Below, piece after piece: positions 1-64,000 of a stretch of 64,000 bases of DNA. A program made the position numbers and the translations under genes. Within the stretch, counting starts at the first letter, position 1; the number at the start of each line of letters is the position of its first letter. Below the pieces are notes generated by a model that searched no databases, had not been told where the DNA came from, and saw nothing but the letters and a program-made list of their open reading frames with translations. The DNA is from Candidatus Latescibacterota bacterium (GTDB lineage: Bacteria; Latescibacterota; CBDEFO01), in assembly GCA_965248755.1 (NCBI GenBank), contig OZ252149.1:1568001-1632000 (forward strand), read 5' to 3'.

Positions 1-257
1 GCGGTCCCGTCTATGTTGATCAGCAGAATGGGCCCGGCAGCACCGTCAGTGTCTACCAGAATTCCACCTCCTGACTCAGACAATTCGGGGTACACTGCTG
101 TATCTACGACGATGCGCCCTTTCTCGACGACACCGTGGTAGACAGACATAGTCGCACATCCGGAGAGTCCATATACCGAAAGCCCCGACGCCATGACTAT
201 CTCTCCAGATTCTATGAGAAACCTCCGCCGCGTCATACCATTTTCAGGCCGTCCCAT
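1..257 (-). CDS. Tat-exported lipoprotein, probably Rieske (2Fe-2S) domain; runs off the window edge
   Basis: Manual translation MGRPENGMTRRRFLIESGEIVMASGLSVYGLSGCATM...: twin-arginine motif and LSGC lipobox, directly downstream of the di-heme gene. The Rieske Cys/His motifs would lie outside the window, so the product is inferred. Confidence 0.55.
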   Translation of the reverse strand, partial: MGRPENGMTRRRFLIESGEIVMASGLSVYGLSGCATMSVYHGVVEKGRIVVDTAVYPELSESGGGILVDTDGAAGPILLINIDGT

Positions 258-269
258 ATAATCTTTCTA

Positions 270-1523
270 TCACAGCGACATCAGGAAAGCGATGAGGGCC
301 TTTCGGTCGGTATCCGAAAGTGCCATAAACCCGTTTCGTGCCGCCTCGGCCTCTCCCCCGTGCAATTCGATTGCCTCGCCCAGATCCGTAGTCCATCCGT
401 CGTGCAGATAGAACGCCGTCCCACCAAGAGGATCGCCGGCCAGCCGCAGTCCAAAGAGCGGCGGGGTGCGCCATTCATACCCATGGGCGCTCCCGTCCGG
501 GCGGTTGTCGGCTAACTCTGGCCCCATGTCATGCAGCAGAAGGTCGGAATAGAGATGTGCCTCCACCTGGTTTAACTGAGGGATCGGGCTTGGCCCCGTT
601 TTCAACATTGGCACGTGGCAAGATACACAATTCATCTCCATGAACAGTTTTTCACCACTACGAACCACAGCGGTGATCTCACCCCGATTGGGCGGTGTCA
701 GTAGCCTTAGATACATCACCACATCTAACACCGCAGAGGCTGAAATCTCCGGATCGGGAGCCACGTCACCAACCACATCGCCCAATTGGGCATGGACGGT
801 CTCCTCCGGCATAAAGTCGCTGGTTATGCCCATATCCTGAAGATGGGCCACCACATCCAGCTCAAGCAGAGAGGAGAAGTTCGCCTTGCGACCAAACCTG
901 CCTACGGCGAGTCCCGGACCTGCTCCCACCATATACGACGGCACAAAGTCTGCGGCCTCCACCCAATTTATACGCCCTGAGATCCCATCCCCATCTGCAT
1001 CGTCAGGGTCTTCAAGCGCCAGAAGGGTCTCCTCAGGAATTCCCTCGATCAACCCCACCCCAAAGACCGGCGGTGGCATCCTGACTGATATGTCCACACC
1101 AGGCGGCAGTGTCTCCGGTGGCACTCCCGGGATGCTATGATTCTGGAGCTGATCTCCTCCTAACTCCGGGACCAGATCCGCTCCACGGCTGAAACGAGTC
1201 AGGGCTAATGAGGGCGTTCCCCGGCCATCCCCGGGATGACAGCTTTCACAGCTCGGCTGGTTGAAAATAGGCCCCAACCCCTCCGCGACGGTAAAGACAC
1301 GCGCGAACTGCTCATCACCCCTGGCGAACATAGCGTTTAACTCTGGCGAAAGCCCCTCGAACGCACCGTCCAGGCTCTCTCCTGCTGGCACTGAATCTGT
1401 CAGCAGTGTGTCGCAGCCGACTACGGATAGTAGCCACGTCAGCGCCGCCGCGGACATCAGCACGCGACGGACAAATGAAGGTCTTCTCTCTGCCGGAACT
1501 TTCCAACATTCTTGCATTCTCAT
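270..1523 (-). CDS. Di-heme oxidoreductase (DHOR / thiol oxidoreductase family) lipoprotein
   Basis: Two CxxCH motifs (CESCH, CVSCH), GLGPIFN, YSDLLLHDMG, WRTPPLFG, YLHDG; lipobox VVGC. Confidence 0.88.
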   Translation of the reverse strand: MRMQECWKVPAERRPSFVRRVLMSAAALTWLLSVVGCDTLLTDSVPAGESLDGAFEGLSPELNAMFARGDEQFARVFTVAEGLGPIFNQPSCESCHPGDGRGTPSLALTRFSRGADLVPELGGDQLQNHSIPGVPPETLPPGVDISVRMPPPVFGVGLIEGIPEETLLALEDPDDADGDGISGRINWVEAADFVPSYMVGAGPGLAVGRFGRKANFSSLLELDVVAHLQDMGITSDFMPEETVHAQLGDVVGDVAPDPEISASAVLDVVMYLRLLTPPNRGEITAVVRSGEKLFMEMNCVSCHVPMLKTGPSPIPQLNQVEAHLYSDLLLHDMGPELADNRPDGSAHGYEWRTPPLFGLRLAGDPLGGTAFYLHDGWTTDLGEAIELHGGEAEAARNGFMALSDTDRKALIAFLMSL

Positions 1524-1564
1524 AGATTAACTCCTTTGTGATCAAATGTGAAAATCTAGAGCTT

Positions 1565-2113
1565 TTATCTCAATTGCAAGCTCATCTCAACACCTGTTCC
1601 TATTGGAACTAAAACGCTTTGGTATCTATCCCGCACATATTCAAGATAATCATGCATCCTGTCTTTGAACATTTCAGCATTGTCGGCAACTATTAGAGCG
1701 TCTTTTGTGAGTTTTGATTCCATCAGCTTAAAGTAGCTAATGTAGTCGCTTTTAACTGCATCAAGGAAGAGGAAATCAAACTTTTCCATTAGTTTAGGTA
1801 TCTCTTCTAACGCATCACCCTGAATCAGTTTTATGTTGCTTAATCCAACTTTTTTGAAGTTGTCTGCTGCCATTTTCGCCTTCGATTCGGAGATTTCGAT
1901 AGTTGTTACCTTCCCGCCATAAGATTTGGCCGCTTCTGCCAGCAATAAAGTCGAATAACCGTTGGAGGTTCCTACTTCCAGAATGTTATTTGGTCTTAAC
2001 GCCGAAACCAGTATGAAAAAGAACTTACCGGTCTCTGGGGGGATGTTGAAATAACCCTCATTGTTTCTTCCAAATATTTCCAATTCTTCAATTAAATGCT
2101 CTGTTGCTTTCAT
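1565..2113 (-). CDS. Class I SAM-dependent O-methyltransferase (YrrM-like); start codon now supplied by the IS left end
   Basis: ILEVGTSNGYS, FDFLFLDA and ADNA motifs; the ATG at 2113-2111 is the terminal 3 nt of the IS; the native start ATG GAT AAA G lies at 14582-14573. Confidence 0.85.
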   Translation of the reverse strand: MKATEHLIEELEIFGRNNEGYFNIPPETGKFFFILVSALRPNNILEVGTSNGYSTLLLAEAAKSYGGKVTTIEISESKAKMAADNFKKVGLSNIKLIQGDALEEIPKLMEKFDFLFLDAVKSDYISYFKLMESKLTKDALIVADNAEMFKDRMHDYLEYVRDRYQSVLVPIGTGVEMSLQLR

Positions 2114-2123
2114 ACCGCTCCCC

Positions 2124-2152
2124 TTGACAGAGCGACAAATATTTCGCAAATT
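2124..2152 (+). promoter_or_regulatory. Putative weak transposase promoter within the left IR
   Basis: TTGACA-17 bp-CAAATT upstream of GGGAGG and the orfA GTG. Confidence 0.4.
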
Positions 2153-2175
2153 GGGGTTTGAGAAGGGAGGTCAAG

Positions 2176-2487
2176 GTGTCGAGCCCCGAAGTGAAAGATG
2201 GTAAGCGCTGGACGGCGACCCGTAAGGGAGAGATTGTGTTGGCTCTTTTGAGAGGAGCAGATCTATCTGAGGTGTGTCGTAAGAATGGAATTAGCCAGTC
2301 GCAGGCGTATGCTTGGCGTGATAGTTTCTTAGAAGGGGGCCAGGAGAGTCTGAAGTCTCGGCGTGGTCGCAAGGATCCGAAGGAGCGAGAGGTTAGCCGG
2401 TTGGAGCGCAAGGTAGGGCAGTTGACGCTCCAGTTGGAGATACTCGAAGAGGTAGCCCGTCTAAAAAAAACGAAGCGGTTGCCTTGA
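2176..2487 (+). CDS. IS3-family transposase OrfA (HTH)
   Basis: HTH (LSEVCRKNGISQSQAYAWRD) plus a leucine-zipper-like tail; GTG start after GGGAGG. Confidence 0.9.
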   Translation: MSSPEVKDGKRWTATRKGEIVLALLRGADLSEVCRKNGISQSQAYAWRDSFLEGGQESLKSRRGRKDPKEREVSRLERKVGQLTLQLEILEEVARLKKTKRLP

Positions 2488-2495
2488 GTGGGCGG
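2463..2495 (+). promoter_or_regulatory. Programmed -1 frameshift signal producing OrfAB
   Basis: A8 run (A AAA AAA) at 2463-2470; the -1 frame is open into orfB; downstream GCC-TTGAGTG-GGC hairpin; established IS3 mechanism. Confidence 0.75.
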
Positions 2496-3347
2496 TTTTT
2501 GGGTCGAGGCTATTCCCGCAAGGTGGTAGCTTTGGCTTTGGGTTTGCATCGTTCGACTCTGTATAGGTTTAGGGATAGAGGTGTCAGTTCTTCTGTTAAA
2601 GAGCCTGTGATAGATGAGGAGCTTGCTTTTCGTATTCGAGGGATACTGGACCAAGAAGAGGCATTTGGTCACAGGCGGGTTTGGGCGCATCTTCGTTTCA
2701 AGGAAGGGGAATGTGTCAACGTTAAGAAGGTTCATAGGATAATGAAGCTTAAGGGGTGGCAGTGTAAGCTGTGGAATCGTCCCGGGAGAAAGGGGCCACA
2801 GGTTGCCCAGAAGCGTTCTGTGGTGGATAGTCCCGACAGTTTGTGGTCGAGTGACTTGACAAAGATTTACTGTGGAAAAGATGGTTGGTGTCCTCTTATT
2901 GCGGTGGTGGACAACGGAAGCCGGGAGGTTCCTGGGTATCGTTTTAGTCGAAAAGGGAGGGCACTGGAGGCCACAGATGCCCTGGATCGGGCCGTGATCT
3001 CTCGATACACTTCCAAGGAGGCTGTCCCCCAGGGTCTCACTTTGCGCTCTGACAATGGTTCCATCTTTTTGGCTCGGGCCTATTTGGCCAGTACCGAATA
3101 TTGGGGAATTCGTCAGGAATACATACCAAGTGGTAAACCCGATTGGAACGGTGTTGTAGAGCGTTTTTTCAGGACCCTCAAGCAAGAGTGTGTTTGGCTT
3201 CACAAGTTTGAATCCTTTGAACAGGCTGAGAAGATCATATCTCAGTGGATCGATAATTACAACAAGAACAGGCTTCATTCATCCCTGGGATATAAGACCC
3301 CAAAAGAGTGGAGAAAACAATTTTATCTACTACCCCAGGTTGCTTAA
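2484..3347 (+). CDS. IS3-family transposase OrfB (DDE integrase core)
   Basis: WSSDLT, LRSDNGS, NGVVERFFRTLKQE. Confidence 0.93.
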   Translation: MSGRFLGRGYSRKVVALALGLHRSTLYRFRDRGVSSSVKEPVIDEELAFRIRGILDQEEAFGHRRVWAHLRFKEGECVNVKKVHRIMKLKGWQCKLWNRPGRKGPQVAQKRSVVDSPDSLWSSDLTKIYCGKDGWCPLIAVVDNGSREVPGYRFSRKGRALEATDALDRAVISRYTSKEAVPQGLTLRSDNGSIFLARAYLASTEYWGIRQEYIPSGKPDWNGVVERFFRTLKQECVWLHKFESFEQAEKIISQWIDNYNKNRLHSSLGYKTPKEWRKQFYLLPQVA

Positions 3348-3376
3348 TTGGTGTCGCTTTCCTGGGAAGCAGTACA

Positions 3377-4026
3377 ATATTTCTTGGGCAGAAAGAATTC
3401 TTTTACCGCCCGGTGAGCACTTCGATAAAGAACAAAAGGTAGTAATAAAATGTTTTGAAACCAAAGATATTCTTGCCTGCCCGGGTAGTGGTAAAACAAA
3501 GGCTTTGATTGCCAAGTTGTTGATTTTGTCCCGGCAAATGCCTCTTGAAAATAATAGGGGTATTTGCGTATTAACTCACACAAATGTGGCTATAAATGAA
3601 ATAAAAAGCCACGCTTACTTTGCTTCTAAAAAGCTCTCTAATTACCCAAATCATTTTGGGACAATTCAAAGTTTCGTGGATAAATATCTTGCGATACCGA
3701 CGTATATCAATCAGTTCAACCGAAGACCATTATTCATAAACAACGAAATTTATCTTGATAGGATGGAAAGAACGAGAAAATATTTAGGTAGAAAAACAAA
3801 TGCATTTTGCTATCAGAGCGGTCATAAAGATTTGCCTTATTCACTTAGATTTGAAGATTTTTCCCTGGATGATAATGGTATATGTAAAAGACTTAAATTA
3901 GATTCAAATGATACAACTCAAAGAGCACACTATGATAGATTGCTAAGACTAAAAGAACGGATACTTTTGGATGGAATACTAAGCTATGATGATGCATATT
4001 ATATAGCAGAAAGACACATTGAAAAG
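3377..4026 (+). pseudogene. 5' fragment of UvrD-like (GajB-like) helicase; native start missing
   Basis: ACPGSGKT Walker A, LTHTNVAINEI, GTIQSF; bounded by element ends. Confidence 0.85.
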
Positions 4027-4446
4027 TGTACTGCCCCCCTGGAAAGCGACACCGATTAAGCAACTTGGGGTAGCAGATATTATTGTTTTCTCCATTCTTG
4101 CAGGGTCTTGTATCCCAGGGATGAATGAAGACGGTTCTTGTCGTAATTATCGATCCACTGAGATATGATCTTCTCAGCTTGCTCAAAGGATTCGAAGCTG
4201 TGAAGTCAAACACACTCTTGCTTGAGGGTCCTGAAAAAACGCTCTACAACACCGTTCCAATCGGCCTTTCCGCTCGGAACATATTCTTGACAAACCCCTA
4301 ATATTCGGTACTTACCAAATAGGATCTAGAAAGAAAGATCGAACCGTTGTCCAGCGCTAGCCGTCTTCTGCTCTGGCGCTGACATCTTGCCCTTCGCGAA
4401 CCCTGATTTACAGAATATCTGTCGTTCTGTGAAGGGGAACGGTATG
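4027..4446 (-). mobile_element. 420-bp non-autonomous mini-IS, copy 1
   Basis: Ends CATACCGTTCCCC...GGGGGGCAGTACA; orfA start fused to the orfB 3' end. Confidence 0.9.
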
Positions 4447-4508
4447 ATATGGCAACCACCCATCTTCGATTATCGCACCTATCTTCGATTATAAATAGCC
4501 TTCTTGTT

Positions 4509-5873
4509 TCAGTTATTACTACCTGCTAACAATTCCTTATTAACATCCCAACCACTTCTCTGCAGTGCTTCTTCTTGTCCGGTAATACTATCCTTATGAA
4601 CCGCAATGCAAAGGAGACGAGATGGACGTGACATCCCTACAAAAGCCATTTTTAGATTTTGAATTACTCTTTCTTTTGGCTTAGTATGCTCTCCCTTTAT
4701 ATAATTTATTATTCGCTTAATGTCATAGTCATAAAAGAAAGTTTCAAGGTAACATGTTGCCGTATGGGTTTCGCCTTTGACACCATGAATAGTTGAAACT
4801 TCTATGTCGATATCAGTTGTTCCAGAAGAATATTTGTAGATGTTATTGCTCGAATGGGTTTCTTCATCATCCGCTTCCAAATCTGATGAATTTATAAAGA
4901 TTGTAAGTTCAACATTCACCTGATAATTAAAAAACTCCTTAAATTCATTGGTTAGATAATGTTTTATTTCTTCAAAAACTTCTTCTTGCCTGTGTATCTT
5001 CAAACACCAATTGGCGAGCCTTACCCTAAAATCCTGGTAAAAATCCGAGTTTTTTTCTGATATATATTTATGCAGTTTTTTCTCTGTGAATGCCCTTCCA
5101 TCGTCAGTTACTCCTGCAATTCTTAAGCACTTTAAGAAAGCTTCCCCTAACCTCTTCTTGTAAAAATTAACTCCATTAGATGAAATAAAACTATCAGATT
5201 GTGGAGCTAAATAACTTTTTAGATTACTAAATTCAGTTTTTTTAACTTTTATTTCTTTGGAGTAGCCGTCCCAATAACTTGGTATAGTTCTTTTTGTGTC
5301 ATGCGGTTTTCCACGCCATCCAACTGCTTTAAATACCCTTTTCTCATTCTGATGTAGATTATTTCTGATAATTATTTCACCGAATTTATCTAATACCTGC
5401 TGAATAGTATAATCATCATAAACAATGATAACAGGAGTAATTTCATTTTGCCTGCCATTTCCCGTTATTGTCTGCCGGAAAACACAAAGTTTTTCAACCT
5501 TGCTTGCTATAGCGTTAGAAAATCTTTTACTACCTGTAATACACATAGTTCTGTCGTCAATTACTGCCCAACCGCATTCCAAGTTAGGGTCATAGTCAAA
5601 TATTGATTGATTTAAATCACCTATTTTTTGAATAACAACATTATCATTGAATATTTTATTCATCAGTTCGGACTGTATTGTACTTGAATCCTGCATTTCA
5701 TCTATGAAAACATAGGCAAATCTTTTTGCAAATACGTTTTTCAAATTAGGGTGCTTTTCAATGTGTCTTTCTGCTATATAATATGCATCATCATAGCTTA
5801 GTATTCCATCCAAAAGTATCCGTTCTTTTAGTCTTAGCAATCTATCATAGTGTGCTCTTTGAGTTGTATCATT
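4509..5873 (-). pseudogene. Central and 3' fragment of the UvrD-like helicase (inverted)
   Basis: VFIDEMQD, IGDLNQSIF, SKRF, STIHGVKGETH, FVGMSRP; overlaps the 5' fragment by 120 bp. Confidence 0.85.
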
Positions 5874-6293
5874 TGTACTGCCCCCCTGGAAAGCGACACC
5901 GATTAAGCAACTTGGGGTAGCAGATATTATTGTTTTCTCCATTCTTGCAGGGTCTTGTATCCCAGGGATGAATGAAGACGGTTCTTGTCGTAATTATCGA
6001 TCCACTGAGATATGATCTTCTCAGCTTGCTCAAAGGATTCGAAGCTGTGAAGTCAAACACACTCTTGCTTGAGGGTCCTGAAAAAACGCTCTACAACACC
6101 GTTCCAATCGGCCTTTCCGCTCGGAACATATTCTTGACAAACCCCTAATATTCGGTACTTACCAAATAGGATCTAGAAAGAAAGATCGAACCGTTGTCCA
6201 GCGCTAGCCGTCTTCTGCTCTGGCGCTGACATCTTGCCCTTCGCGAACCCCGATTTACAGAATATCTGTCGTTCTGTGAAGGGGAACGGTATG
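5874..6293 (-). mobile_element. 420-bp mini-IS, copy 2
   Basis: Matches copy 1 apart from one SNP seen. Confidence 0.9.
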
Positions 6294-6355
6294 ATATGGC
6301 AACCACCCATCTTCGATTATCGCACCTATCTTCGATTATAAATAGCCTTCTTGTT

Positions 6356-6738
6356 TCAGTTATTACTACCTGCTAACAATTCCTTATTAACATCCCAACC
6401 ACTTCTCTGCAGTGCTTCTTCTTGTCCGGTAATACTATCCTTATGAACCGCAATGCAAAGGAGACGAGATGGACGTGACATCCCTACAAAAGCCATTTTT
6501 AGATTTTGAATTACTCTTTCTTTTGGCTTAGTATGCTCTCCCTTTATATAATTTATTATTCGCTTAATGTCATAGTCATAAAAGAAAGTTTCAAGGTAAC
6601 ATGTTGCCGTATGGGTTTCGCCTTTGACACCATGAATAGTTGAAACTTCTATGTCGATATCAGTTGTTCCAGAAGAATATTTGTAGATGTTATTGCTCGA
6701 ATGGGTTTCTTCATCATCCGCTTCCAAATCTGATGAAT
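6356..6738 (-). pseudogene. 3' fragment of the helicase
   Basis: Repeats the helicase C-terminal sequence. Confidence 0.85.
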
Positions 6739-6767
6739 TGTACTGCTTCCCAGGAAAGCGACACCAA

Positions 6768-7631
6768 TTAAGCAACCTGGGGTAGTAGATAAAATTGTTT
6801 TCTCCACTCTTTTGGGGTCTTATATCCCAGGGATGAATGAAGCCTGTTCTTGTTGTAATTATCGATCCACTGAGATATGATCTTCTCAGCCTGTTCAAAG
6901 GATTCAAACTTGTGAAGCCAAACACACTCTTGCTTGAGGGTCCTGAAAAAACGCTCTACAACACCGTTCCAATCGGGTTTACCACTTGGTATGTATTCCT
7001 GACGAATTCCCCAATATTCGGTACTGGCCAAATAGGCCCGAGCCAAAAAGATGGAACCATTGTCAGAGCGCAAAGTGAGACCCTGGGGGACAGCCTCCTT
7101 GGAAGTGTATCGAGAGATCACGGCCCGATCCAGGGCATCTGTGGCCTCCAGTGCCCTCCCTTTTCGACTAAAACGATACCCAGGAACCTCCCGGCTTCCG
7201 TTGTCCACCACCGCAATAAGAGGACACCAACCATCTTTTCCACAGTAAATCTTTGTCAAGTCACTCGACCACAAACTGTCGGGACTATCCACCACAGAAC
7301 GCTTCTGGGCAACCTGTGGCCCCTTTCTCCCGGGACGATTCCACAGCTTACACTGCCACCCCTTAAGCTTCATTATCCTATGAACCTTCTTAACGTTGAC
7401 ACATTCCCCTTCCTTGAAACGAAGATGCGCCCAAACCCGCCTGTGACCAAATGCCTCTTCTTGGTCCAGTATCCCTCGAATACGAAAAGCAAGCTCCTCA
7501 TCTATCACAGGCTCTTTAACAGAAGAACTGACACCTCTATCCCTAAACCTATACAGAGTCGAACGATGCAAACCCAAAGCCAAAGCTACCACCTTGCGGG
7601 AATAGCCTCGACCCAAAAACCGCCCACTCAA
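6768..7631 (-). CDS. IS3-family transposase OrfB
   Basis: Identical protein to copy 1. Confidence 0.93.
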   Translation of the reverse strand: MSGRFLGRGYSRKVVALALGLHRSTLYRFRDRGVSSSVKEPVIDEELAFRIRGILDQEEAFGHRRVWAHLRFKEGECVNVKKVHRIMKLKGWQCKLWNRPGRKGPQVAQKRSVVDSPDSLWSSDLTKIYCGKDGWCPLIAVVDNGSREVPGYRFSRKGRALEATDALDRAVISRYTSKEAVPQGLTLRSDNGSIFLARAYLASTEYWGIRQEYIPSGKPDWNGVVERFFRTLKQECVWLHKFESFEQAEKIISQWIDNYNKNRLHSSLGYKTPKEWRKQFYLLPQVA

Positions 7632-7939
7632 GGCAACCGCTTCGTTTTTTTTAGACGGGCTACCTCTTCGAGTATCTCCAACTGGAGCGTCAACTGCCCT
7701 ACCTTGCGCTCCAACCGGCTAACCTCTCGCTCCTTCGGATCCTTGCGACCACGCCGAGACTTCAGACTCTCCTGGCCCCCTTCTAAGAAACTATCACGCC
7801 AAGCATACGCCTGCGACTGGCTAATTCCATTCTTACGACACACCTCAGATAGATCTGCTCCTCTCAAAAGAGCCAACACAATCTCTCCCTTACGGGTCGC
7901 CGTCCAGCGCTTACCATCTTTCACTTCGGGGCTCGACAC
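7628..7939 (-). CDS. IS3-family transposase OrfA
   Basis: Identical protein to copy 1. Confidence 0.9.
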   Translation of the reverse strand: MSSPEVKDGKRWTATRKGEIVLALLRGADLSEVCRKNGISQSQAYAWRDSFLEGGQESLKSRRGRKDPKEREVSRLERKVGQLTLQLEILEEVARLKKTKRLP

Positions 7940-8004
7940 CTTGACCTCCCTTCTCAAACCCCAATTTGCGAAATATTTGTCGCTCTGTCAAGGGGAGCGG
8001 TATG

Positions 8005-8245
8005 CCTTGAAACTTTCTTTTATGACTATGACATTAAGCGAATAATAAATTATATAAAGGGAGAGCATACTAAGCCAAAAGAAAGAGTAATTCAAAATCT
8101 AAAAATGGCTTTTGTAGGGATGTCACGTCCATCTCGTCTCCTTTGCATTGCGGTTCATAAGGATAGTATTACCGGACAAGAAGAAGCACTGCAGAGAAGT
8201 GGTTGGGATGTTAATAAGGAATTGTTAGCAGGTAGTAATAACTGA
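8005..8245 (+). pseudogene. Short 3' fragment of the helicase
   Basis: LETFFYDYD...LAGSNN*. Confidence 0.8.
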
Positions 8246-8307
8246 AACAAGAAGGCTATTTATAATCGAAGATAGGTGCGATAATCGAAGATGGGTGGTT
8301 GCCATAT

Positions 8308-8727
8308 CATACCGTTCCCCTTCACAGAACGACAGATATTCTGTAAATCGGGGTTCGCGAAGGGCAAGATGTCAGCGCCAGAGCAGAAGACGGCTAGCGC
8401 TGGACAACGGTTCGATCTTTCTTTCTAGATCCTATTTGGTAAGTACCGAATATTAGGGGTTTGTCAAGAATATGTTCCGAGCGGAAAGGCCGATTGGAAC
8501 GGTGTTGTAGAGCGTTTTTTCAGGACCCTCAAGCAAGAGTGTGTTTGACTTCACAGCTTCGAATCCTTTGAGCAAGCTGAGAAGATCATATCTCAGTGGA
8601 TCGATAATTACGACAAGAACCGTCTTCATTCATCCCTGGGATACAAGACCCTGCAAGAATGGAGAAAACAATAATATCTGCTACCCCAAGTTGCTTAATC
8701 GGTGTCGCTTTCCAGGGGGGCAGTACA
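8308..8727 (+). mobile_element. 420-bp mini-IS, copy 3
   Basis: Same ends and body as the other copies. Confidence 0.9.
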
Positions 8728-9329
8728 AGATTGCTAAGACTAAAAGAACGGATACTTTTGGATGGAATACTAAGCTATGATGATGCATATTATATAGCAG
8801 AAAGACACATTGAAAAGCACCCTAATTTGAAAAACGTATTTGCAAAAAGATTTGCCTATGTTTTCATAGATGAAATGCAGGATTCAAGTACAATACAGTC
8901 CGAACTGATGAATAAAATATTCAATGATAATGTTGTTATTCAAAAAATAGGTGATTTAAATCAATCAATATTTGACTATGACCCTAACTTGGAATGCGGT
9001 TGGGCAGTAATTGACGACAGAACTATGTGTATTACAGGTAGTAAAAGATTTTCTAACGCTATAGCAAGCAAGGTTGAAAAACTTTGTGTTTTCCGGCAGA
9101 CAATAACGGGAAATGGCAGGCAAAATGAAATTACTCCTGTTATCATTGTTTATGATGATTATACTATTCAGCAGGTATTAGATAAATTCGGTGAAATAAT
9201 TATCAGAAATAATCTACATCAGAATGAGAAAAGGGTATTTAAAGCAGTTGGATGGCGTGGAAAACCGCATGACACAAAAAGAACTATACCAAGTTATTGG
9301 TGTACTGCTTCCCAGGAAAGCGACACCAA

Positions 9330-10193
9330 TTAAGCAACCTGGGGTAGTAGATAAAATTGTTTTCTCCACTCTTTTGGGGTCTTATATCCCAGGGATGAAT
9401 GAAGCCTGTTCTTGTTGTAATTATCGATCCACTGAGATATGATCTTCTCAGCCTGTTCAAAGGATTCAAACTTGTGAAGCCAAACACACTCTTGCTTGAG
9501 GGTCCTGAAAAAACGCTCTACAACACCGTTCCAATCGGGTTTACCACTTGGTATGTATTCCTGACGAATTCCCCAATATTCGGTACTGGCCAAATAGGCC
9601 CGAGCCAAAAAGATGGAACCATTGTCAGAGCGCAAAGTGAGACCCTGGGGGACAGCCTCCTTGGAAGTGTATCGAGAGATCACGGCCCGATCCAGGGCAT
9701 CTGTGGCCTCCAGTGCCCTCCCTTTTCGACTAAAACGATACCCAGGAACCTCCCGGCTTCCGTTGTCCACCACCGCAATAAGAGGACACCAACCATCTTT
9801 TCCACAGTAAATCTTTGTCAAGTCACTCGACCACAAACTGTCGGGACTATCCACCACAGAACGCTTCTGGGCAACCTGTGGCCCCTTTCTCCCGGGACGA
9901 TTCCACAGCTTACACTGCCACCCCTTAAGCTTCATTATCCTATGAACCTTCTTAACGTTGACACATTCCCCTTCCTTGAAACGAAGATGCGCCCAAACCC
10001 GCCTGTGACCAAATGCCTCTTCTTGGTCCAGTATCCCTCGAATACGAAAAGCAAGCTCCTCATCTATCACAGGCTCTTTAACAGAAGAACTGACACCTCT
10101 ATCCCTAAACCTATACAGAGTCGAACGATGCAAACCCAAAGCCAAAGCTACCACCTTGCGGGAATAGCCTCGACCCAAAAACCGCCCACTCAA
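9330..10193 (-). CDS. IS3-family transposase OrfB
   Basis: Identical protein to copy 1. Confidence 0.93.
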   Translation of the reverse strand: MSGRFLGRGYSRKVVALALGLHRSTLYRFRDRGVSSSVKEPVIDEELAFRIRGILDQEEAFGHRRVWAHLRFKEGECVNVKKVHRIMKLKGWQCKLWNRPGRKGPQVAQKRSVVDSPDSLWSSDLTKIYCGKDGWCPLIAVVDNGSREVPGYRFSRKGRALEATDALDRAVISRYTSKEAVPQGLTLRSDNGSIFLARAYLASTEYWGIRQEYIPSGKPDWNGVVERFFRTLKQECVWLHKFESFEQAEKIISQWIDNYNKNRLHSSLGYKTPKEWRKQFYLLPQVA

Positions 10194-10501
10194 GGCAACC
10201 GCTTCGTTTTTTTTAGACGGGCTACCTCTTCGAGTATCTCCAACTGGAGCGTCAACTGCCCTACCTTGCGCTCCAACCGGCTAACCTCTCGCTCCTTCGG
10301 ATCCTTGCGACCACGCCGAGACTTCAGACTCTCCTGGCCCCCTTCTAAGAAACTATCACGCCAAGCATACGCCTGCGACTGGCTAATTCCATTCTTACGA
10401 CACACCTCAGATAGATCTGCTCCTCTCAAAAGAGCCAACACAATCTCTCCCTTACGGGTCGCCGTCCAGCGCTTACCATCTTTCACTTCGGGGCTCGACA
10501 C
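10190..10501 (-). CDS. IS3-family transposase OrfA
   Basis: Identical protein to copy 1. Confidence 0.9.
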   Translation of the reverse strand: MSSPEVKDGKRWTATRKGEIVLALLRGADLSEVCRKNGISQSQAYAWRDSFLEGGQESLKSRRGRKDPKEREVSRLERKVGQLTLQLEILEEVARLKKTKRLP

Positions 10502-11394
10502 CTTGACCTCCCTTCTCAAACCCCAATTTGCGAAATATTTGTCGCTCTGTCAAGGGGAGCGGTATGTTGGGACGGCTACTCCAAAGAAATAAAAGTTAAA
10601 AAAACTGAATTTAGTAATCTAAAAAGTTATTTAGCTCCACAATCTGATAGTTTTATTTCATCTAATGGAGTTAATTTTTACAAGAAGAGGTTAGGGGAAG
10701 CTTTCTTAAAGTGCTTAAGAATTGCAGGAGTAACTGACGATGGAAGGGCATTCACAGAGAAAAAACTGCATAAATATATATCAGAAAAAAACTCGGATTT
10801 TTACCAGGATTTTAGGGTAAGGCTCGCCAATTGGTGTTTGAAGATACACAGGCAAGAAGAAGTTTTTGAAGAAATAAAACATTATCTAACCAATGAATTT
10901 AAGGAGTTTTTTAATTATCAGGTGAATGTTGAACTTACAATCTTTATAAATTCATCAGATTTGGAAGCGGATGATGAAGAAACCCATTCGAGCAATAACA
11001 TCTACAAATATTCTTCTGGAACAACTGATATCGACATAGAAGTTTCAACTATTCATGGTGTCAAAGGCGAAACCCATACGGCAACATGTTACCTTGAAAC
11101 TTTCTTTTATGACTATGACATTAAGCGAATAATAAATTATATAAAGGGAGAGCATACTAAGCCAAAAGAAAGAGTAATTCAAAATCTAAAAATGGCTTTT
11201 GTAGGGATGTCACGTCCATCTCGTCTCCTTTGCATTGCGGTTCATAAGGATAGTATTACCGGACAAGAAGAAGCACTGCAGAGAAGTGGTTGGGATGTTA
11301 ATAAGGAATTGTTAGCAGGTAGTAATAACTGAAACAAGAAGGCTATTTATAATCGAAGATAGGTGCGATAATCGAAGATGGGTGGTTGCCATAT

Positions 11395-11814
11395 CATACC
11401 GTTCCCCTTCACAGAACGACAGATATTCTGTAAATCGGGGTTCGCGAAGGGCAAGATGTCAGCGCCAGAGCAGAAGACGGCTAGCGCTGGACAACGGTTC
11501 GATCTTTCTTTCTAGATCCTATTTGGTAAGTACCGAATATTAGGGGTTTGTCAAGAATATGTTCCGAGCGGAAAGGCCGATTGGAACGGTGTTGTAGAGC
11601 GTTTTTTCAGGACCCTCAAGCAAGAGTGTGTTTGACTTCACAGCTTCGAATCCTTTGAGCAAGCTGAGAAGATCATATCTCAGTGGATCGATAATTACGA
11701 CAAGAACCGTCTTCATTCATCCCTGGGATACAAGACCCTGCAAGAATGGAGAAAACAATAATATCTGCTACCCCAAGTTGCTTAATCGGTGTCGCTTTCC
11801 AGGGGGGCAGTACA
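11395..11814 (+). mobile_element. 420-bp mini-IS, copy 4
   Basis: Same ends and body as the other copies. Confidence 0.9.
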
Positions 11815-12087
11815 CGCTATAGCAAGCAAGGTTGAAAAACTTTGTGTTTTCCGGCAGACAATAACGGGAAATGGCAGGCAAAATGAAATTACTCCTGTTA
11901 TCATTGTTTATGATGATTATACTATTCAGCAGGTATTAGATAAATTCGGTGAAATAATTATCAGAAATAATCTACATCAGAATGAGAAAAGGGTATTTAA
12001 AGCAGTTGGATGGCGTGGAAAACCGCATGACACAAAAAGAACTATACCAAGTTATTGGTGTACTGCTTCCCAGGAAAGCGACACCAA

Positions 12088-12951
12088 TTAAGCAACCTGG
12101 GGTAGTAGATAAAATTGTTTTCTCCACTCTTTTGGGGTCTTATATCCCAGGGATGAATGAAGCCTGTTCTTGTTGTAATTATCGATCCACTGAGATATGA
12201 TCTTCTCAGCCTGTTCAAAGGATTCAAACTTGTGAAGCCAAACACACTCTTGCTTGAGGGTCCTGAAAAAACGCTCTACAACACCGTTCCAATCGGGTTT
12301 ACCACTTGGTATGTATTCCTGACGAATTCCCCAATATTCGGTACTGGCCAAATAGGCCCGAGCCAAAAAGATGGAACCATTGTCAGAGCGCAAAGTGAGA
12401 CCCTGGGGGACAGCCTCCTTGGAAGTGTATCGAGAGATCACGGCCCGATCCAGGGCATCTGTGGCCTCCAGTGCCCTCCCTTTTCGACTAAAACGATACC
12501 CAGGAACCTCCCGGCTTCCGTTGTCCACCACCGCAATAAGAGGACACCAACCATCTTTTCCACAGTAAATCTTTGTCAAGTCACTCGACCACAAACTGTC
12601 GGGACTATCCACCACAGAACGCTTCTGGGCAACCTGTGGCCCCTTTCTCCCGGGACGATTCCACAGCTTACACTGCCACCCCTTAAGCTTCATTATCCTA
12701 TGAACCTTCTTAACGTTGACACATTCCCCTTCCTTGAAACGAAGATGCGCCCAAACCCGCCTGTGACCAAATGCCTCTTCTTGGTCCAGTATCCCTCGAA
12801 TACGAAAAGCAAGCTCCTCATCTATCACAGGCTCTTTAACAGAAGAACTGACACCTCTATCCCTAAACCTATACAGAGTCGAACGATGCAAACCCAAAGC
12901 CAAAGCTACCACCTTGCGGGAATAGCCTCGACCCAAAAACCGCCCACTCAA
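12088..12951 (-). CDS. IS3-family transposase OrfB
   Basis: Identical protein to copy 1. Confidence 0.93.
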   Translation of the reverse strand: MSGRFLGRGYSRKVVALALGLHRSTLYRFRDRGVSSSVKEPVIDEELAFRIRGILDQEEAFGHRRVWAHLRFKEGECVNVKKVHRIMKLKGWQCKLWNRPGRKGPQVAQKRSVVDSPDSLWSSDLTKIYCGKDGWCPLIAVVDNGSREVPGYRFSRKGRALEATDALDRAVISRYTSKEAVPQGLTLRSDNGSIFLARAYLASTEYWGIRQEYIPSGKPDWNGVVERFFRTLKQECVWLHKFESFEQAEKIISQWIDNYNKNRLHSSLGYKTPKEWRKQFYLLPQVA

Positions 12952-13259
12952 GGCAACCGCTTCGTTTTTTTTAGACGGGCTACCTCTTCGAGTATCTCCA
13001 ACTGGAGCGTCAACTGCCCTACCTTGCGCTCCAACCGGCTAACCTCTCGCTCCTTCGGATCCTTGCGACCACGCCGAGACTTCAGACTCTCCTGGCCCCC
13101 TTCTAAGAAACTATCACGCCAAGCATACGCCTGCGACTGGCTAATTCCATTCTTACGACACACCTCAGATAGATCTGCTCCTCTCAAAAGAGCCAACACA
13201 ATCTCTCCCTTACGGGTCGCCGTCCAGCGCTTACCATCTTTCACTTCGGGGCTCGACAC
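12948..13259 (-). CDS. IS3-family transposase OrfA
   Basis: Identical protein to copy 1. Confidence 0.9.
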   Translation of the reverse strand: MSSPEVKDGKRWTATRKGEIVLALLRGADLSEVCRKNGISQSQAYAWRDSFLEGGQESLKSRRGRKDPKEREVSRLERKVGQLTLQLEILEEVARLKKTKRLP

Positions 13260-14152
13260 CTTGACCTCCCTTCTCAAACCCCAATTTGCGAAATATTTGT
13301 CGCTCTGTCAAGGGGAGCGGTATGTTGGGACGGCTACTCCAAAGAAATAAAAGTTAAAAAAACTGAATTTAGTAATCTAAAAAGTTATTTAGCTCCACAA
13401 TCTGATAGTTTTATTTCATCTAATGGAGTTAATTTTTACAAGAAGAGGTTAGGGGAAGCTTTCTTAAAGTGCTTAAGAATTGCAGGAGTAACTGACGATG
13501 GAAGGGCATTCACAGAGAAAAAACTGCATAAATATATATCAGAAAAAAACTCGGATTTTTACCAGGATTTTAGGGTAAGGCTCGCCAATTGGTGTTTGAA
13601 GATACACAGGCAAGAAGAAGTTTTTGAAGAAATAAAACATTATCTAACCAATGAATTTAAGGAGTTTTTTAATTATCAGGTGAATGTTGAACTTACAATC
13701 TTTATAAATTCATCAGATTTGGAAGCGGATGATGAAGAAACCCATTCGAGCAATAACATCTACAAATATTCTTCTGGAACAACTGATATCGACATAGAAG
13801 TTTCAACTATTCATGGTGTCAAAGGCGAAACCCATACGGCAACATGTTACCTTGAAACTTTCTTTTATGACTATGACATTAAGCGAATAATAAATTATAT
13901 AAAGGGAGAGCATACTAAGCCAAAAGAAAGAGTAATTCAAAATCTAAAAATGGCTTTTGTAGGGATGTCACGTCCATCTCGTCTCCTTTGCATTGCGGTT
14001 CATAAGGATAGTATTACCGGACAAGAAGAAGCACTGCAGAGAAGTGGTTGGGATGTTAATAAGGAATTGTTAGCAGGTAGTAATAACTGAAACAAGAAGG
14101 CTATTTATAATCGAAGATAGGTGCGATAATCGAAGATGGGTGGTTGCCATAT

Positions 14153-14572
14153 CATACCGTTCCCCTTCACAGAACGACAGATATTCTGTAAATCAGGGTT
14201 CGCGAAGGGCAAGATGTCAGCGCCAGAGCAGAAGACGGCTAGCGCTGGACAACGGTTCGATCTTTCTTTCTAGATCCTATTTGGTAAGTACCGAATATTA
14301 GGGGTTTGTCAAGAATATGTTCCGAGCGGAAAGGCCGATTGGAACGGTGTTGTAGAGCGTTTTTTCAGGACCCTCAAGCAAGAGTGTGTTTGACTTCACA
14401 GCTTCGAATCCTTTGAGCAAGCTGAGAAGATCATATCTCAGTGGATCGATAATTACGACAAGAACCGTCTTCATTCATCCCTGGGATACAAGACCCTGCA
14501 AGAATGGAGAAAACAATAATATCTGCTACCCCAAGTTGCTTAATCGGTGTCGCTTTCCAGGGGGGCAGTACA
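14153..14572 (+). mobile_element. 420-bp mini-IS, copy 5 (right boundary of the composite)
   Basis: Followed by the CTTT target duplication. Confidence 0.9.
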
Positions 14573-14692
14573 CTTTATCCATTTTGAATCTTATAGGTTT
14601 CGGGTTTCATAAACACTTTCAGGACGCACCTGTCCCCGACTACATCACTGATAAGAGATCTGAATATATGTTTGGGTATATGTAGGGAGGCA

Positions 14693-14987
14693 CTAAGCAG
14701 AAAGCCGCCATAGGTAGGCTACCATGAGGCAGAGGATAATCCCCATTCCCACCGGCAGCAGCGATGAGACCGTAGTCCAATTGGCGCTCTTGGTCTCCTT
14801 ACCGTGGTAGCACATATACTGCACCAGATTCATGTCAGCAAGCTTTATGATCATTTTCATGGCCGAAGCTGCCGCCACCTGCATCCGCTCGGCGATCATG
14901 GACGGATTTGACCATGTCCACCGGATCCCTGCCCTGTTGAAGCTTGTAGATATCCTTCCGGAAGTCCTGTATCGTCTGGCTTCGCAT
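14693..14987 (-). pseudogene. Decayed DtxR/MntR HTH fused to an FeoB-like C-terminus (deletion scar)
   Basis: MRSQTIQDFRKDIYKLQ (frameshift) IAERMQVAAASAMKMIIKLADMNLV resembles the neighbouring MntR; KETKSANWT...LLPVGMGIILC resembles the FeoB end. Confidence 0.6.
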
Positions 14988-15019
14988 TTTAACTTTCTCC
15001 GGGGGCTTTATGTAGGATC

Positions 15020-15415
15020 TTATCGGGATGTGACAATGGTATCCGGGTTTCCGACCACGAATTTACCTTCCATTATTGGGTGCAGATAACAGGAATAGGT
15101 CAGAATCGTATCTTGCGGCGGCACTGAGAAGATGATGTCCTCACGCTCCCCGGGTCGAAGAATCTCCGTCTCCACATCGAGACCCTCTATTGCGAGATTG
15201 TGTTCAACGCCACGCGATTCATTGCGGAAGATCAATTTTACTTTCGAGCCGGGCTTCGCGTAAAGCGTCGGATTATTTCCACTGAAAACAAAGTTTTCCG
15301 CTACGACCTCGAGGATGGCATTCGGCCTATCCCGCATCCCCGCGACACCGACGAGTGTGATACCTATCAAAAGCAGAGCAAAAACGATTACCTGTGAAGT
15401 TCTTTGCCGAAACAT
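15020..15415 (-). CDS. Cupredoxin-domain secreted protein
   Basis: Signal peptide; HN...C-x2-H-x2-M type 1 copper ligands (EHNL, YSCYLHPIM). Confidence 0.85.
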   Translation of the reverse strand: MFRQRTSQVIVFALLLIGITLVGVAGMRDRPNAILEVVAENFVFSGNNPTLYAKPGSKVKLIFRNESRGVEHNLAIEGLDVETEILRPGEREDIIFSVPPQDTILTYSCYLHPIMEGKFVVGNPDTIVTSR

Positions 15416-15457
15416 CTCCTTTCCCTCCTTATTAGCGGTATCAAATCAAAAAAGGAT

Positions 15458-16705
15458 TCAGAACGTGACCAGAAGCCCTGTCGCGTACATAATCAAGAAG
15501 CCCACGAGCAAGCCGACGAAGTTGTGGGGCGTCAGCACATCCGCGTCTTCGGATTGGCGTGCCATCTGACGGAGGATGACGTAAGAGACCTGCACAATCG
15601 CCCCTGCTCCGATGCCAAGAAACAGCACAGACCAGACTGCCGAATAGGTAAAGCCGCCGATCCACGCGCCCAGAATCGTCGGCACACCCGCAAGAGCTCC
15701 CATCCAGATGAAGTTGGCAAAGGCGACCCGCTGTTTCGCAACCGGAGCCACGATGGCTAACCCCTCGGTCGTATTATGAACAGCAAATCCGACCACCAAT
15801 AGTCCTCCAAGTGAGATGTTGCCAAGCGCGTATGCCGAACCGATGGCAAGCCCCTCTCCTAAATTGTGTAAGCCGATCCCAAAGGCGATCATGTAGGCGA
15901 GTACCATCCGCTGGAATGTCTCACCGCGTTGCAACGCCTGAGTGCGCGACCATCGAGCAATAACCATCAGAAGCAGCAAGCAGCCTGAAAATCCGACCAC
16001 GACCAGCGCAACACCCTCGTAAGCCTCCGGCAATTCATCAGCGACTTCAAGGGCTTCGTGGAGCGCGTCCACTGCGAGAAAGACCAGCAATCCCACGGTC
16101 AAGCTCAGAAGGAAATTCAACCCCCGGGTGCTCACATTTCGCATGGCCGGAAACCAGAGCAGCCCCAAGAAAACGGGGATCACACCCACATAGACCCCTA
16201 AAAGGGAAAAGATGCCGAGATACCTCCAATTGGGACTTGGAGATTCCACGGCCACTTCAATCTCCTTGCTAAACGTCAGTCCTGTTGAGGTGAGGAGGGT
16301 GACTTCGTGTGTGTCGCCCTCCACCCAGGGATAAAACAGATGAATCTGCGCGCTCTCCAGGTGGTTAAGTGTTGCCTTTGGCCTGATCTCAAAGGGCCAA
16401 TAGGCTTCATCCACCATCACCTGCGCGACGGTCGTCTCACTGGGGCCATCGTTGAGGATGTGCAAAATGATCTCTTTATGGCGTTCTTGCGCCACGTCTT
16501 GGTCCCGGAGCACAATGCGCTGAAACGCGATCTTCTCCACGGGTGGGAAATGGGTACGCAAGGCTTTGCCAGGACCATGGACCTGCAGAATGACGATCAA
16601 AATACCCAGCAGGACAAGCGGCAAAAAGATGAAAACCCAGTGCGATAGACTTTTTTTTCCGTGATGTGATGTATCTTCGGATTCGGGATGAGGATCCGCG
16701 TTCAT
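15458..16705 (-). CDS. ZIP-family metal transporter with N-terminal extracytoplasmic domain
   Basis: GLHNLGEGLAIG and HNTTEGLAIV motifs; multiple TM helices. Confidence 0.9.
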   Translation of the reverse strand: MNADPHPESEDTSHHGKKSLSHWVFIFLPLVLLGILIVILQVHGPGKALRTHFPPVEKIAFQRIVLRDQDVAQERHKEIILHILNDGPSETTVAQVMVDEAYWPFEIRPKATLNHLESAQIHLFYPWVEGDTHEVTLLTSTGLTFSKEIEVAVESPSPNWRYLGIFSLLGVYVGVIPVFLGLLWFPAMRNVSTRGLNFLLSLTVGLLVFLAVDALHEALEVADELPEAYEGVALVVVGFSGCLLLLMVIARWSRTQALQRGETFQRMVLAYMIAFGIGLHNLGEGLAIGSAYALGNISLGGLLVVGFAVHNTTEGLAIVAPVAKQRVAFANFIWMGALAGVPTILGAWIGGFTYSAVWSVLFLGIGAGAIVQVSYVILRQMARQSEDADVLTPHNFVGLLVGFLIMYATGLLVTF

Positions 16706-16727
16706 TGCTTCTGACTCCTTGTACGTA

Positions 16728-17942
16728 TTATACTGCGCTTACTGCCTGAATGATACCCATCCAGCCCAGCTCGGCGAACTCGGACTGATGCGCATGGATC
16801 ATGTATTGCCCCGGATACCGGAGCGTGACTTCCAGAATCGCCCGTTCCCCCTGACACATCATAACCGTATCGGTGAACTCATCCGTGTGCAAACGCGTCC
16901 CCGTCCGATATACATCGAAAAACGCCGCGTGGAGATGGAACGAGTTAACCGGGTCAAATTCGGTGACATTAACCAGATACACGCGCACCAGCTCGCCAAC
17001 TTTGACCTGAATCGGATGATTCATGTAGTAAAAGGCAACGGTATTGGCCGCATAGACTTCGTTGTCGCCATCGAAGTTCGTATCGAAGCCGTTCATCGTT
17101 ATGATCAACTCTTGAGCGGGAGGTCTCGGTTCCCGTGGATCCACGATATAAACGCCGTACAAGCCTTTATGGATATGGCGTTTTAGCGGCAGCGAGTGGC
17201 AATGGTAGAGGTGGATTCCAACAGGATCGGCGTCAAATTCGATAAGAAATTCACCCCCCGGAGGGACAAACTGATCCGGAAAAGCCCCGTCCATCTCGGG
17301 GCGATGCCAGCCGTGAAAGTGAATGGTGTGCGGATGGGAACCCTGATTGCGGAAGAGAATGCGGATGTTGTCCCCTTCGGTGGCGCGAATGGTGGGACCC
17401 GGAACCTGCCCGTTATACGTCCACGCAGGAAAGAAGACACCGGGCGCAATTTCAATCTCTTTGTCCACTGCGATAAACTCATATTCCCTCAGGAGCGTCC
17501 CGTCGGGTCGAGGCGTTTCACGGTAGTAGTTCTGGCGTTCTTCAGAGGGCAAATCATTAAAGTTCCAGGCGGTCAAGTAGCGTGTCGGGTCGAAGTCACC
17601 CGCTTGAATCTCTCCGACGGTGCCCATACGATGGGCATGCAATTCCGCTTTTGGTTGTATTGCCCCCCGCTCCTCTGCTTGTGCAACAAGGCCGATGGAG
17701 GAAGGAATTCCACGGCCGAAGGCACGCCGCCCGCCGACCCACAATGCCCCAAGAAGGGCGGCTCCGCCTGCCAGCAGAAAACCTCGGCGCGAAGAACCGT
17801 GCGGTGATTCGGAGTGCGTTATTGCGGTCATCCAGCGAAGGAGCTGCCGAAGCCAGAAAAAACCGCGTCCAGGCCAGAATAGAAGTAGTCCAACCGCACC
17901 TAAAGCGATAATAACCAGTAAAACGTTGATTGGATTCATCAT
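16728..17942 (-). CDS. Two-domain multicopper oxidase, Tat-exported
   Basis: HTIHFHG, YHCH, FHLH, MIHAHQSEFAELGWM; internal SRRGFL signal. Confidence 0.88.
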   Translation of the reverse strand: MMNPINVLLVIIALGAVGLLLFWPGRGFFWLRQLLRWMTAITHSESPHGSSRRGFLLAGGAALLGALWVGGRRAFGRGIPSSIGLVAQAEERGAIQPKAELHAHRMGTVGEIQAGDFDPTRYLTAWNFNDLPSEERQNYYRETPRPDGTLLREYEFIAVDKEIEIAPGVFFPAWTYNGQVPGPTIRATEGDNIRILFRNQGSHPHTIHFHGWHRPEMDGAFPDQFVPPGGEFLIEFDADPVGIHLYHCHSLPLKRHIHKGLYGVYIVDPREPRPPAQELIITMNGFDTNFDGDNEVYAANTVAFYYMNHPIQVKVGELVRVYLVNVTEFDPVNSFHLHAAFFDVYRTGTRLHTDEFTDTVMMCQGERAILEVTLRYPGQYMIHAHQSEFAELGWMGIIQAVSAV

Positions 17943-18006
17943 AAAAACCTCATACGTGGGTAGACGTTACTCATGGCACATCCTCTTGCCTCTTGGCTGT
18001 CCAGTG

Positions 18007-18663
18007 TTAAGATGCTGCACCCACCAATATCTTATCTGCTAATTCCCTCCCTAACGTATGTCTGTCCGAACCGATCTGGATGAGGATAGGGCCGTTGAAA
18101 GGGAGCTTTTCGGTAACCGCGACGATGACTCCGGGGAAGATACCGAGGCTGGCCAGGTAACGAAGGATGTCAGGGTCCTGGTCGTTGATGCGCGAAATGG
18201 TGACGGTCTGCCCGGCATCTGAGTCTGAAAGACTCCCGTGATCTACTTCTTCGAGGAGACCCTCTTTTGTGGGTATGGGATCCCCGTGCGGGTCTGTCGT
18301 CGGGTGCCCTAAGGCTTCGTCAATCTTATCCTCAAATTCTTCGGAGATGACGTGTTCTAACTCCTCAGCCTCAGCATCCACCTGATCCCATGTGTAGCCC
18401 AAAGCTTCAGACAGATAGAGTTCCAAGAGCCTATGGTGCCGAATGACCTCTACAGCTATCTTCTCACCTGAGGGCGTAAGTTTAACCTCCCGATAGGGTG
18501 TATGGACGACTAATTTCATATCGGTCAGTTTGCCCAGCATACTGGTAACCGAAGCAGCAGATACGTTGGCATTTTCCGCAACGGCAGAGGTAGTTACCTT
18601 CCCAGCGTCCTTCTGCAATTTGTATATGATCTTCAGGTAGTCCTCAACAGATTGGCTCAGCAT
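18007..18663 (-). CDS. mntR: DtxR/MntR-family metal-dependent repressor with FeoA domain
   Basis: VEDYLKIIY, RHHRLLELYL, EAEELEH, DPHGDPIP, C-terminal FeoA. Confidence 0.9.
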   Translation of the reverse strand: MLSQSVEDYLKIIYKLQKDAGKVTTSAVAENANVSAASVTSMLGKLTDMKLVVHTPYREVKLTPSGEKIAVEVIRHHRLLELYLSEALGYTWDQVDAEAEELEHVISEEFEDKIDEALGHPTTDPHGDPIPTKEGLLEEVDHGSLSDSDAGQTVTISRINDQDPDILRYLASLGIFPGVIVAVTEKLPFNGPILIQIGSDRHTLGRELADKILVGAAS

Positions 18664-18686
18664 ATTTTAGTCCTTCAAATTAAAAA

Positions 18687-18770
18687 TTTAGGTATGCCTA
18701 TAAAATAATAAAGATACTAACCCTTGTCAAGTATTTAATCACAAAATTTTATATTTAGGTCTGTCTAAAT
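18687..18770 (-). promoter_or_regulatory. Sigma70 promoter flanked by two DtxR/MntR-like operators
   Basis: TTGACA(18730-18725)-17-TATTTT; palindromes TTTAGGTATGCCTATA (18687-18702) and ATTTAGGTCTGTCTAAAT (18753-18770). Confidence 0.75.
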
Positions 18771-18805
18771 TTATAAGTTGCTGATATAGAATAAGATCCG
18801 AAGAT

Positions 18806-18834
18806 AAAAAAGCCCGATCAAATGACCGGGCTTT
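18806..18834 (-). terminator. Rho-independent terminator after the CehA/McbA gene
   Basis: AAAGCCCG...CGGGCTTT stem with a U-tract on the minus strand. Confidence 0.7.
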
Positions 18835-18857
18835 GAAGTAAAGATTCTACCTGGAAC

Positions 18858-21386
18858 TTAATGCGGAACACCCAGCTGGTGCATTCGGCGGTGGATAGCG
18901 TCCCTTGCTTCGATGAAGGGGCGCTCTAAATAGGCTTGATGATCCTGCTGCCCGTGATGGTGTGTGACCGTACCCGGGCGGTGCTGACGACTGAGATTTC
19001 CAATGTACGAAAGGCCGCCCTCTATAAGGGTGAGCATATACTCGGCGGACTCCTGGTTGAACATCCACCACTCGCCCCCGCAGGCTATGTAGATCGGCGA
19101 GGTGTGAGCCATAATACCGCGTCTCCATCCGTCATAGTGCGGGATGGCAGTCGAGTATCCGGGACCGCTGCACCTCAGGGCCAACCAACTGTGGCCTTCT
19201 ATCTGCACAGATGCTTTCAAATGGAGTCTCCTTGCTCCGTTCCTCTCCTCTGTAGAAGCTACCACGAGGCCCTCCTGCACGACCTCTAACGTATGTATCG
19301 GAAGGATAGATTCCGCCGTTGCTTCCACCTCCACTGTACCGCCGTTGCCGGAAAGCTGAAGTGTATCGCCAACGTGATGGCTGTCTACAGTAAATTGGAG
19401 GATCGGACCCCCGCTGTGGAAGGTGCGCCCCGCCGCAAGGTTCCTGCACCAGTTGTCGTAGGTAAACTCCTCGTCCGGAGGGATATAGACGTAGGTGCGG
19501 TAGATTCCGACAGGCACGTCTGATGTCATCTTGTCAGTGCCGCCGACCAAGGGCAGACGGTAGCCGCAGTTCAGATAGCGGTAGTACTCATTGTGTTGGT
19601 ACATACCGTGGCGCAGCATTTCGACTGCGTCGGTGCGTCCGGTCGCGATCAGGGTAGCTGGCTCGCCGTTGGGATTGGGAAGGTGCGGTATGATGACTGT
19701 ACCGCCCTGCTCGTGACACTGATCCGCCCAGTCGGACATCGTGATCTCCAACGATCCACCGAGTTCCGCTTCAGAAGGGCCGTCACTGCACCACGGCATC
19801 ACGGGCTTTTTGAGTCCTAACAAAATAAGATGTCCCAGGAAGTGCTGGCGATTCTCCTGCGAGACATAGACGATGCTCCTACCATCCTCTGAAACGCTGG
19901 GCCCGCCGGTGAACTCCTCTGTGTTGGTGAACAGGTGTCCCCACTGAGATTGCAGCAGATTGACGACGTTGAGGTCCTCACCTCTGGCCTCCGTGTGGCT
20001 GCCCTGCGCCGAGAGAAAATGCACGTGCGAGTCGCCGGAAAAGTATCGCTCCTTGTTCATGTTGCACCAGCGGTTCAGGTGAAGTGTAAGCTCCCGCTGG
20101 CCGGGTGTGATTTCGACCTTAGTGCGGAGCGGCTCATACTCAAAGCCGCGGGCGACGTCCACGATCATCTCTCCTCTGGGCAGCCATCCCTGGCAGGTGC
20201 CGTCTATATAGGCGTAAGTTATCTGACCCAGGCGCAGATCGCCGCCCACGTCAATATGCCATGTCCCCATATTGGAGTTGACGTGGGCGTGATGCCCGTG
20301 CGGAGCGTAGGGCACGCCATCCGGGGAGCGGAAGTGAATCCGGCAGGGCACCGGCTTACCAGTTTCGTCGTCCAAGACAGTAGTGTGAACCCAGTTTACA
20401 CCCTTGTCGATGATCTCCACATGTAGGCGATGTGACGGCTCGATTTTTCCCTTCTCCTCCAATTCACCCCACTTGACCTCTCCGAGCACCTCGCCCTCTT
20501 GTTTGACCCTGACGGTCGCAGACGGCGTCGCCGCCACCTCGACATAGCTGGGACTGCTCCTGGGGTTCTGCTCCTCTCCCCAGCCTTTGAAGTCGTCCTC
20601 CAAGAATTCGTCGGAGGACTTTTCGGGGAGAGCATAAGGATATGTCGCCACACCGCGATCCACTTCAACTTCCAGATCGAACGGCTTTTGAGCATCTGCA
20701 GGCCGCGGCAGAGTAATCTTTACTTCTCGCTTTGCCTCTCGCGAGAACGGGAACTCATCTGTGTGACCGAGCGTAATCCCTGCAATCAGGAAAGGGTGAC
20801 CACCTTTCGGGACGATCTCAAGCGAGACGATGGCGCGCTGGGGCTCCGGATTCATCCACGCCCACAGAAAGTAGCCGCGGGGAGACCCCTGTGATGCCTC
20901 TGTCTGACGCCTGCCGGCGCTATCCCAGGGTCCCTCGAATCGGTCCACAAGACCGTCGTTCTGATCGGGAAGCGCAAGGAAGGGCAGACCTCCCCCGGGT
21001 CCAGATCTGAGAGAATATGTCGGCGCTACGGAGATTTCGAAGCGGTCGCGCACCGGAACGCTGACCTCTTTGCCTCCCTCTAAGTGAAAGACGTACTCTC
21101 CCACCAAAGTGCCGACAGGCCCGCCATCCATGATGGGCGATTCCAACAGACGGTGAGCCACGATCACAGACTTCGCAGTCTGATTGATAGGTACAATGAG
21201 TGGTTCACTCTGGTGCTTCGCTCCGAAGGCGAGGAAAGGGCGATCACCGCCTCCATCAGAAGAACCGACCTGAAATGGCAGTCCGCGGAACGATTGAGAA
21301 CCCACCGGGGCGTCATTCCCTTCACCTAAAACCTTCATGCCCGCGTTGCCCAAAGAGGACAGATCGAGCGGTTGATAATCGGTCAT
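18858..21386 (-). CDS. CehA/McbA-family (PHP-like) metallohydrolase
   Basis: SGDSHVH, GHLILLG, IIPH, GGTD motifs; ATG after GGAGG. Confidence 0.8.
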   Translation of the reverse strand: MTDYQPLDLSSLGNAGMKVLGEGNDAPVGSQSFRGLPFQVGSSDGGGDRPFLAFGAKHQSEPLIVPINQTAKSVIVAHRLLESPIMDGGPVGTLVGEYVFHLEGGKEVSVPVRDRFEISVAPTYSLRSGPGGGLPFLALPDQNDGLVDRFEGPWDSAGRRQTEASQGSPRGYFLWAWMNPEPQRAIVSLEIVPKGGHPFLIAGITLGHTDEFPFSREAKREVKITLPRPADAQKPFDLEVEVDRGVATYPYALPEKSSDEFLEDDFKGWGEEQNPRSSPSYVEVAATPSATVRVKQEGEVLGEVKWGELEEKGKIEPSHRLHVEIIDKGVNWVHTTVLDDETGKPVPCRIHFRSPDGVPYAPHGHHAHVNSNMGTWHIDVGGDLRLGQITYAYIDGTCQGWLPRGEMIVDVARGFEYEPLRTKVEITPGQRELTLHLNRWCNMNKERYFSGDSHVHFLSAQGSHTEARGEDLNVVNLLQSQWGHLFTNTEEFTGGPSVSEDGRSIVYVSQENRQHFLGHLILLGLKKPVMPWCSDGPSEAELGGSLEITMSDWADQCHEQGGTVIIPHLPNPNGEPATLIATGRTDAVEMLRHGMYQHNEYYRYLNCGYRLPLVGGTDKMTSDVPVGIYRTYVYIPPDEEFTYDNWCRNLAAGRTFHSGGPILQFTVDSHHVGDTLQLSGNGGTVEVEATAESILPIHTLEVVQEGLVVASTEERNGARRLHLKASVQIEGHSWLALRCSGPGYSTAIPHYDGWRRGIMAHTSPIYIACGGEWWMFNQESAEYMLTLIEGGLSYIGNLSRQHRPGTVTHHHGQQDHQAYLERPFIEARDAIHRRMHQLGVPH

Positions 21387-21605
21387 AGAATTCCTCCTAG
21401 TATAAAGATTTCTGATATCCTGTCTTGGTGATCGCAGTTCAACAAGTTGACTGCACAGACTCAATTTTTTCATTAGTGAGAGAATTTACGAAATTTTCCT
21501 GCCAAGATCAAGCACAATTCCGGGAAAAATAGTAGAGGCTCATACCGCTCCCCTTGACAGAGCGACAAATATTTCGCAAATTGGGGTTTGAGAAGGGAGG
21601 TCAAG

Positions 21606-21917
21606 GTGTCGAGCCCCGAAGTGAAAGATGGTAAGCGCTGGACGGCGACCCGTAAGGGAGAGATTGTGTTGGCTCTTTTGAGAGGAGCAGATCTATCTGA
21701 GGTGTGTCGTAAGAATGGAATTAGCCAGTCGCAGGCGTATGCTTGGCGTGATAGTTTCTTAGAAGGGGGCCAGGAGAGTCTGAAGTCTCGGCGTGGTCGC
21801 AAGGATCCGAAGGAGCGAGAGGTTAGCCGGTTGGAGCGCAAGGTAGGGCAGTTGACGCTCCAGTTGGAGATACTCGAAGAGGTAGCCCGTCTAAAAAAAA
21901 CGAAGCGGTTGCCTTGA
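21606..21917 (+). CDS. IS3-family transposase OrfA
   Basis: Identical protein to copy 1. Confidence 0.9.
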   Translation: MSSPEVKDGKRWTATRKGEIVLALLRGADLSEVCRKNGISQSQAYAWRDSFLEGGQESLKSRRGRKDPKEREVSRLERKVGQLTLQLEILEEVARLKKTKRLP

Positions 21918-22777
21918 GTGGGCGGTTTTTGGGTCGAGGCTATTCCCGCAAGGTGGTAGCTTTGGCTTTGGGTTTGCATCGTTCGACTCTGTATAGGTTT
22001 AGGGATAGAGGTGTCAGTTCTTCTGTTAAAGAGCCTGTGATAGATGAGGAGCTTGCTTTTCGTATTCGAGGGATACTGGACCAAGAAGAGGCATTTGGTC
22101 ACAGGCGGGTTTGGGCGCATCTTCGTTTCAAGGAAGGGGAATGTGTCAACGTTAAGAAGGTTCATAGGATAATGAAGCTTAAGGGGTGGCAGTGTAAGCT
22201 GTGGAATCGTCCCGGGAGAAAGGGGCCACAGGTTGCCCAGAAGCGTTCTGTGGTGGATAGTCCCGACAGTTTGTGGTCGAGTGACTTGACAAAGATTTAC
22301 TGTGGAAAAGATGGTTGGTGTCCTCTTATTGCGGTGGTGGACAACGGAAGCCGGGAGGTTCCTGGGTATCGTTTTAGTCGAAAAGGGAGGGCACTGGAGG
22401 CCACAGATGCCCTGGATCGGGCCGTGATCTCTCGATACACTTCCAAGGAGGCTGTCCCCCAGGGTCTCACTTTGCGCTCTGACAATGGTTCCATCTTTTT
22501 GGCTCGGGCCTATTTGGCCAGTACCGAATATTGGGGAATTCGTCAGGAATACATACCAAGTGGTAAACCCGATTGGAACGGTGTTGTAGAGCGTTTTTTC
22601 AGGACCCTCAAGCAAGAGTGTGTTTGGCTTCACAAGTTTGAATCCTTTGAACAGGCTGAGAAGATCATATCTCAGTGGATCGATAATTACAACAAGAACA
22701 GGCTTCATTCATCCCTGGGATATAAGACCCCAAAAGAGTGGAGAAAACAATTTTATCTACTACCCCAGGTTGCTTAA
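21914..22777 (+). CDS. IS3-family transposase OrfB
   Basis: Identical protein to copy 1. Confidence 0.93.
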   Translation: MSGRFLGRGYSRKVVALALGLHRSTLYRFRDRGVSSSVKEPVIDEELAFRIRGILDQEEAFGHRRVWAHLRFKEGECVNVKKVHRIMKLKGWQCKLWNRPGRKGPQVAQKRSVVDSPDSLWSSDLTKIYCGKDGWCPLIAVVDNGSREVPGYRFSRKGRALEATDALDRAVISRYTSKEAVPQGLTLRSDNGSIFLARAYLASTEYWGIRQEYIPSGKPDWNGVVERFFRTLKQECVWLHKFESFEQAEKIISQWIDNYNKNRLHSSLGYKTPKEWRKQFYLLPQVA

Positions 22778-22806
22778 TTGGTGTCGCTTTCCTGGGAAGC
22801 AGTACA

Positions 22807-22857
22807 GGCTAACCTATGTGTTTGCCTAAAGGGCAGACATACCCGGTCTGCCCCTAC
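22807..22857. repeat. GTAG-type REP doublet (left 9 bp displaced to 21532-21540)
   Basis: GTAGAGGCTAACCTATGTGTTTGCCT-AAA-GGGCAGACATACCCGGTCTGCCCCTAC once the IS is removed. Confidence 0.7.
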
Positions 22858-22877
22858 CAAGAATTGTTGATTCTCTG

Positions 22878-22906
22878 TTGACTTTTCTGCAAGGACGCTG
22901 TATTTT
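22878..22906 (+). promoter_or_regulatory. Putative sigma70 promoter of comF
   Basis: TTGACT-17-TATTTT. Confidence 0.5.
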
Positions 22907-22970
22907 GGCTTTCGCAAGGGCGAAAGTTCAATAGCAAAATGTAATCCTTTAAAACTTAACGCAGAGCGAG

Positions 22971-23708
22971 ATGAAACTTCAAAATTTCACAGCGCTGCTA
23001 TGCAGATCGCTACTCGATTTTGTCTTCCCTCCTCATTGCTGCGTCTGTGAGTCTTATCTGGAGGAGGACGAGCATGTCGTGTGTAAGGGGTGCTGGGGCG
23101 GTATGGAACTGATCGATAGAGGTTTCTGCCGAAGATGTGGAGCGCCATTAGCTGAGAGCGTCTCTCCGTGCCAGTGGTGTCAGAAAAGGGAGTTTAACTT
23201 CAGTGGAGTGCGGATATTATCCATCTTCGTAGGGAAAACCCAGGACATAATTCATCAGTTCAAATACAGTGGGAAAAAGTCCATCGGAAGAAGACTGGGG
23301 GGCATGTTGGCGGAACTCTTGAGGGACGATGACAGGATGATAAAAGCCGATATGATCGTTCCAGTTCCGCTCCACAGGAGCAGAAAAAGGGAAAGGGGCT
23401 ACAATCAAAGCCAGATTATCGCTCAAAGCCTGGGGGATGCGCTGAAGATAGAGGTTAGGGAGGACATTTTGACAAGGTGGAAGTGGACAAAAGTCCAGAC
23501 AAAATTAGACCCCATCCAGAGAATCGAGAACGTGGATGGGGCGTTTCGCGTCGTCAAGGCTGAGGATCTAAAGGATAAGAAAGTGGTTCTGGTGGACGAC
23601 GTGCTTACCACGGGAGCAACGGCGAATTCCTGCGCAAACACGCTCACTGAGGGAGGCGCAAAGAGTGTGTTTGTAGCCGTAGCGGCGCGCCCGTTTGACA
23701 TTAGATAG
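22971..23708 (+). CDS. comF: ComF family protein (double zinc ribbon + PRTase)
   Basis: CxxC pairs, VPVPLH...RERGYNQ, LVDDVLTTGAT. Confidence 0.9.
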   Translation: MKLQNFTALLCRSLLDFVFPPHCCVCESYLEEDEHVVCKGCWGGMELIDRGFCRRCGAPLAESVSPCQWCQKREFNFSGVRILSIFVGKTQDIIHQFKYSGKKSIGRRLGGMLAELLRDDDRMIKADMIVPVPLHRSRKRERGYNQSQIIAQSLGDALKIEVREDILTRWKWTKVQTKLDPIQRIENVDGAFRVVKAEDLKDKKVVLVDDVLTTGATANSCANTLTEGGAKSVFVAVAARPFDIR

Positions 23709-23769
23709 TAGACAGGTGAAAGGGGATAGTGCTCCCTGCCTACCTGTTTACTTAGTACTGACTGCTGCC

Positions 23770-24504
23770 TTAGGCACCCTCCTCGGCGAATCTTTCTGCA
23801 TCATCCTCAGGATCGTATCCGAGAATCTCCTGTGCGCTGGATATGTCCCAGTATCGCCTCGTATTTCCTGATATAGCGTAGAATATTCCGAACTTTACGT
23901 CCGTCTCTATGGACAGTCTGGTAAGCTGAATGTAGTCGCGATTGCTCATCCACGTCGAAAGTATGCGCCCTTTGCCTACGGCAGGATCTCCTCCTGTAAA
24001 AGTACCGATCCTGTGGCAGATAACAGCAATTCCGAAGGCGTCTGAGTAGTATCGCCCTAAAGCCTCCCCGAAGGCCTTGCTGGCTCCGTAGTAGCCGTCG
24101 GGTCTGACGGGCATATCGGGGGTCGTAAATATCTTCCCGTCTTTCTCATAGTATCCCGTCACATGGTTTGTGCTGGCGAAGACTACTTTGTTCACGGTGC
24201 ACTGACGACAGGCCTCGTAGACGTTATATACACCTGTGATATTGGAATGCAGCACACTCTCCCAGGTGGCGTCCACCGCTGGGTCTGCCGCCTGATGAAC
24301 CACAGTATCTACTCCGTCAACAGCCTTCTTTACGCAGTCGAAATCTGCAATGTCGCATATTACTACTTCCTCGCCCTCTTCGGCGGGCAGGACGGTTCGA
24401 TGGTACATTAAACGCAAGTCATAATCGTCTTTCAAGCCTTCTTTGAGTACCCTTCCTATCTTGCCTGCAGCCCCCGTTATTAGAATCTTTTTCCTGTTTG
24501 ACAT
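23770..24504 (-). CDS. NAD-dependent epimerase/dehydratase, uronate dehydrogenase-like
   Basis: ITGAAGKIG, FASTNH, PDGYYGASK. Confidence 0.8.
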   Translation of the reverse strand: MSNRKKILITGAAGKIGRVLKEGLKDDYDLRLMYHRTVLPAEEGEEVVICDIADFDCVKKAVDGVDTVVHQAADPAVDATWESVLHSNITGVYNVYEACRQCTVNKVVFASTNHVTGYYEKDGKIFTTPDMPVRPDGYYGASKAFGEALGRYYSDAFGIAVICHRIGTFTGGDPAVGKGRILSTWMSNRDYIQLTRLSIETDVKFGIFYAISGNTRRYWDISSAQEILGYDPEDDAERFAEEGA

Positions 24505-24583
24505 TGATTCTCCTTTTACCAATACATATTCACCTTGACAAGATAACGGGATCTGTTAACTTGATAGATAGTTTTATCAGTTT

Positions 24584-24877
24584 TTAGCTAATCCCTATGC
24601 TTAGTCCACCACCGTACGAGCTCAGGTTGGTGTTCTTGATGAGTTCCTCTGCTACAGCTTTGGCAACTTCCTCGGGGGTCCCTTCCTGCTCTTCTACAGG
24701 AGTCCATTCCCACGCCTCCAGATAGGCGTCTGTGCCGACTGCGCCCTGTGCCATTGCAAGTTCGTCTATTGCAACCTGGAAGCGCTCTGGAAGCTGTTCT
24801 TTGGCTTCGTTTTCTGCATCGAAGGCTTTGACCTGAATGGGTATCTTCTTCCAGTGAAGTATCTGGTATTTTGCCAT
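24584..24877 (-). CDS. Small conserved 'virulence factor' domain protein
   Basis: ILHWKKIPIQVK...LPERFQVAID..AM..G..GTDAYL..W pattern; GGAGG RBS. Confidence 0.65.
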   Translation of the reverse strand: MAKYQILHWKKIPIQVKAFDAENEAKEQLPERFQVAIDELAMAQGAVGTDAYLEAWEWTPVEEQEGTPEEVAKAVAEELIKNTNLSSYGGGLSIGIS

Positions 24878-24889
24878 CTGTGATCCTCC

Positions 24890-25114
24890 TTAATGTAAGG
24901 GGGGATACTTAAAGCATACGAAGAATGAGGCCAACACGATCAAGACTATAAGTACAATGGAAATAAGACATCCCAACTGGTAGGATTTCACTCCCGGTTC
25001 TGATAGTAGGCGGTCGTCGTGATGTTTACTCTCCAACGGTAGAAATTCGCCGCAGTGTTTGCATTTTATAGCTTCATCCTGTATTTCCTCTGCGCAGTAC
25101 GGGCACTTTTTCAT
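24890..25114 (-). CDS. Zinc-ribbon membrane protein
   Basis: [23 protein letters not shown] plus a TM helix. Confidence 0.75.
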
Positions 25115-25328
25115 AGATGTCTTTTCCTTAGCAGGAGAGCGTCTTCTGTGGGATAGACGACCTCAGGCAATATACCTACAAAGGCCATTTAAGTCAACAG
25201 TTTTTGTCTTGTTCAATAGATACAGACATCGAATTTGTCTAATGTAGGGGCGAACCCATGTGGTAGTGTGCAGGGGGATGTGGCTACAAGCTACGAAGCG
25301 GTTTGTCCAAGTCAGGGAGGAGATCACT

Positions 25329-26291
25329 ATGGCTACACTCATTACTGGAGGTGCCGGTTTTATTGGAGCAAAGGTAGCGCGCCTTCTATTAGAAAAAGGA
25401 GAGAAGAATCCGGTCGTTTTCGATATCAACCCTTCCATCAAACGACTAGACGACGTGGAAGATCAAGTAGAAATGGTACAGGGTGATTTAGGTAACTTCA
25501 GCCAAGTGCTGGATGCAGTTAAGAATGCTCAACCTCGCGTGATATATCACCTAGGAGGAATGCTTTCTGTGCCTTCCGATGCCAATCCGGCTGCTGCTAT
25601 TAGAGCAAACGCCCTTGGTACCTTTCATGTGCTGGAGGCAGCAAGACTGTTTGACGTTCAGCAAGTGCTTTTTTCAAGCTCCATCGGGACTTATGGACTC
25701 GATATCCAGGAAGAGGTCATTAGTGATTATACCCTTCAACGTCCCCAGCTTTTTTATGGTGCCACCAAGGTATTCGGCGAACAAATGGGGCTATTTTACA
25801 AAAGGAAATATGGGCTTGATTTCAGAGGAGTTCGATATCCCTCCATCATAGGACCAGGGGTGAAGACTCCTGGAGTTTCCCAATACACTTGCGGGGTCAT
25901 TGAGGAGTGTGCCAAGGGAAATCCATATACGATCTGGGTAAAGCCTGAAACCAAGTTCCCTGTCCTGTATTTTAAAGATGCGGCCCAAGCGATGGTGCAG
26001 CTGAGTGAGGTACCTCTGGAAAACATCAAAACGGTCAACTATCTACTTGCTGGGGTTACTCCCGTTGCTAGTGCCAGGGAATTGACGGACATTGTGAAAG
26101 CCAAGGTGCCCGGTGCTCAGATTGATTTCAAGCCAGATTTAGATCTACAAGATATCGTGGATAAATTCATTCTGCCACTAGACGAAAGCAATGCTCAAAA
26201 GGAGTGGAACTGGAAACCTGAATACGACCAGGAGCGAATCGTTGATGATTTTCTCCAGGAACTTCAGGTAAATCCACAGCTTTACGTCTAG
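25329..26291 (+). CDS. Extended SDR, L-threonine dehydrogenase-like epimerase/dehydratase
   Basis: ITGGAGFIG, YGATK, LDFRGVRYP. Confidence 0.8.
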   Translation: MATLITGGAGFIGAKVARLLLEKGEKNPVVFDINPSIKRLDDVEDQVEMVQGDLGNFSQVLDAVKNAQPRVIYHLGGMLSVPSDANPAAAIRANALGTFHVLEAARLFDVQQVLFSSSIGTYGLDIQEEVISDYTLQRPQLFYGATKVFGEQMGLFYKRKYGLDFRGVRYPSIIGPGVKTPGVSQYTCGVIEECAKGNPYTIWVKPETKFPVLYFKDAAQAMVQLSEVPLENIKTVNYLLAGVTPVASARELTDIVKAKVPGAQIDFKPDLDLQDIVDKFILPLDESNAQKEWNWKPEYDQERIVDDFLQELQVNPQLYV

Positions 26292-26431
26292 CTTAAGAAC
26301 TACACCAGATCGGGGGTGCTATTCATCCTTACCAGCAGATCTGACTTCACGTTTAGTTTCTATCTTTTCAGACAAAACAGAACCACTATATAGTTGAATG
26401 CCTAAGGACGCGCAGGAAAGGATATAAGATT

Positions 26432-27283
26432 ATGACATGGTTAACGATGGGCGCTGTAGAGCTTACGGTGGTCAGCGGCGGGAGGTTCAAATTGGACGGA
26501 GGTTCGATGTTCGGGATTGTACCCAAGGCGCTGTGGGAAAGGACAAACCCGACAGATGAGAAGAACAGGATAGACATGGGGATGAACTGCGCTTTGATAA
26601 GGACAAGTGAAAAGTTGCTGCTGGTGGATGTGGGATTCGGGACAAAGTTAGGACAAAGGCAAAAGGATATATACGCGATAGACGATAGTGTGACGCTTTT
26701 GGAGTCGTTGAAAAAGGAGGGTGTGGAGGCCGAGGAAGTAGATATTGTTGTTCTGTCGCACCTCCATTTCGATCACTGCGGAGGCTCAACCCGCTATGAC
26801 TCGGACGGGGAGATAGTTCCGACCTTTCCTAACGCCGAGTACGTGGTTCAAAAGGGCGAGTGGAAGGACGCCCTAAACAATTTCGGGACGATGAAGACGA
26901 CTTACATCAGGGACAATTTTGCGCCACTGATGGATGCCGAAGTCTTAAGACTTCTTGAAGGTGATGTCGAAATATACGACGGAGTGAGCGTCTTTGTGAC
27001 AGGAGGACATACTCGGCATCATCAGGGAGTGTTGATCGAGTCAAAGGGACAAAAGGCCGTCTTCCCGGCGGATATTATGCCTACGACCTCGCACCTTAAG
27101 GGTCCATATAACATGGCGTACGATCTCTTCCCTTACGATACAATGATGAAAAAATTAGAGCTTCTCAGGGTAGGATCGGAAAACGGATGGATATTTATAT
27201 GGGATCACGATCCCTCCCTACCGATAGGCAAAGTGGAGTCGGACGGTAAGGGGGAATTTAAGGCTATGCCACTATCTGAATAG
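26432..27283 (+). CDS. MBL-fold metallo-hydrolase (YtnP-like)
   Basis: LDGGSMFGIVPK, SHLHFDHCGG, GGHT, HD. Confidence 0.88.
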   Translation: MTWLTMGAVELTVVSGGRFKLDGGSMFGIVPKALWERTNPTDEKNRIDMGMNCALIRTSEKLLLVDVGFGTKLGQRQKDIYAIDDSVTLLESLKKEGVEAEEVDIVVLSHLHFDHCGGSTRYDSDGEIVPTFPNAEYVVQKGEWKDALNNFGTMKTTYIRDNFAPLMDAEVLRLLEGDVEIYDGVSVFVTGGHTRHHQGVLIESKGQKAVFPADIMPTTSHLKGPYNMAYDLFPYDTMMKKLELLRVGSENGWIFIWDHDPSLPIGKVESDGKGEFKAMPLSE

Positions 27284-27413
27284 GAGACAGCTTCCGGGGA
27301 CTCCCCCTCCCCTTTGAACGGGTATGTAACATTTCTTATGCAAAACTATATGTATTCAAGCTTCGTATATACCGAAGCTCCCTAAAAATGTATGGAGACC
27401 TGTGAATGTGCGA

Positions 27414-27434
27414 TCCCGATTGCTTCTATCGGGG
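27414..27434. repeat. 21-bp palindromic dispersed repeat (degenerate)
   Basis: TCCCGATTGCTTCTATCGGGG. Confidence 0.65.
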
Positions 27435-27474
27435 ACCAGTTTGTGACCAGCGCTGTCCATCTCTTCCTGTTGGG

Positions 27475-28389
27475 CTACTCTTTACAGGCTTCGATGATCT
27501 CCTGTAAGACCCGGTCGCTATCCTTAAGGGAAGGCTGACATGTAGCTGCACCCTTGTGACCTCCGCCACCATATCTCTTGCACAATTCTCCGGAATCGGT
27601 AGTAGATGTCCTTACAAAGATGGAATGGGCAACGGAGAGGGTATCGAACTCGTCTTTCTTTCCGTCGGCAATCCGAACAGAAATATTACCTTCCGAAAGG
27701 CCAGGCAGTGTATAAATTAAGAAGCGGTTTGCCGATGGAATCTCTTTGCCGCGAACATCCGTCACGATGACATTGTCATCCAGATAAGAATTCGTTGCAT
27801 AGAACAAAGCGGCGATGCCCTGCATCTCAGTGTACTTCTTGATCCTCTCCTGCGAGTCGGGCATTTCAAGGATTTCCTCTACCGTATGTTTGGTCAACAG
27901 TAAGGGAATTCCGGACACCCATTGAAAATTGCTTATCGTAAAATCACGTTGAAGCCCAAGTCCAGTACGAGGATCCAGCAAGAGACCCAGAAGAATCGCT
28001 CCCTTGGGATTCAAAACCTGTTCGAGGGTAAGGTTTGCACTGTCCACAAGATCGGTGTCGTGGACAAGTTCTTCGTACTTTTTTAGTTCCGGATGTTCCG
28101 GAAGAAAGTAATTGTAAACCAGGTGCGCTGTACTTGGCGACACATCAACTCTTCCTCTGAAATTTTTGGGCATCTCCGGTTTGGTGATCTCGCTGGAATG
28201 GTGATCAAACCACATATAGCAGTTTGGGTGATACGGCAGGTTACAAATAAGATCCTGATCCGTCACATCCACCTTCGCATCTTGCATATCCTTGGGATGA
28301 GCCTGTTGCAGCTCGTCGCACATACCTAACTCTGTCAAAATGGCCGCACATACGGATCCATCCAAATCTCCTCTATAGATTACTCTCAT
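27475..28389 (-). CDS. DHH-family phosphoesterase (exopolyphosphatase/nanoRNase-like)
   Basis: DLDG, FDHH, GGGGHKGAATCQ. Confidence 0.85.
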   Translation of the reverse strand: MRVIYRGDLDGSVCAAILTELGMCDELQQAHPKDMQDAKVDVTDQDLICNLPYHPNCYMWFDHHSSEITKPEMPKNFRGRVDVSPSTAHLVYNYFLPEHPELKKYEELVHDTDLVDSANLTLEQVLNPKGAILLGLLLDPRTGLGLQRDFTISNFQWVSGIPLLLTKHTVEEILEMPDSQERIKKYTEMQGIAALFYATNSYLDDNVIVTDVRGKEIPSANRFLIYTLPGLSEGNISVRIADGKKDEFDTLSVAHSIFVRTSTTDSGELCKRYGGGGHKGAATCQPSLKDSDRVLQEIIEACKE

Positions 28390-28505
28390 GATTTCCTCCC
28401 CTTCCTTTAGCTATTATTAAAGAGAAACAGTATCAATCAGTTTCAAGAAATATTCTGTGACATAGATCACATTTCAGTAGAAAAAGATACAAAATTTTCT
28501 GCTAA

Positions 28506-28534
28506 AGTATATAATTGTAAAGTACATTTGTCAA
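28506..28534 (-). promoter_or_regulatory. Sigma70 promoter of the DHH gene
   Basis: TTGACA-17-TATACT on the minus strand. Confidence 0.65.
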
Positions 28535-28696
28535 CCAAAAAATGGAGTTTGTCCGCACTTCCCTTCCTTCATATATTGTTATAGAGTTAGATGTCTTAAT
28601 ACAATCATGGACTGGCTATGGATACTACATGGACACCGGGAGGGAAAAAGGGAAAGAATTAGTACCAGACCAACTGTCCCATTTTCTATGTTTTTT

Positions 28697-30151
28697 TCAG
28701 AGACAAACGTCAGCTATTAAGCCCTGTTCAGCCGCGTAGGCCACCCTTAAGATCGTATCCTCCTCAAATGGCCTCCCCAAGATCTGCAGGGCTATGGGCA
28801 ACCCATCTGACGAAGTGCCGCAAGGGATAGATATGGCTGGAATTCCAGCCATATTGACCGAAATAGTGTAGATATCCGAAAGATACAGTTCTAATGGGTC
28901 ATCGATCTTCTCTCCGATCTTAAAGGCGGGCGTCGGAGAGACAGGCGTAATCAGCAGATCGCACTCGGAAAGGGCATTTTCGATGTCTCTTTTTATTAGC
29001 GTCCTCACCTTTTGGGCCTTCAGATAGTAGGCATCGTAATATCCAGCGCTCAGGGCATAAGTGCCGAGCATTATCCTCCTTTTTACCTCTTCTCCGAAGC
29101 CCTGGCTCCTCGTCTTAATGTAAAGCTGGATCAGGTCATCTTCGCTGCCATCGGCCCGATAGCCGTACTTAACGCCGTCGTATCTTGCCAGATTCGCAGA
29201 AGCTTCAGCCGTAGCGATGATGTAATACGCCGCCACCGCATACTTTGTGTAAGGGAGGGACACATCTTTGATCTCTGCGCCCTCCTCCTTCAGAAGTTCT
29301 GCAGTTTCTAATATCGCATCCTTTACCTGTGGATCTAATCCCTCAGCGAAGTACTCCTTTGGAAGCCCTAACTTTATCCCCTCAACGCCGTTTTGAAGTC
29401 TCGAAAGATAGTCGGGAACTTGATTAGCAAAGGAGGTAGAATCCCGCTGGTCGTGGCCTGCTATCACATTTAAAAGGAGTGCCGCGTCCCTTACATCCTT
29501 CGTCATCGGACCTATCTGGTCCAGGGAACTTCCGTAGGCTATGAGTCCGTATCTGGATACCCTTCCGTATGTTGGCTTTAGGCCCACGATTCCGCAGAAG
29601 GCGGCGGGCTGTCTGATCGAACCCCCCGTGTCGGAGCCTACGCCCAAGATCGTCTCATTTGCAGCCACAGCGGCGGCCGACCCGCCGCTGGATCCTCCGG
29701 GGACGCAGTCGAGATCGTGAGGGTTCCTCGTAATTCCAAAATAAGAACTCTCGGTCGAAGAGCCCATTGCAAACTCGTCCATATTTGTCTTGCCTATGAT
29801 CACCGCATCGGCGGCCTTCAGTTTCTCGGATACTGTAGCATCGTACGGTGCGATGAAGTTCTCAAGGATCTTCGACCCGCACGTAGTCTTTGAACCTGAC
29901 ACACATATTACGTCTTTCACAGCGACAGGGATTCCCGCAAGTGCACCTAACTTTTCGCCCTTTTTTGCCTTCTCGTCTACCCTCTCTGCGCTCTGGATAG
30001 CCTCATTCTCTAAGACCGTGATGAAGGCGTTTACGTCCTTTTCTACCTCATCTATCCGCCTTAGGAGAGCTCCCACCACATCCCTGGACTTTATCTCATG
30101 GCTTATTATCCTGCCCACAAGTTCGTGAGCCTTCATCTCATTTAGATCCAA
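28697..30151 (-). CDS. gatA: Asp/Glu-tRNA amidotransferase subunit A
   Basis: [38 protein letters not shown]. Confidence 0.96.
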
Positions 30152-30240
30152 AATCGCTCCCCAGCAAGTAGACAGAAAACAGTAGACAGCATACAGGGCA
30201 TCCCTGCCCCTCTCCGACTACTGTCTACGAAATTGCTTCC

Positions 30241-30341
30241 CCCCGATAGATTCAATCGGGGGCGCTCGCAATAACATCTGCTGAGACCTTTGGTAATTGC
30301 GAGGGGTGAAAACCCCGAATCCCCGATTGAATCTATCAGGG
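30241..30341. repeat. Two 21-bp palindromic repeats (30241-30261, 30321-30341) nested in ATTGCTTC...CTCGCAAT-type repeats
   Basis: One exact and one 1-mismatch copy, in opposite orientations. Confidence 0.8.
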
Positions 30342-30384
30342 ACTCAAGGGATGGGAGATGTGCCTCTGTCCACATTGTACTCGT

Positions 30385-30633
30385 TTACTCCTTCTTTTCT
30401 ACCTTGTTCCCTTCATCTTTTTGCGCTTCTTCTGAACGCTCGTTGGAGCTTTCCTGTGTGTCTTCAACGGCGCTCCTCACATCGATCTCCTTCTTAACAT
30501 CCTTGAGCGAATTTTGGAACTCTCTGATTCCCTTGCCCATACCGCGTGCTATCTCTGGGATCCTCTTTGCCCCGAAGACAAGGAGAATTACCAGGAAGAT
30601 TATTATGAGCTCCGTGGGTCCTAGTCCAAACAT
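30385..30633 (-). CDS. tatA: Twin-arginine translocase subunit TatA/E
   Basis: GPTELIIIFLVILLVFGAKRIPEIARGMGKGIREF. Confidence 0.95.
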   Translation of the reverse strand: MFGLGPTELIIIFLVILLVFGAKRIPEIARGMGKGIREFQNSLKDVKKEIDVRSAVEDTQESSNERSEEAQKDEGNKVEKKE

Positions 30634-30690
30634 GATATCCCACCTCCTTAAAACAGTTCTTTTTCAAGGACACTGCGGTTGCACTCTGAA

Positions 30691-30981
30691 TCAGTAAGAA
30701 TATTTATAATAATACCACGCTAACAAAAGGCCGGCTATGCTCGGCAGATTGAAGTGAAGCTCAAACCCAAAAGTAAAAGATAAAAGGATCAGAGGGATGC
30801 GAAGAGGACCGAACTCGTAATCGACCAGATGACTGACCAGAACCTGATACACAACGCGGTCTTGGGAAACGTCTGCAAGATCGAACACAAGGCCCAGTAT
30901 CATCCCCAACATATTGCCTATCAAAGATCCTACAAACAGGAAGACTATTAAGAGGCCGATTCCCTTATCCCTGCTCAGCAT
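30691..30981 (-). CDS. DUF4321-like small membrane protein
   Basis: Hydrophobic pattern GSLIG..LG and FTFGFELHFN; gene context. Confidence 0.6.
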   Translation of the reverse strand: MLSRDKGIGLLIVFLFVGSLIGNMLGMILGLVFDLADVSQDRVVYQVLVSHLVDYEFGPLRIPLILLSFTFGFELHFNLPSIAGLLLAWYYYKYSY

Positions 30982-31037
30982 CTACATTTCCTCATGGAGT
31001 GGTAGCACGGAGCGCACGGTGCACCACAATTTGACTG

Positions 31038-31760
31038 TCAGTTAGATATCTCCTCCGCCACCTCTCTGTCGGTGACAAGATGCACAGACCACTTTGCTAC
31101 ACCTGAAAGGACATACACCATAGCAAACGGGAAGAGCACCTCGTCGGCAAACGGAATCATCAAGATGCAAGCGACGATGACGTAGATCAGCTTAATGCTG
31201 TTCCCCAGCGAGCTGAAGCTGAACCTGGGAAAGATCTCATACTCGAAAGTGCTGACCATCAAAAGAGATAGGGCTAACAGTAATAATACTGCAATCTGGG
31301 TGCCTCTCAGACCTAGCCACACGTTGTTACTAAAGATTACATACGAGGCCAAAGTCAAAGCAGCAGGGGGAATCGGGAGCCCAGAAAACTGCTCCTTACC
31401 AGTGCCGATCAGACGGGAGTTGAACCTTGCGAGCCTTATCGTCCCGCACAGCAGGAATATAAACGCTATGCTCACACCCCACGGGCCGAGCATGTCCAGA
31501 CGGTAGTTGAATATTAAAAAGGCGGGTGCAATCCCAAAGGAGCAGACGTCAGCCAAAGAATCAAATTCCACGCCGAACTTGCTCGGCGAATCGATAAATC
31601 TTGCTACTTTCCCATCCAAAGTGTCCAAAAAGCCTGCCAGAACGATCAACCACGCGGCTGCCTCAAATCGACCGTCCACGCTGTAGGCAATGGATAGGAA
31701 GCCGCAGAAGATATTGCCTATCGTCAATAGACTCGGAACCGTATCTTTGGGATTGATCAT
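31038..31760 (-). CDS. pssA: CDP-diacylglycerol--serine O-phosphatidyltransferase
   Basis: DTLDGKVAR...FGVEFDSLAD, RLARFN. Confidence 0.93.
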   Translation of the reverse strand: MINPKDTVPSLLTIGNIFCGFLSIAYSVDGRFEAAAWLIVLAGFLDTLDGKVARFIDSPSKFGVEFDSLADVCSFGIAPAFLIFNYRLDMLGPWGVSIAFIFLLCGTIRLARFNSRLIGTGKEQFSGLPIPPAALTLASYVIFSNNVWLGLRGTQIAVLLLLALSLLMVSTFEYEIFPRFSFSSLGNSIKLIYVIVACILMIPFADEVLFPFAMVYVLSGVAKWSVHLVTDREVAEEISN

Positions 31761-31793
31761 CTTTGAAGTCCTTGCATAGAAAGACTCTCCTCT

Positions 31794-32414
31794 CTAGACT
31801 AAAGTGGCTATGACTGTCTCGCCACCTTTTACTCTATCTTTGACCTTAACCTGGATATTAGTATTCTCAGGCACGATAAGGTCAACGCGGGAGCCGAACT
31901 TTATGAGTCCGAATCTGTCACCTTTTTCTACATCGTCGTTTTCCTTTAAGTTGCACACGATCCTTCGGGCTAAGAGTCCGGCTATCTGTTTCACAAGGAG
32001 TTTTGTATCCCCCCTTTCTATTCCTACTACTGTCTGTTCATTTTCAAAGGATGCCCGGTTATTTGATGCTACGAGGAACCTCCCCGGACGGTGTTCAACA
32101 GAAGTTACCTTCCCCGAAAAGGGTATCCTGTTTATGTGAACGTCAAATGCAGATAAGAATACGCTTATCTGGTAACCTTCGGGTAGGCTTTTTATCTCTA
32201 CTACCTTGCCGTCGGCAGCAGATACTATAAGGCCCTCTCCCTGGGGAGGGCTTCTTTGCGGGTCTCTGAAAAAATATGCTATAAAGACGGGAATAGTAAG
32301 TGAACAAAGAGAAATCCACTTTAAGCCCGCTCCTCCAAAGAGGGCAAAGAGACCCCAGAATGCCCCGCTTATCAGGGCAGTGGCTGCTAAAAATGGGATA
32401 CCTTCTCTTGCCAT
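31794..32414 (-). CDS. psd: Phosphatidylserine decarboxylase proenzyme
   Basis: YFFRDP, DVHINR, QIAG, FGSRVD. Confidence 0.93.
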   Translation of the reverse strand: MAREGIPFLAATALISGAFWGLFALFGGAGLKWISLCSLTIPVFIAYFFRDPQRSPPQGEGLIVSAADGKVVEIKSLPEGYQISVFLSAFDVHINRIPFSGKVTSVEHRPGRFLVASNNRASFENEQTVVGIERGDTKLLVKQIAGLLARRIVCNLKENDDVEKGDRFGLIKFGSRVDLIVPENTNIQVKVKDRVKGGETVIATLV

Positions 32415-32442
32415 AATTTACGTCAGAGCGAAAATCAGATCC

Positions 32443-32503
32443 GTAGGGGTAGCTCCGCATGTGTGTCGTGAAAATTCGGGCGAAGACCTGGGTTCGTCCC
32501 TAC
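32443..32503. repeat. Degenerate GTAG REP doublet
   Basis: GTAGGGG...GTTCGTCCCTAC. Confidence 0.55.
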
Positions 32504-32654
32504 TGCCCTTGCCCTTCCTGCTCACTTGCTACCAGTTTCCTACGCTACTTTTCCCAATGACGGCTCATTTGCTATTGACGTCCTTGTCACTGAAGGGTGA
32601 TTCACTCCTAAACAATGTACCCTCTTACACTCCACTTTCTACGTCTTTGCCAGT

Positions 32655-33863
32655 CTACCTCCGATTGAATCTATCGGGCGGGATCAGCAGGGGCACCTGT
32701 CTACTTACTTCAAGCTCTTCCACCTTCAGTGTTGTCTCTATCTCTTCCCCCTGCCTTATCAACTTGATCTTATAGGCGTCCCCCACCGTAGCTTCCCAGA
32801 ATATCCCCTTTACACTGTTTACGTCTTTTATGAGTTTGCCGTTCACCTCGACTATGATGTCCCAGACCTTTATCCCAGCCTTATCTGAAGGTCCACTCTT
32901 CTCTACATCGGAGACTATTACACCCTCTGTGGACTTTAGATTTAAACTTTGAGCGATAAGTCGATTTAAGTCCTGAGGTGTAAATCCCACCCAGGTCGGT
33001 CTTATCCTGTCGTGAGTAATAACCTCATTGAGTGTCTTTTTGGCTCTGTTTATCGGAATGGCAAAGCCTATTCCGATAGATGTTGTGTTGGTGCGGCTCC
33101 CGGTAATTATGAACGTATTTATCCCTATGACCTCTCCGTCGCTATTTACAAGAGGACCGCCGCTGTTTCCAGGATTGATCGAAGCATCCGTCTGGATCAT
33201 ATCCCTGTAGATAGCCCTTCCGGAGTCTCTCTGGTCGAAATCCCTTCCGAGGGCGCTTATAACGCCCACGGACACGGACGGTTTAGATTCTTCAAAGAGT
33301 CCGAATGGGTTGCCGAGAGCAATGGCCCACTCGCCGATAAATGTCTCGTCAGAATCCCCGAGCCCTGCCGCTGGAAGGTCTTTTGCGTTCAGCTTTATGA
33401 CTGCTATATCCAGGCGTTCGTCTGTCCACACCTGCTTACTTGCATCCTCAATTTCAAAGTTCCTTCCATCGGGCAGGTTGACGACAATCTTATAGGCGTC
33501 TCTTACCACGTGCGTATTCGTGAGGACATAGCCCCTCTTGTCAGCTATGAAGCCCGAGCCAAAGTTTTTAAGCTGTTTTCTTATCCTCCTTGGGGGAATA
33601 AAAAATTCAAAAAGAGGGTCTCTGAAAATAAGGGGACTCCTCGTCACGTACTCCCTGATCTCAGTTACGCTTATGCTGACTACAGCAGGCTCGGTGGACT
33701 CAACGGCCCTGACAATGGCGTTTCTCCTTGAACTTTCAATATCCCCGTAAGGTGCCCGAGCGTAGGCTTGGCCTGGGAACAGGACGCTTACGATCGCACC
33801 TGCCATAAATACCGCCAAGAGTCCCAATGCCGAAAATCGCCACCTGATGGGGGCCTTGATCAC
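32655..33863 (-). CDS. HtrA/DegP-family serine protease with one PDZ domain
   Basis: TNTHVV, DIAVIK, NPGNSGGPL; probable GTG start overlapping the truA stop. Confidence 0.9.
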   Translation of the reverse strand: MIKAPIRWRFSALGLLAVFMAGAIVSVLFPGQAYARAPYGDIESSRRNAIVRAVESTEPAVVSISVTEIREYVTRSPLIFRDPLFEFFIPPRRIRKQLKNFGSGFIADKRGYVLTNTHVVRDAYKIVVNLPDGRNFEIEDASKQVWTDERLDIAVIKLNAKDLPAAGLGDSDETFIGEWAIALGNPFGLFEESKPSVSVGVISALGRDFDQRDSGRAIYRDMIQTDASINPGNSGGPLVNSDGEVIGINTFIITGSRTNTTSIGIGFAIPINRAKKTLNEVITHDRIRPTWVGFTPQDLNRLIAQSLNLKSTEGVIVSDVEKSGPSDKAGIKVWDIIVEVNGKLIKDVNSVKGIFWEATVGDAYKIKLIRQGEEIETTLKVEELEVSRQVPLLIPPDRFNRR

Positions 33864-34603
33864 TGATATTTCACCTCTATCAAGCAGAGTCCGCAGGCCG
33901 GAGCGGTGGGCCCCGCCACTGTCCTGTCCTTTGTCTTTAGGATCTCCTTTATTCTGCACGGGCACATTTTGCCCCTGCCTATCTCCACAATGGTACCGAC
34001 TATAGCTCTAACCATGTTGTGGAGAAAGCGATCCGCCTCTATCTGAAACGTAAGTTCCGATCCCTCCTTTCTCCATCGGGACGACGATACAGTGCATATT
34101 CTGTTCTCTACGTCAGTGGAAGACGAACAGAAAGACGAGAAATCGTGCGTTCCAATTAAAAGGCTCGAAGCCTCCTGCATCGACCCAAGATCCATATCCC
34201 TCTCCAAATACCAAGCGTAGAATCTTCCGATGGCTCTTTTTGGCTTCGATATTCTATAAACATAGACGCGACTTGTGGCGTCGAATCTGGCGTTGAAATT
34301 TCCTTCTACTTCGTAAGCACCGAGGACGACAATGTCATCGGGAAGCAGACTGTTGAGACCCCTCTGGATGCTCTCCACATCCAGCCCTGATCGCGTATGG
34401 AAATTTGCGACCTGTCCCCTGGCATGTACCCCAGCATCCGTCCGCCCTGCCCCGGTTAAAGATAGCTCCTCTCCGAGCAGAACGCATAGCTTTTTGACTA
34501 TCGTCCCCTGCACTGTCCTAGGGCCCGGCTGGATTTGCCATCCGTGAAAATTCGTCCCGTCGTATTCGAGCCTCAGGCGGATGTTGCGCGTATCCACACC
34601 CAA
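33860..34603 (-). CDS. truA: tRNA pseudouridine(38-40) synthase
   Basis: YDGTNFHGWQ, AGRTDAGVHA, FLHNMVR. Confidence 0.96.
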   Translation of the reverse strand: MGVDTRNIRLRLEYDGTNFHGWQIQPGPRTVQGTIVKKLCVLLGEELSLTGAGRTDAGVHARGQVANFHTRSGLDVESIQRGLNSLLPDDIVVLGAYEVEGNFNARFDATSRVYVYRISKPKRAIGRFYAWYLERDMDLGSMQEASSLLIGTHDFSSFCSSSTDVENRICTVSSSRWRKEGSELTFQIEADRFLHNMVRAIVGTIVEIGRGKMCPCRIKEILKTKDRTVAGPTAPACGLCLIEVKYQ

Positions 34604-34746
34604 GTGATAAAGAGATCTCCCAGTAGGTAGTAGACAGTAGTCAGTAGACAGGGGGTACTGCCTTCCATCCCTGTTTGCTATTTTTCAAGGGGGCAAGGGT
34701 CCCTGTATGCAGTCTACTGTTTGCTGTCTGCTTAAAAAGAGTTTCC

Positions 34747-35547
34747 TCAACCGTAAGTTATCGCAATTATTGACAAAAGCACCACAGTTCCCATTGCCAG
34801 TAAGTCGGAAGCCTTGAATCTCAGTTCCACAAGACTCGTCCTACCTTCGCCTCCTTTGTAGCATCGGGAATCCATCGCCAGGGCCAGCCGGTCCGCTCGC
34901 CTGAAGGCGGACAGAAAAAGAGGTATCAAGAGTGGGATCAGGCTCTTTATTCTCTTGACAAGTCCGCCCTCAAAGGACGCTCCCCTTGCAAGTTGAGCCT
35001 GTCTTATCCTGTGGGCCTCGTCCATTAAGGTCGGGATGAATCTGAGGGCGATGGAGGTCACGGCGGAAAGCTCGTAAGCCGGGACTCCGAATCTTTTAAA
35101 TGGGGTCAAGAGTCTCTCAAGACCGTCCGTCAACTCCATAGGAGAAGTAGTCAGAGTCAAAAGTGAAGCGGCTATTATCAGAGTCGAAAGCCGTACAGCC
35201 AAGAAAATCCCCTCCCTTAGGCCCTCCGCTGTCATGGCCACATCTATAAGCGGAACATTCCACAAAACAGCGCCCTGAGTCCGAAAAGCATGCAGAGCGA
35301 AGGTCAACATAAAGAGCCACATAAAGGGCCTTAAATTCCTTAGCACTAACCCATAAGGCAAATTAGAGAGCGCGGTGATCCCCAAAATGCAGAATAGAAG
35401 ACCTATTAGTCCCGGGAAACTATCTCCAATCAGAATGGCAGACATCAAAACCATGCACGCCCCGAACTTAGTCCGTGGATCCAACCTGTGAACAGTGGAA
35501 TCCACAGATACGTATCTACCCAGGGTTATGTCGTTCAAAAGAGACAT
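34747..35547 (-). CDS. ecfT: Energy-coupling factor transporter transmembrane component T
   Basis: HRLDPRTK, ALRFIP, AQLARG, AMDSRCY. Confidence 0.92.
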   Translation of the reverse strand: MSLLNDITLGRYVSVDSTVHRLDPRTKFGACMVLMSAILIGDSFPGLIGLLFCILGITALSNLPYGLVLRNLRPFMWLFMLTFALHAFRTQGAVLWNVPLIDVAMTAEGLREGIFLAVRLSTLIIAASLLTLTTSPMELTDGLERLLTPFKRFGVPAYELSAVTSIALRFIPTLMDEAHRIRQAQLARGASFEGGLVKRIKSLIPLLIPLFLSAFRRADRLALAMDSRCYKGGEGRTSLVELRFKASDLLAMGTVVLLSIIAITYG

Positions 35548-35778
35548 AGACTTATTGAAATCAGTAAACAGTAGGGTCAGACCCGTGTGTATGCTCTAAA
35601 CAGTAGACGAGGAGATTCAAGTAAGCACAAGAGATAATCCGATATCTGGTCTACTTTGAATATACTAAATCGGCTTAATTAATGCAATTGATTTTTATGA
35701 GCTAAAGCAAAAAGCCCGCAAGGCACAATCCTACGGACTCTTTGTATGTAGATGAAAAAGTAATAGACCAATAGCTAA

Positions 35779-36369
35779 CTACGAAGCATCTTCGAGATGT
35801 TTCAGGAGAGTTGAGACGTCAAAAGGAGTCGTTGTCGTGAGGTGTACGGCAAATCTCTGCTTCGGATCTTCTCTCCAGTTGAGGTCAAAATCAGAACCGG
35901 TATAGAGCGTCTTTAACAGATCTTCCAGGTCGGGCTTGATGTCGGAAAATGTCTCTTGAGTATTGGGCGCCAAGAGCCGATCGTTGATGGTAAAGAGGGC
36001 TTCATTCCCCTTAAACTTCAGCTTCCCCTCCAGCGTTGCCTCCTCCTCCAGGCGACAACACGCCTTGAGTGCCGATCGAAATGCAAAAAGGAGCTTTTCC
36101 CGATTGTTTCCATTTAGCGGTTGCTTGCGGTTGTACAAGAGGCCGAGGCGGTTGTCGGCGTTATCCATACTAAAGTCCGCTCTGTGGCCGATGAGAACCA
36201 CCCCGGGACCGGCATAAATGTGGCTATAATCGGCGATGTCCAGATAGATGACTTCATCCTCATCGTCGGTGTTTTGTATCCAGGAGGTAAAGATCCCGAT
36301 GAAATCCTTCAGGCGTACTGCTGAGGGATCCTCAGCGTAGAACTTAACATTGATCTTTTGCACGTCCAT
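35779..36369 (-). CDS. Conserved hypothetical protein downstream of the sulfite/nitrite reductase
   Basis: Long ORF with GAGGAG RBS; DIADYSH..GPGVVL, NDRLLAPN. Confidence 0.7.
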   Translation of the reverse strand: MDVQKINVKFYAEDPSAVRLKDFIGIFTSWIQNTDDEDEVIYLDIADYSHIYAGPGVVLIGHRADFSMDNADNRLGLLYNRKQPLNGNNREKLLFAFRSALKACCRLEEEATLEGKLKFKGNEALFTINDRLLAPNTQETFSDIKPDLEDLLKTLYTGSDFDLNWREDPKQRFAVHLTTTTPFDVSTLLKHLEDAS

Positions 36370-36390
36370 AAAAACCTGTAAACTCCTCTT

Positions 36391-36420
36391 GTAGGGGCAA
36401 ACATACAGGTTCGCCCCTAC
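36391..36420. repeat. GTAG REP hairpin
   Basis: GTAGGGGCAAAC...GTTCGCCCCTAC. Confidence 0.7.
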
Positions 36421-36447
36421 TGCCGTTCCCTGTCTACTGACTACAGT

Positions 36448-38712
36448 CTACTTGACTTTCATAGGGGTGACATTCATCTTACCGTAGCAACTGTACGCCG
36501 CTTCGATAAAGAGTTGCGCCTCTTCTATCCGGCGATGGGCTATATCCTGAGTGTACTCGACAGTTGGCCTTTCCTTAGCCTTGAAAAGGTAGTTTGCAAA
36601 TTTCCCCCGCGCATAAGTGTCATAGAATAACTCCGTATTGCAGAAGCGCTCTCGAAATTCACTGATGATCTCCTCTTCATCATCCGAGATGTCGACATTT
36701 TGGGTTTTGATGAGCGCTTGGGCTGCACGGAGCATAGAACTGTAGGCCATCTGGGTTGCCTTTTGGAACTCCCCGCTATCTAATTGTATCTGGGCTTCGA
36801 AGACTTCGCGATCTGAAGCAGATAGGCCGAACTCCACCACAGAGATCACTTCCCCTGCGCACTCTCCTACTCCCATATCCTTTATCGTAAATTCCCGCGG
36901 GTCGCCCCAATCGCTATAGTAGGAGCTGTCTATATCGTGAGGTGGAACCTGTGTCAGATCGTCCAATAGCTTCTTGACTTCGCTCTTGCCGATCCTGCGG
37001 ATAAAATCCTGGAAGCTTTCTCCGTTTGATCGGTCCTGCAGATACCGATCTGTGATTACGGTCACCACATCGGGTATTCGGCGGGAGGGAACAGCGCCTA
37101 CCGCCAGTCCGAACGATCCGGCGTTTTCCACCCACTGGCCTCCTAACACCACCTGGAAATGGGGCACAGTGTAGCCTTGGACCTTTCTGCTGACGCCGTA
37201 GAAGCCGATGTCGGAGATGTGGTGTTGACCGCACGCATTGAAGCAGCCGCTGATCTTGATCCGCAGATTTCTGATGGCTTCATCAAACTGAAAGCTCTTT
37301 TCTACAAGCCGATTTCGCAGTTCCCCAGCAAGACCTCGCGAAGAGGCAATTCCCAGTTTACACGTATCCGTCCCGGGGCAGGCTGTCACGTCCACAATCG
37401 TCCCTGCACCGGCATCTCCCAGACCGATCTTACGAAGCTCCGTATAAAGTTCCGGCAGGTCGGCTTCGCGCACCCAGCGCATCACGATATTCTGCTCCAC
37501 TGTAGTTCGTATAGTATCCTTAACGAAGCGCCGCGAAATGTCCGCCAGGGCTCGGAGCTGGTCAGAGGTAATATCGCCTAGGGGCAGAGTCACGGTTACT
37601 ACGACATATCCTTCCTGTTTTTGTGGATGAACGTTGGTTGCATACCACCGGTCGAACCCTTCAGGAGGCACAGCGCCGTTTAAGGGTTGTCCCTCCTTAA
37701 GGGGCGTTTCATCGTACGCATTGATGTCGGAAAGATATGCTGTCCATTCAGGCTCGGTCGGGAGCTTCTCCCGTTCCTCAAGTACGAGTTCCCGAAACTT
37801 GTCTATGCCCAAATTGGCGACCAGGAACTTGATTCTGGCGCGGGCCCGATTCTTCTTTTCGCCCATGCGAGCATAGACCCGGGAGATCGCCTGCGCCATC
37901 GGTAAAAGCTCTTCCTCCGGCAGAAATTCATCAAATAGTTTTGCCTGATGTGGAACGGCTCCCAGGCCGCCGCCCACGTAGAATTCAAAACCTCGCTTTT
38001 CTACTCCGTTCTCTTTACGCTTTACGGCGACAGCGCCCATATCGTGCATATTCACCAGACCGCAGGCGTGCTGCGTGCAGCCTGAGAACGCCACCTTGAA
38101 TTTGCGTCCAAAGTCCTGTGTATCCGGGTGGCCGAGCAGAAACTTGGAGCACGCCTTGGCGTAAGGAGTAATGTCAAAGGTCTCATCTGAACAGACCCCT
38201 GCCAGAGGGCAGGCGGTCACATTGCGAACGGCGTTGCCGCACGCCTCTCTGGTTGTGATGCCGACAGCGGCGAGCCGCCGCATAAGGGTCGGAGTGTCGT
38301 CAATATGGATGAAGTGATATTGGATATCCTGACGGGTGGTAATATGAGAGATTCCGTCGGAATACTCCTCTGCCAAATCGGCCAAAACGTCCATCTGCTC
38401 GGCTGTCACTCCACCAAAGGGGATCTTAATCCGCATCATCCCAGGGGCGTCCCACAACGTGTTAGGACCCTTTGTCAGTTCCTCAGAGGGAAACTTAATC
38501 TGCTGGGTCTTTACCCCATCATTACGCTGTCCATTGTCGTAGCGCTGACCATACACTCCGCGCCGAAGACGAGTCTCCGCAAAGACCTTCTCATCGATCT
38601 TGCCCTGCTTTCTCAACTGGATCTGAGTTTCGAAAATATCTATCTCCTCTCTCAGATCTGGCGGAATTCTGTCTGCAAGTTTCTCTTTCCAGCCGATATT
38701 AGCTTTGGTCAT
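36448..38712 (-). CDS. Ferredoxin-dependent nitrite/sulfite reductase (siroheme, 4Fe-4S) with C-terminal helical extension
   Basis: TTRQDIQ, CPGTDTC and SGCFNAC ligands. Confidence 0.9.
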   Translation of the reverse strand: MTKANIGWKEKLADRIPPDLREEIDIFETQIQLRKQGKIDEKVFAETRLRRGVYGQRYDNGQRNDGVKTQQIKFPSEELTKGPNTLWDAPGMMRIKIPFGGVTAEQMDVLADLAEEYSDGISHITTRQDIQYHFIHIDDTPTLMRRLAAVGITTREACGNAVRNVTACPLAGVCSDETFDITPYAKACSKFLLGHPDTQDFGRKFKVAFSGCTQHACGLVNMHDMGAVAVKRKENGVEKRGFEFYVGGGLGAVPHQAKLFDEFLPEEELLPMAQAISRVYARMGEKKNRARARIKFLVANLGIDKFRELVLEEREKLPTEPEWTAYLSDINAYDETPLKEGQPLNGAVPPEGFDRWYATNVHPQKQEGYVVVTVTLPLGDITSDQLRALADISRRFVKDTIRTTVEQNIVMRWVREADLPELYTELRKIGLGDAGAGTIVDVTACPGTDTCKLGIASSRGLAGELRNRLVEKSFQFDEAIRNLRIKISGCFNACGQHHISDIGFYGVSRKVQGYTVPHFQVVLGGQWVENAGSFGLAVGAVPSRRIPDVVTVITDRYLQDRSNGESFQDFIRRIGKSEVKKLLDDLTQVPPHDIDSSYYSDWGDPREFTIKDMGVGECAGEVISVVEFGLSASDREVFEAQIQLDSGEFQKATQMAYSSMLRAAQALIKTQNVDISDDEEEIISEFRERFCNTELFYDTYARGKFANYLFKAKERPTVEYTQDIAHRRIEEAQLFIEAAYSCYGKMNVTPMKVK

Positions 38713-38819
38713 GCGAATCACCTATCTATACTTGAAGTAGGCTGCTTTACCTACATTAATTGAAAAGTGCCACAGGTGTTTTGGCTGTTATATGTAACCT
38801 ATGTTTTAGGGATCGGCAA

Positions 38820-39224
38820 CTACGTTTGGACCCCGCTTCCGATCTCCGCAATCGCCTCGACTTCGACCAGCAGGTCAGGGTTTACGAGCGCCGGCGTTGC
38901 GACCGTGGAGCTGGCCGGGATATTGTTAGGGAAAGCCTCTGCGCGAGCCGCACCGTAGTCGGGGTACCTGCTGAAGTCGGTGATGAACGCCGTGAGCTTT
39001 ACCACGTCCTCCATGGTTGCTCCGGCCTCAGCGAGGACCGTTCGCATATTCTTGAACACCTGGCGCGCCTGTGCACCCATGTCATCCACACCGACCACGT
39101 TGCCGTCCGGGTCGAAAGCGATCTGTCCCGAGAGGTACACCGTGTTCCCCACCCGCATGCCCTGGGAAATCCGGAATGTTTTCGTCCAGGGCCATTCAGG
39201 GTTCACCTCGATTTGCTCTGGCAT
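38820..39224 (-). CDS. RidA/YjgF family protein
   Basis: VYLSGQ, PAS, LVEVEAIA. Confidence 0.9.
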   Translation of the reverse strand: MPEQIEVNPEWPWTKTFRISQGMRVGNTVYLSGQIAFDPDGNVVGVDDMGAQARQVFKNMRTVLAEAGATMEDVVKLTAFITDFSRYPDYGAARAEAFPNNIPASSTVATPALVNPDLLVEVEAIAEIGSGVQT

Positions 39225-39318
39225 CTTGCATCTCCTGATGTTTTCGTTGGCAGTTGGCTAATTACTTGGTAAACGCAAAAGCATTGGAATTCTTCAATTG
39301 TTGATACACTTAGTCAAC

Positions 39319-39347
39319 AATATAAGAAAAAAGGGACTCCTTGTCAA
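39319..39347 (-). promoter_or_regulatory. Sigma70 promoter of the RidA gene
   Basis: TTGACA-17-TATATT on the minus strand. Confidence 0.6.
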
Positions 39348-39429
39348 GATGAAATCCAAAATGGGCTGAAAAAATCCCGATACAGGGAGAAGCGCTGCCA
39401 CCCCGTATACTGTCTACGAGATTGCTTCT

Positions 39430-39450
39430 CTCCGATAGATTCAATCGGGG
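39430..39450. repeat. 21-bp palindromic dispersed repeat
   Basis: CTCCGATAGATTCAATCGGGG followed by a partial TCAATCGGGG duplicate. Confidence 0.75.
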
Positions 39451-39508
39451 GCTCAATCGGGGACAAGGGAAAGAAGGATGTGCCCCCTATCTACTATCTA
39501 ATTGCTTG

Positions 39509-40015
39509 TTAATATGGATAGCCGCCTCCGCCCCCGCCGCCACTCGGAGGTGGCTTGCTTGTATCTCTGAAAGGTACGGGATACCAGTAATCGAAAGTTA
39601 GGGAGGAATCCTCTACTGCAGTTAGAAAGATTTTCCCAAAGTCAGCCTCCTTGCTCCTGACGGCGTAGTAGTGTCCTTCCACAACCTTCATCGTCTCTGG
39701 GCCGGCTAGATCTCTCTTGGATATAGAACTGAAGTTAGATCTGCTTCTATCCTCCATTTGAGCCGGAACTATGGCGTAGATCATAGCGTTGCCATCTATA
39801 CTAGCGGCGGAGAAGTCTCCGCTGGAAGAGGAGATCGTGCCAGAAGACAGATCGAACCCGTCTTCGAATGAATGTGCCAGAGGGAGCTGATCTGTGCCCG
39901 TAGGTGTAGAAGAAATGGAAGTCGGACTGCTATCTTCCCCACAGCCTGATAGAATTGCAAAAATGGCTAAAATCAACCCTAACGATACACTGTCAGTGAA
40001 CTTCACGACTTTCAC
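39509..40015 (-). CDS. Hypothetical lipoprotein
   Basis: LSGC lipobox, Ser/Thr linker, Pro/Gly tail. Confidence 0.65.
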   Translation of the reverse strand: MKVVKFTDSVSLGLILAIFAILSGCGEDSSPTSISSTPTGTDQLPLAHSFEDGFDLSSGTISSSSGDFSAASIDGNAMIYAIVPAQMEDRSRSNFSSISKRDLAGPETMKVVEGHYYAVRSKEADFGKIFLTAVEDSSLTFDYWYPVPFRDTSKPPPSGGGGGGGYPY

Positions 40016-40138
40016 CTTCTGCTGTTATTACCTTGTCTTTTTGTCCTGATGCCTCACAGTCGTTTTGTATTACTCCCTAAATCTACAAGGGGATATATCC
40101 AAAGTCAAGAGAAATATCACATTCACGATTGTGACAAT

Positions 40139-40207
40139 GTGAGGGCGGGGTTATCCCGCCCTTGGGCCGAGTGGTCGCTGATTGAATCTATCGGGGATCG
40201 CCCCTAC
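40139..40207. repeat. REP doublet carrying a 21-bp repeat (40176-40196)
   Basis: GGGCGGGGTTATCCCGCCC...CGCCCCTAC. Confidence 0.65.
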
Positions 40208-40430
40208 GAAAACATTCGTTCGTGCAAATTGTTATCTCTTTGCAAAACCTAAGCTTTACCTTTCCGAATCAGAGTCACATTCATAACCCGTCCCGTGTAT
40301 GGGCTATTACATGCACAAATACGGGATCTATTCAAAAAAACATTGACAGGTACCGAGCCCTTCTATATTTTTGTTCTGTGAAGAAGGTAAATTGACGTTC
40401 ACGAAATACTTGAGGGGAGTCCCTGTCTAC

Positions 40431-40451
40431 CCCCGATAGATTCAATCGGGT
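40431..40451. repeat. 21-bp palindromic dispersed repeat
   Basis: CCCCGATAGATTCAATCGGGT. Confidence 0.78.
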
Positions 40452-40480
40452 CCTACTGTCTAGTGGTTAAGGAGGTAGCT

Positions 40481-41950
40481 ATGCGCATTGCACTTGCCGG
40501 TTTTATGCACGAATCCAATACGTTTTCAGATGTACCCACCACACTCAAGCACTTTGAGGACTCAAGCCTACACTATGGAGAGGACGTAATTGAGATCTGG
40601 AAAGATGCGCACCACGAGATGGGAGGCTTTATCGCTGGCGCAGAGGAAAATAGCTTTGAGGCCGTGCCGATCCTGATGGCATCGGCGACGCCGTCAGGTC
40701 CGGTCACAGAGGAGACCTATGAGAAGATCGTCGGAGACCTTATCGAAGGCCTTCGCAAGGCCGGTCAGTTGGACGGCCTCCTGTTAGCTCTGCACGGGGC
40801 GATGGTCTCTGAGGCTTATCCGAACGCTGACGGAGAGACCGCAGAGCGTCTGCGCCGTGAAGTGGGGCCTAATTTTCCGATCGTGTTGTCGCTTGATCTG
40901 CACGCAAACGTATCGTCCCGGATGGTGGATTGTCCCACTGCGACTGTGATCTACCGGACCTGTCCCCACCTCGACCAACGGGAAAGAGGCATTGAGTGCG
41001 CTGCGCTAATCGCCCGGACGGTGAGAGGGGAGATCCATCCCGTGCAGGCGATGAAGAAACCCCCACTGCTTCCCAACATCGCTCAGCACCATACCGGCGC
41101 GGGTGCTATGGCCGAGATCGTAAGGGAAGTCCACAGGATAGCTAACCTTCCTGGTATCCTGTCCGCCTCCTTTGCGGTCGGATTTGCCTATGCGGATGTT
41201 CCCGATCTGGGCCCGGCCGCTGTCGTGGCCGCCGAGGCAGACAAGGAGCGGGCAGAGGCCGAGGTACAGCGTCTCTCCGATTTCGTATGGGAGCGGCGGG
41301 AGGGGCTAAACATGAAATTGCCGGACCCGGAGACTGCGGTTAAGGAGGCAGCAGCAAGTCCAAGCTGCCCGGTAACTCTGATGGACTGCGGGGACAACGT
41401 GGGCGGCGGCAGTCCGGGGGATTCGACGATCCTCCTTTCTGAGATCATAAGACAGGGCGTTCAAAACTGCCTCGTTGTCCTGTACGATCCAGAATCCGTA
41501 CGAGCGTGCGTGGAGGCAGGCGTCCGCAAGACCGTACAACTGGAAGTGGGCGGCAAGACCGACCGCCGCCACGGGGAGCCGATCCCGATCCAAGGACAGG
41601 TCCGGACGATCTCCGACGGAAAATATATAGAACCCGAGCCCCGCCACGGCGGGAAACGCTTCTTCGATCAGGGCATCACCGCTGTTGTAGAGACAGATGA
41701 GGGCCACACTATAGTGCTCAACAGCCTGCGCGAGGCGCCGATGAGCCTCCATCAGATCCTAAGCCTCGGAATCCGTCCCAATACGAAGAAGATCATCGTG
41801 GCCAAGGGAGTCATAGCCCCGCGGGCGGCGTACGAACCCGTCTCGGCGAGAATCATCGCGGTCGATACGCCCGGCGTGACTGCCACTGGCCCGGAGCACT
41901 TTACCTATTACCACCGACCCAAACCCCTCTATCCACTTGATCCTGTTTGA
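40481..41950 (+). CDS. M81 family metallopeptidase (MlrC-like)
   Basis: HESNTFS, LHGAM, LDLHAN, PHLD, DNVGGG; AAGGAGG RBS. Confidence 0.9.
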   Translation: MRIALAGFMHESNTFSDVPTTLKHFEDSSLHYGEDVIEIWKDAHHEMGGFIAGAEENSFEAVPILMASATPSGPVTEETYEKIVGDLIEGLRKAGQLDGLLLALHGAMVSEAYPNADGETAERLRREVGPNFPIVLSLDLHANVSSRMVDCPTATVIYRTCPHLDQRERGIECAALIARTVRGEIHPVQAMKKPPLLPNIAQHHTGAGAMAEIVREVHRIANLPGILSASFAVGFAYADVPDLGPAAVVAAEADKERAEAEVQRLSDFVWERREGLNMKLPDPETAVKEAAASPSCPVTLMDCGDNVGGGSPGDSTILLSEIIRQGVQNCLVVLYDPESVRACVEAGVRKTVQLEVGGKTDRRHGEPIPIQGQVRTISDGKYIEPEPRHGGKRFFDQGITAVVETDEGHTIVLNSLREAPMSLHQILSLGIRPNTKKIIVAKGVIAPRAAYEPVSARIIAVDTPGVTATGPEHFTYYHRPKPLYPLDPV

Positions 41951-42059
41951 CGATAACAGGTAGACAGGGAGACGCGTCATGGACGTCGGGGGCAACAGAC
42001 GAGGGTGGCTTCGGGAAAAGGAAGAGAACGCGGAGTGTCCTGTAAAGAGGTAAAGCGAA

Positions 42060-43178
42060 ATGAAAAACACAATAGTTAAATTCTCAATAGTTCTTGCTGC
42101 GATAGCCCTGGTTATAGCAGGTATCGCTCCGGGTATCGACGCCCAGATGTCCGGCCCAATTATAAGTAATTACGTGAGAGCGATTGCAGTAGTACCTGGA
42201 GGGAACGCGGTCTATGTGGGCATTGAAGATCTTGTAGCGGGCGGTGTCCTTCGATTTACTCCAGATACTGGAGAAGTAGAAGCGATGAACAAGGGTTTGG
42301 GAAACCTGTATGTCCGCGACCTTGCCATTGATCCTTCCGATCCATCACGGATCTATGTAGCTTCGGGAGAGGGTATCTTACGCAGCGAAGATGGAGGAAG
42401 ACACTGGGCAGCGATCAATCAGGGTTTACTGCCGGGAGATATGAACGAACTATGGATAGGTTCTCTTAATTCGGAATTGTTGTTAGCACAGGGTCCTATC
42501 GGGAGAGTTTACCGCACAGATGATGGAGGTAACCAGTGGCGTTTGTTGTATTGGCCTGGTATCGACTTCGGAAGTAATTGGGGGACAGAGCTCGCAGCGA
42601 CGAGTGACGGCAGTACTATCTTTGCCTTCAAGGCCGGCGTACCTTTCCGTCGGAGCACTGATGGTGGTGAGACGTGGGAGGATCTTTCAATAGTGAGTGG
42701 GGCCTTCGCGTTCTCTTCGGATGAGAAGATCTTTTACGCTGGCAAAGGATTAATCAGAGATAAAAGAGCGGTGGTCGTATATCGGAGTCTGGACGAAGGA
42801 GATACGTGGGAGGGACTCGAGTATGGTCCTCCGATTGATACTGAAGAATATCGGCTCCCCATCTGGGGGAACACTATCTGCTTGCTGCCAGATCCAGATG
42901 CTCCTGGTGTCATCTATGCGGGTACGACAGAGGGGGTGTTCTACACGACTGATGGGGGAATTGTCTGGCAGCCTTTGGGCAGTCAACCATTGAACTTTGA
43001 AGAATGGAACGGCCCTGTTTTTGCAATGGCCTTAGACCCGGATAGATCGCGTCTTTACGTCGGCAGGCCTGACGGTCTGTTCTTCGTGCCGCTTCCAGAG
43101 TATCCGAACCCTTCGGCAGTGGAGGCTAATTCGTGGGGAACGATTAAGTCACTTTTTACAAAGGAGACAGAACAATGA
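42060..43178 (+). CDS. Secreted BNR/Asp-box beta-propeller protein with C-terminal SWGxIK motif
   Basis: Signal peptide; repeated S/T-x-D-G-G-x-x-W; AVEANSWGTIKSLF. Confidence 0.8.
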   Translation: MKNTIVKFSIVLAAIALVIAGIAPGIDAQMSGPIISNYVRAIAVVPGGNAVYVGIEDLVAGGVLRFTPDTGEVEAMNKGLGNLYVRDLAIDPSDPSRIYVASGEGILRSEDGGRHWAAINQGLLPGDMNELWIGSLNSELLLAQGPIGRVYRTDDGGNQWRLLYWPGIDFGSNWGTELAATSDGSTIFAFKAGVPFRRSTDGGETWEDLSIVSGAFAFSSDEKIFYAGKGLIRDKRAVVVYRSLDEGDTWEGLEYGPPIDTEEYRLPIWGNTICLLPDPDAPGVIYAGTTEGVFYTTDGGIVWQPLGSQPLNFEEWNGPVFAMALDPDRSRLYVGRPDGLFFVPLPEYPNPSAVEANSWGTIKSLFTKETEQ

Positions 43179-43248
43179 CTGCTGGAAGATTTTCAGGACT
43201 GATGTGGCGTGGTGCTTTTCTGGAACATCTCGGATCGGGACTGTTGCC

Positions 43249-44160
43249 ATGACAAAAAGCAGTTATAGCACGGCGGGCTTTAAGGATCGTGATCTGGAGG
43301 CAGCGCTGGACGGGATTGCAGCGGCAGGATTTCCTTGCATTGAAGTGGCAGCGGTCCCACATGCGTCTGGGCCTCCGTCCGGGCAAGCTGCGGCCGAGGT
43401 GCGTCGGCAGATCGAACGCCGACAACTGCTCGCCACCACGCTGCACGCGCCGCCCGGATATCACGTGCTCGGCGCACCCACTGAGGACTGGCGGCAGGAA
43501 AAGGTTAAGGTACTGGCTGATCACCTTCTGTTTGCGGGCGAGATCGGTGCATCCGGCGTCATCATCCATCCGATCCCGAACCCGATCTTTCTGCCGGAAG
43601 GCGCGGATATCAAGGCATTGCTCGTGCCTATGGAGGACGCGGTAAAGCGGTCTCTGGATGAACTGATACCTGTAGCCGCCGAGGCGGGGGTTCGGATGTT
43701 GCTCGAAAACCTGCCTTATGCCTTAGGCAAGGCTGACAGTTGGGTGATGGAGCAAGCTCCCGAACTCAACGCAATTGAAGGCGATGATCCGATTGTCTAC
43801 CCGTTGATTGCAATGCATCAACTGCGCCCCTTCGTCGATGCATATCCACCGGAACAGGTCGGACTGGTGGTTGACACCGGGCATGCCTGGACATCGGGCA
43901 TCGATCCCGTCTCCGAAATCAAGGCTGCGGGTGATCGCCTCTGGGGCACCCACCTGCAAGATGTGGACGCTGACCGGCCCCGCGACAATCACTGGGTCCC
44001 GACGCAAGGGGGTCTGGACTGGCAGGCTATCCGGTCGGCGCTGCAACGGGTCGGTTATGCGGGAGTCTGGACGTTTGAAGTCATCAACGGGCAAAAGGGC
44101 GAAAGCCGGGAGGAACTCGCAAGACAGACGCGCGCCGTTGCGTCTGCGTGGGATTTATAG
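43249..44160 (+). CDS. Sugar phosphate isomerase/epimerase (TIM barrel)
   Basis: LLEN, VDTGH, HLQD, DNHW, FE. Confidence 0.85.
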   Translation: MTKSSYSTAGFKDRDLEAALDGIAAAGFPCIEVAAVPHASGPPSGQAAAEVRRQIERRQLLATTLHAPPGYHVLGAPTEDWRQEKVKVLADHLLFAGEIGASGVIIHPIPNPIFLPEGADIKALLVPMEDAVKRSLDELIPVAAEAGVRMLLENLPYALGKADSWVMEQAPELNAIEGDDPIVYPLIAMHQLRPFVDAYPPEQVGLVVDTGHAWTSGIDPVSEIKAAGDRLWGTHLQDVDADRPRDNHWVPTQGGLDWQAIRSALQRVGYAGVWTFEVINGQKGESREELARQTRAVASAWDL

Positions 44161-44247
44161 TTACCCCGCGTCGAATCCAAAAAGGGCATGACAGGGCACC
44201 CGAGTTCTGTAGATACGGGGATCACTTCAGAATCCGACAGACCCAAT

Positions 44248-45951
44248 TCATCTGAGCTCTTTGAAGTATTCGGAGGCCAGCACCTGTTCTGAAACGCGGC
44301 TCATCTGGTAGCGTTCGCACAGGAGGATATAGGTGTCTATCAGTCTGGCGCGCTCCCCCGCTTCCATTTCCCCTCCTGCAAGGATCATCGCCTTGTAAGC
44401 GGAGATCGAAGCCTTCTCTACACGTGCCTGGACGTCGTCATCGTCCGCAAGCGTTAGAGCTTGCTCAAAGTAGTCGAGGGCCTTCTGCGAGACCTCCGGA
44501 TTCAGACCTGCCTCCTCTGGCGTCGGAAAGCGCGGGTGAACTCCCAGTTCTTCGGCGTTGTCATGGAGCATGTTGATGTAATTCATAATTGGTTGAGCTG
44601 CGCTCTTGTAGTGCAGCCTGACAAATTCCTCCAGGATAGCTTGATCATCCAGTTGCTGATTCCAGATCATTTTCCCGATCAGAAAATTCCTAATATCGCA
44701 GAGTTCCCCTGTCCTTCCGTTGTAGTTAGCCTGCATGAACACGCCCTTTGCGTTGTTGCGCAGGAAGTAGCGGACGTTCGGACCGATGGCGCGCAGATTT
44801 GGGAACGGCAGATCGTAAATGCTGAAATTGGTGTTGTAGTTCCAGACCCAGATGTCATTGCAGATCTTCCCCCACTCATACATATCCTGACAGAATGCGT
44901 GATTCTTCTCGCACTTAGGATCATCTATAGGGTGGAGGGTGCAGCATTCGATGCTGCAAAGCTGGATCTGGACGTTATGTCGCGGTCGCATGGTCACCGG
45001 CGGCTTGCGGGTGTACTGGTAAGCAAGCGTGCCGACTTTGACGTCCGGGTGTGCCTTTTCTACATGCTCTGCCACAGCGTTGACGAACGCAAGTTGTGAT
45101 CCCATCGGTGCCCCTTCACGCTCGTTGATCTCCTCGCAAGAGTCGCACCTGCAGTACGCACGCGTATCCGCCTGGCTTACACTTACGTTTTTGCTCTGGG
45201 GATTTTCATCTAGGCTCTTAATCGCAGCTTCTGCAGCAACCTGGATGACTTCCGGGTTTGTGACACACAACTGCGGTCCGGCGCCGTACTTGTCGGTATG
45301 GCGCTTTCCGTCCACCAGCGCGTAGTATTCCGGGTGATGTGCGCCGTATTCATCGAAGGGCACCAGCCTGTGGAAGGAGTGGTTGATGAGAGTCTGCTGC
45401 GTCCTGCCCCCCAACTTTTCATCGTCTGTCACTGTGTTTACCCGCAGTCGCGCCGCAAATTCCGGGTGCTCCATATTCTCCAGGTAAGCGCTCCAACGGA
45501 ACGAAAATGGTGGATTGTATATATATGTCCCGCAGGGAATCCTGGGGGCAGACGCATCCGGAACGTGAGTGTGGTCATACGTGAGGAAGCGCACATGAAA
45601 GAAATCTTCCAGGAACTGATAGACACCGTAGAGCGTGCCGCGGGGACGCCCGCCAGAAATAATGACGTGATCACTCTCTACGACGATCTGCAGCTCCTCT
45701 TCTCCCAATGCGGCAGAATCAAAAGCCGCAGCATCCGGACCTATATAGACGTGATCGGCTCTCTCCTGGGCGGTCGACCGCAATGGAAGTTCTATTCCCG
45801 TGGCCTTCCCGAACCACTTCAGGAACTCTTCGGCTGCATACTTTTCAGAGGGGATCGCCTCGGCGGAGACCACAACATCCCAGCCGCGCATCCGGGAGCA
45901 GTCTAATGTACCTTCTGATGGTTGATGAGAGAGAGTTTTCGAGATTGACAT
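44248..45951 (-). CDS. DUF4838 domain protein, paralog 1
   Basis: RGTLYGVYQFLE, HPEYYALVDGKR, QLCVTNP, TLAY. Confidence 0.85.
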   Translation of the reverse strand: MSISKTLSHQPSEGTLDCSRMRGWDVVVSAEAIPSEKYAAEEFLKWFGKATGIELPLRSTAQERADHVYIGPDAAAFDSAALGEEELQIVVESDHVIISGGRPRGTLYGVYQFLEDFFHVRFLTYDHTHVPDASAPRIPCGTYIYNPPFSFRWSAYLENMEHPEFAARLRVNTVTDDEKLGGRTQQTLINHSFHRLVPFDEYGAHHPEYYALVDGKRHTDKYGAGPQLCVTNPEVIQVAAEAAIKSLDENPQSKNVSVSQADTRAYCRCDSCEEINEREGAPMGSQLAFVNAVAEHVEKAHPDVKVGTLAYQYTRKPPVTMRPRHNVQIQLCSIECCTLHPIDDPKCEKNHAFCQDMYEWGKICNDIWVWNYNTNFSIYDLPFPNLRAIGPNVRYFLRNNAKGVFMQANYNGRTGELCDIRNFLIGKMIWNQQLDDQAILEEFVRLHYKSAAQPIMNYINMLHDNAEELGVHPRFPTPEEAGLNPEVSQKALDYFEQALTLADDDDVQARVEKASISAYKAMILAGGEMEAGERARLIDTYILLCERYQMSRVSEQVLASEYFKELR

Positions 45952-47281
45952 ATAAGGCCTCCAGTTGTTAATTGAAAAGATTACAGTAGTGGTGCCAACT
46001 CGCTGGTCAGCTCAAAAGCTGAGGCAGCCGCTGAATTCACGCTGGATCCATTATTATTCCGCGCCGTCAGAACGACAAAACACCCGAGTCCTTTTGATTT
46101 AGAGATCGGTGCTGTGACAGGGAGACAGAATTCACCTGAGCTCCTTGAAGTATTCGGAGGCCTGCACTTGCTCTGAAACGTGGCTCATCTGATAGCGTTT
46201 GCACAGGGCGATATAGTGTTCGATCAGTCTGGCGCGCTCCCCCGCTTCCATGTCCCCTCCTGCAACGATCATCGCCTTGTAAGCGGAGATCGAAGCCTTC
46301 TCGACACGCACCCGGACGTTGTCATCTTCAGCAAGAGCCAGAGCCTGCTCAAAGTAGTCGAAGGCTCTCCGTGAGAGCTCCGAATTCAGTCCTATTTCCT
46401 CTGGTGATGGGAAGCAGCCCGGGTGAACCCCTTTCTTTTCGGCGTTGTCATGGAGCATGTTGATATAGTCCATGATTAGCTCCGCTGCGCCCTTGTAGTG
46501 CAGGCCGACAAATTCCTCCAGTACAGCCCGATCATCCAGGTGCGGATTCCAGATCATTTTCCCGATCAGGTAATTCCTAATATCGCAAAGTTCACCTGTC
46601 CTGCCGTTGTGGTTACCCTGCATGAACACGCCCTTCGCGTTGTTGCCCAGAAAGTAGCGCACGTTCGGGCCGATGGAGCGCAGATTTGGGAAGGGCAGAT
46701 CGTAAATGCTGAAATTGGTGTTGTAGTTCCAGACCCAGATGTCATCACACATCTTCCCCCATTCATCCGTATCCTGGCAGAATGCTCTATTTTTCTCGCA
46801 ATTTGGGTCATCTATTGGGTGGAGGGTGCAGCACTCGATGCTGCAAAGCTGGATCTGGATGTTATGTCGCGGTCGGATAGTTTTAGGCGGCTTGCGGGTG
46901 TACCAATAGGCAAGCGTGCCGACTTTGGCGTCCGCATGTGCTCTTTCTACACGCTCAGCTACAGCGTTGACGAACGTCAGTTGCGCGCCCATAGGCGTGC
47001 CTTCGCGTTGATTGATCTCCTCGCACGGGTCACACCGGCAGTACGCATCGGTATCCGCCTGGCTGACACTGACGTTTTTTATCTCAGGATTTTCATCCAG
47101 ATATCTAATCGCCGCATCAGCGGCAATCCGGATGACTTCCGGGTTTGTGACACACAACTGCGGACCGGCGCCGTGCTTGTCGGTATGACGCTTTCCGTCT
47201 ACCAGTGCGTAATACTCCGTGTGATCTGTGTACTGCCCCCCTGGAAAGCGACACCGATTAAGCAACTTGGGGTAGCAGATA

Positions 47282-48121
47282 TTATTGTTTTCTCCATTCT
47301 TGCAGGGTCTTGTATCCCAGGGATGAATGAAGCCTGTTCTTGTTGTAATTATCGATCCACTGAGATATGATCTTCTCAGCCTGTTCAAAGGATTCAAACT
47401 TGTGAAGCCAAACACACTCTTGCTTGAGGGTCCTGAAAAAACGCTCTACAACACCGTTCCAATCGGGTTTACCACTTGGTATGTATTCCTGACGAATTCC
47501 CCAATATTCGGTACTGGCCAAATAGGCCCGAGCCAAAAAGATGGAACCATTGTCAGAGCGCAAAGTGAGACCCTGGGGGACAGCCTCCTTGGAAGTGTAT
47601 CGAGAGATCACGGCCCGATCCAGGGCATCTGTGGCCTCCAGTGCCCTCCCTTTTCGACTAAAACGATACCCAGGAACCTCCCGGCTTCCGTTGTCCACCA
47701 CCGCAATAAGAGGACACCAACCATCTTTTCCACAGTAAATCTTTGTCAAGTCACTCGACCACAAACTGTCGGGACTATCCACCACAGAACGCTTCTGGGC
47801 AACCTGTGGCCCCTTTCTCCCGGGACGATTCCACAGCTTACACTGCCACCCCTTAAGCTTCATTATCCTATGAACCTTCTTAACGTTGACACATTCCCCT
47901 TCCTTGAAACGAAGATGCGCCCAAACCCGCCTGTGACCAAATGCCTCTTCTTGGTCCAGTATCCCTCGAATACGAAAAGCAAGCTCCTCATCTATCACAG
48001 GCTCTTTAACAGAAGAACTGACACCTCTATCCCTAAACCTATACAGAGTCGAACGATGCAAACCCAAAGCCAAAGCTACCACCTTGCGGGAATAGCCTCG
48101 ACCCAAAAACCGCCCACTCAA
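47282..48121 (-). CDS. IS3-family transposase OrfB (hybrid, 8 aa shorter)
   Basis: Ends TLQEWRKQ*. Confidence 0.9.
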   Translation of the reverse strand: MSGRFLGRGYSRKVVALALGLHRSTLYRFRDRGVSSSVKEPVIDEELAFRIRGILDQEEAFGHRRVWAHLRFKEGECVNVKKVHRIMKLKGWQCKLWNRPGRKGPQVAQKRSVVDSPDSLWSSDLTKIYCGKDGWCPLIAVVDNGSREVPGYRFSRKGRALEATDALDRAVISRYTSKEAVPQGLTLRSDNGSIFLARAYLASTEYWGIRQEYIPSGKPDWNGVVERFFRTLKQECVWLHKFESFEQAEKIISQWIDNYNKNRLHSSLGYKTLQEWRKQ

Positions 48122-48429
48122 GGCAACCGCTTCGTTTTTTTTAGACGGGCTACCTCTTCGAGTATCTCCAACTGGAGCGTCAACTGCCCTACCTTGCGCT
48201 CCAACCGGCTAACCTCTCGCTCCTTCGGATCCTTGCGACCACGCCGAGACTTCAGACTCTCCTGGCCCCCTTCTAAGAAACTATCACGCCAAGCATACGC
48301 CTGCGACTGGCTAATTCCATTCTTACGACACACCTCAGATAGATCTGCTCCTCTCAAAAGAGCCAACACAATCTCTCCCTTACGGGTCGCCGTCCAGCGC
48401 TTACCATCTTTCACTTCGGGGCTCGACAC
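48118..48429 (-). CDS. IS3-family transposase OrfA
   Basis: Identical protein to copy 1. Confidence 0.9.
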   Translation of the reverse strand: MSSPEVKDGKRWTATRKGEIVLALLRGADLSEVCRKNGISQSQAYAWRDSFLEGGQESLKSRRGRKDPKEREVSRLERKVGQLTLQLEILEEVARLKKTKRLP

Positions 48430-48865
48430 CTTGACCTCCCTTCTCAAACCCCAATTTGCGAAATATTTGTCGCTCTGTCAAGGGGAGCGGTATGTCTGCA
48501 CCGTACTCATCGAAGGGCACCAGCATGCGGAAGGAGTGGTTGATGAGAGTCTGCTGTGTCTTGCCCCCCAACTTTTCATCGTCTGTGACTGTATTTACCC
48601 GCAGGCGCGCAGCGAATTCCGGGTGCTCCCTATTCTCATAGTAAGCGCTCCACCGGAACGAAAATGGTGGATTGTATGTATATGTCCCGCAGGATATTCT
48701 GGGGGCAGACGCCTCCGGGACGTGCGTTTGGTCATGCGTGAGGAAGAGCACATGAAAGAAATCTTCGAGGAACTGATAGACTCCGTAGAGCGTGCCGCGG
48801 GGACGCCCGCCAGAAATAATGACGTGATCACTCTCTACGACGATCTGCAGCTCCTCCTCTCCTAT

Positions 48866-48886
48866 CCCCGATAGATTCAATCGGGG
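48866..48886. repeat. 21-bp palindromic repeat inserted in frame (PRLNLSG)
   Basis: Exact consensus; absent from paralogs 1 and 3. Confidence 0.9.
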
Positions 48887-49245
48887 AGTGGCATAATGAA
48901 GAGCCCCAGCATCCGGTCCTATATAGACATGATCGGCTTCCCCTTGGGCAGTCGTACGCAAGGGAAGTTCTATCCCCGAAGCCTGACCGAACCACTTTTG
49001 GAACTCTTCGGCCGCATATTCTTCGGAAGATATCGCCTCGTCAGCGACGACTATATCCCAGCCATTCATCTGGGAGCAGTCTAATGTGCCTTCTGATAGT
49101 CGATAAGAAAGCGTTTTTGATATTGACATATTTGGCTCTCCGGCTGTCAATTGAACAGGTTAGAGACTCACAGGTTGAAACGTCTCAAATGGGGAATGGT
49201 CATAAGCCCATAATGCTTCAGCCAATCGCTTCAAATCCTCCGACT

Positions 49246-49413
49246 TCAACCGATTGATCGTCCTGCGTTAGTTGGGATCTTTGGGGGACCTTCGGCGATC
49301 AATTCATCATAGCGGCCGCGAAGTACCCGCAGACTCCCGGACTCGATGACATCAGCAGCGATTACATAGCTATTCTCGTAATGGAGCTGGGTTTGTTCCT
49401 CTGTAAAGGGCAT
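49246..49413 (-). pseudogene. Truncated phytanoyl-CoA dioxygenase (PhyH) N-terminus
   Basis: MPFTEEQTQLHYENSYVIAADVI after GGGAGG; resembles the PhyH starts at 56799 and 59955. Confidence 0.45.
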
Positions 49414-49428
49414 ATAGATTCCTCCCTT

Positions 49429-51192
49429 TCAACCTCTCTTTATCGCTTCCTTCACCCATTCCTCGTACTCTATATGCAATTCCTCGTCCGGCAGATGAGC
49501 TCTTTGTAGTTTGAAGTATTCGGAGGCGAGCGTTTGTTCTGCAACGTGGGTCATCTGGTAGCGTTCGCACAGGATGATATAGCGGTCAACTAGTCCGGCG
49601 CGCTTTGCTGCTTCCATTTCGCCCCCCGCAACGAGCATAGCCTTGTAAGCGGAGATCGAAGCCTTCTCGACACGCGCCCGGACGTCGTCATCGTCCGCAA
49701 GGGCCAGAGCTTGCTCAAAATAGTCGAAGATTCTTTGCGAGACCTCCGGATTCAGCCCCACCTCCTCTACTGATGGGAAGCAGTTCGGGTGAACCCCCAC
49801 TTCTTCGGCGTTGTCATGGAGCATGTTGATGTAATCTATGATCGGTTGAGCTGCGCTTTTGTAGTGCAGCTTGACAAATTCCTCTAAGATGGCTCGGTCA
49901 TCCAGATGGGGATTCCAGATTATGTGCCCGATCAGATAATTCCTAAGATCGCAAAGCTCCCCTGTTGTGCCATTATAAACCGCTTGCATGAACAAGCCCT
50001 GTGCGTTGTTGCGTAGAAAGTAGCGGACCTTCGGACCGATAGCACGCAAATTTGGGAAAGGCAGGTCGTAAGCGCGGAAATTGGTGTCGTAATTCCAGAC
50101 CCAAATGTCATTGCAGATCTTCCCCCATTCATCCGTATCCCGACAGAACGCTCGATTCTTCTCGCAGCTTGGATCATCCAACGGATGGAGGATGCAGCAC
50201 TCGATGCTGCAAAGCTGTATCTGGACGTTATGTCGCGGTCGGATAGTTTTAGGCGGTTTGCGGGTGTACCAATAAGCAATCGTGCCGACTTTGGCGTCCG
50301 CATGTGCTCTTTCTACACGCTCGGCTACGGCGTTGACGAACGTTAGCTGTGAGCCCATTGGCGTGCCTTCCCGTTGGTTGATCTCCTCACACGGGTCGCA
50401 CCGGCAGTACCAATCGCTATCCGCCTGGCTGACACTGACGTTTTTGATCTCAGGATGTTCATCCAGATGTTTAATCGCAGCGTCTGCAGCAATTTCCATG
50501 ACTTCCGCATTCGTGACACATAGTTGGGGACCGGCCCAGCTCGTGTCGGTATGGCGCTTTCCATCCACCAGTGCGTAGTACTCCGGGTGATCTGCCCCGT
50601 ATTCGGAGAAGGGCACCAGCCAATGGAAGGTGTGGTTAATAAGCGTCTGCTGCGTCTTTCCCCCCAATCGTTCATCATCTGTGACTGTGTTTACTCGCAG
50701 TCGACCCGCGAATTCTGGATGCTCTGTATTCTCGCCGTAAGCGCTCCACCGGAACGAAAAGGGTGGATTGTATTTATACGTCCCGCAGGGAATCCTGGGG
50801 GCAGATGCATCCGGGACATGCGTGTGGTCATACGTGAGGAAGCGCACATGAAAGAAATCTTCCAGGAACTGATAGACACTGTATAGCGTCCCGCGTGGCC
50901 GCCCGCCAGAAATGATAACTCGATCGTTCTCAACAACGATCTGCAGCTCTTCTTCTCCCATTGTGTCGGCTGCATCCTGACCGATGTAGACGCTATCGGA
51001 TCCCTCCTGGGCGGTCGAACGCAAGGGCAACTGTATCCCTGTGGCCCACCCGAACCACTTCTGGAACTCTTCTGCTGCATACTTTTCGGAAGGGATCGCC
51101 TCGGGGGAGACCACAATATCCCAGCCGTTCATCCGGGAGCAGTCCAATGTGCCTTCTGTTAGCTGATAAGACAGTGTTTTCGAGATTGACAT
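49429..51192 (-). CDS. DUF4838 domain protein, paralog 3
   Basis: Same motifs as paralog 1. Confidence 0.85.
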   Translation of the reverse strand: MSISKTLSYQLTEGTLDCSRMNGWDIVVSPEAIPSEKYAAEEFQKWFGWATGIQLPLRSTAQEGSDSVYIGQDAADTMGEEELQIVVENDRVIISGGRPRGTLYSVYQFLEDFFHVRFLTYDHTHVPDASAPRIPCGTYKYNPPFSFRWSAYGENTEHPEFAGRLRVNTVTDDERLGGKTQQTLINHTFHWLVPFSEYGADHPEYYALVDGKRHTDTSWAGPQLCVTNAEVMEIAADAAIKHLDEHPEIKNVSVSQADSDWYCRCDPCEEINQREGTPMGSQLTFVNAVAERVERAHADAKVGTIAYWYTRKPPKTIRPRHNVQIQLCSIECCILHPLDDPSCEKNRAFCRDTDEWGKICNDIWVWNYDTNFRAYDLPFPNLRAIGPKVRYFLRNNAQGLFMQAVYNGTTGELCDLRNYLIGHIIWNPHLDDRAILEEFVKLHYKSAAQPIIDYINMLHDNAEEVGVHPNCFPSVEEVGLNPEVSQRIFDYFEQALALADDDDVRARVEKASISAYKAMLVAGGEMEAAKRAGLVDRYIILCERYQMTHVAEQTLASEYFKLQRAHLPDEELHIEYEEWVKEAIKRG

Positions 51193-51364
51193 AGCGGGCC
51201 TCCGGTTATTTAATTGAATATGCTTACGGACTCATCATAATGAGATGTCTTTTAGAAGCTTGTTCGGATGACCTCTTGCTTATCGGTAATCTACCACGCC
51301 GGCTTGGAGTTTTCCACCACCAACTCCACCATCGCCGGACAGATCACGTTCACCTTTATGTTGA

Positions 51365-51386
51365 CCCCAAATAGATTCAATTGGGG
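51365..51386. repeat. 22-bp variant of the palindromic repeat flanked by GTTGA direct repeats
   Basis: GTTGA-CCCCAAATAGATTCAATTGGGG-GTTGA. Confidence 0.65.
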
Positions 51387-51704
51387 GTTGAACTCCTTAA
51401 TTTCCTCAAATGTGGAATCTCTGTTCTCCGTAATTATCTTACCAATTCGATGCTTCCCCCGATGCCAACTTCGAGATATTTATCCCCCTTTTCCGCAGTC
51501 ACCCTCGTAGCATCGCCTATCAAACCACCAGCGTCTGTGAACTGCAAAGGATGTTGCCCCGCCTTTTCCGTGGGGCACAGCTGAGTCAGAGCCTCCGACT
51601 AATTGTATGCGTAATCCTGCAACATCCGTCACCTGATACCAGGAACTACCTCATCAAGATCAGCTTCCTCGTCTGTACGAATATATTCGTCTCTGACCGT
51701 AAGA

Positions 51705-54032
51705 CTACCCTGTCCTGCCGAAGTTATCCAAAAAGATCACGAAGTCGGACAGACCGATCTCTTCGTTAGTATCCAAATTAAATGTGGGATCCCAATCCGG
51801 TGAATTGGTCGTCGCCCCGAACACATCTAGAAAAAGTACAAAATCGGAAAGACCTACTTCATTATCCCCGTCGAAATCTCCTACAAGTCCAGGGACACCA
51901 ACAGGGATATCAGACCTATTCAACAACACTGACACATTATCGCTGTTCCCATTAGCCACAGTTAGGTCATTATCACTATCTCCATCTAAATCTATACTAA
52001 AAAGTGAAAAGGGACTAATCTCAGTTCCATAGTTCACCTTGCCTGCAAATGTTCCATCTCCCTTATTCAGCATCACTGACACAGTATTGCTGCCGCCGTT
52101 TGCCACGGATAAGTCGTTGTCACCGTCTCCATCTAAATCTACACTGAAAACTGATCTGGGACCATCCTCGACGCCATAGTCCACTTTAGGTCCGAATGTT
52201 CCATCTCCGTTATTCATTAACACTGATACACTATTACTGGCCAGATTAGCTACAGTTAGGTCATTATCTCCATCTCCATCTAAGTCTACGCTGAAAACTG
52301 ATCTGGGACCGTTCCCAGTTCTATAGTCTACCTTGGTTACAAAAGTGCCATCTCCGTTATTCATTAACACTGATACACTATTACCACTCAGATTAGCTAC
52401 AATTAGGTCATTATAATCACCCACGTCTAAATCCGCAATGAATACTGAGATTGGACCTGTTCCAGTCCTATAGTCCACTTTAGGTGCGAATGTTCCATCT
52501 CCATTATTCAACAACACTGATACATTATCGCTGTCCACATTAGCCACAGCCAGGTCATTATCACCATCACCATCCAAATCTGCACTGAAAACTGAAAAGG
52601 GACTATCGCCAACGCCATAGTCCACTTTCAGTGCAAATGTACCATCTCCGTTATTTAACAACACTGACACATCATCGCTGTGCATGCTAACCACAGCCAG
52701 GTCACTATCTCGATCCCCATCTAAATCTGTACTGAAAACTGATCTGGGACCATCCCCGGCGCCATAGTCCATTTTAGGTGCAAATGTTGCATCTCCATTG
52801 TTCAACAGTACTGATACATTATTGCTCTGAAAATTAGCCACAGTCAGGTCATTATCTCCATCTCCATCTAAATCTGCACTGAAAACTGATCTGGGAGCAT
52901 CCCCGGCGTCATAGAGCGCCCTAGTTACAAATGTTCCATCTCCATTATTCAACAACACAGATACATTATTGCCGAAGTCATTAGCTGTAGTTAGGTCATT
53001 ATCTCCGTCTCCATCTAAATCTGCACTGTAAACTGATTTGGGGCCGTCCCCAATTATGTAGTTCACGTTGTCTGCAAATGTCCCGTCTCCGTTATTTAGC
53101 AGCACTGCCACATCATCGCTATCAAAATTAGCTACAGTCAGGTCATTATCTCCGTCTTCGTCTAAATCTGTGCTGAATACTGACACGGGACGCCTTCCGA
53201 CGTCGTATTCCACTTTAGCTGAAAATGTCCCGTCTCCATTATTCAACAACACAGATACATTATTGCCGAACTCATTAGCCACAGTCAGGTCATTATCTCC
53301 GTCTTCGTCTAAATCTATGCTGAACACTGACTGGGGACGCCTTCCGACGTCGTAGTCCACTTTGGCTGAAAATGTCCCGTCCCCATTATTCAACAACACA
53401 GATATATTATTATCGAGCCAGTTAGTTACAGCCAAGTCGCTATCTCCATCTCTATCTAAGTCTACGCCGGAAATTGATGTGGGAGTCCTCCCAGTCTCAT
53501 AGTCCACTTTAGTTCCGAATGTTCCATCTCCGTTATTCAGCAACACTGATACACTGTTGCTGCCCCCGTTTGCCACGCATAGGTCATTGTCACCGTCTCC
53601 ATCTAAATCTGCACTGAAAACTGATCTGGGACCGTTCCCAGTTCTATAGTTCAACCTGTCTGGAAATGTCCCGTTTCCATTGTTGAACAACACTGAAACA
53701 TTATCGTCATCCAAATTAGTCACAGTTAGGTCATTATCCCCATCTCCATCTAAATCCGCACTGTAAATTGAAAAGGGACCATCCCCAGAACCATAGTCGC
53801 GCCTGCCTGAAAATGTCCCATCTCCATTATTCAACAACACTGATATACCATTGGCGCCTCCAAGAGCCACGGCCAGATCGTTATCTCCATCTCCATCCAA
53901 ATCTGTGCTAAAGAGTGACGAGGGTTGCCGCCCGACTATATGGTCGGTAGGTCCGAATAGAATTTGTGCATGGACAGTCGTAGTCAAAGCGACCAGCAGT
54001 GTGAGGACAGTATAGGAAATTATATATCTCAT
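51705..54032 (-). CDS. Secreted FG-GAP/VCBS repeat protein with C-terminal dockerin-like double EF-hand
   Basis: Many DLDGDGDNDL..AN....VSVLLNNGDGTF repeats; GDFDGDNEVGLSDFV...NLDTNEEIGLSDFV. Confidence 0.88.
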   Translation of the reverse strand: MRYIISYTVLTLLVALTTTVHAQILFGPTDHIVGRQPSSLFSTDLDGDGDNDLAVALGGANGISVLLNNGDGTFSGRRDYGSGDGPFSIYSADLDGDGDNDLTVTNLDDDNVSVLFNNGNGTFPDRLNYRTGNGPRSVFSADLDGDGDNDLCVANGGSNSVSVLLNNGDGTFGTKVDYETGRTPTSISGVDLDRDGDSDLAVTNWLDNNISVLLNNGDGTFSAKVDYDVGRRPQSVFSIDLDEDGDNDLTVANEFGNNVSVLLNNGDGTFSAKVEYDVGRRPVSVFSTDLDEDGDNDLTVANFDSDDVAVLLNNGDGTFADNVNYIIGDGPKSVYSADLDGDGDNDLTTANDFGNNVSVLLNNGDGTFVTRALYDAGDAPRSVFSADLDGDGDNDLTVANFQSNNVSVLLNNGDATFAPKMDYGAGDGPRSVFSTDLDGDRDSDLAVVSMHSDDVSVLLNNGDGTFALKVDYGVGDSPFSVFSADLDGDGDNDLAVANVDSDNVSVLLNNGDGTFAPKVDYRTGTGPISVFIADLDVGDYNDLIVANLSGNSVSVLMNNGDGTFVTKVDYRTGNGPRSVFSVDLDGDGDNDLTVANLASNSVSVLMNNGDGTFGPKVDYGVEDGPRSVFSVDLDGDGDNDLSVANGGSNTVSVMLNKGDGTFAGKVNYGTEISPFSLFSIDLDGDSDNDLTVANGNSDNVSVLLNRSDIPVGVPGLVGDFDGDNEVGLSDFVLFLDVFGATTNSPDWDPTFNLDTNEEIGLSDFVIFLDNFGRTG

Positions 54033-54180
54033 TTTAAGCCCTCCCCCTTCTCTAGACATGCAGCTTCTCAACCAGTTATTTTGTTTCCGATAATTGCCAT
54101 TTTTTGTCCTGGGCTCATCTTTATACAGTAAATCAAGATTATTCATATGGTCTCTAAGCCCTTTCAGAATAATTTGTCTC

Positions 54181-54865
54181 CTAAGTGGACCAAAATTTAT
54201 ATAGCCTCAAACCTGCGGTGACCAATTCAAAATCGAGGTTGACCTGCGAACTGATAGACCAAATCCTTGACCAGAATTCCTGTCTTATAGGGGTATCAAG
54301 GAAAAGGAGGAACAAAAAGATAATGATGAAGGTAAATGATCCCATATAACGAGTAAGCTTAAGTAGTAAATTGGGTAAAATAGGTTCTATGATCCCAAAC
54401 CCGTCAAGACCAGGAATTGGGAGCAGGTTGAATAAGAGCACGGTAATTTGCAAAAAGGCAAGCAGCGATAGACCAGCCCAGAATTCAGAACGATTGGACA
54501 CATCGACACTTACCAAACCTGTGTTGAATGGTACTAACAGAACGATGGTACACATAGCTGTGGCTGTAGGACCTGTGGCTGACATCAGACTGCGCATAAA
54601 TTTACTCCTTGTTGCTTCTATGTCGATGTAAACCGCACCACCTGGTAAACCAGTGCCTCCTATTGCTAGAAACACCATGGGTAGTAAGATGCTCAACAAA
54701 CCATGAGTATATTTGAGGGGATTGAGCGTAAAGTAACCTTTATTCGCTACATCTCTATCACCTTCCTAATAGGCTACAACCGCATGTCCAATTTCGTGCA
54801 AGCACAGCGAAACGATCCAGCCACCTGTTACGAAGCAGAATACCGTTAAACTGGGGTTGTTAGAT
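54181..54865 (-). pseudogene. Site-2 protease (M50) family, in-frame stop and decayed 5' end
   Basis: LHEIGHAVVAY*EGD (TAG 54768-54766), TLNPL, FNLLPIPGLDG. Confidence 0.75.
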
Positions 54866-55438
54866 AAATTTGCACAAAAGCTCACAGAGTCTCAAATAGA
54901 CAGCCCGTCAGAAATGGTCGTCAAATAGCCTAAAATCTAGATGCATATTAGTATCATAATTGGTTCAGGTATACATAACTTCCCAATTATGGGAACTAAA
55001 ATTCAAGGGCTAAAATGTTGAGACACCAGAAGCGATCTTTCACAAGGGGTATATACGAACTTCGGATAGCGCACCGAAATGGAAAGATATGCGAAATAGT
55101 AACGATTGGAGGTGTAACCAATGAATCTAGGGGAATTGAAAGCAAGGCTGATGGGCTTGTTTAGAGCTCCTTTTCTTTTTCTCTCCATAGTTAGCTCTAA
55201 TCGGAATTATCCTATGCATGATGTAGATGCGACTGTAAAGCTTTATAGGGAGTTCGAAAGCTTCGTACGATTGATAAGCACAGAAAACTGGTGTCCAACT
55301 AGTGTCCATAGCCTGTCAAAAGTGGTATAAAATCGTAAAAACTCATAATATTATATAGAAGTAATAAAGTCAAGTAAAATAGGGTCTTATCACGTATCTT
55401 GCTATCTTACAATACGTTAGATAAAGCCCCTTAAAGTA

Positions 55439-55484
55439 ACTTGTAATGAGCAGGTCAGGGTTTCGAGTCCCTTCGCCGGCTCCA
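55439..55484 (+). other. 3' half of a tRNA-Thr(UGU): integration (att) core remnant
   Basis: CT-TGT-AA loop, TTCGAGT T-loop, GCCGGCT-CCA end; no 5' half upstream. Confidence 0.75.
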
Positions 55485-55582
55485 GATATCTTGCGTAACA
55501 TAAAGCGCTTAAAATAAGTTATTTCCAGCTAAGTGCTTTTCTTTTTGCCCTTGTGTCCAAGCAGTGTCCGCTCAGGTTGGGC

Positions 55583-55603
55583 CCCCGGTAGATTCAATCG
55601 GGG
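55583..55603. repeat. 21-bp palindromic dispersed repeat
   Basis: CCCCGGTAGATTCAATCGGGG. Confidence 0.75.
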
Positions 55604-55715
55604 GTCAACGGCGTACTTCAGTTGATTTAGGGCAAGGAGGGCTAGCCCTCCTCGGCTTTAGGTCTTCCCCGCCATTAAAACGGAAAACTGCATGGCCCAG
55701 GCACTGTCAATCAAT

Positions 55716-56046
55716 TTAACGATAAAACCAGTCGCAGTGTAAGGCGTTCAGTTCAAGATCCGTATAGCCCGGCTCCGCTTCAAGTCTTTTCAGACACCAG
55801 GATGGTCTACCGCTTTGAGAAAGAGTCCTTCGGGCGTGTCACTGGGAGGGATGTGACCTGTGCCCCCAAGAAGGGCATCTTTGTCGTTATCAAGCCGCGG
55901 GAGGCATCCGTGCAGGCCCGCTGTGTACTTGCCCACTAACCGCTCAGATGCGGCACGAAGTTCTTCCAGTTCATCCTTTGAAAAAAACTGTAGCGAATCA
56001 AGTTACCTGTCTTTGGAAGTGCAGTTTCTCCGTAGATATCAGCATG
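55716..56046 (-). pseudogene. Frameshifted PhyH-like remnant
   Basis: MLISTEKLHFQRQ (frameshift) LIRYSFFSKDELEELRAASERL. Confidence 0.4.
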
Positions 56047-56058
56047 CCTTTCTTCCCT

Positions 56059-56799
56059 TTAAGAAAGCTGGAGGAGCTCTTTCGGATCTTTTCCCGGTAT
56101 CGTGGCATCGGATCGGACAAAGTGGCATACAAACGCTCGGCGCCATTTTTGGGTATTGTTCGGGGGTGAGAAATGCAGTGTCAATGAGTGGTGGAATATG
56201 ACACCGCCCGCTTTGATAGGAACGGCAACTGTTTTGTCCCGGTCGAAGTCATCGGGCACAAGATGCGGTGTGCCCGGGATCTCTTCGTGTGCGACAAGTC
56301 CGCGCTTGTGCGAGCCGGACAGATAGTGCATACAGCCGTTTTCGGTGGTGGCATCGTCCAGGGCGCACCAGCAGGTTGTGACTGCGTCCGCGGGTTCGAC
56401 GCGAAAGTAGGCGTTGTCCTGATGTGGCATCTTCTCCGATCCCACCATGGGGGGTTTTAGCAGAGCCTGGTCCGCATAGAGGCAAATGGGGTTTCCGATG
56501 ATATCCTCTACCAGCTCTAGCAACTCCCCCTCCGTTGCGTGCTCCCTGAAGACGGGTTCATAGGGAATGAGATTGTAGAACTTCCGCACCGACTTCTTTG
56601 CCTTGGACGTCGCTATTGTCCCTTCGATCTCTGCCTCCTGCTGCATACCTACCCTTCTTGCCTCTTCGCTATCCCAGGATTCGCATAGCTCTTCGATGCG
56701 CCTGCTCATCTTGTCAATGAACTTAGCAGGGACCACATTTTCAATAGCCAAAAAGCCGTTGTCCGCATAGAACGTTTTCTGCTCAGGTGTCAACCTCAT
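56059..56799 (-). CDS. Phytanoyl-CoA dioxygenase (PhyH) family protein
   Basis: PHQD, ALDDAT.ENGC, GSHK, LHFS. Confidence 0.88.
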   Translation of the reverse strand: MRLTPEQKTFYADNGFLAIENVVPAKFIDKMSRRIEELCESWDSEEARRVGMQQEAEIEGTIATSKAKKSVRKFYNLIPYEPVFREHATEGELLELVEDIIGNPICLYADQALLKPPMVGSEKMPHQDNAYFRVEPADAVTTCWCALDDATTENGCMHYLSGSHKRGLVAHEEIPGTPHLVPDDFDRDKTVAVPIKAGGVIFHHSLTLHFSPPNNTQKWRRAFVCHFVRSDATIPGKDPKELLQLS

Positions 56800-56938
56800 G
56801 CTTTCTGCTCCTTTCGAGGGGACTCTGGAATTTCACTTAGCATTTAGTGCAATTTCACTTAGCATTTAGCGGAAAAGGAAAGTATAAGATTCCGCTTTTA
56901 GTTCGCTGATATACAAAATGGGATCTTATCACTGAATC

Positions 56939-57008
56939 AGGATTAGGTCTCAAGGATTGGGTCTCAAGGATTGGGTCTCAAGGATTAGGTCTCAAGGATT
57001 AGGTCTCA
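56939..57008. repeat. 14-bp tandem repeat x5 (AGGATTRGGTCTCA)
   Basis: Five contiguous units, no spacers. Confidence 0.9.
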
Positions 57009-57029
57009 AATCTCCTAATATCTGCCACG

Positions 57030-57283
57030 ACCCCTCCTTTGGCTACTTTTAGGTGGGCGAGCTTCGTATACTCTCCAAAGCACATCCGCTAAAATCGGTG
57101 CCGTCCAATGCCTCTTTTGCTTGTTCAGCTTACGATGAGTTGGACATCTCAACAAATCCAAAACCCTTAGCTTCGATCTATATTGACCTGTCTGACTTCA
57201 CCGTAGTTGGAAAATAACTCTTCCAACTCCTCATTAGTTACAGAATAACTAGGATTTCCTACATAGAGTGTGCTACCTTACAT
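57030..57283 (-). pseudogene. RRM RNA-binding protein pseudogene
   Basis: M*GSTLYVGNPSYSVTNEELEELFSNYGEV (frameshift) KGFGFVEM. Confidence 0.8.
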
Positions 57284-57603
57284 TTTGACCTACTTTTTCT
57301 CCAACACCTATAAATAACGAATAGTTGCACTTTTGTCAAGTATTCTTTTCATGTCCCGATATAACCTTTTTCCAATCCAGTTCCTCCCAAGACGCACAAT
57401 TAGGCTCCTCTACGTCCAATAATGACGGTTCTTTTGGAGGTAGAAGCAAGATAGTTATTCTTACCTCTCTAACGGGAACACTATTAAACACAAGAGAACC
57501 AGCATTGAAGACTTATTTCGGAAAATCTAACTGAGTTTTCTTACCATCTGCCTTCGGTATTTATCCGCCATTTCATATAACATCCTCGGTCAAAGTTTTG
57601 CTG

Positions 57604-58716
57604 TCACATCCAGTTTCGAGAGTCCGGAACAGCAACCCAGGTCGAGCCCTGGGCGATGGACTGCTGACTTGTAAGCCCAGGCAGGGTCATATCCATGGCA
57701 CAATCTATACCGATCGGCGGTTCTTTGTCCTGCTTGATGGCCATAATGAAGTCGTGCACTTCCCAGTAGTCCCCTCCACCGTGTCCCGCTTTGAGGGCGG
57801 CCTCCGGCGGTTTTCTCCAGTACTCAGGCAGAAACTCCTCTTCGAGATTCTCAAGCGGCTCCCACCGGAGTTCCTCGCTTCGGGACCTCAGCCAGATCTT
57901 GGGGATACCTTTGTAGGCATCTGAGGATTCATAAGATCCGTCCGTCCCCTGAAGCACATAATGGGCCATATTGTGGGGGCGGTCGGAGAGCATATCGACC
58001 CGGATCTGGAGTAGAGCACCACTTGATAGACGACACATCATTGTGACTGAATCCTCTGTCTCGTAGCGATCTCCTCTCGGGTCCTTGTAGTGATGTCCTG
58101 TCCCCATGGCACAGACGGATACAACGCGCTGACCCTCGAACCACTGCAGCACCGGGCCCAGACTGTGGGTGCCATAGGTGCAGCCGTTTACGCCGGTCTG
58201 CCATCGGCGTCTCCAGGGGGTCTTCTCGTTTTGAGCCTTCAACTCGTGGATGTAGGCGCCTTCTGCGTAGTAGATATCACCTAACAGTCCTCTTTGCACC
58301 AGCTCTCTCACCAGGATATTGGGCTTCATATAGGTATAGTTCTCCGCCATCATATACCTCGCCTTGCTCTGTCTGGATGCTCGCACAAGGTCACGACACT
58401 CCTCTATTGATATCCCTGCGGGTACCTCGCTGATAACGTGCAGATCTCGCTCCAACGCCATAATCGACTGCGGCACATGGAAGTGCATGGGCGTCCCCAC
58501 AACCACAGCGTCGATCTTTCCCGAATCGAGCATATCTTCTGCGTCTGTGAACACGTGCTCTACGCCGATCTCTTCGGAAATTTGTCTCACCTTATCCTCT
58601 TGGATATCGCAAAGAGCGACAACTACAGCTTCAGGGTGCAATTGGAGGACTCTGGTAAAACCGTCCCCCCTGCCGGCAGCACCGATGATTCCGAACCGAA
58701 TCGTATCATCTTGCAC
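57604..58716 (-). CDS. Gfo/Idh/MocA family oxidoreductase
   Basis: GIIGAAG, SEVPA, MAEN, YGTH, GHGGGD. Confidence 0.88.
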   Translation of the reverse strand: MQDDTIRFGIIGAAGRGDGFTRVLQLHPEAVVVALCDIQEDKVRQISEEIGVEHVFTDAEDMLDSGKIDAVVVGTPMHFHVPQSIMALERDLHVISEVPAGISIEECRDLVRASRQSKARYMMAENYTYMKPNILVRELVQRGLLGDIYYAEGAYIHELKAQNEKTPWRRRWQTGVNGCTYGTHSLGPVLQWFEGQRVVSVCAMGTGHHYKDPRGDRYETEDSVTMMCRLSSGALLQIRVDMLSDRPHNMAHYVLQGTDGSYESSDAYKGIPKIWLRSRSEELRWEPLENLEEEFLPEYWRKPPEAALKAGHGGGDYWEVHDFIMAIKQDKEPPIGIDCAMDMTLPGLTSQQSIAQGSTWVAVPDSRNWM

Positions 58717-58769
58717 AATTAACCTCCCTGTTTAGCAGTAGATAGGAACAATCCTCTTTCCCCATCTAT

Positions 58770-58790
58770 CCCCGATTGAGTCTGTCGGGG
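58770..58790. repeat. 21-bp palindromic dispersed repeat
   Basis: CCCCGATTGAGTCTGTCGGGG. Confidence 0.7.
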
Positions 58791-58816
58791 TTCGGAGGGA
58801 CACTAACTACTCGAAT

Positions 58817-59656
58817 TCACAGTCCCAATCCGTAAAGAACAATGCCCACGCCTAATCCGAACACTGTGCTGAACAACTTGATTAAGACTGCATCCTTCAA
58901 AGAGTGGGCCAAAAGGGGTAGCAGCGCATGTCCGTCCTGCACAAAGGAGCTAACAAAGAGCACAGAGAAGGGGACCACACCTTCTGCAAAGAGCATCACG
59001 AAGATCAGATGGGACCCCGATTGCGGGATTACTGCAATAAGTCCAGATAGTAACAGCACCAACATCATATGGTTCGTGACGAAGTCTCTCATATCCCAGT
59101 ATTCCAGACCGATGTGCACTAAGACTAATGCAGAAGATGTCCAGAGAAATACCTTCCACAGGTGTGTGCGCACGATGTGGATCCAAACATGAAGCCTTAT
59201 GTAGTGTCCGCCCGTCTCTTCTCCTTCATGATAGGCGTCCAACTGGCAGTCTTCGCTTACCCTAATATGAAGACGCGGTACGATCCGGTCTGTCAGCCAC
59301 CCGAACAATACACCTGCTACAAACAGGACAACAAATAGCAGAACTGCCTTACGGGGGAACATCGCCAGCATCACAAAGGCCTCATCTCCCGAGGTAGCGA
59401 TCATCCCGCCTACGATCGCCCCGAAGGTGAGTCCTCCGTGCACATATAGCGAGACATTGGTAAACGCCCCAAAACAGCCCGGTGTGGCCCCAACAAATGA
59501 GGCGATTATGTACTGGCGCCCTCTGCCTCCTTGAATAACGGCCTTAATCCGTCCCTTTGTGGCCACGTTTACTATGTCCAGGGCTACCATCATTCCGAAG
59601 ACCAGACTCGTAATCTCCAGTGCCTCTATTAGAACTTCTATAACCCAAGACTCCAT
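58817..59656 (-). CDS. Putative manganese/metal transporter (DUF2899-like permease)
   Basis: GATPGCFG, ATSGDEAF, IPQSG, QDGH; multiple TM helices. Confidence 0.75.
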   Translation of the reverse strand: MESWVIEVLIEALEITSLVFGMMVALDIVNVATKGRIKAVIQGGRGRQYIIASFVGATPGCFGAFTNVSLYVHGGLTFGAIVGGMIATSGDEAFVMLAMFPRKAVLLFVVLFVAGVLFGWLTDRIVPRLHIRVSEDCQLDAYHEGEETGGHYIRLHVWIHIVRTHLWKVFLWTSSALVLVHIGLEYWDMRDFVTNHMMLVLLLSGLIAVIPQSGSHLIFVMLFAEGVVPFSVLFVSSFVQDGHALLPLLAHSLKDAVLIKLFSTVFGLGVGIVLYGLGL

Positions 59657-59795
59657 AGGCTCTTTCTTTGTCTGACAGTGGTTGAATCTATCTACTAAGT
59701 ATCGGTCACAATGATCTGCGCAAGCTTATGAAGATCCAAAATAGTAGACAGGATCAGATTGACCTGTCTACTGACTACGAGATTGGCTTCTCTTT

Positions 59796-59816
59796 CCCTG
59801 ATCTAATCTGTCGGGG
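59796..59816. repeat. 21-bp palindromic dispersed repeat (degenerate)
   Basis: CCCTGATCTAATCTGTCGGGG. Confidence 0.55.
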
Positions 59817-59862
59817 ACAGCGCGCTTAAAGTAGAAGGCGATAATTTTTTTCACAATACCTA

Positions 59863-59891
59863 TTGACATTATCCGATTTCCATTGTATCTT
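59863..59891 (+). promoter_or_regulatory. Sigma70 promoter of the PhyH gene
   Basis: TTGACA-17-TATCTT. Confidence 0.6.
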
Positions 59892-59954
59892 TTTGACCAT
59901 AAGCTTATATATGTTAAGCTATTTCGGTTTTGCAAGGTTTAGATAGGGAGTTAT

Positions 59955-60818
59955 ATGCTTACACAAGAACAGGTCGACTTCTACCACAGAAACGGTTATA
60001 TCAGCATCGAAAATGTGCTTTCCGAAGAAGAGGTCACAGAACTTTGCCGGGTCACTGATGAATTCGTCGAAAAATCACGTCAGGTGAGAGAGCACACCGA
60101 TATTTTTGACCTCGAACCCGGACACACAGCACAAGAACCTCGCCTGCGCCGTCTCAAGAATCCGTCACAGAACCACCAGGTCTACAACAGCACTCTGCGC
60201 CACAGCCACGTCCTTACTATAGTCTCTCAATTAATCGGACCAGCTATTCGCTATTTCGGCGACAAACTCAATATGAAATCCTCCGAATTCGGCAGTCCAG
60301 TAGAATGGCACCAGGACTTTGCGTTCTATCCCCATACTAACGATGACCTCTTGGCCGTAGGTGTGGCTATTGACGATATGACAAAAGAGAACGGTTGCCT
60401 GCTGGTAATCCCAGGCTCCCATAAGGGCCCGATCTACAACCATCACCAAAACGGTTTTTTCGTCGGTGCTGTCACTGACCCCGACTTTGATCCTGACGGC
60501 GCCATTCCTCTTGAGGTCAGAGCCGGCGGCATTTCAATTCATCACGTCCGCACACTGCACGGTTCCGCTCCCAACGTCTCGAATAAGCCGCGCCGTCTGT
60601 TACTCCTTCAATACAACGCTGTTGACGCCTGGCCCCTTTTAGGAGTTCCTGATTGGGACGCTTTCAACGACTGCATTCTTCAAGGTGAGCCGACATACCA
60701 GCCGCGCCTTACCCAGATTCCCGTGCGCATTCCCCGTCCGTACAGCGATCACACTGGCTCTATCTACGAAGTCCAAAGCATCCTGGAACAGACTGTCTTT
60801 GGGAAGAAGGCTAAATGA
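59955..60818 (+). CDS. Phytanoyl-CoA dioxygenase (PhyH) family protein
   Basis: WHQD, ENGCL..IPGSH, LHGS.PN. Confidence 0.9.
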   Translation: MLTQEQVDFYHRNGYISIENVLSEEEVTELCRVTDEFVEKSRQVREHTDIFDLEPGHTAQEPRLRRLKNPSQNHQVYNSTLRHSHVLTIVSQLIGPAIRYFGDKLNMKSSEFGSPVEWHQDFAFYPHTNDDLLAVGVAIDDMTKENGCLLVIPGSHKGPIYNHHQNGFFVGAVTDPDFDPDGAIPLEVRAGGISIHHVRTLHGSAPNVSNKPRRLLLLQYNAVDAWPLLGVPDWDAFNDCILQGEPTYQPRLTQIPVRIPRPYSDHTGSIYEVQSILEQTVFGKKAK

Positions 60819-61010
60819 GACGATAGAAATATATGCGATTCTCCTGTTGCAGTCAAGTATAACCAGCGACGCTCATGTACTTTGTGCTCTAAAGGAACAC
60901 AGGTTCTAGGGTCACCCGTTCCGTTCGGATGTTGCCTCTTCGGCGGCATCGGTACTCCGTTCTGCCGCAAATATTCAGATTGAGTTGTTACCTCCGTATT
61001 ACCCCACCCC

Positions 61011-62972
61011 TTAATAAAATCCGAGGACATTTCTGTTCATCCCTGTGAAACAATCTATGACCAACCACATCCCCGCAACAAATACTGCTCCCAACACCAA
61101 TCCCAGGAAGAATGGTCTCGTCATCCTGTACAAGGGTGCCCCCCCATATTTGAGTATTATAGTCTTAAAGAGCCACGCCAAGAATACGCTGAACCATACC
61201 CAATTCATAGAATAGAACGTGCTGGTGGCAAATCCTAATGGGTGTACAGGCCACCACAAAAACCGATACCTGGCAAACGTCAAAAGACCCATCCTCCTAT
61301 GTTCGCCGCGACAGGATCGGAGAATTTGGGAGCTATATAGCTAAAAGCATTTCGGGGAACACCGATGAAAAAGTATTCGTGGAGATTGATCCCTCCGTGC
61401 TTGTAAGACAGATTGATAATCTCCCATATAGACCCTGCTAAGGTGACTGCTGCGGCTACTGCCACCGCCCATATCAGAGGTCTCTTATTCCCTTTTATCT
61501 CCTCTGCCAATTTTAAGGCATTGGCAAAACAGGGAATAAACAAGATCCGCAAATTTGCGCTCCAGACATACGTGAACGCCAGCCCTACCAGTCCGGATGA
61601 CCCCAAGACAGTGGTCCCCAATCCAGAAACGACGAAGCCTGAAGGTGTTATTGGCGACCTGATGACCGATGAACCTCCCTCGATCACCGCTCTGGTCAGG
61701 GCTGTAAATATAACAAAGACTGCAAATAGGAATATGGGGACAATCCAGATGGGAAGACCCGACTTCCAAAGCCAGATGCTCATAAGGAAAAGCCCGATCA
61801 AGAGCCCATAAACAGCTGTTCGATAAGATAGCACCTCCCCTGAATCATCTACATCCGGGTCTCCCCTGAGAGCCTTCCTGAACACATCTTTAAGATGTCC
61901 TCTGGCTACCCATAGCCCTCATAACACCAACACTATCATAGCTCCCATCGCCTGATGCGCAAGGTAAGGACCGGCCGCATTTGCATATGTGCTCAAATTC
62001 TCTGTGCTCTCAAAGCCAATAATGTTGAATATGCCCTTCTCTACTTTCAACAGAAGAAAAAAGAGCCAAATTCCCAACGCAATGTCGTGACTCAAAAGAT
62101 ACGCGTAACAGAGCAGAGTACGTTCAAATAGAAGAGGATCCACGTAGTATTCCTGAACAGCGGCACGCTCATGTATAATTCAATTTTCGGGATGAAATAG
62201 AAGTAATTGTGCAGGGCATTGAAACTCTGTATTATGAAGGGAACGGCAAAACCGATTCACATAACCGGATTCCTGAAAAAGGTTTGACAAGAGAGCGTCT
62301 CTCATCGTCCTGTATCATCTCGAGGGGGACCTGAACCAATGAATAGAGCAACCTCTCTTTTTCCATCCACTGCTTCCTCAAAATTATCATCACACATATC
62401 ATCACAAAATAGAGCGTGACAATAAACAGACACCAGTAGAATATCGGCTCAAACCACTCGTTTCAGGGCACAGCCTGGCCTCGGGGAAGACCCTCATAGA
62501 AATACCTTATCGCATCGGGCTCCCTAGGCGTTATCCACTCTGGCACGTTGGGGTGAATAAGGTATGCCCAGTCGTTTTCAGGGGTGGCATAATAGTAAAG
62601 ACCAGCGATGATAGGTAGAAGGTATTCGGAAAATCCGAAGGTGGGTATAGCTGTTGCGACCATCGCCATAATATAGACTGTAGCTAACTCTGCAGAGCTG
62701 ATGGCGAAGCTCCTTCTAAGGGCGACTGAAATCACGTTGATGATGGCAACAAAGATGTTGATGATGGCAACGAAGATGAAGAAGACAAGCAGGGCGGCAG
62801 GAGTGCTGTAACTTTGGGCAAGGAGTGTCCCCTTAATGATCATACTGGAATAGGGTACAGCAATACCTATAAAGAGTGATAACAGCGCTCCGATAAGAAT
62901 AGACCTGAATGTAATACCTGAAGTTTTTGTTGCTGCTGCGTTGGATGTAGTCTTTCTTTGTGTTGATGTCAT
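61011..62972 (-). pseudogene. DUF6785/DUF6784-type polytopic membrane protein, broken by a stop and frameshifts
   Basis: Consecutive fragments ITFRSILIG, ELATVY, LRKQWMEKERLL, LSYR, WWPVHPLG, KYGG...PFFLGL in shifting frames. Confidence 0.75.
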
Positions 62973-63318
62973 TTCAAATAAGGCGCTCCTGAAGTAGGAA
63001 TGAATTCAACAGATTTCAACGCCAACAACAGGTATCTGTCTTTGTTCTGTTGTAAAGATGGGAGCCGGGATAGTATATTATGGGGGGAACAAACAGAGAA
63101 GATGAACCCCGGACATTCTGAGTAATTGACCGGAGTCATCAACCTATGAAGAATCTTCCTGTCGAATCTCTTCAATCGCGGTAGCTCATTGCTTTCTTGC
63201 AAAGCGGGAAAACTTGACATCGAATGAAAAGTTGGCTACATTGATTCTATTAACTGACAAAGGTGCGACTACCTGTCAGGAGAAGAATTTAGACCTTAAA
63301 ACGAACGAGGGCTATACT

Positions 63319-64000
63319 ATGACCGAAATAGTGAGAAATGGGCTCCTAACTCCTGAAGAGCTTCAAAGTAAGATCGACAGATTACCGAGAGTCGAACTTG
63401 CGGCCCTGCCGACGCCTATCGAAGAATGTCCCCGGCTTGCTGAGGCGCTAAAGGTTTCCTCTATCTTTATGAAAAGAGACGATCTTACGGGTCTTGCCTT
63501 CGGCGGAAATAAGACTCGTCAGCTGGAGTATCTCTTTGGAGATGTGGTCCAAAAGGGATCTGACGTTGTCGTAACAGGAGCGGGCACACAGTCGAATTTT
63601 TGCCGTCAGACCGCTGCGGCCGCCAGGAAATTGGGTATAGACATCGTGTTGCATCTGATTCCGGGCGCAAAGGGTTCCGAACCCCAGGGCAATATGCTGA
63701 TATTCCACATATTGGGAGCCGAGATAAAGATCGTGGAGGGCGCCAGAGGCGTAGAAGACGCTTACATGCTTGAAGGGATCTTTAGGGATACAGCTGCAAA
63801 GTTGAAGGGTCAAGGCCGCAATCCATACGTTATGAATGTCGTTGGAGAGTCGACTGCTCTGGCTGCTGTGGGCTATGTTAATTGTGTTCTAGAACTTCAA
63901 AAGCAGATGCAAAAGGAAAACTTAAAGGTGGACTATCTTTTCTTGAGCTCCGCTAATGTGACACAGGCAGGATTAGAATTAGGGGCTAAGGCTATAGGGA
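63319..64000 (+). CDS. D-cysteine desulfhydrase / ACC deaminase family PLP enzyme (runs off the window)
   Basis: Manual translation LPTP...KRDDLTGLAFGGNKTRQLEY, QSNFCRQTAAAA. Confidence 0.88.
   Translation, partial: MTEIVRNGLLTPEELQSKIDRLPRVELAALPTPIEECPRLAEALKVSSIFMKRDDLTGLAFGGNKTRQLEYLFGDVVQKGSDVVVTGAGTQSNFCRQTAAAARKLGIDIVLHLIPGAKGSEPQGNMLIFHILGAEIKIVEGARGVEDAYMLEGIFRDTAAKLKGQGRNPYVMNVVGESTALAAVGYVNCVLELQKQMQKENLKVDYLFLSSANVTQAGLELGAKAIG

Follow-up and report, generated by a model that had tools for sequence, protein, structure and literature searches.

Copy-out/paste-in transposition within the IS3 family is known from IS2, in which the right end is the exclusive donor in step I and which is an exception to the CA-3' consensus of the family, having TA-3' instead (PMC3299598). 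Cascades of rearrangement comparable to those reported here have been described for IS30 (PMC9333248), where, as for IS911, they belong to a network of IR-IR junctions, IR-targeted insertion, and deletion and inversion cascades (PMC9333248, PMC2909936). The birth and decay of a composite transposon have been traced in Tn6330 (ISApl1-mcr-1-ISApl1; PMC5821093), and in the E. coli long-term evolution experiment adjacent deletions accompanied IS150 in 14 of 68 events (PMC11708052). ISEcp1, of the IS1380 family, and IS91 disperse units to new sites, the former with a 5-bp duplication and the latter with ori/ter ends (PMC12589106, PMC13181058).

The locus described here lies in the window, the whole 64,000-nt stretch of DNA that was analysed. 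We write c for a cargo nucleotide position, L and R for the left and right element ends, ISa for the full IS and G000 for this genome. Nested rearrangements with breakpoints at element tips recall IS30 and IS911, as do the single targeting of a resident left end, with a top-strand cut 3 nt outside that end, and one insertion (c531/c533) in register with a left-end-like site; in contrast to that network, no right-left junction survives in this genome and an inversion used a host pseudo-end with a 4-bp duplication, and IS30 represents another family. As in Tn6330, two insertions on either side of a chromosomal gene gave birth to the composite, its inner junctions are fixed while outer ends change, a shortened right-hand element keeping its right end still appears mobile, and apparent single-ended forms are products of later deletion. 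The cargo, however, is a decapitated defence gene without evident benefit, and the composite grows by self-insertion, not by losing IS copies. With IS150 the locus shares IS3-family copies lacking a target duplication, a two-step origin, and growing deletions from 14 bp upward, whereas the IS150 cases are solo IS events, without the nesting of composites and the tandem and inverted cargo seen here. Variable-length units with one true end, and an imperfect end used once, are reminiscent of ISEcp1 and IS91, although the enzyme differs and no dispersed unit was found here. The chemistry is mostly known transposon chemistry; what is unusual is the left end, together with a right end able to cut the chromosome alone.

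The element and its ends

OrfB scored 208 bits against the NCBIfam model transpos_IS3 (cut-off 160), and D124, D190, E226 and K233 are conserved across 32 sequences, giving an rve domain with D(35)E spacing and K at E+7. The orfA and orfB frames overlap in the -1 frame, with an A8 slippery run as putative frameshift site, and the ends are imperfect terminal inverted repeats with target duplications mostly of 4 bp, within the 3-5 bp range of the IS3 family. Instead of the IS3 consensus of CA-3' at both ends, the right end has CA-3' and the left TG-3' (5'-CA), the latter in 88 of the 89 left ends of the genome, which holds about 64 full copies of ISa, and in all 13 relatives at 72% identity or more. 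The element is an atypical IS3 variant and not a canonical member.

Our survey of ends covered 37 of 80 metagenome loci, at 52-95% identity, with the left end located in 28; viral loci, at no more than 43% identity over long matches, lay outside it. Among the relatives at 52-63% identity the left end begins with TA in 14 of 15, as in IS2, and reads TATACT, and TTGACT or TTGACA stands 17 nt from the right tip, the layout of a junction promoter. The element further resembles IS2 in its -1-frame orfA/orfB with an A-rich window, its DDE domain, its length of about 1.3 kb, and in having CA-3' at the right end only; it differs in the 5'-CA of the left end here and in close relatives, in its 4-bp duplication, and in OrfB, which reaches only 59 bits against the IS2 TnpB model (cut-off 597). 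The original prediction had regarded right-end-led events as unusual for IS3, a view at odds with the right-donor-only first step of IS2, itself an IS3 member (PMC3299598).

Anatomy of the composite

The original prediction described a 12,462-bp layout derived from a 3643-bp ancestor, CTTT-[IS-helicase segment-mini-IS]-CTTT, and both proved exact: window positions 2111-14572 are identical, letter for letter, to a model of 17 blocks (Table 1) assembled from ISa (1266 bp), cargo (1957 bp) and mini-IS (420 bp). In order, blocks 1-6 are ISa+, c1-650, mini-, c1957>531, mini- and c1957>1513; blocks 7-12 are ISa-, c1655-1957, mini+, c561-1133, ISa- and c1130-1957; and blocks 13-17 are mini+, c890-1133, ISa-, c1130-1957 and mini+. 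The whole is a single insertion with a 4-bp CTTT duplication, and the empty site, with one CTTT, is present in G002, a genome of the same genus. The five right-end joins were placed correctly, at cargo 650 (inverted), 531, 561 and 890 and, for ISa copy 2, at 1513, and the head-to-tail repeat at 11815-14572 was borne out with one mismatch, at mini position 43.

Table 1. Features of the composite, in window coordinates
Feature	Position	Strand	Remarks
Left CTTT (4-bp target duplication)	2107..2110	+	codons 3-4 of minus-strand O-methyltransferase gene
ISa copy 1, left arm of composite	2111..3376	+	1266 bp; L 5'-CATACC, R GTACA-3'
orfA, 109 aa, HTH	2158..2487	+	A8 run 2463-2470, putative -1 frameshift site
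orfB, 287 aa, rve/DDE	2484..3347	+	D124, D190, E226
Cargo 1-650	3377..4026	+	gajB from codon 10; includes Walker A
Mini-IS 1, allele A43	4027..4446	-	R joined to cargo 650 inverted; partner junction not found
Cargo 531-1957, inverted	4447..5873	-	
Mini-IS 2, allele G43	5874..6293	-	R joined to cargo 531
Cargo 1513-1957, inverted	6294..6738	-	
ISa copy 2, recombinant	6739..8004	-	R flank c1513, L flank c1655
Cargo 1655-1957	8005..8307	+	
Mini-IS 3, allele G43	8308..8727	+	R joined to cargo 561; identical junction at G000 1641381
Cargo 561-1133	8728..9300	+	
ISa copy 3	9301..10566	-	ordinary insertion, cargo 1130-1133, CCAA duplication
Cargo 1130-1957	10567..11394	+	
Mini-IS 4, allele G43	11395..11814	+	R joined to cargo 890; partner junction not found
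Tandem copy of 9057-11814	11815..14572	+	cargo 890-1133, ISa copy 4, cargo 1130-1957, mini-IS 5
ISa copy 4	12059-13324	-	inside tandem copy
Mini-IS 5, allele A43	14153-14572	+	outer right end of composite
Right CTTT (target duplication copy)	14573..14576	+	

All five mini-IS left ends do share the junction of GCCATAT with CATACC, which is kept in 14 of 14 minis of the genome. This constancy had been taken as a sign of right-end-only transfer; it merely marks the inner end of a composite. The inner junction of the left-hand ISa, R joined to c1, is equally fixed, in nine of nine copies with nine different left flanks, and the fixed mini left junction is therefore no evidence for right-end-only chemistry. 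New left-end junctions, missing from the original prediction, are also present, namely ISa L joined to c1655 (8004/8005) and to c1130 (10566, 13324), the latter being one half of an ordinary insertion with the CCAA duplication; the insertion carried as ISa copy 3 occurs as well at G000 2710-2718 kb.

The genome is one closed 4.54-Mb contig. In runs X19-X21, which derive from one sample, possibly the source, contigs hold both outer junctions and break at c561 (run X20) and c1130, and one contig of run X23 is exactly the 1266 bp of ISa copy 1. Among the run pieces listed the single-copy inner junctions are absent, and none of the records runs through the whole structure. Over the cargo, contigs are about 4-9 times as deep as over the flanks, against 9-13 assembled copies, depth not being equal to copy number, and some cargo copies may not be present in every cell. 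One alternative is that assembly has merged the nine composite loci into a chimeric inner arrangement. The single, unbranched 1957-bp cargo contig of run X21, the low cargo depth and the occurrence of several junctions at other loci would suit a chimera; but the outer flanks fit together as a single empty site, the run contigs, which drop rare branches, contain both outer junctions as well as the branch points at c561 and c1130, and the c650 and c890 junctions, which end exactly at the terminal CA, exist nowhere else in a genome that is closed. We consider a chimera very unlikely.

Paired junctions and recombination

Of eight new junctions in the window, two form an in-place target-duplication pair, two have partners at other loci (the halves matching c531 and c1655, at 1643 kb and 2435 kb), two recur elsewhere and two are unique. 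The c531 junction of mini-IS 2 is matched by c533 joined to ISa L at G000 1643511, with a 3-bp AAT duplication; for ISa copy 2, the c1513 flank recurs at 1642246 and the c1655 flank is partnered by R joined to c1658 at 2435923. Across the genome, 18 of the 24 new junctions between an element end and cargo resolve into nine left/right pairs, with a duplication of 4 bp in eight and 3 bp in one, and the partnerless junctions, or orphans, comprise four right ends (c561, c650, c890, c1513) and one left (c1295). When all distinct right flanks were searched for left partners with duplications of 4 and 5 bp only, 57 of 74 had one, 52 locally (4 bp in 51, 5 bp in one) and five at a distance. The claim of right-end-only transfer thus holds in part: most junctions are two-ended pairs, but the orphans are mostly right-ended, the left end departs from the canonical form, and in one case a mini R did react in place with a host pseudo-end.

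Insertion sites are AT-rich (39% GC against 49%), and no target consensus beyond this was found among them. A weak resemblance of attacked sites to the left end (GATAC, TATAG or CATCA) had been suggested, and it was not enriched: at offset 3 a match to CATAC of at least three of five occurred in 4 of 12 partnerless and 12 of 57 paired R flanks (p=0.28), and offsets 0-5 of the right flanks gave no enrichment. Only the c531 site stands out as left-end-like, matching at 7 of 10 positions, a score reached by 18 of 3894 cargo positions. The right flanks showed no pseudo-end signal in the form of TG at offset 2 (1 of 22 unpaired against 2 of 52 paired), and an outward ATG at the left end that might restore genes was not enriched (8, against 5 and 4 in the other frames; n=73). 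A right-left junction, as in a circle or dimer, was seen neither in the genome nor in metagenome contigs (0 matches), which drop rare forms. A zero-spacer junction model with a shared CA was set aside, being without direct support.

The composite occurs at nine loci and has moved as a unit, with outer duplications CTTT and AAAC in place; a 1745-bp derivative has also moved, with duplications ATCC and, into the cargo itself, CTTA. At the three loci sharing junctions with the window (1636, 2434 and 2708 kb) the outer duplications TGTT, CTAA and ATAG have been swapped, and rejoining gives stop-free frames of 257, 298 and only 107 codons, respectively. Since ISa copy 2 joins the flanks of two insertions seen elsewhere, recombination took place in the window as well. 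Of the two minis in the tandem unit one has the G and the other the A allele, both pre-existing, a difference for which import is a better fit than in-place copying. In silico, five insertions and three collapses, with one ready-made donor unit from the 1636-kb locus, yield the 12,462 bp exactly, a demonstration of sufficiency only and not of history.

In one further event a mini R and a host pseudo-end lying 2 bp away from it produced a two-ended inversion from 464 kb to 4064 kb, with a 4-bp duplication. As an outgroup for the orphan junctions G002 is informative only at the 464/4058-kb site; searches of that genome (96% complete) did not recover gajAB or three further flanks, other matches were paralogous only, and one insertion site common to both genomes is unchanged on both sides. 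As to why the mini does not hop alone, the want of a transposase in cis is a weakened idea, since 15 frameshifted ISb copies did move, and the cause is more probably a left end of the mini that has degenerated.

Routes to the patchwork, and the gajB cargo

The patchwork was probably built by two-ended, IS3-type copy-out/paste-in insertions together with recombination between identical repeats. A young, very active IS3-type element would have inserted at codon 10 of the host gajB, its left end and the right end of an old mini-IS just downstream then defining the 3643-bp composite, which would have spread to eight further loci. AT-rich cargo beside active ends may then have preferentially drawn insertions of the IS and of shortened composites, most junctions arising by ordinary two-ended insertion from circles or from an in-place chromosomal end-to-end junction, either right with left or right with a host pseudo-end. 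Homologous recombination between identical IS and cargo copies would have deleted one half of several insertions and carried ready-made junctions between loci. The right-end excess of orphans would follow from geometry, in that direct self-insertion leaves the left junction in a direct repeat that collapses, and probably also from an asymmetry like that of IS2, the reaction being started by the right end alone; the end sequences and the orphan bias are compatible with such a right-end-only donor. Against this explanation, c561, c650, c890 and c1513 each call for one more event of recombination or deletion, the duplication of the c531/c533 pair is 3 bp where 4 is usual, and a right-left junction was found neither in the genome nor in the metagenome collection.

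These four orphans might instead be true single-end events, as in the original prediction but within IS3-family chemistry, a reading that we hold to be possible but doubtful. In a mis-aimed figure-eight step the R 3'-OH would miss the left end and attack cargo close by, leaving a branch that host replication or recombination would resolve into a deletion, a tandem duplication or an inverted duplication. One-ended insertion is known from IS911. The orphan excess on the right favours such events (the sole left orphan, c1295, also fits right-side loss), as do the clade-wide lack of CA-3' at the left end and the 1636-kb locus, where c561 replaces the expected c531 with a 30-bp loss beside the right end. 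The right end is moreover the exclusive donor in IS2 (PMC3299598), and the figure-eight step is termed one-ended site-specific transposition in PMC9333248. Yet apart from c531 the targets are not left-end-like, the tandem-unit minis differ by an old allele, the inverted block still requires recombination at ISa copy 2, and the sole fully reconstructable right-end event is two-ended, with a 4-bp duplication.

It was also conceivable that template switching during replication, at microhomology beside the element end, and not the transposase produced some junctions, chiefly that of the inversion at 4026/4027. The first four cargo bases there, CTTT, equal the outer duplication and right flank, so that the breakpoint could sit up to 4 nt beyond the element end; both minis carry the rarer A allele; and a microhomology hybrid of left and right end does exist at G000 2434658 (TGTACCGCTC). 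However, 39 of the 3914 cargo positions (1%) read CTTT, so a match would arise by chance in about 4-5% over the orphans, the inverted block, unlike the forward arm, has junctions at c531 and c1513, and only one junction is accounted for, which makes template switching improbable. Scarcely credible is transposition of the ISEcp1/IS91 type, with a single true end carrying along neighbouring DNA of variable length: the variable [cargo fragment + mini] units ending at a right end, which had prompted the comparison, and the one pseudo-end event, loosely parallel to the use of imperfect repeats by ISEcp1, are outweighed by an IS3-type rve/DDE enzyme that is neither HUH nor IS1380, by inverted-repeat ends (not ori/ter) with 4-bp duplications, and by the absence of dispersed one-ended units, 29 of 29 cargo segments finishing at an element end and none at a free cargo-host junction with a duplication, which largely refutes it.

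The helicase segment is gajB of the anti-phage system Gabija, lacking nine codons. As in Gabija GajA-GajB, the native locus carries gajB (E 7e-191; PADLOC models) downstream of an intact gajA, the OLD nuclease gene (E 8e-217), but here ISa at codon 10 separates the two, and gajB survives only as disrupted transposon cargo. In none of the nine copies do a start codon, Walker A and the C-terminus lie in one frame, and none is translatable; with no intact gajB to follow gajA, the cargo is a Gabija remnant. The available text of PMC10781630 gave no evidence for toxicity of GajB excess.

A bolder reading, offered tentatively, combines these strands. An IS3-type lineage would have abandoned its canonical left end, the left terminus passing from TG to TA to CA across the clade, and left the right end a free-standing donor that, in the chromosome, takes as its partner a left end, a host pseudo-end at a distance of 2 bp, or none at all, so that adjacent DNA is serially duplicated, deleted and inverted. 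The captured IS-GajB read-through frame, of 693 codons, would have been harmful beside an intact gajA, and its nine copies would have been knocked out independently. If this were true, the locus would record both a right-end amplifier and selection against unbalanced Gabija; whether GajB dosage does harm could be tested on the serial loss of all nine gajB copies.

As a natural record of a self-rearranging copy-out/paste-in composite the locus is unusually complete, offering the place of its birth, nine copies, shortened forms, both halves of paired junctions and, in an outgroup, the empty site. It illustrates that apparent one-ended amplification can arise from two-ended insertion and recombination, a caution for readings of arrays from a single window. 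The inversion between a right end and a host pseudo-end, with its clean 4-bp duplication, is a notable genomic case, and a clade-wide left end that needs to be cut at TG-3', not CA-3', poses a testable question on end recognition by DDE enzymes.

Anatomy of the rearranged composite

A model built from ISa (1266 bp), the gajB cargo (1957 bp) and the mini-IS (420 bp) reproduces the 12,462-bp structure exactly, and self-comparison with block mapping resolves it into 17 blocks whose internal joins all fall at element tips, as the original prediction held for both the structure and its breakpoints. The empty site, with a single CTTT, is present in the same-genus genome G002, within the opening codons of an O-methyltransferase gene. 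An ATG at the IS left end restarts the interrupted gene in frame (MKATE versus native MDKATE); genome-wide, outward gene restart from IS left ends showed no enrichment.

The source genome (G000) contains 47 full ISa copies (45 identical), 15 ISb, 3 ISc and 14 minis. ISb, which is 22 bp longer than ISa and has a split orfB, is a non-autonomous variant that was mobilised in trans. A Candidatus Latescibacterota genome, which we infer from coordinates to be G002, contains the closest relatives of the IS.

Features of the window, the source genome (G000) and other loci (L numbers)
Location	Feature	Observation
Window 2111-14572	Rearranged composite
Window 2111-2113 + 1565-2110 (minus strand)	IS left end, outward	AAGGGGAG-CGGT-ATG
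Window 21541-22806	Further solo ISa	GGCT duplication
Window 44248-51192	Three tandem paralogues	Outer two scanned as DUF4838
Window 47229-48494	Solo ISc in middle paralogue	CAGA duplication; orfB with stop
Window 51705-54146	813-aa protein	13.5 FG-GAP repeats of 147 bp
Window 56939-57009	14-bp tandem repeat	AGGATTAGGTCTCA, five exact-like copies
G000 464002-465746, 786134-787878, 1637181-1640556	1745-bp derivative	ISa + 59 bp + mini
G000 859596	Parent state of derivative
G000 852076-865321	Composite in gene with ~1-kb repeats (91-95%)	Mini right end joined within ISa (nt 1185), with inversion
G000 862446-863733 and 14 other sites	ISb	15 near-identical copies; 4-bp duplications at most sites
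G000 2928862	ISb site	Common to G000 and G002
G000 1280495	ISa at gajB codon 10	ATAT duplication; behind intact gajA
G000 2434658-2434670	ISa left end starting TGTACC	Hybrid with mini right end via 3-bp microhomology; termini canonical TG...CA
G000 4017054-4082061	65-kb region, several IS copies without local duplications	TCAT and TTGC duplication halves swapped between 4018 kb and 4081 kb
L001 3356-6580	Type IIG restriction-methyltransferase-like gene	Next to gajA on its upstream side; defence island
L001 6601-8463	Native gajA	Intact
L003 7474-8871; G000 2701-2718 kb, 1638-1640 kb	IS1380-family elements in cargo and in ISa	NCBIfam 385 bits, measured on L003 copy
L093-L129 (metagenome)	Left-end hexamer by clade	TATACT (52-63%) versus CATNCY (>=72%)

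Junction pairing and competing readings

The invariant left junction of the mini-IS, kept in 14 of 14 copies, had been taken as a sign of right-end-only transfer, but the ISa right end joined to cargo nt 1 is equally fixed (9 of 9), in copies with nine different left flanks. Both junctions are a composite's inner ends, which are likewise fixed in Tn6330 in the available text of PMC5821093. Genome-wide, 24 new end|cargo junctions were found, 14 right (R) and 10 left (L), and 18 of them make nine left/right pairs, eight with a 4-bp and one with a 3-bp duplication. In the window, c1130/c1133 (cargo nt) is an in-place pair, L|c1655 has its partner R|c1658 at 2435 kb, and R|c531 its partner c533|L at 1643 kb (chance ~0.012); R|c1513 and R|c561 are found again at 1641-1642 kb, and only c650 and c890 are unique. 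One-ended dispersal of cargo-plus-mini units was seen in 0 of 29 cargo segments, and left-end-like targets were not enriched (4/12 versus 12/57, p=0.28), c531 alone being notable (7/10 match, reached by 18 of 3894 positions).

Recombination is evident from ISa copy 2, which joins the flanks of two separate insertions, and from the outer duplications, which are swapped among the three loci having junctions in common with the window. An in-silico route that combines five two-ended insertions with three deletions, each between identical direct repeats, arrives at precisely the 12,462-bp sequence. It presupposes a donor unit, ISa-c1513-mini-c531-mini, with junctions that occur at the 1636-kb locus, and it demonstrates that such a route is sufficient, not that it was the one taken. 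The likeliest origin, favoured with moderate confidence, would combine homologous recombination with two-ended copy-out/paste-in, the latter drawing on circles or on in-place junctions.

The predicted right-end bias survives in part: orphan junctions, with no partner half anywhere in the genome, are right ends at c561, c650, c890 and c1513 and a left end once (c1295, at an element that has lost its right flank), but most junctions are paired. True single-end right transfer at the orphans is possible, if clearly less probable; at the four right orphans the sequence would fit it and two-ended insertion with recombination alike. A microhomology template switch is an improbable source of the inversion in the structure. 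One 4.54-Mb contig contains the whole window, and both outer junctions occur in run contigs from one sample, possibly the source; these break at c561 and c1130, with IS depth ~50x flank depth and cargo depth ~4-9x, below the 9-13 copies tallied in the genome, and among the pieces listed none held a single-copy inner junction or spanned the structure. A run of a different study yielded a contig that consists of the 1266-bp IS and nothing else. We consider an assembly chimera very unlikely. The IS encodes an HTH protein (orfA) and an rve/DDE protein (orfB) scoring above the NCBIfam IS3 cut-off, and ISEcp1/IS91-type transposition, as in the available text of PMC12589106 and PMC13181058, is the least credible reading. 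The literature covered, mostly outside subscription papers, yielded no account of an IS3-type composite nested in itself like this one, which is weak evidence.

End structure and an inversion outside the window

A left end of 5'-CATAC means that the cut must be at TG-3'. Relatives begin with CA in 13 of 13 cases at >=72% identity, with TA in 14 of 15 at 52-63%, and with TG at one 42% locus, which has a 4-bp duplication; no description of a 5'-CA left end was found in literature outside supplements, primary IS911 papers and ISfinder, again weak evidence. The TA group combines a TATACT left end with a -35-like hexamer (TTGACT/TTGACA) 17 nt from the right tip, resembling the junction-promoter layout of IS2, and the clade-wise hexamers suggest a putative junction promoter whose spacer would be 0-1 bp. 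Because IS2 uses its right end alone as the step-I donor (available text of PMC3299598), right-biased behaviour was already known in the IS3 family. In IS150, adjacent deletions accompanied 14 of 68 events (available text of PMC11708052).

One event outside the window is fully reconstructable (G000 463998-464002, 4058696 and 4064155; L083): a site that is empty in G002 lies in two halves in G000. At 4058696 the right half adjoins an ISa left end. The left half lacks two bases and, like the true right end, finishes in TACA-3'; at 464001 it meets three flank bases plus an ISa left end. The reciprocal strand connects to the mini right end at 4064155, and the duplicated bases are GTCT (4 bp). On the simplest reading of these junctions, the mini right end would have served, with a host pseudo-end lying 2 bp from it, as an end-to-end junction that pasted in beside a resident ISa left end and inverted a large chromosome segment. 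The reconstruction thus has the mini right end reactive in place, here by two-ended chemistry. R|c531 in the window likewise reads right end, 2 bp, TG, an arrangement that, speculatively, might have seeded the 30-bp loss yielding R|c561; TG at offset 2 of right flanks showed no overall enrichment.

Origin and repeated interruption of the gajB cargo

The cargo is gajB from a Gabija locus, and the ISa insertion at codon 10 marks the composite's birth site; the left arm is now present at nine loci. In none of nine gajB copies does a single frame run from a start codon through Walker A to the C-terminus, and their disruptions differ. The intact composite carries a 693-codon read-through frame starting in the IS. 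The 1745-bp derivative arose from ISa insertion at cargo 1899-1902 and has transposed in its own right.

Paired insertion sites are AT-rich (GC 39% versus 49%), and in AT-rich DNA outside the elements insertions occur about once per 14-16 kb. The cargo (20.6 kb) has received 9 paired and 14 total events against 1.45 expected from a background lowered by selection on genes (P 2e-5 and 5e-10). Selection against GajB expression could be an alternative cause of the broken, often-hit copies; the portions of published text examined gave no support for GajB toxicity. Local targeting by adjacent ends, as from neighbouring ends in the IS30 network (available text of PMC9333248), could also account for them.
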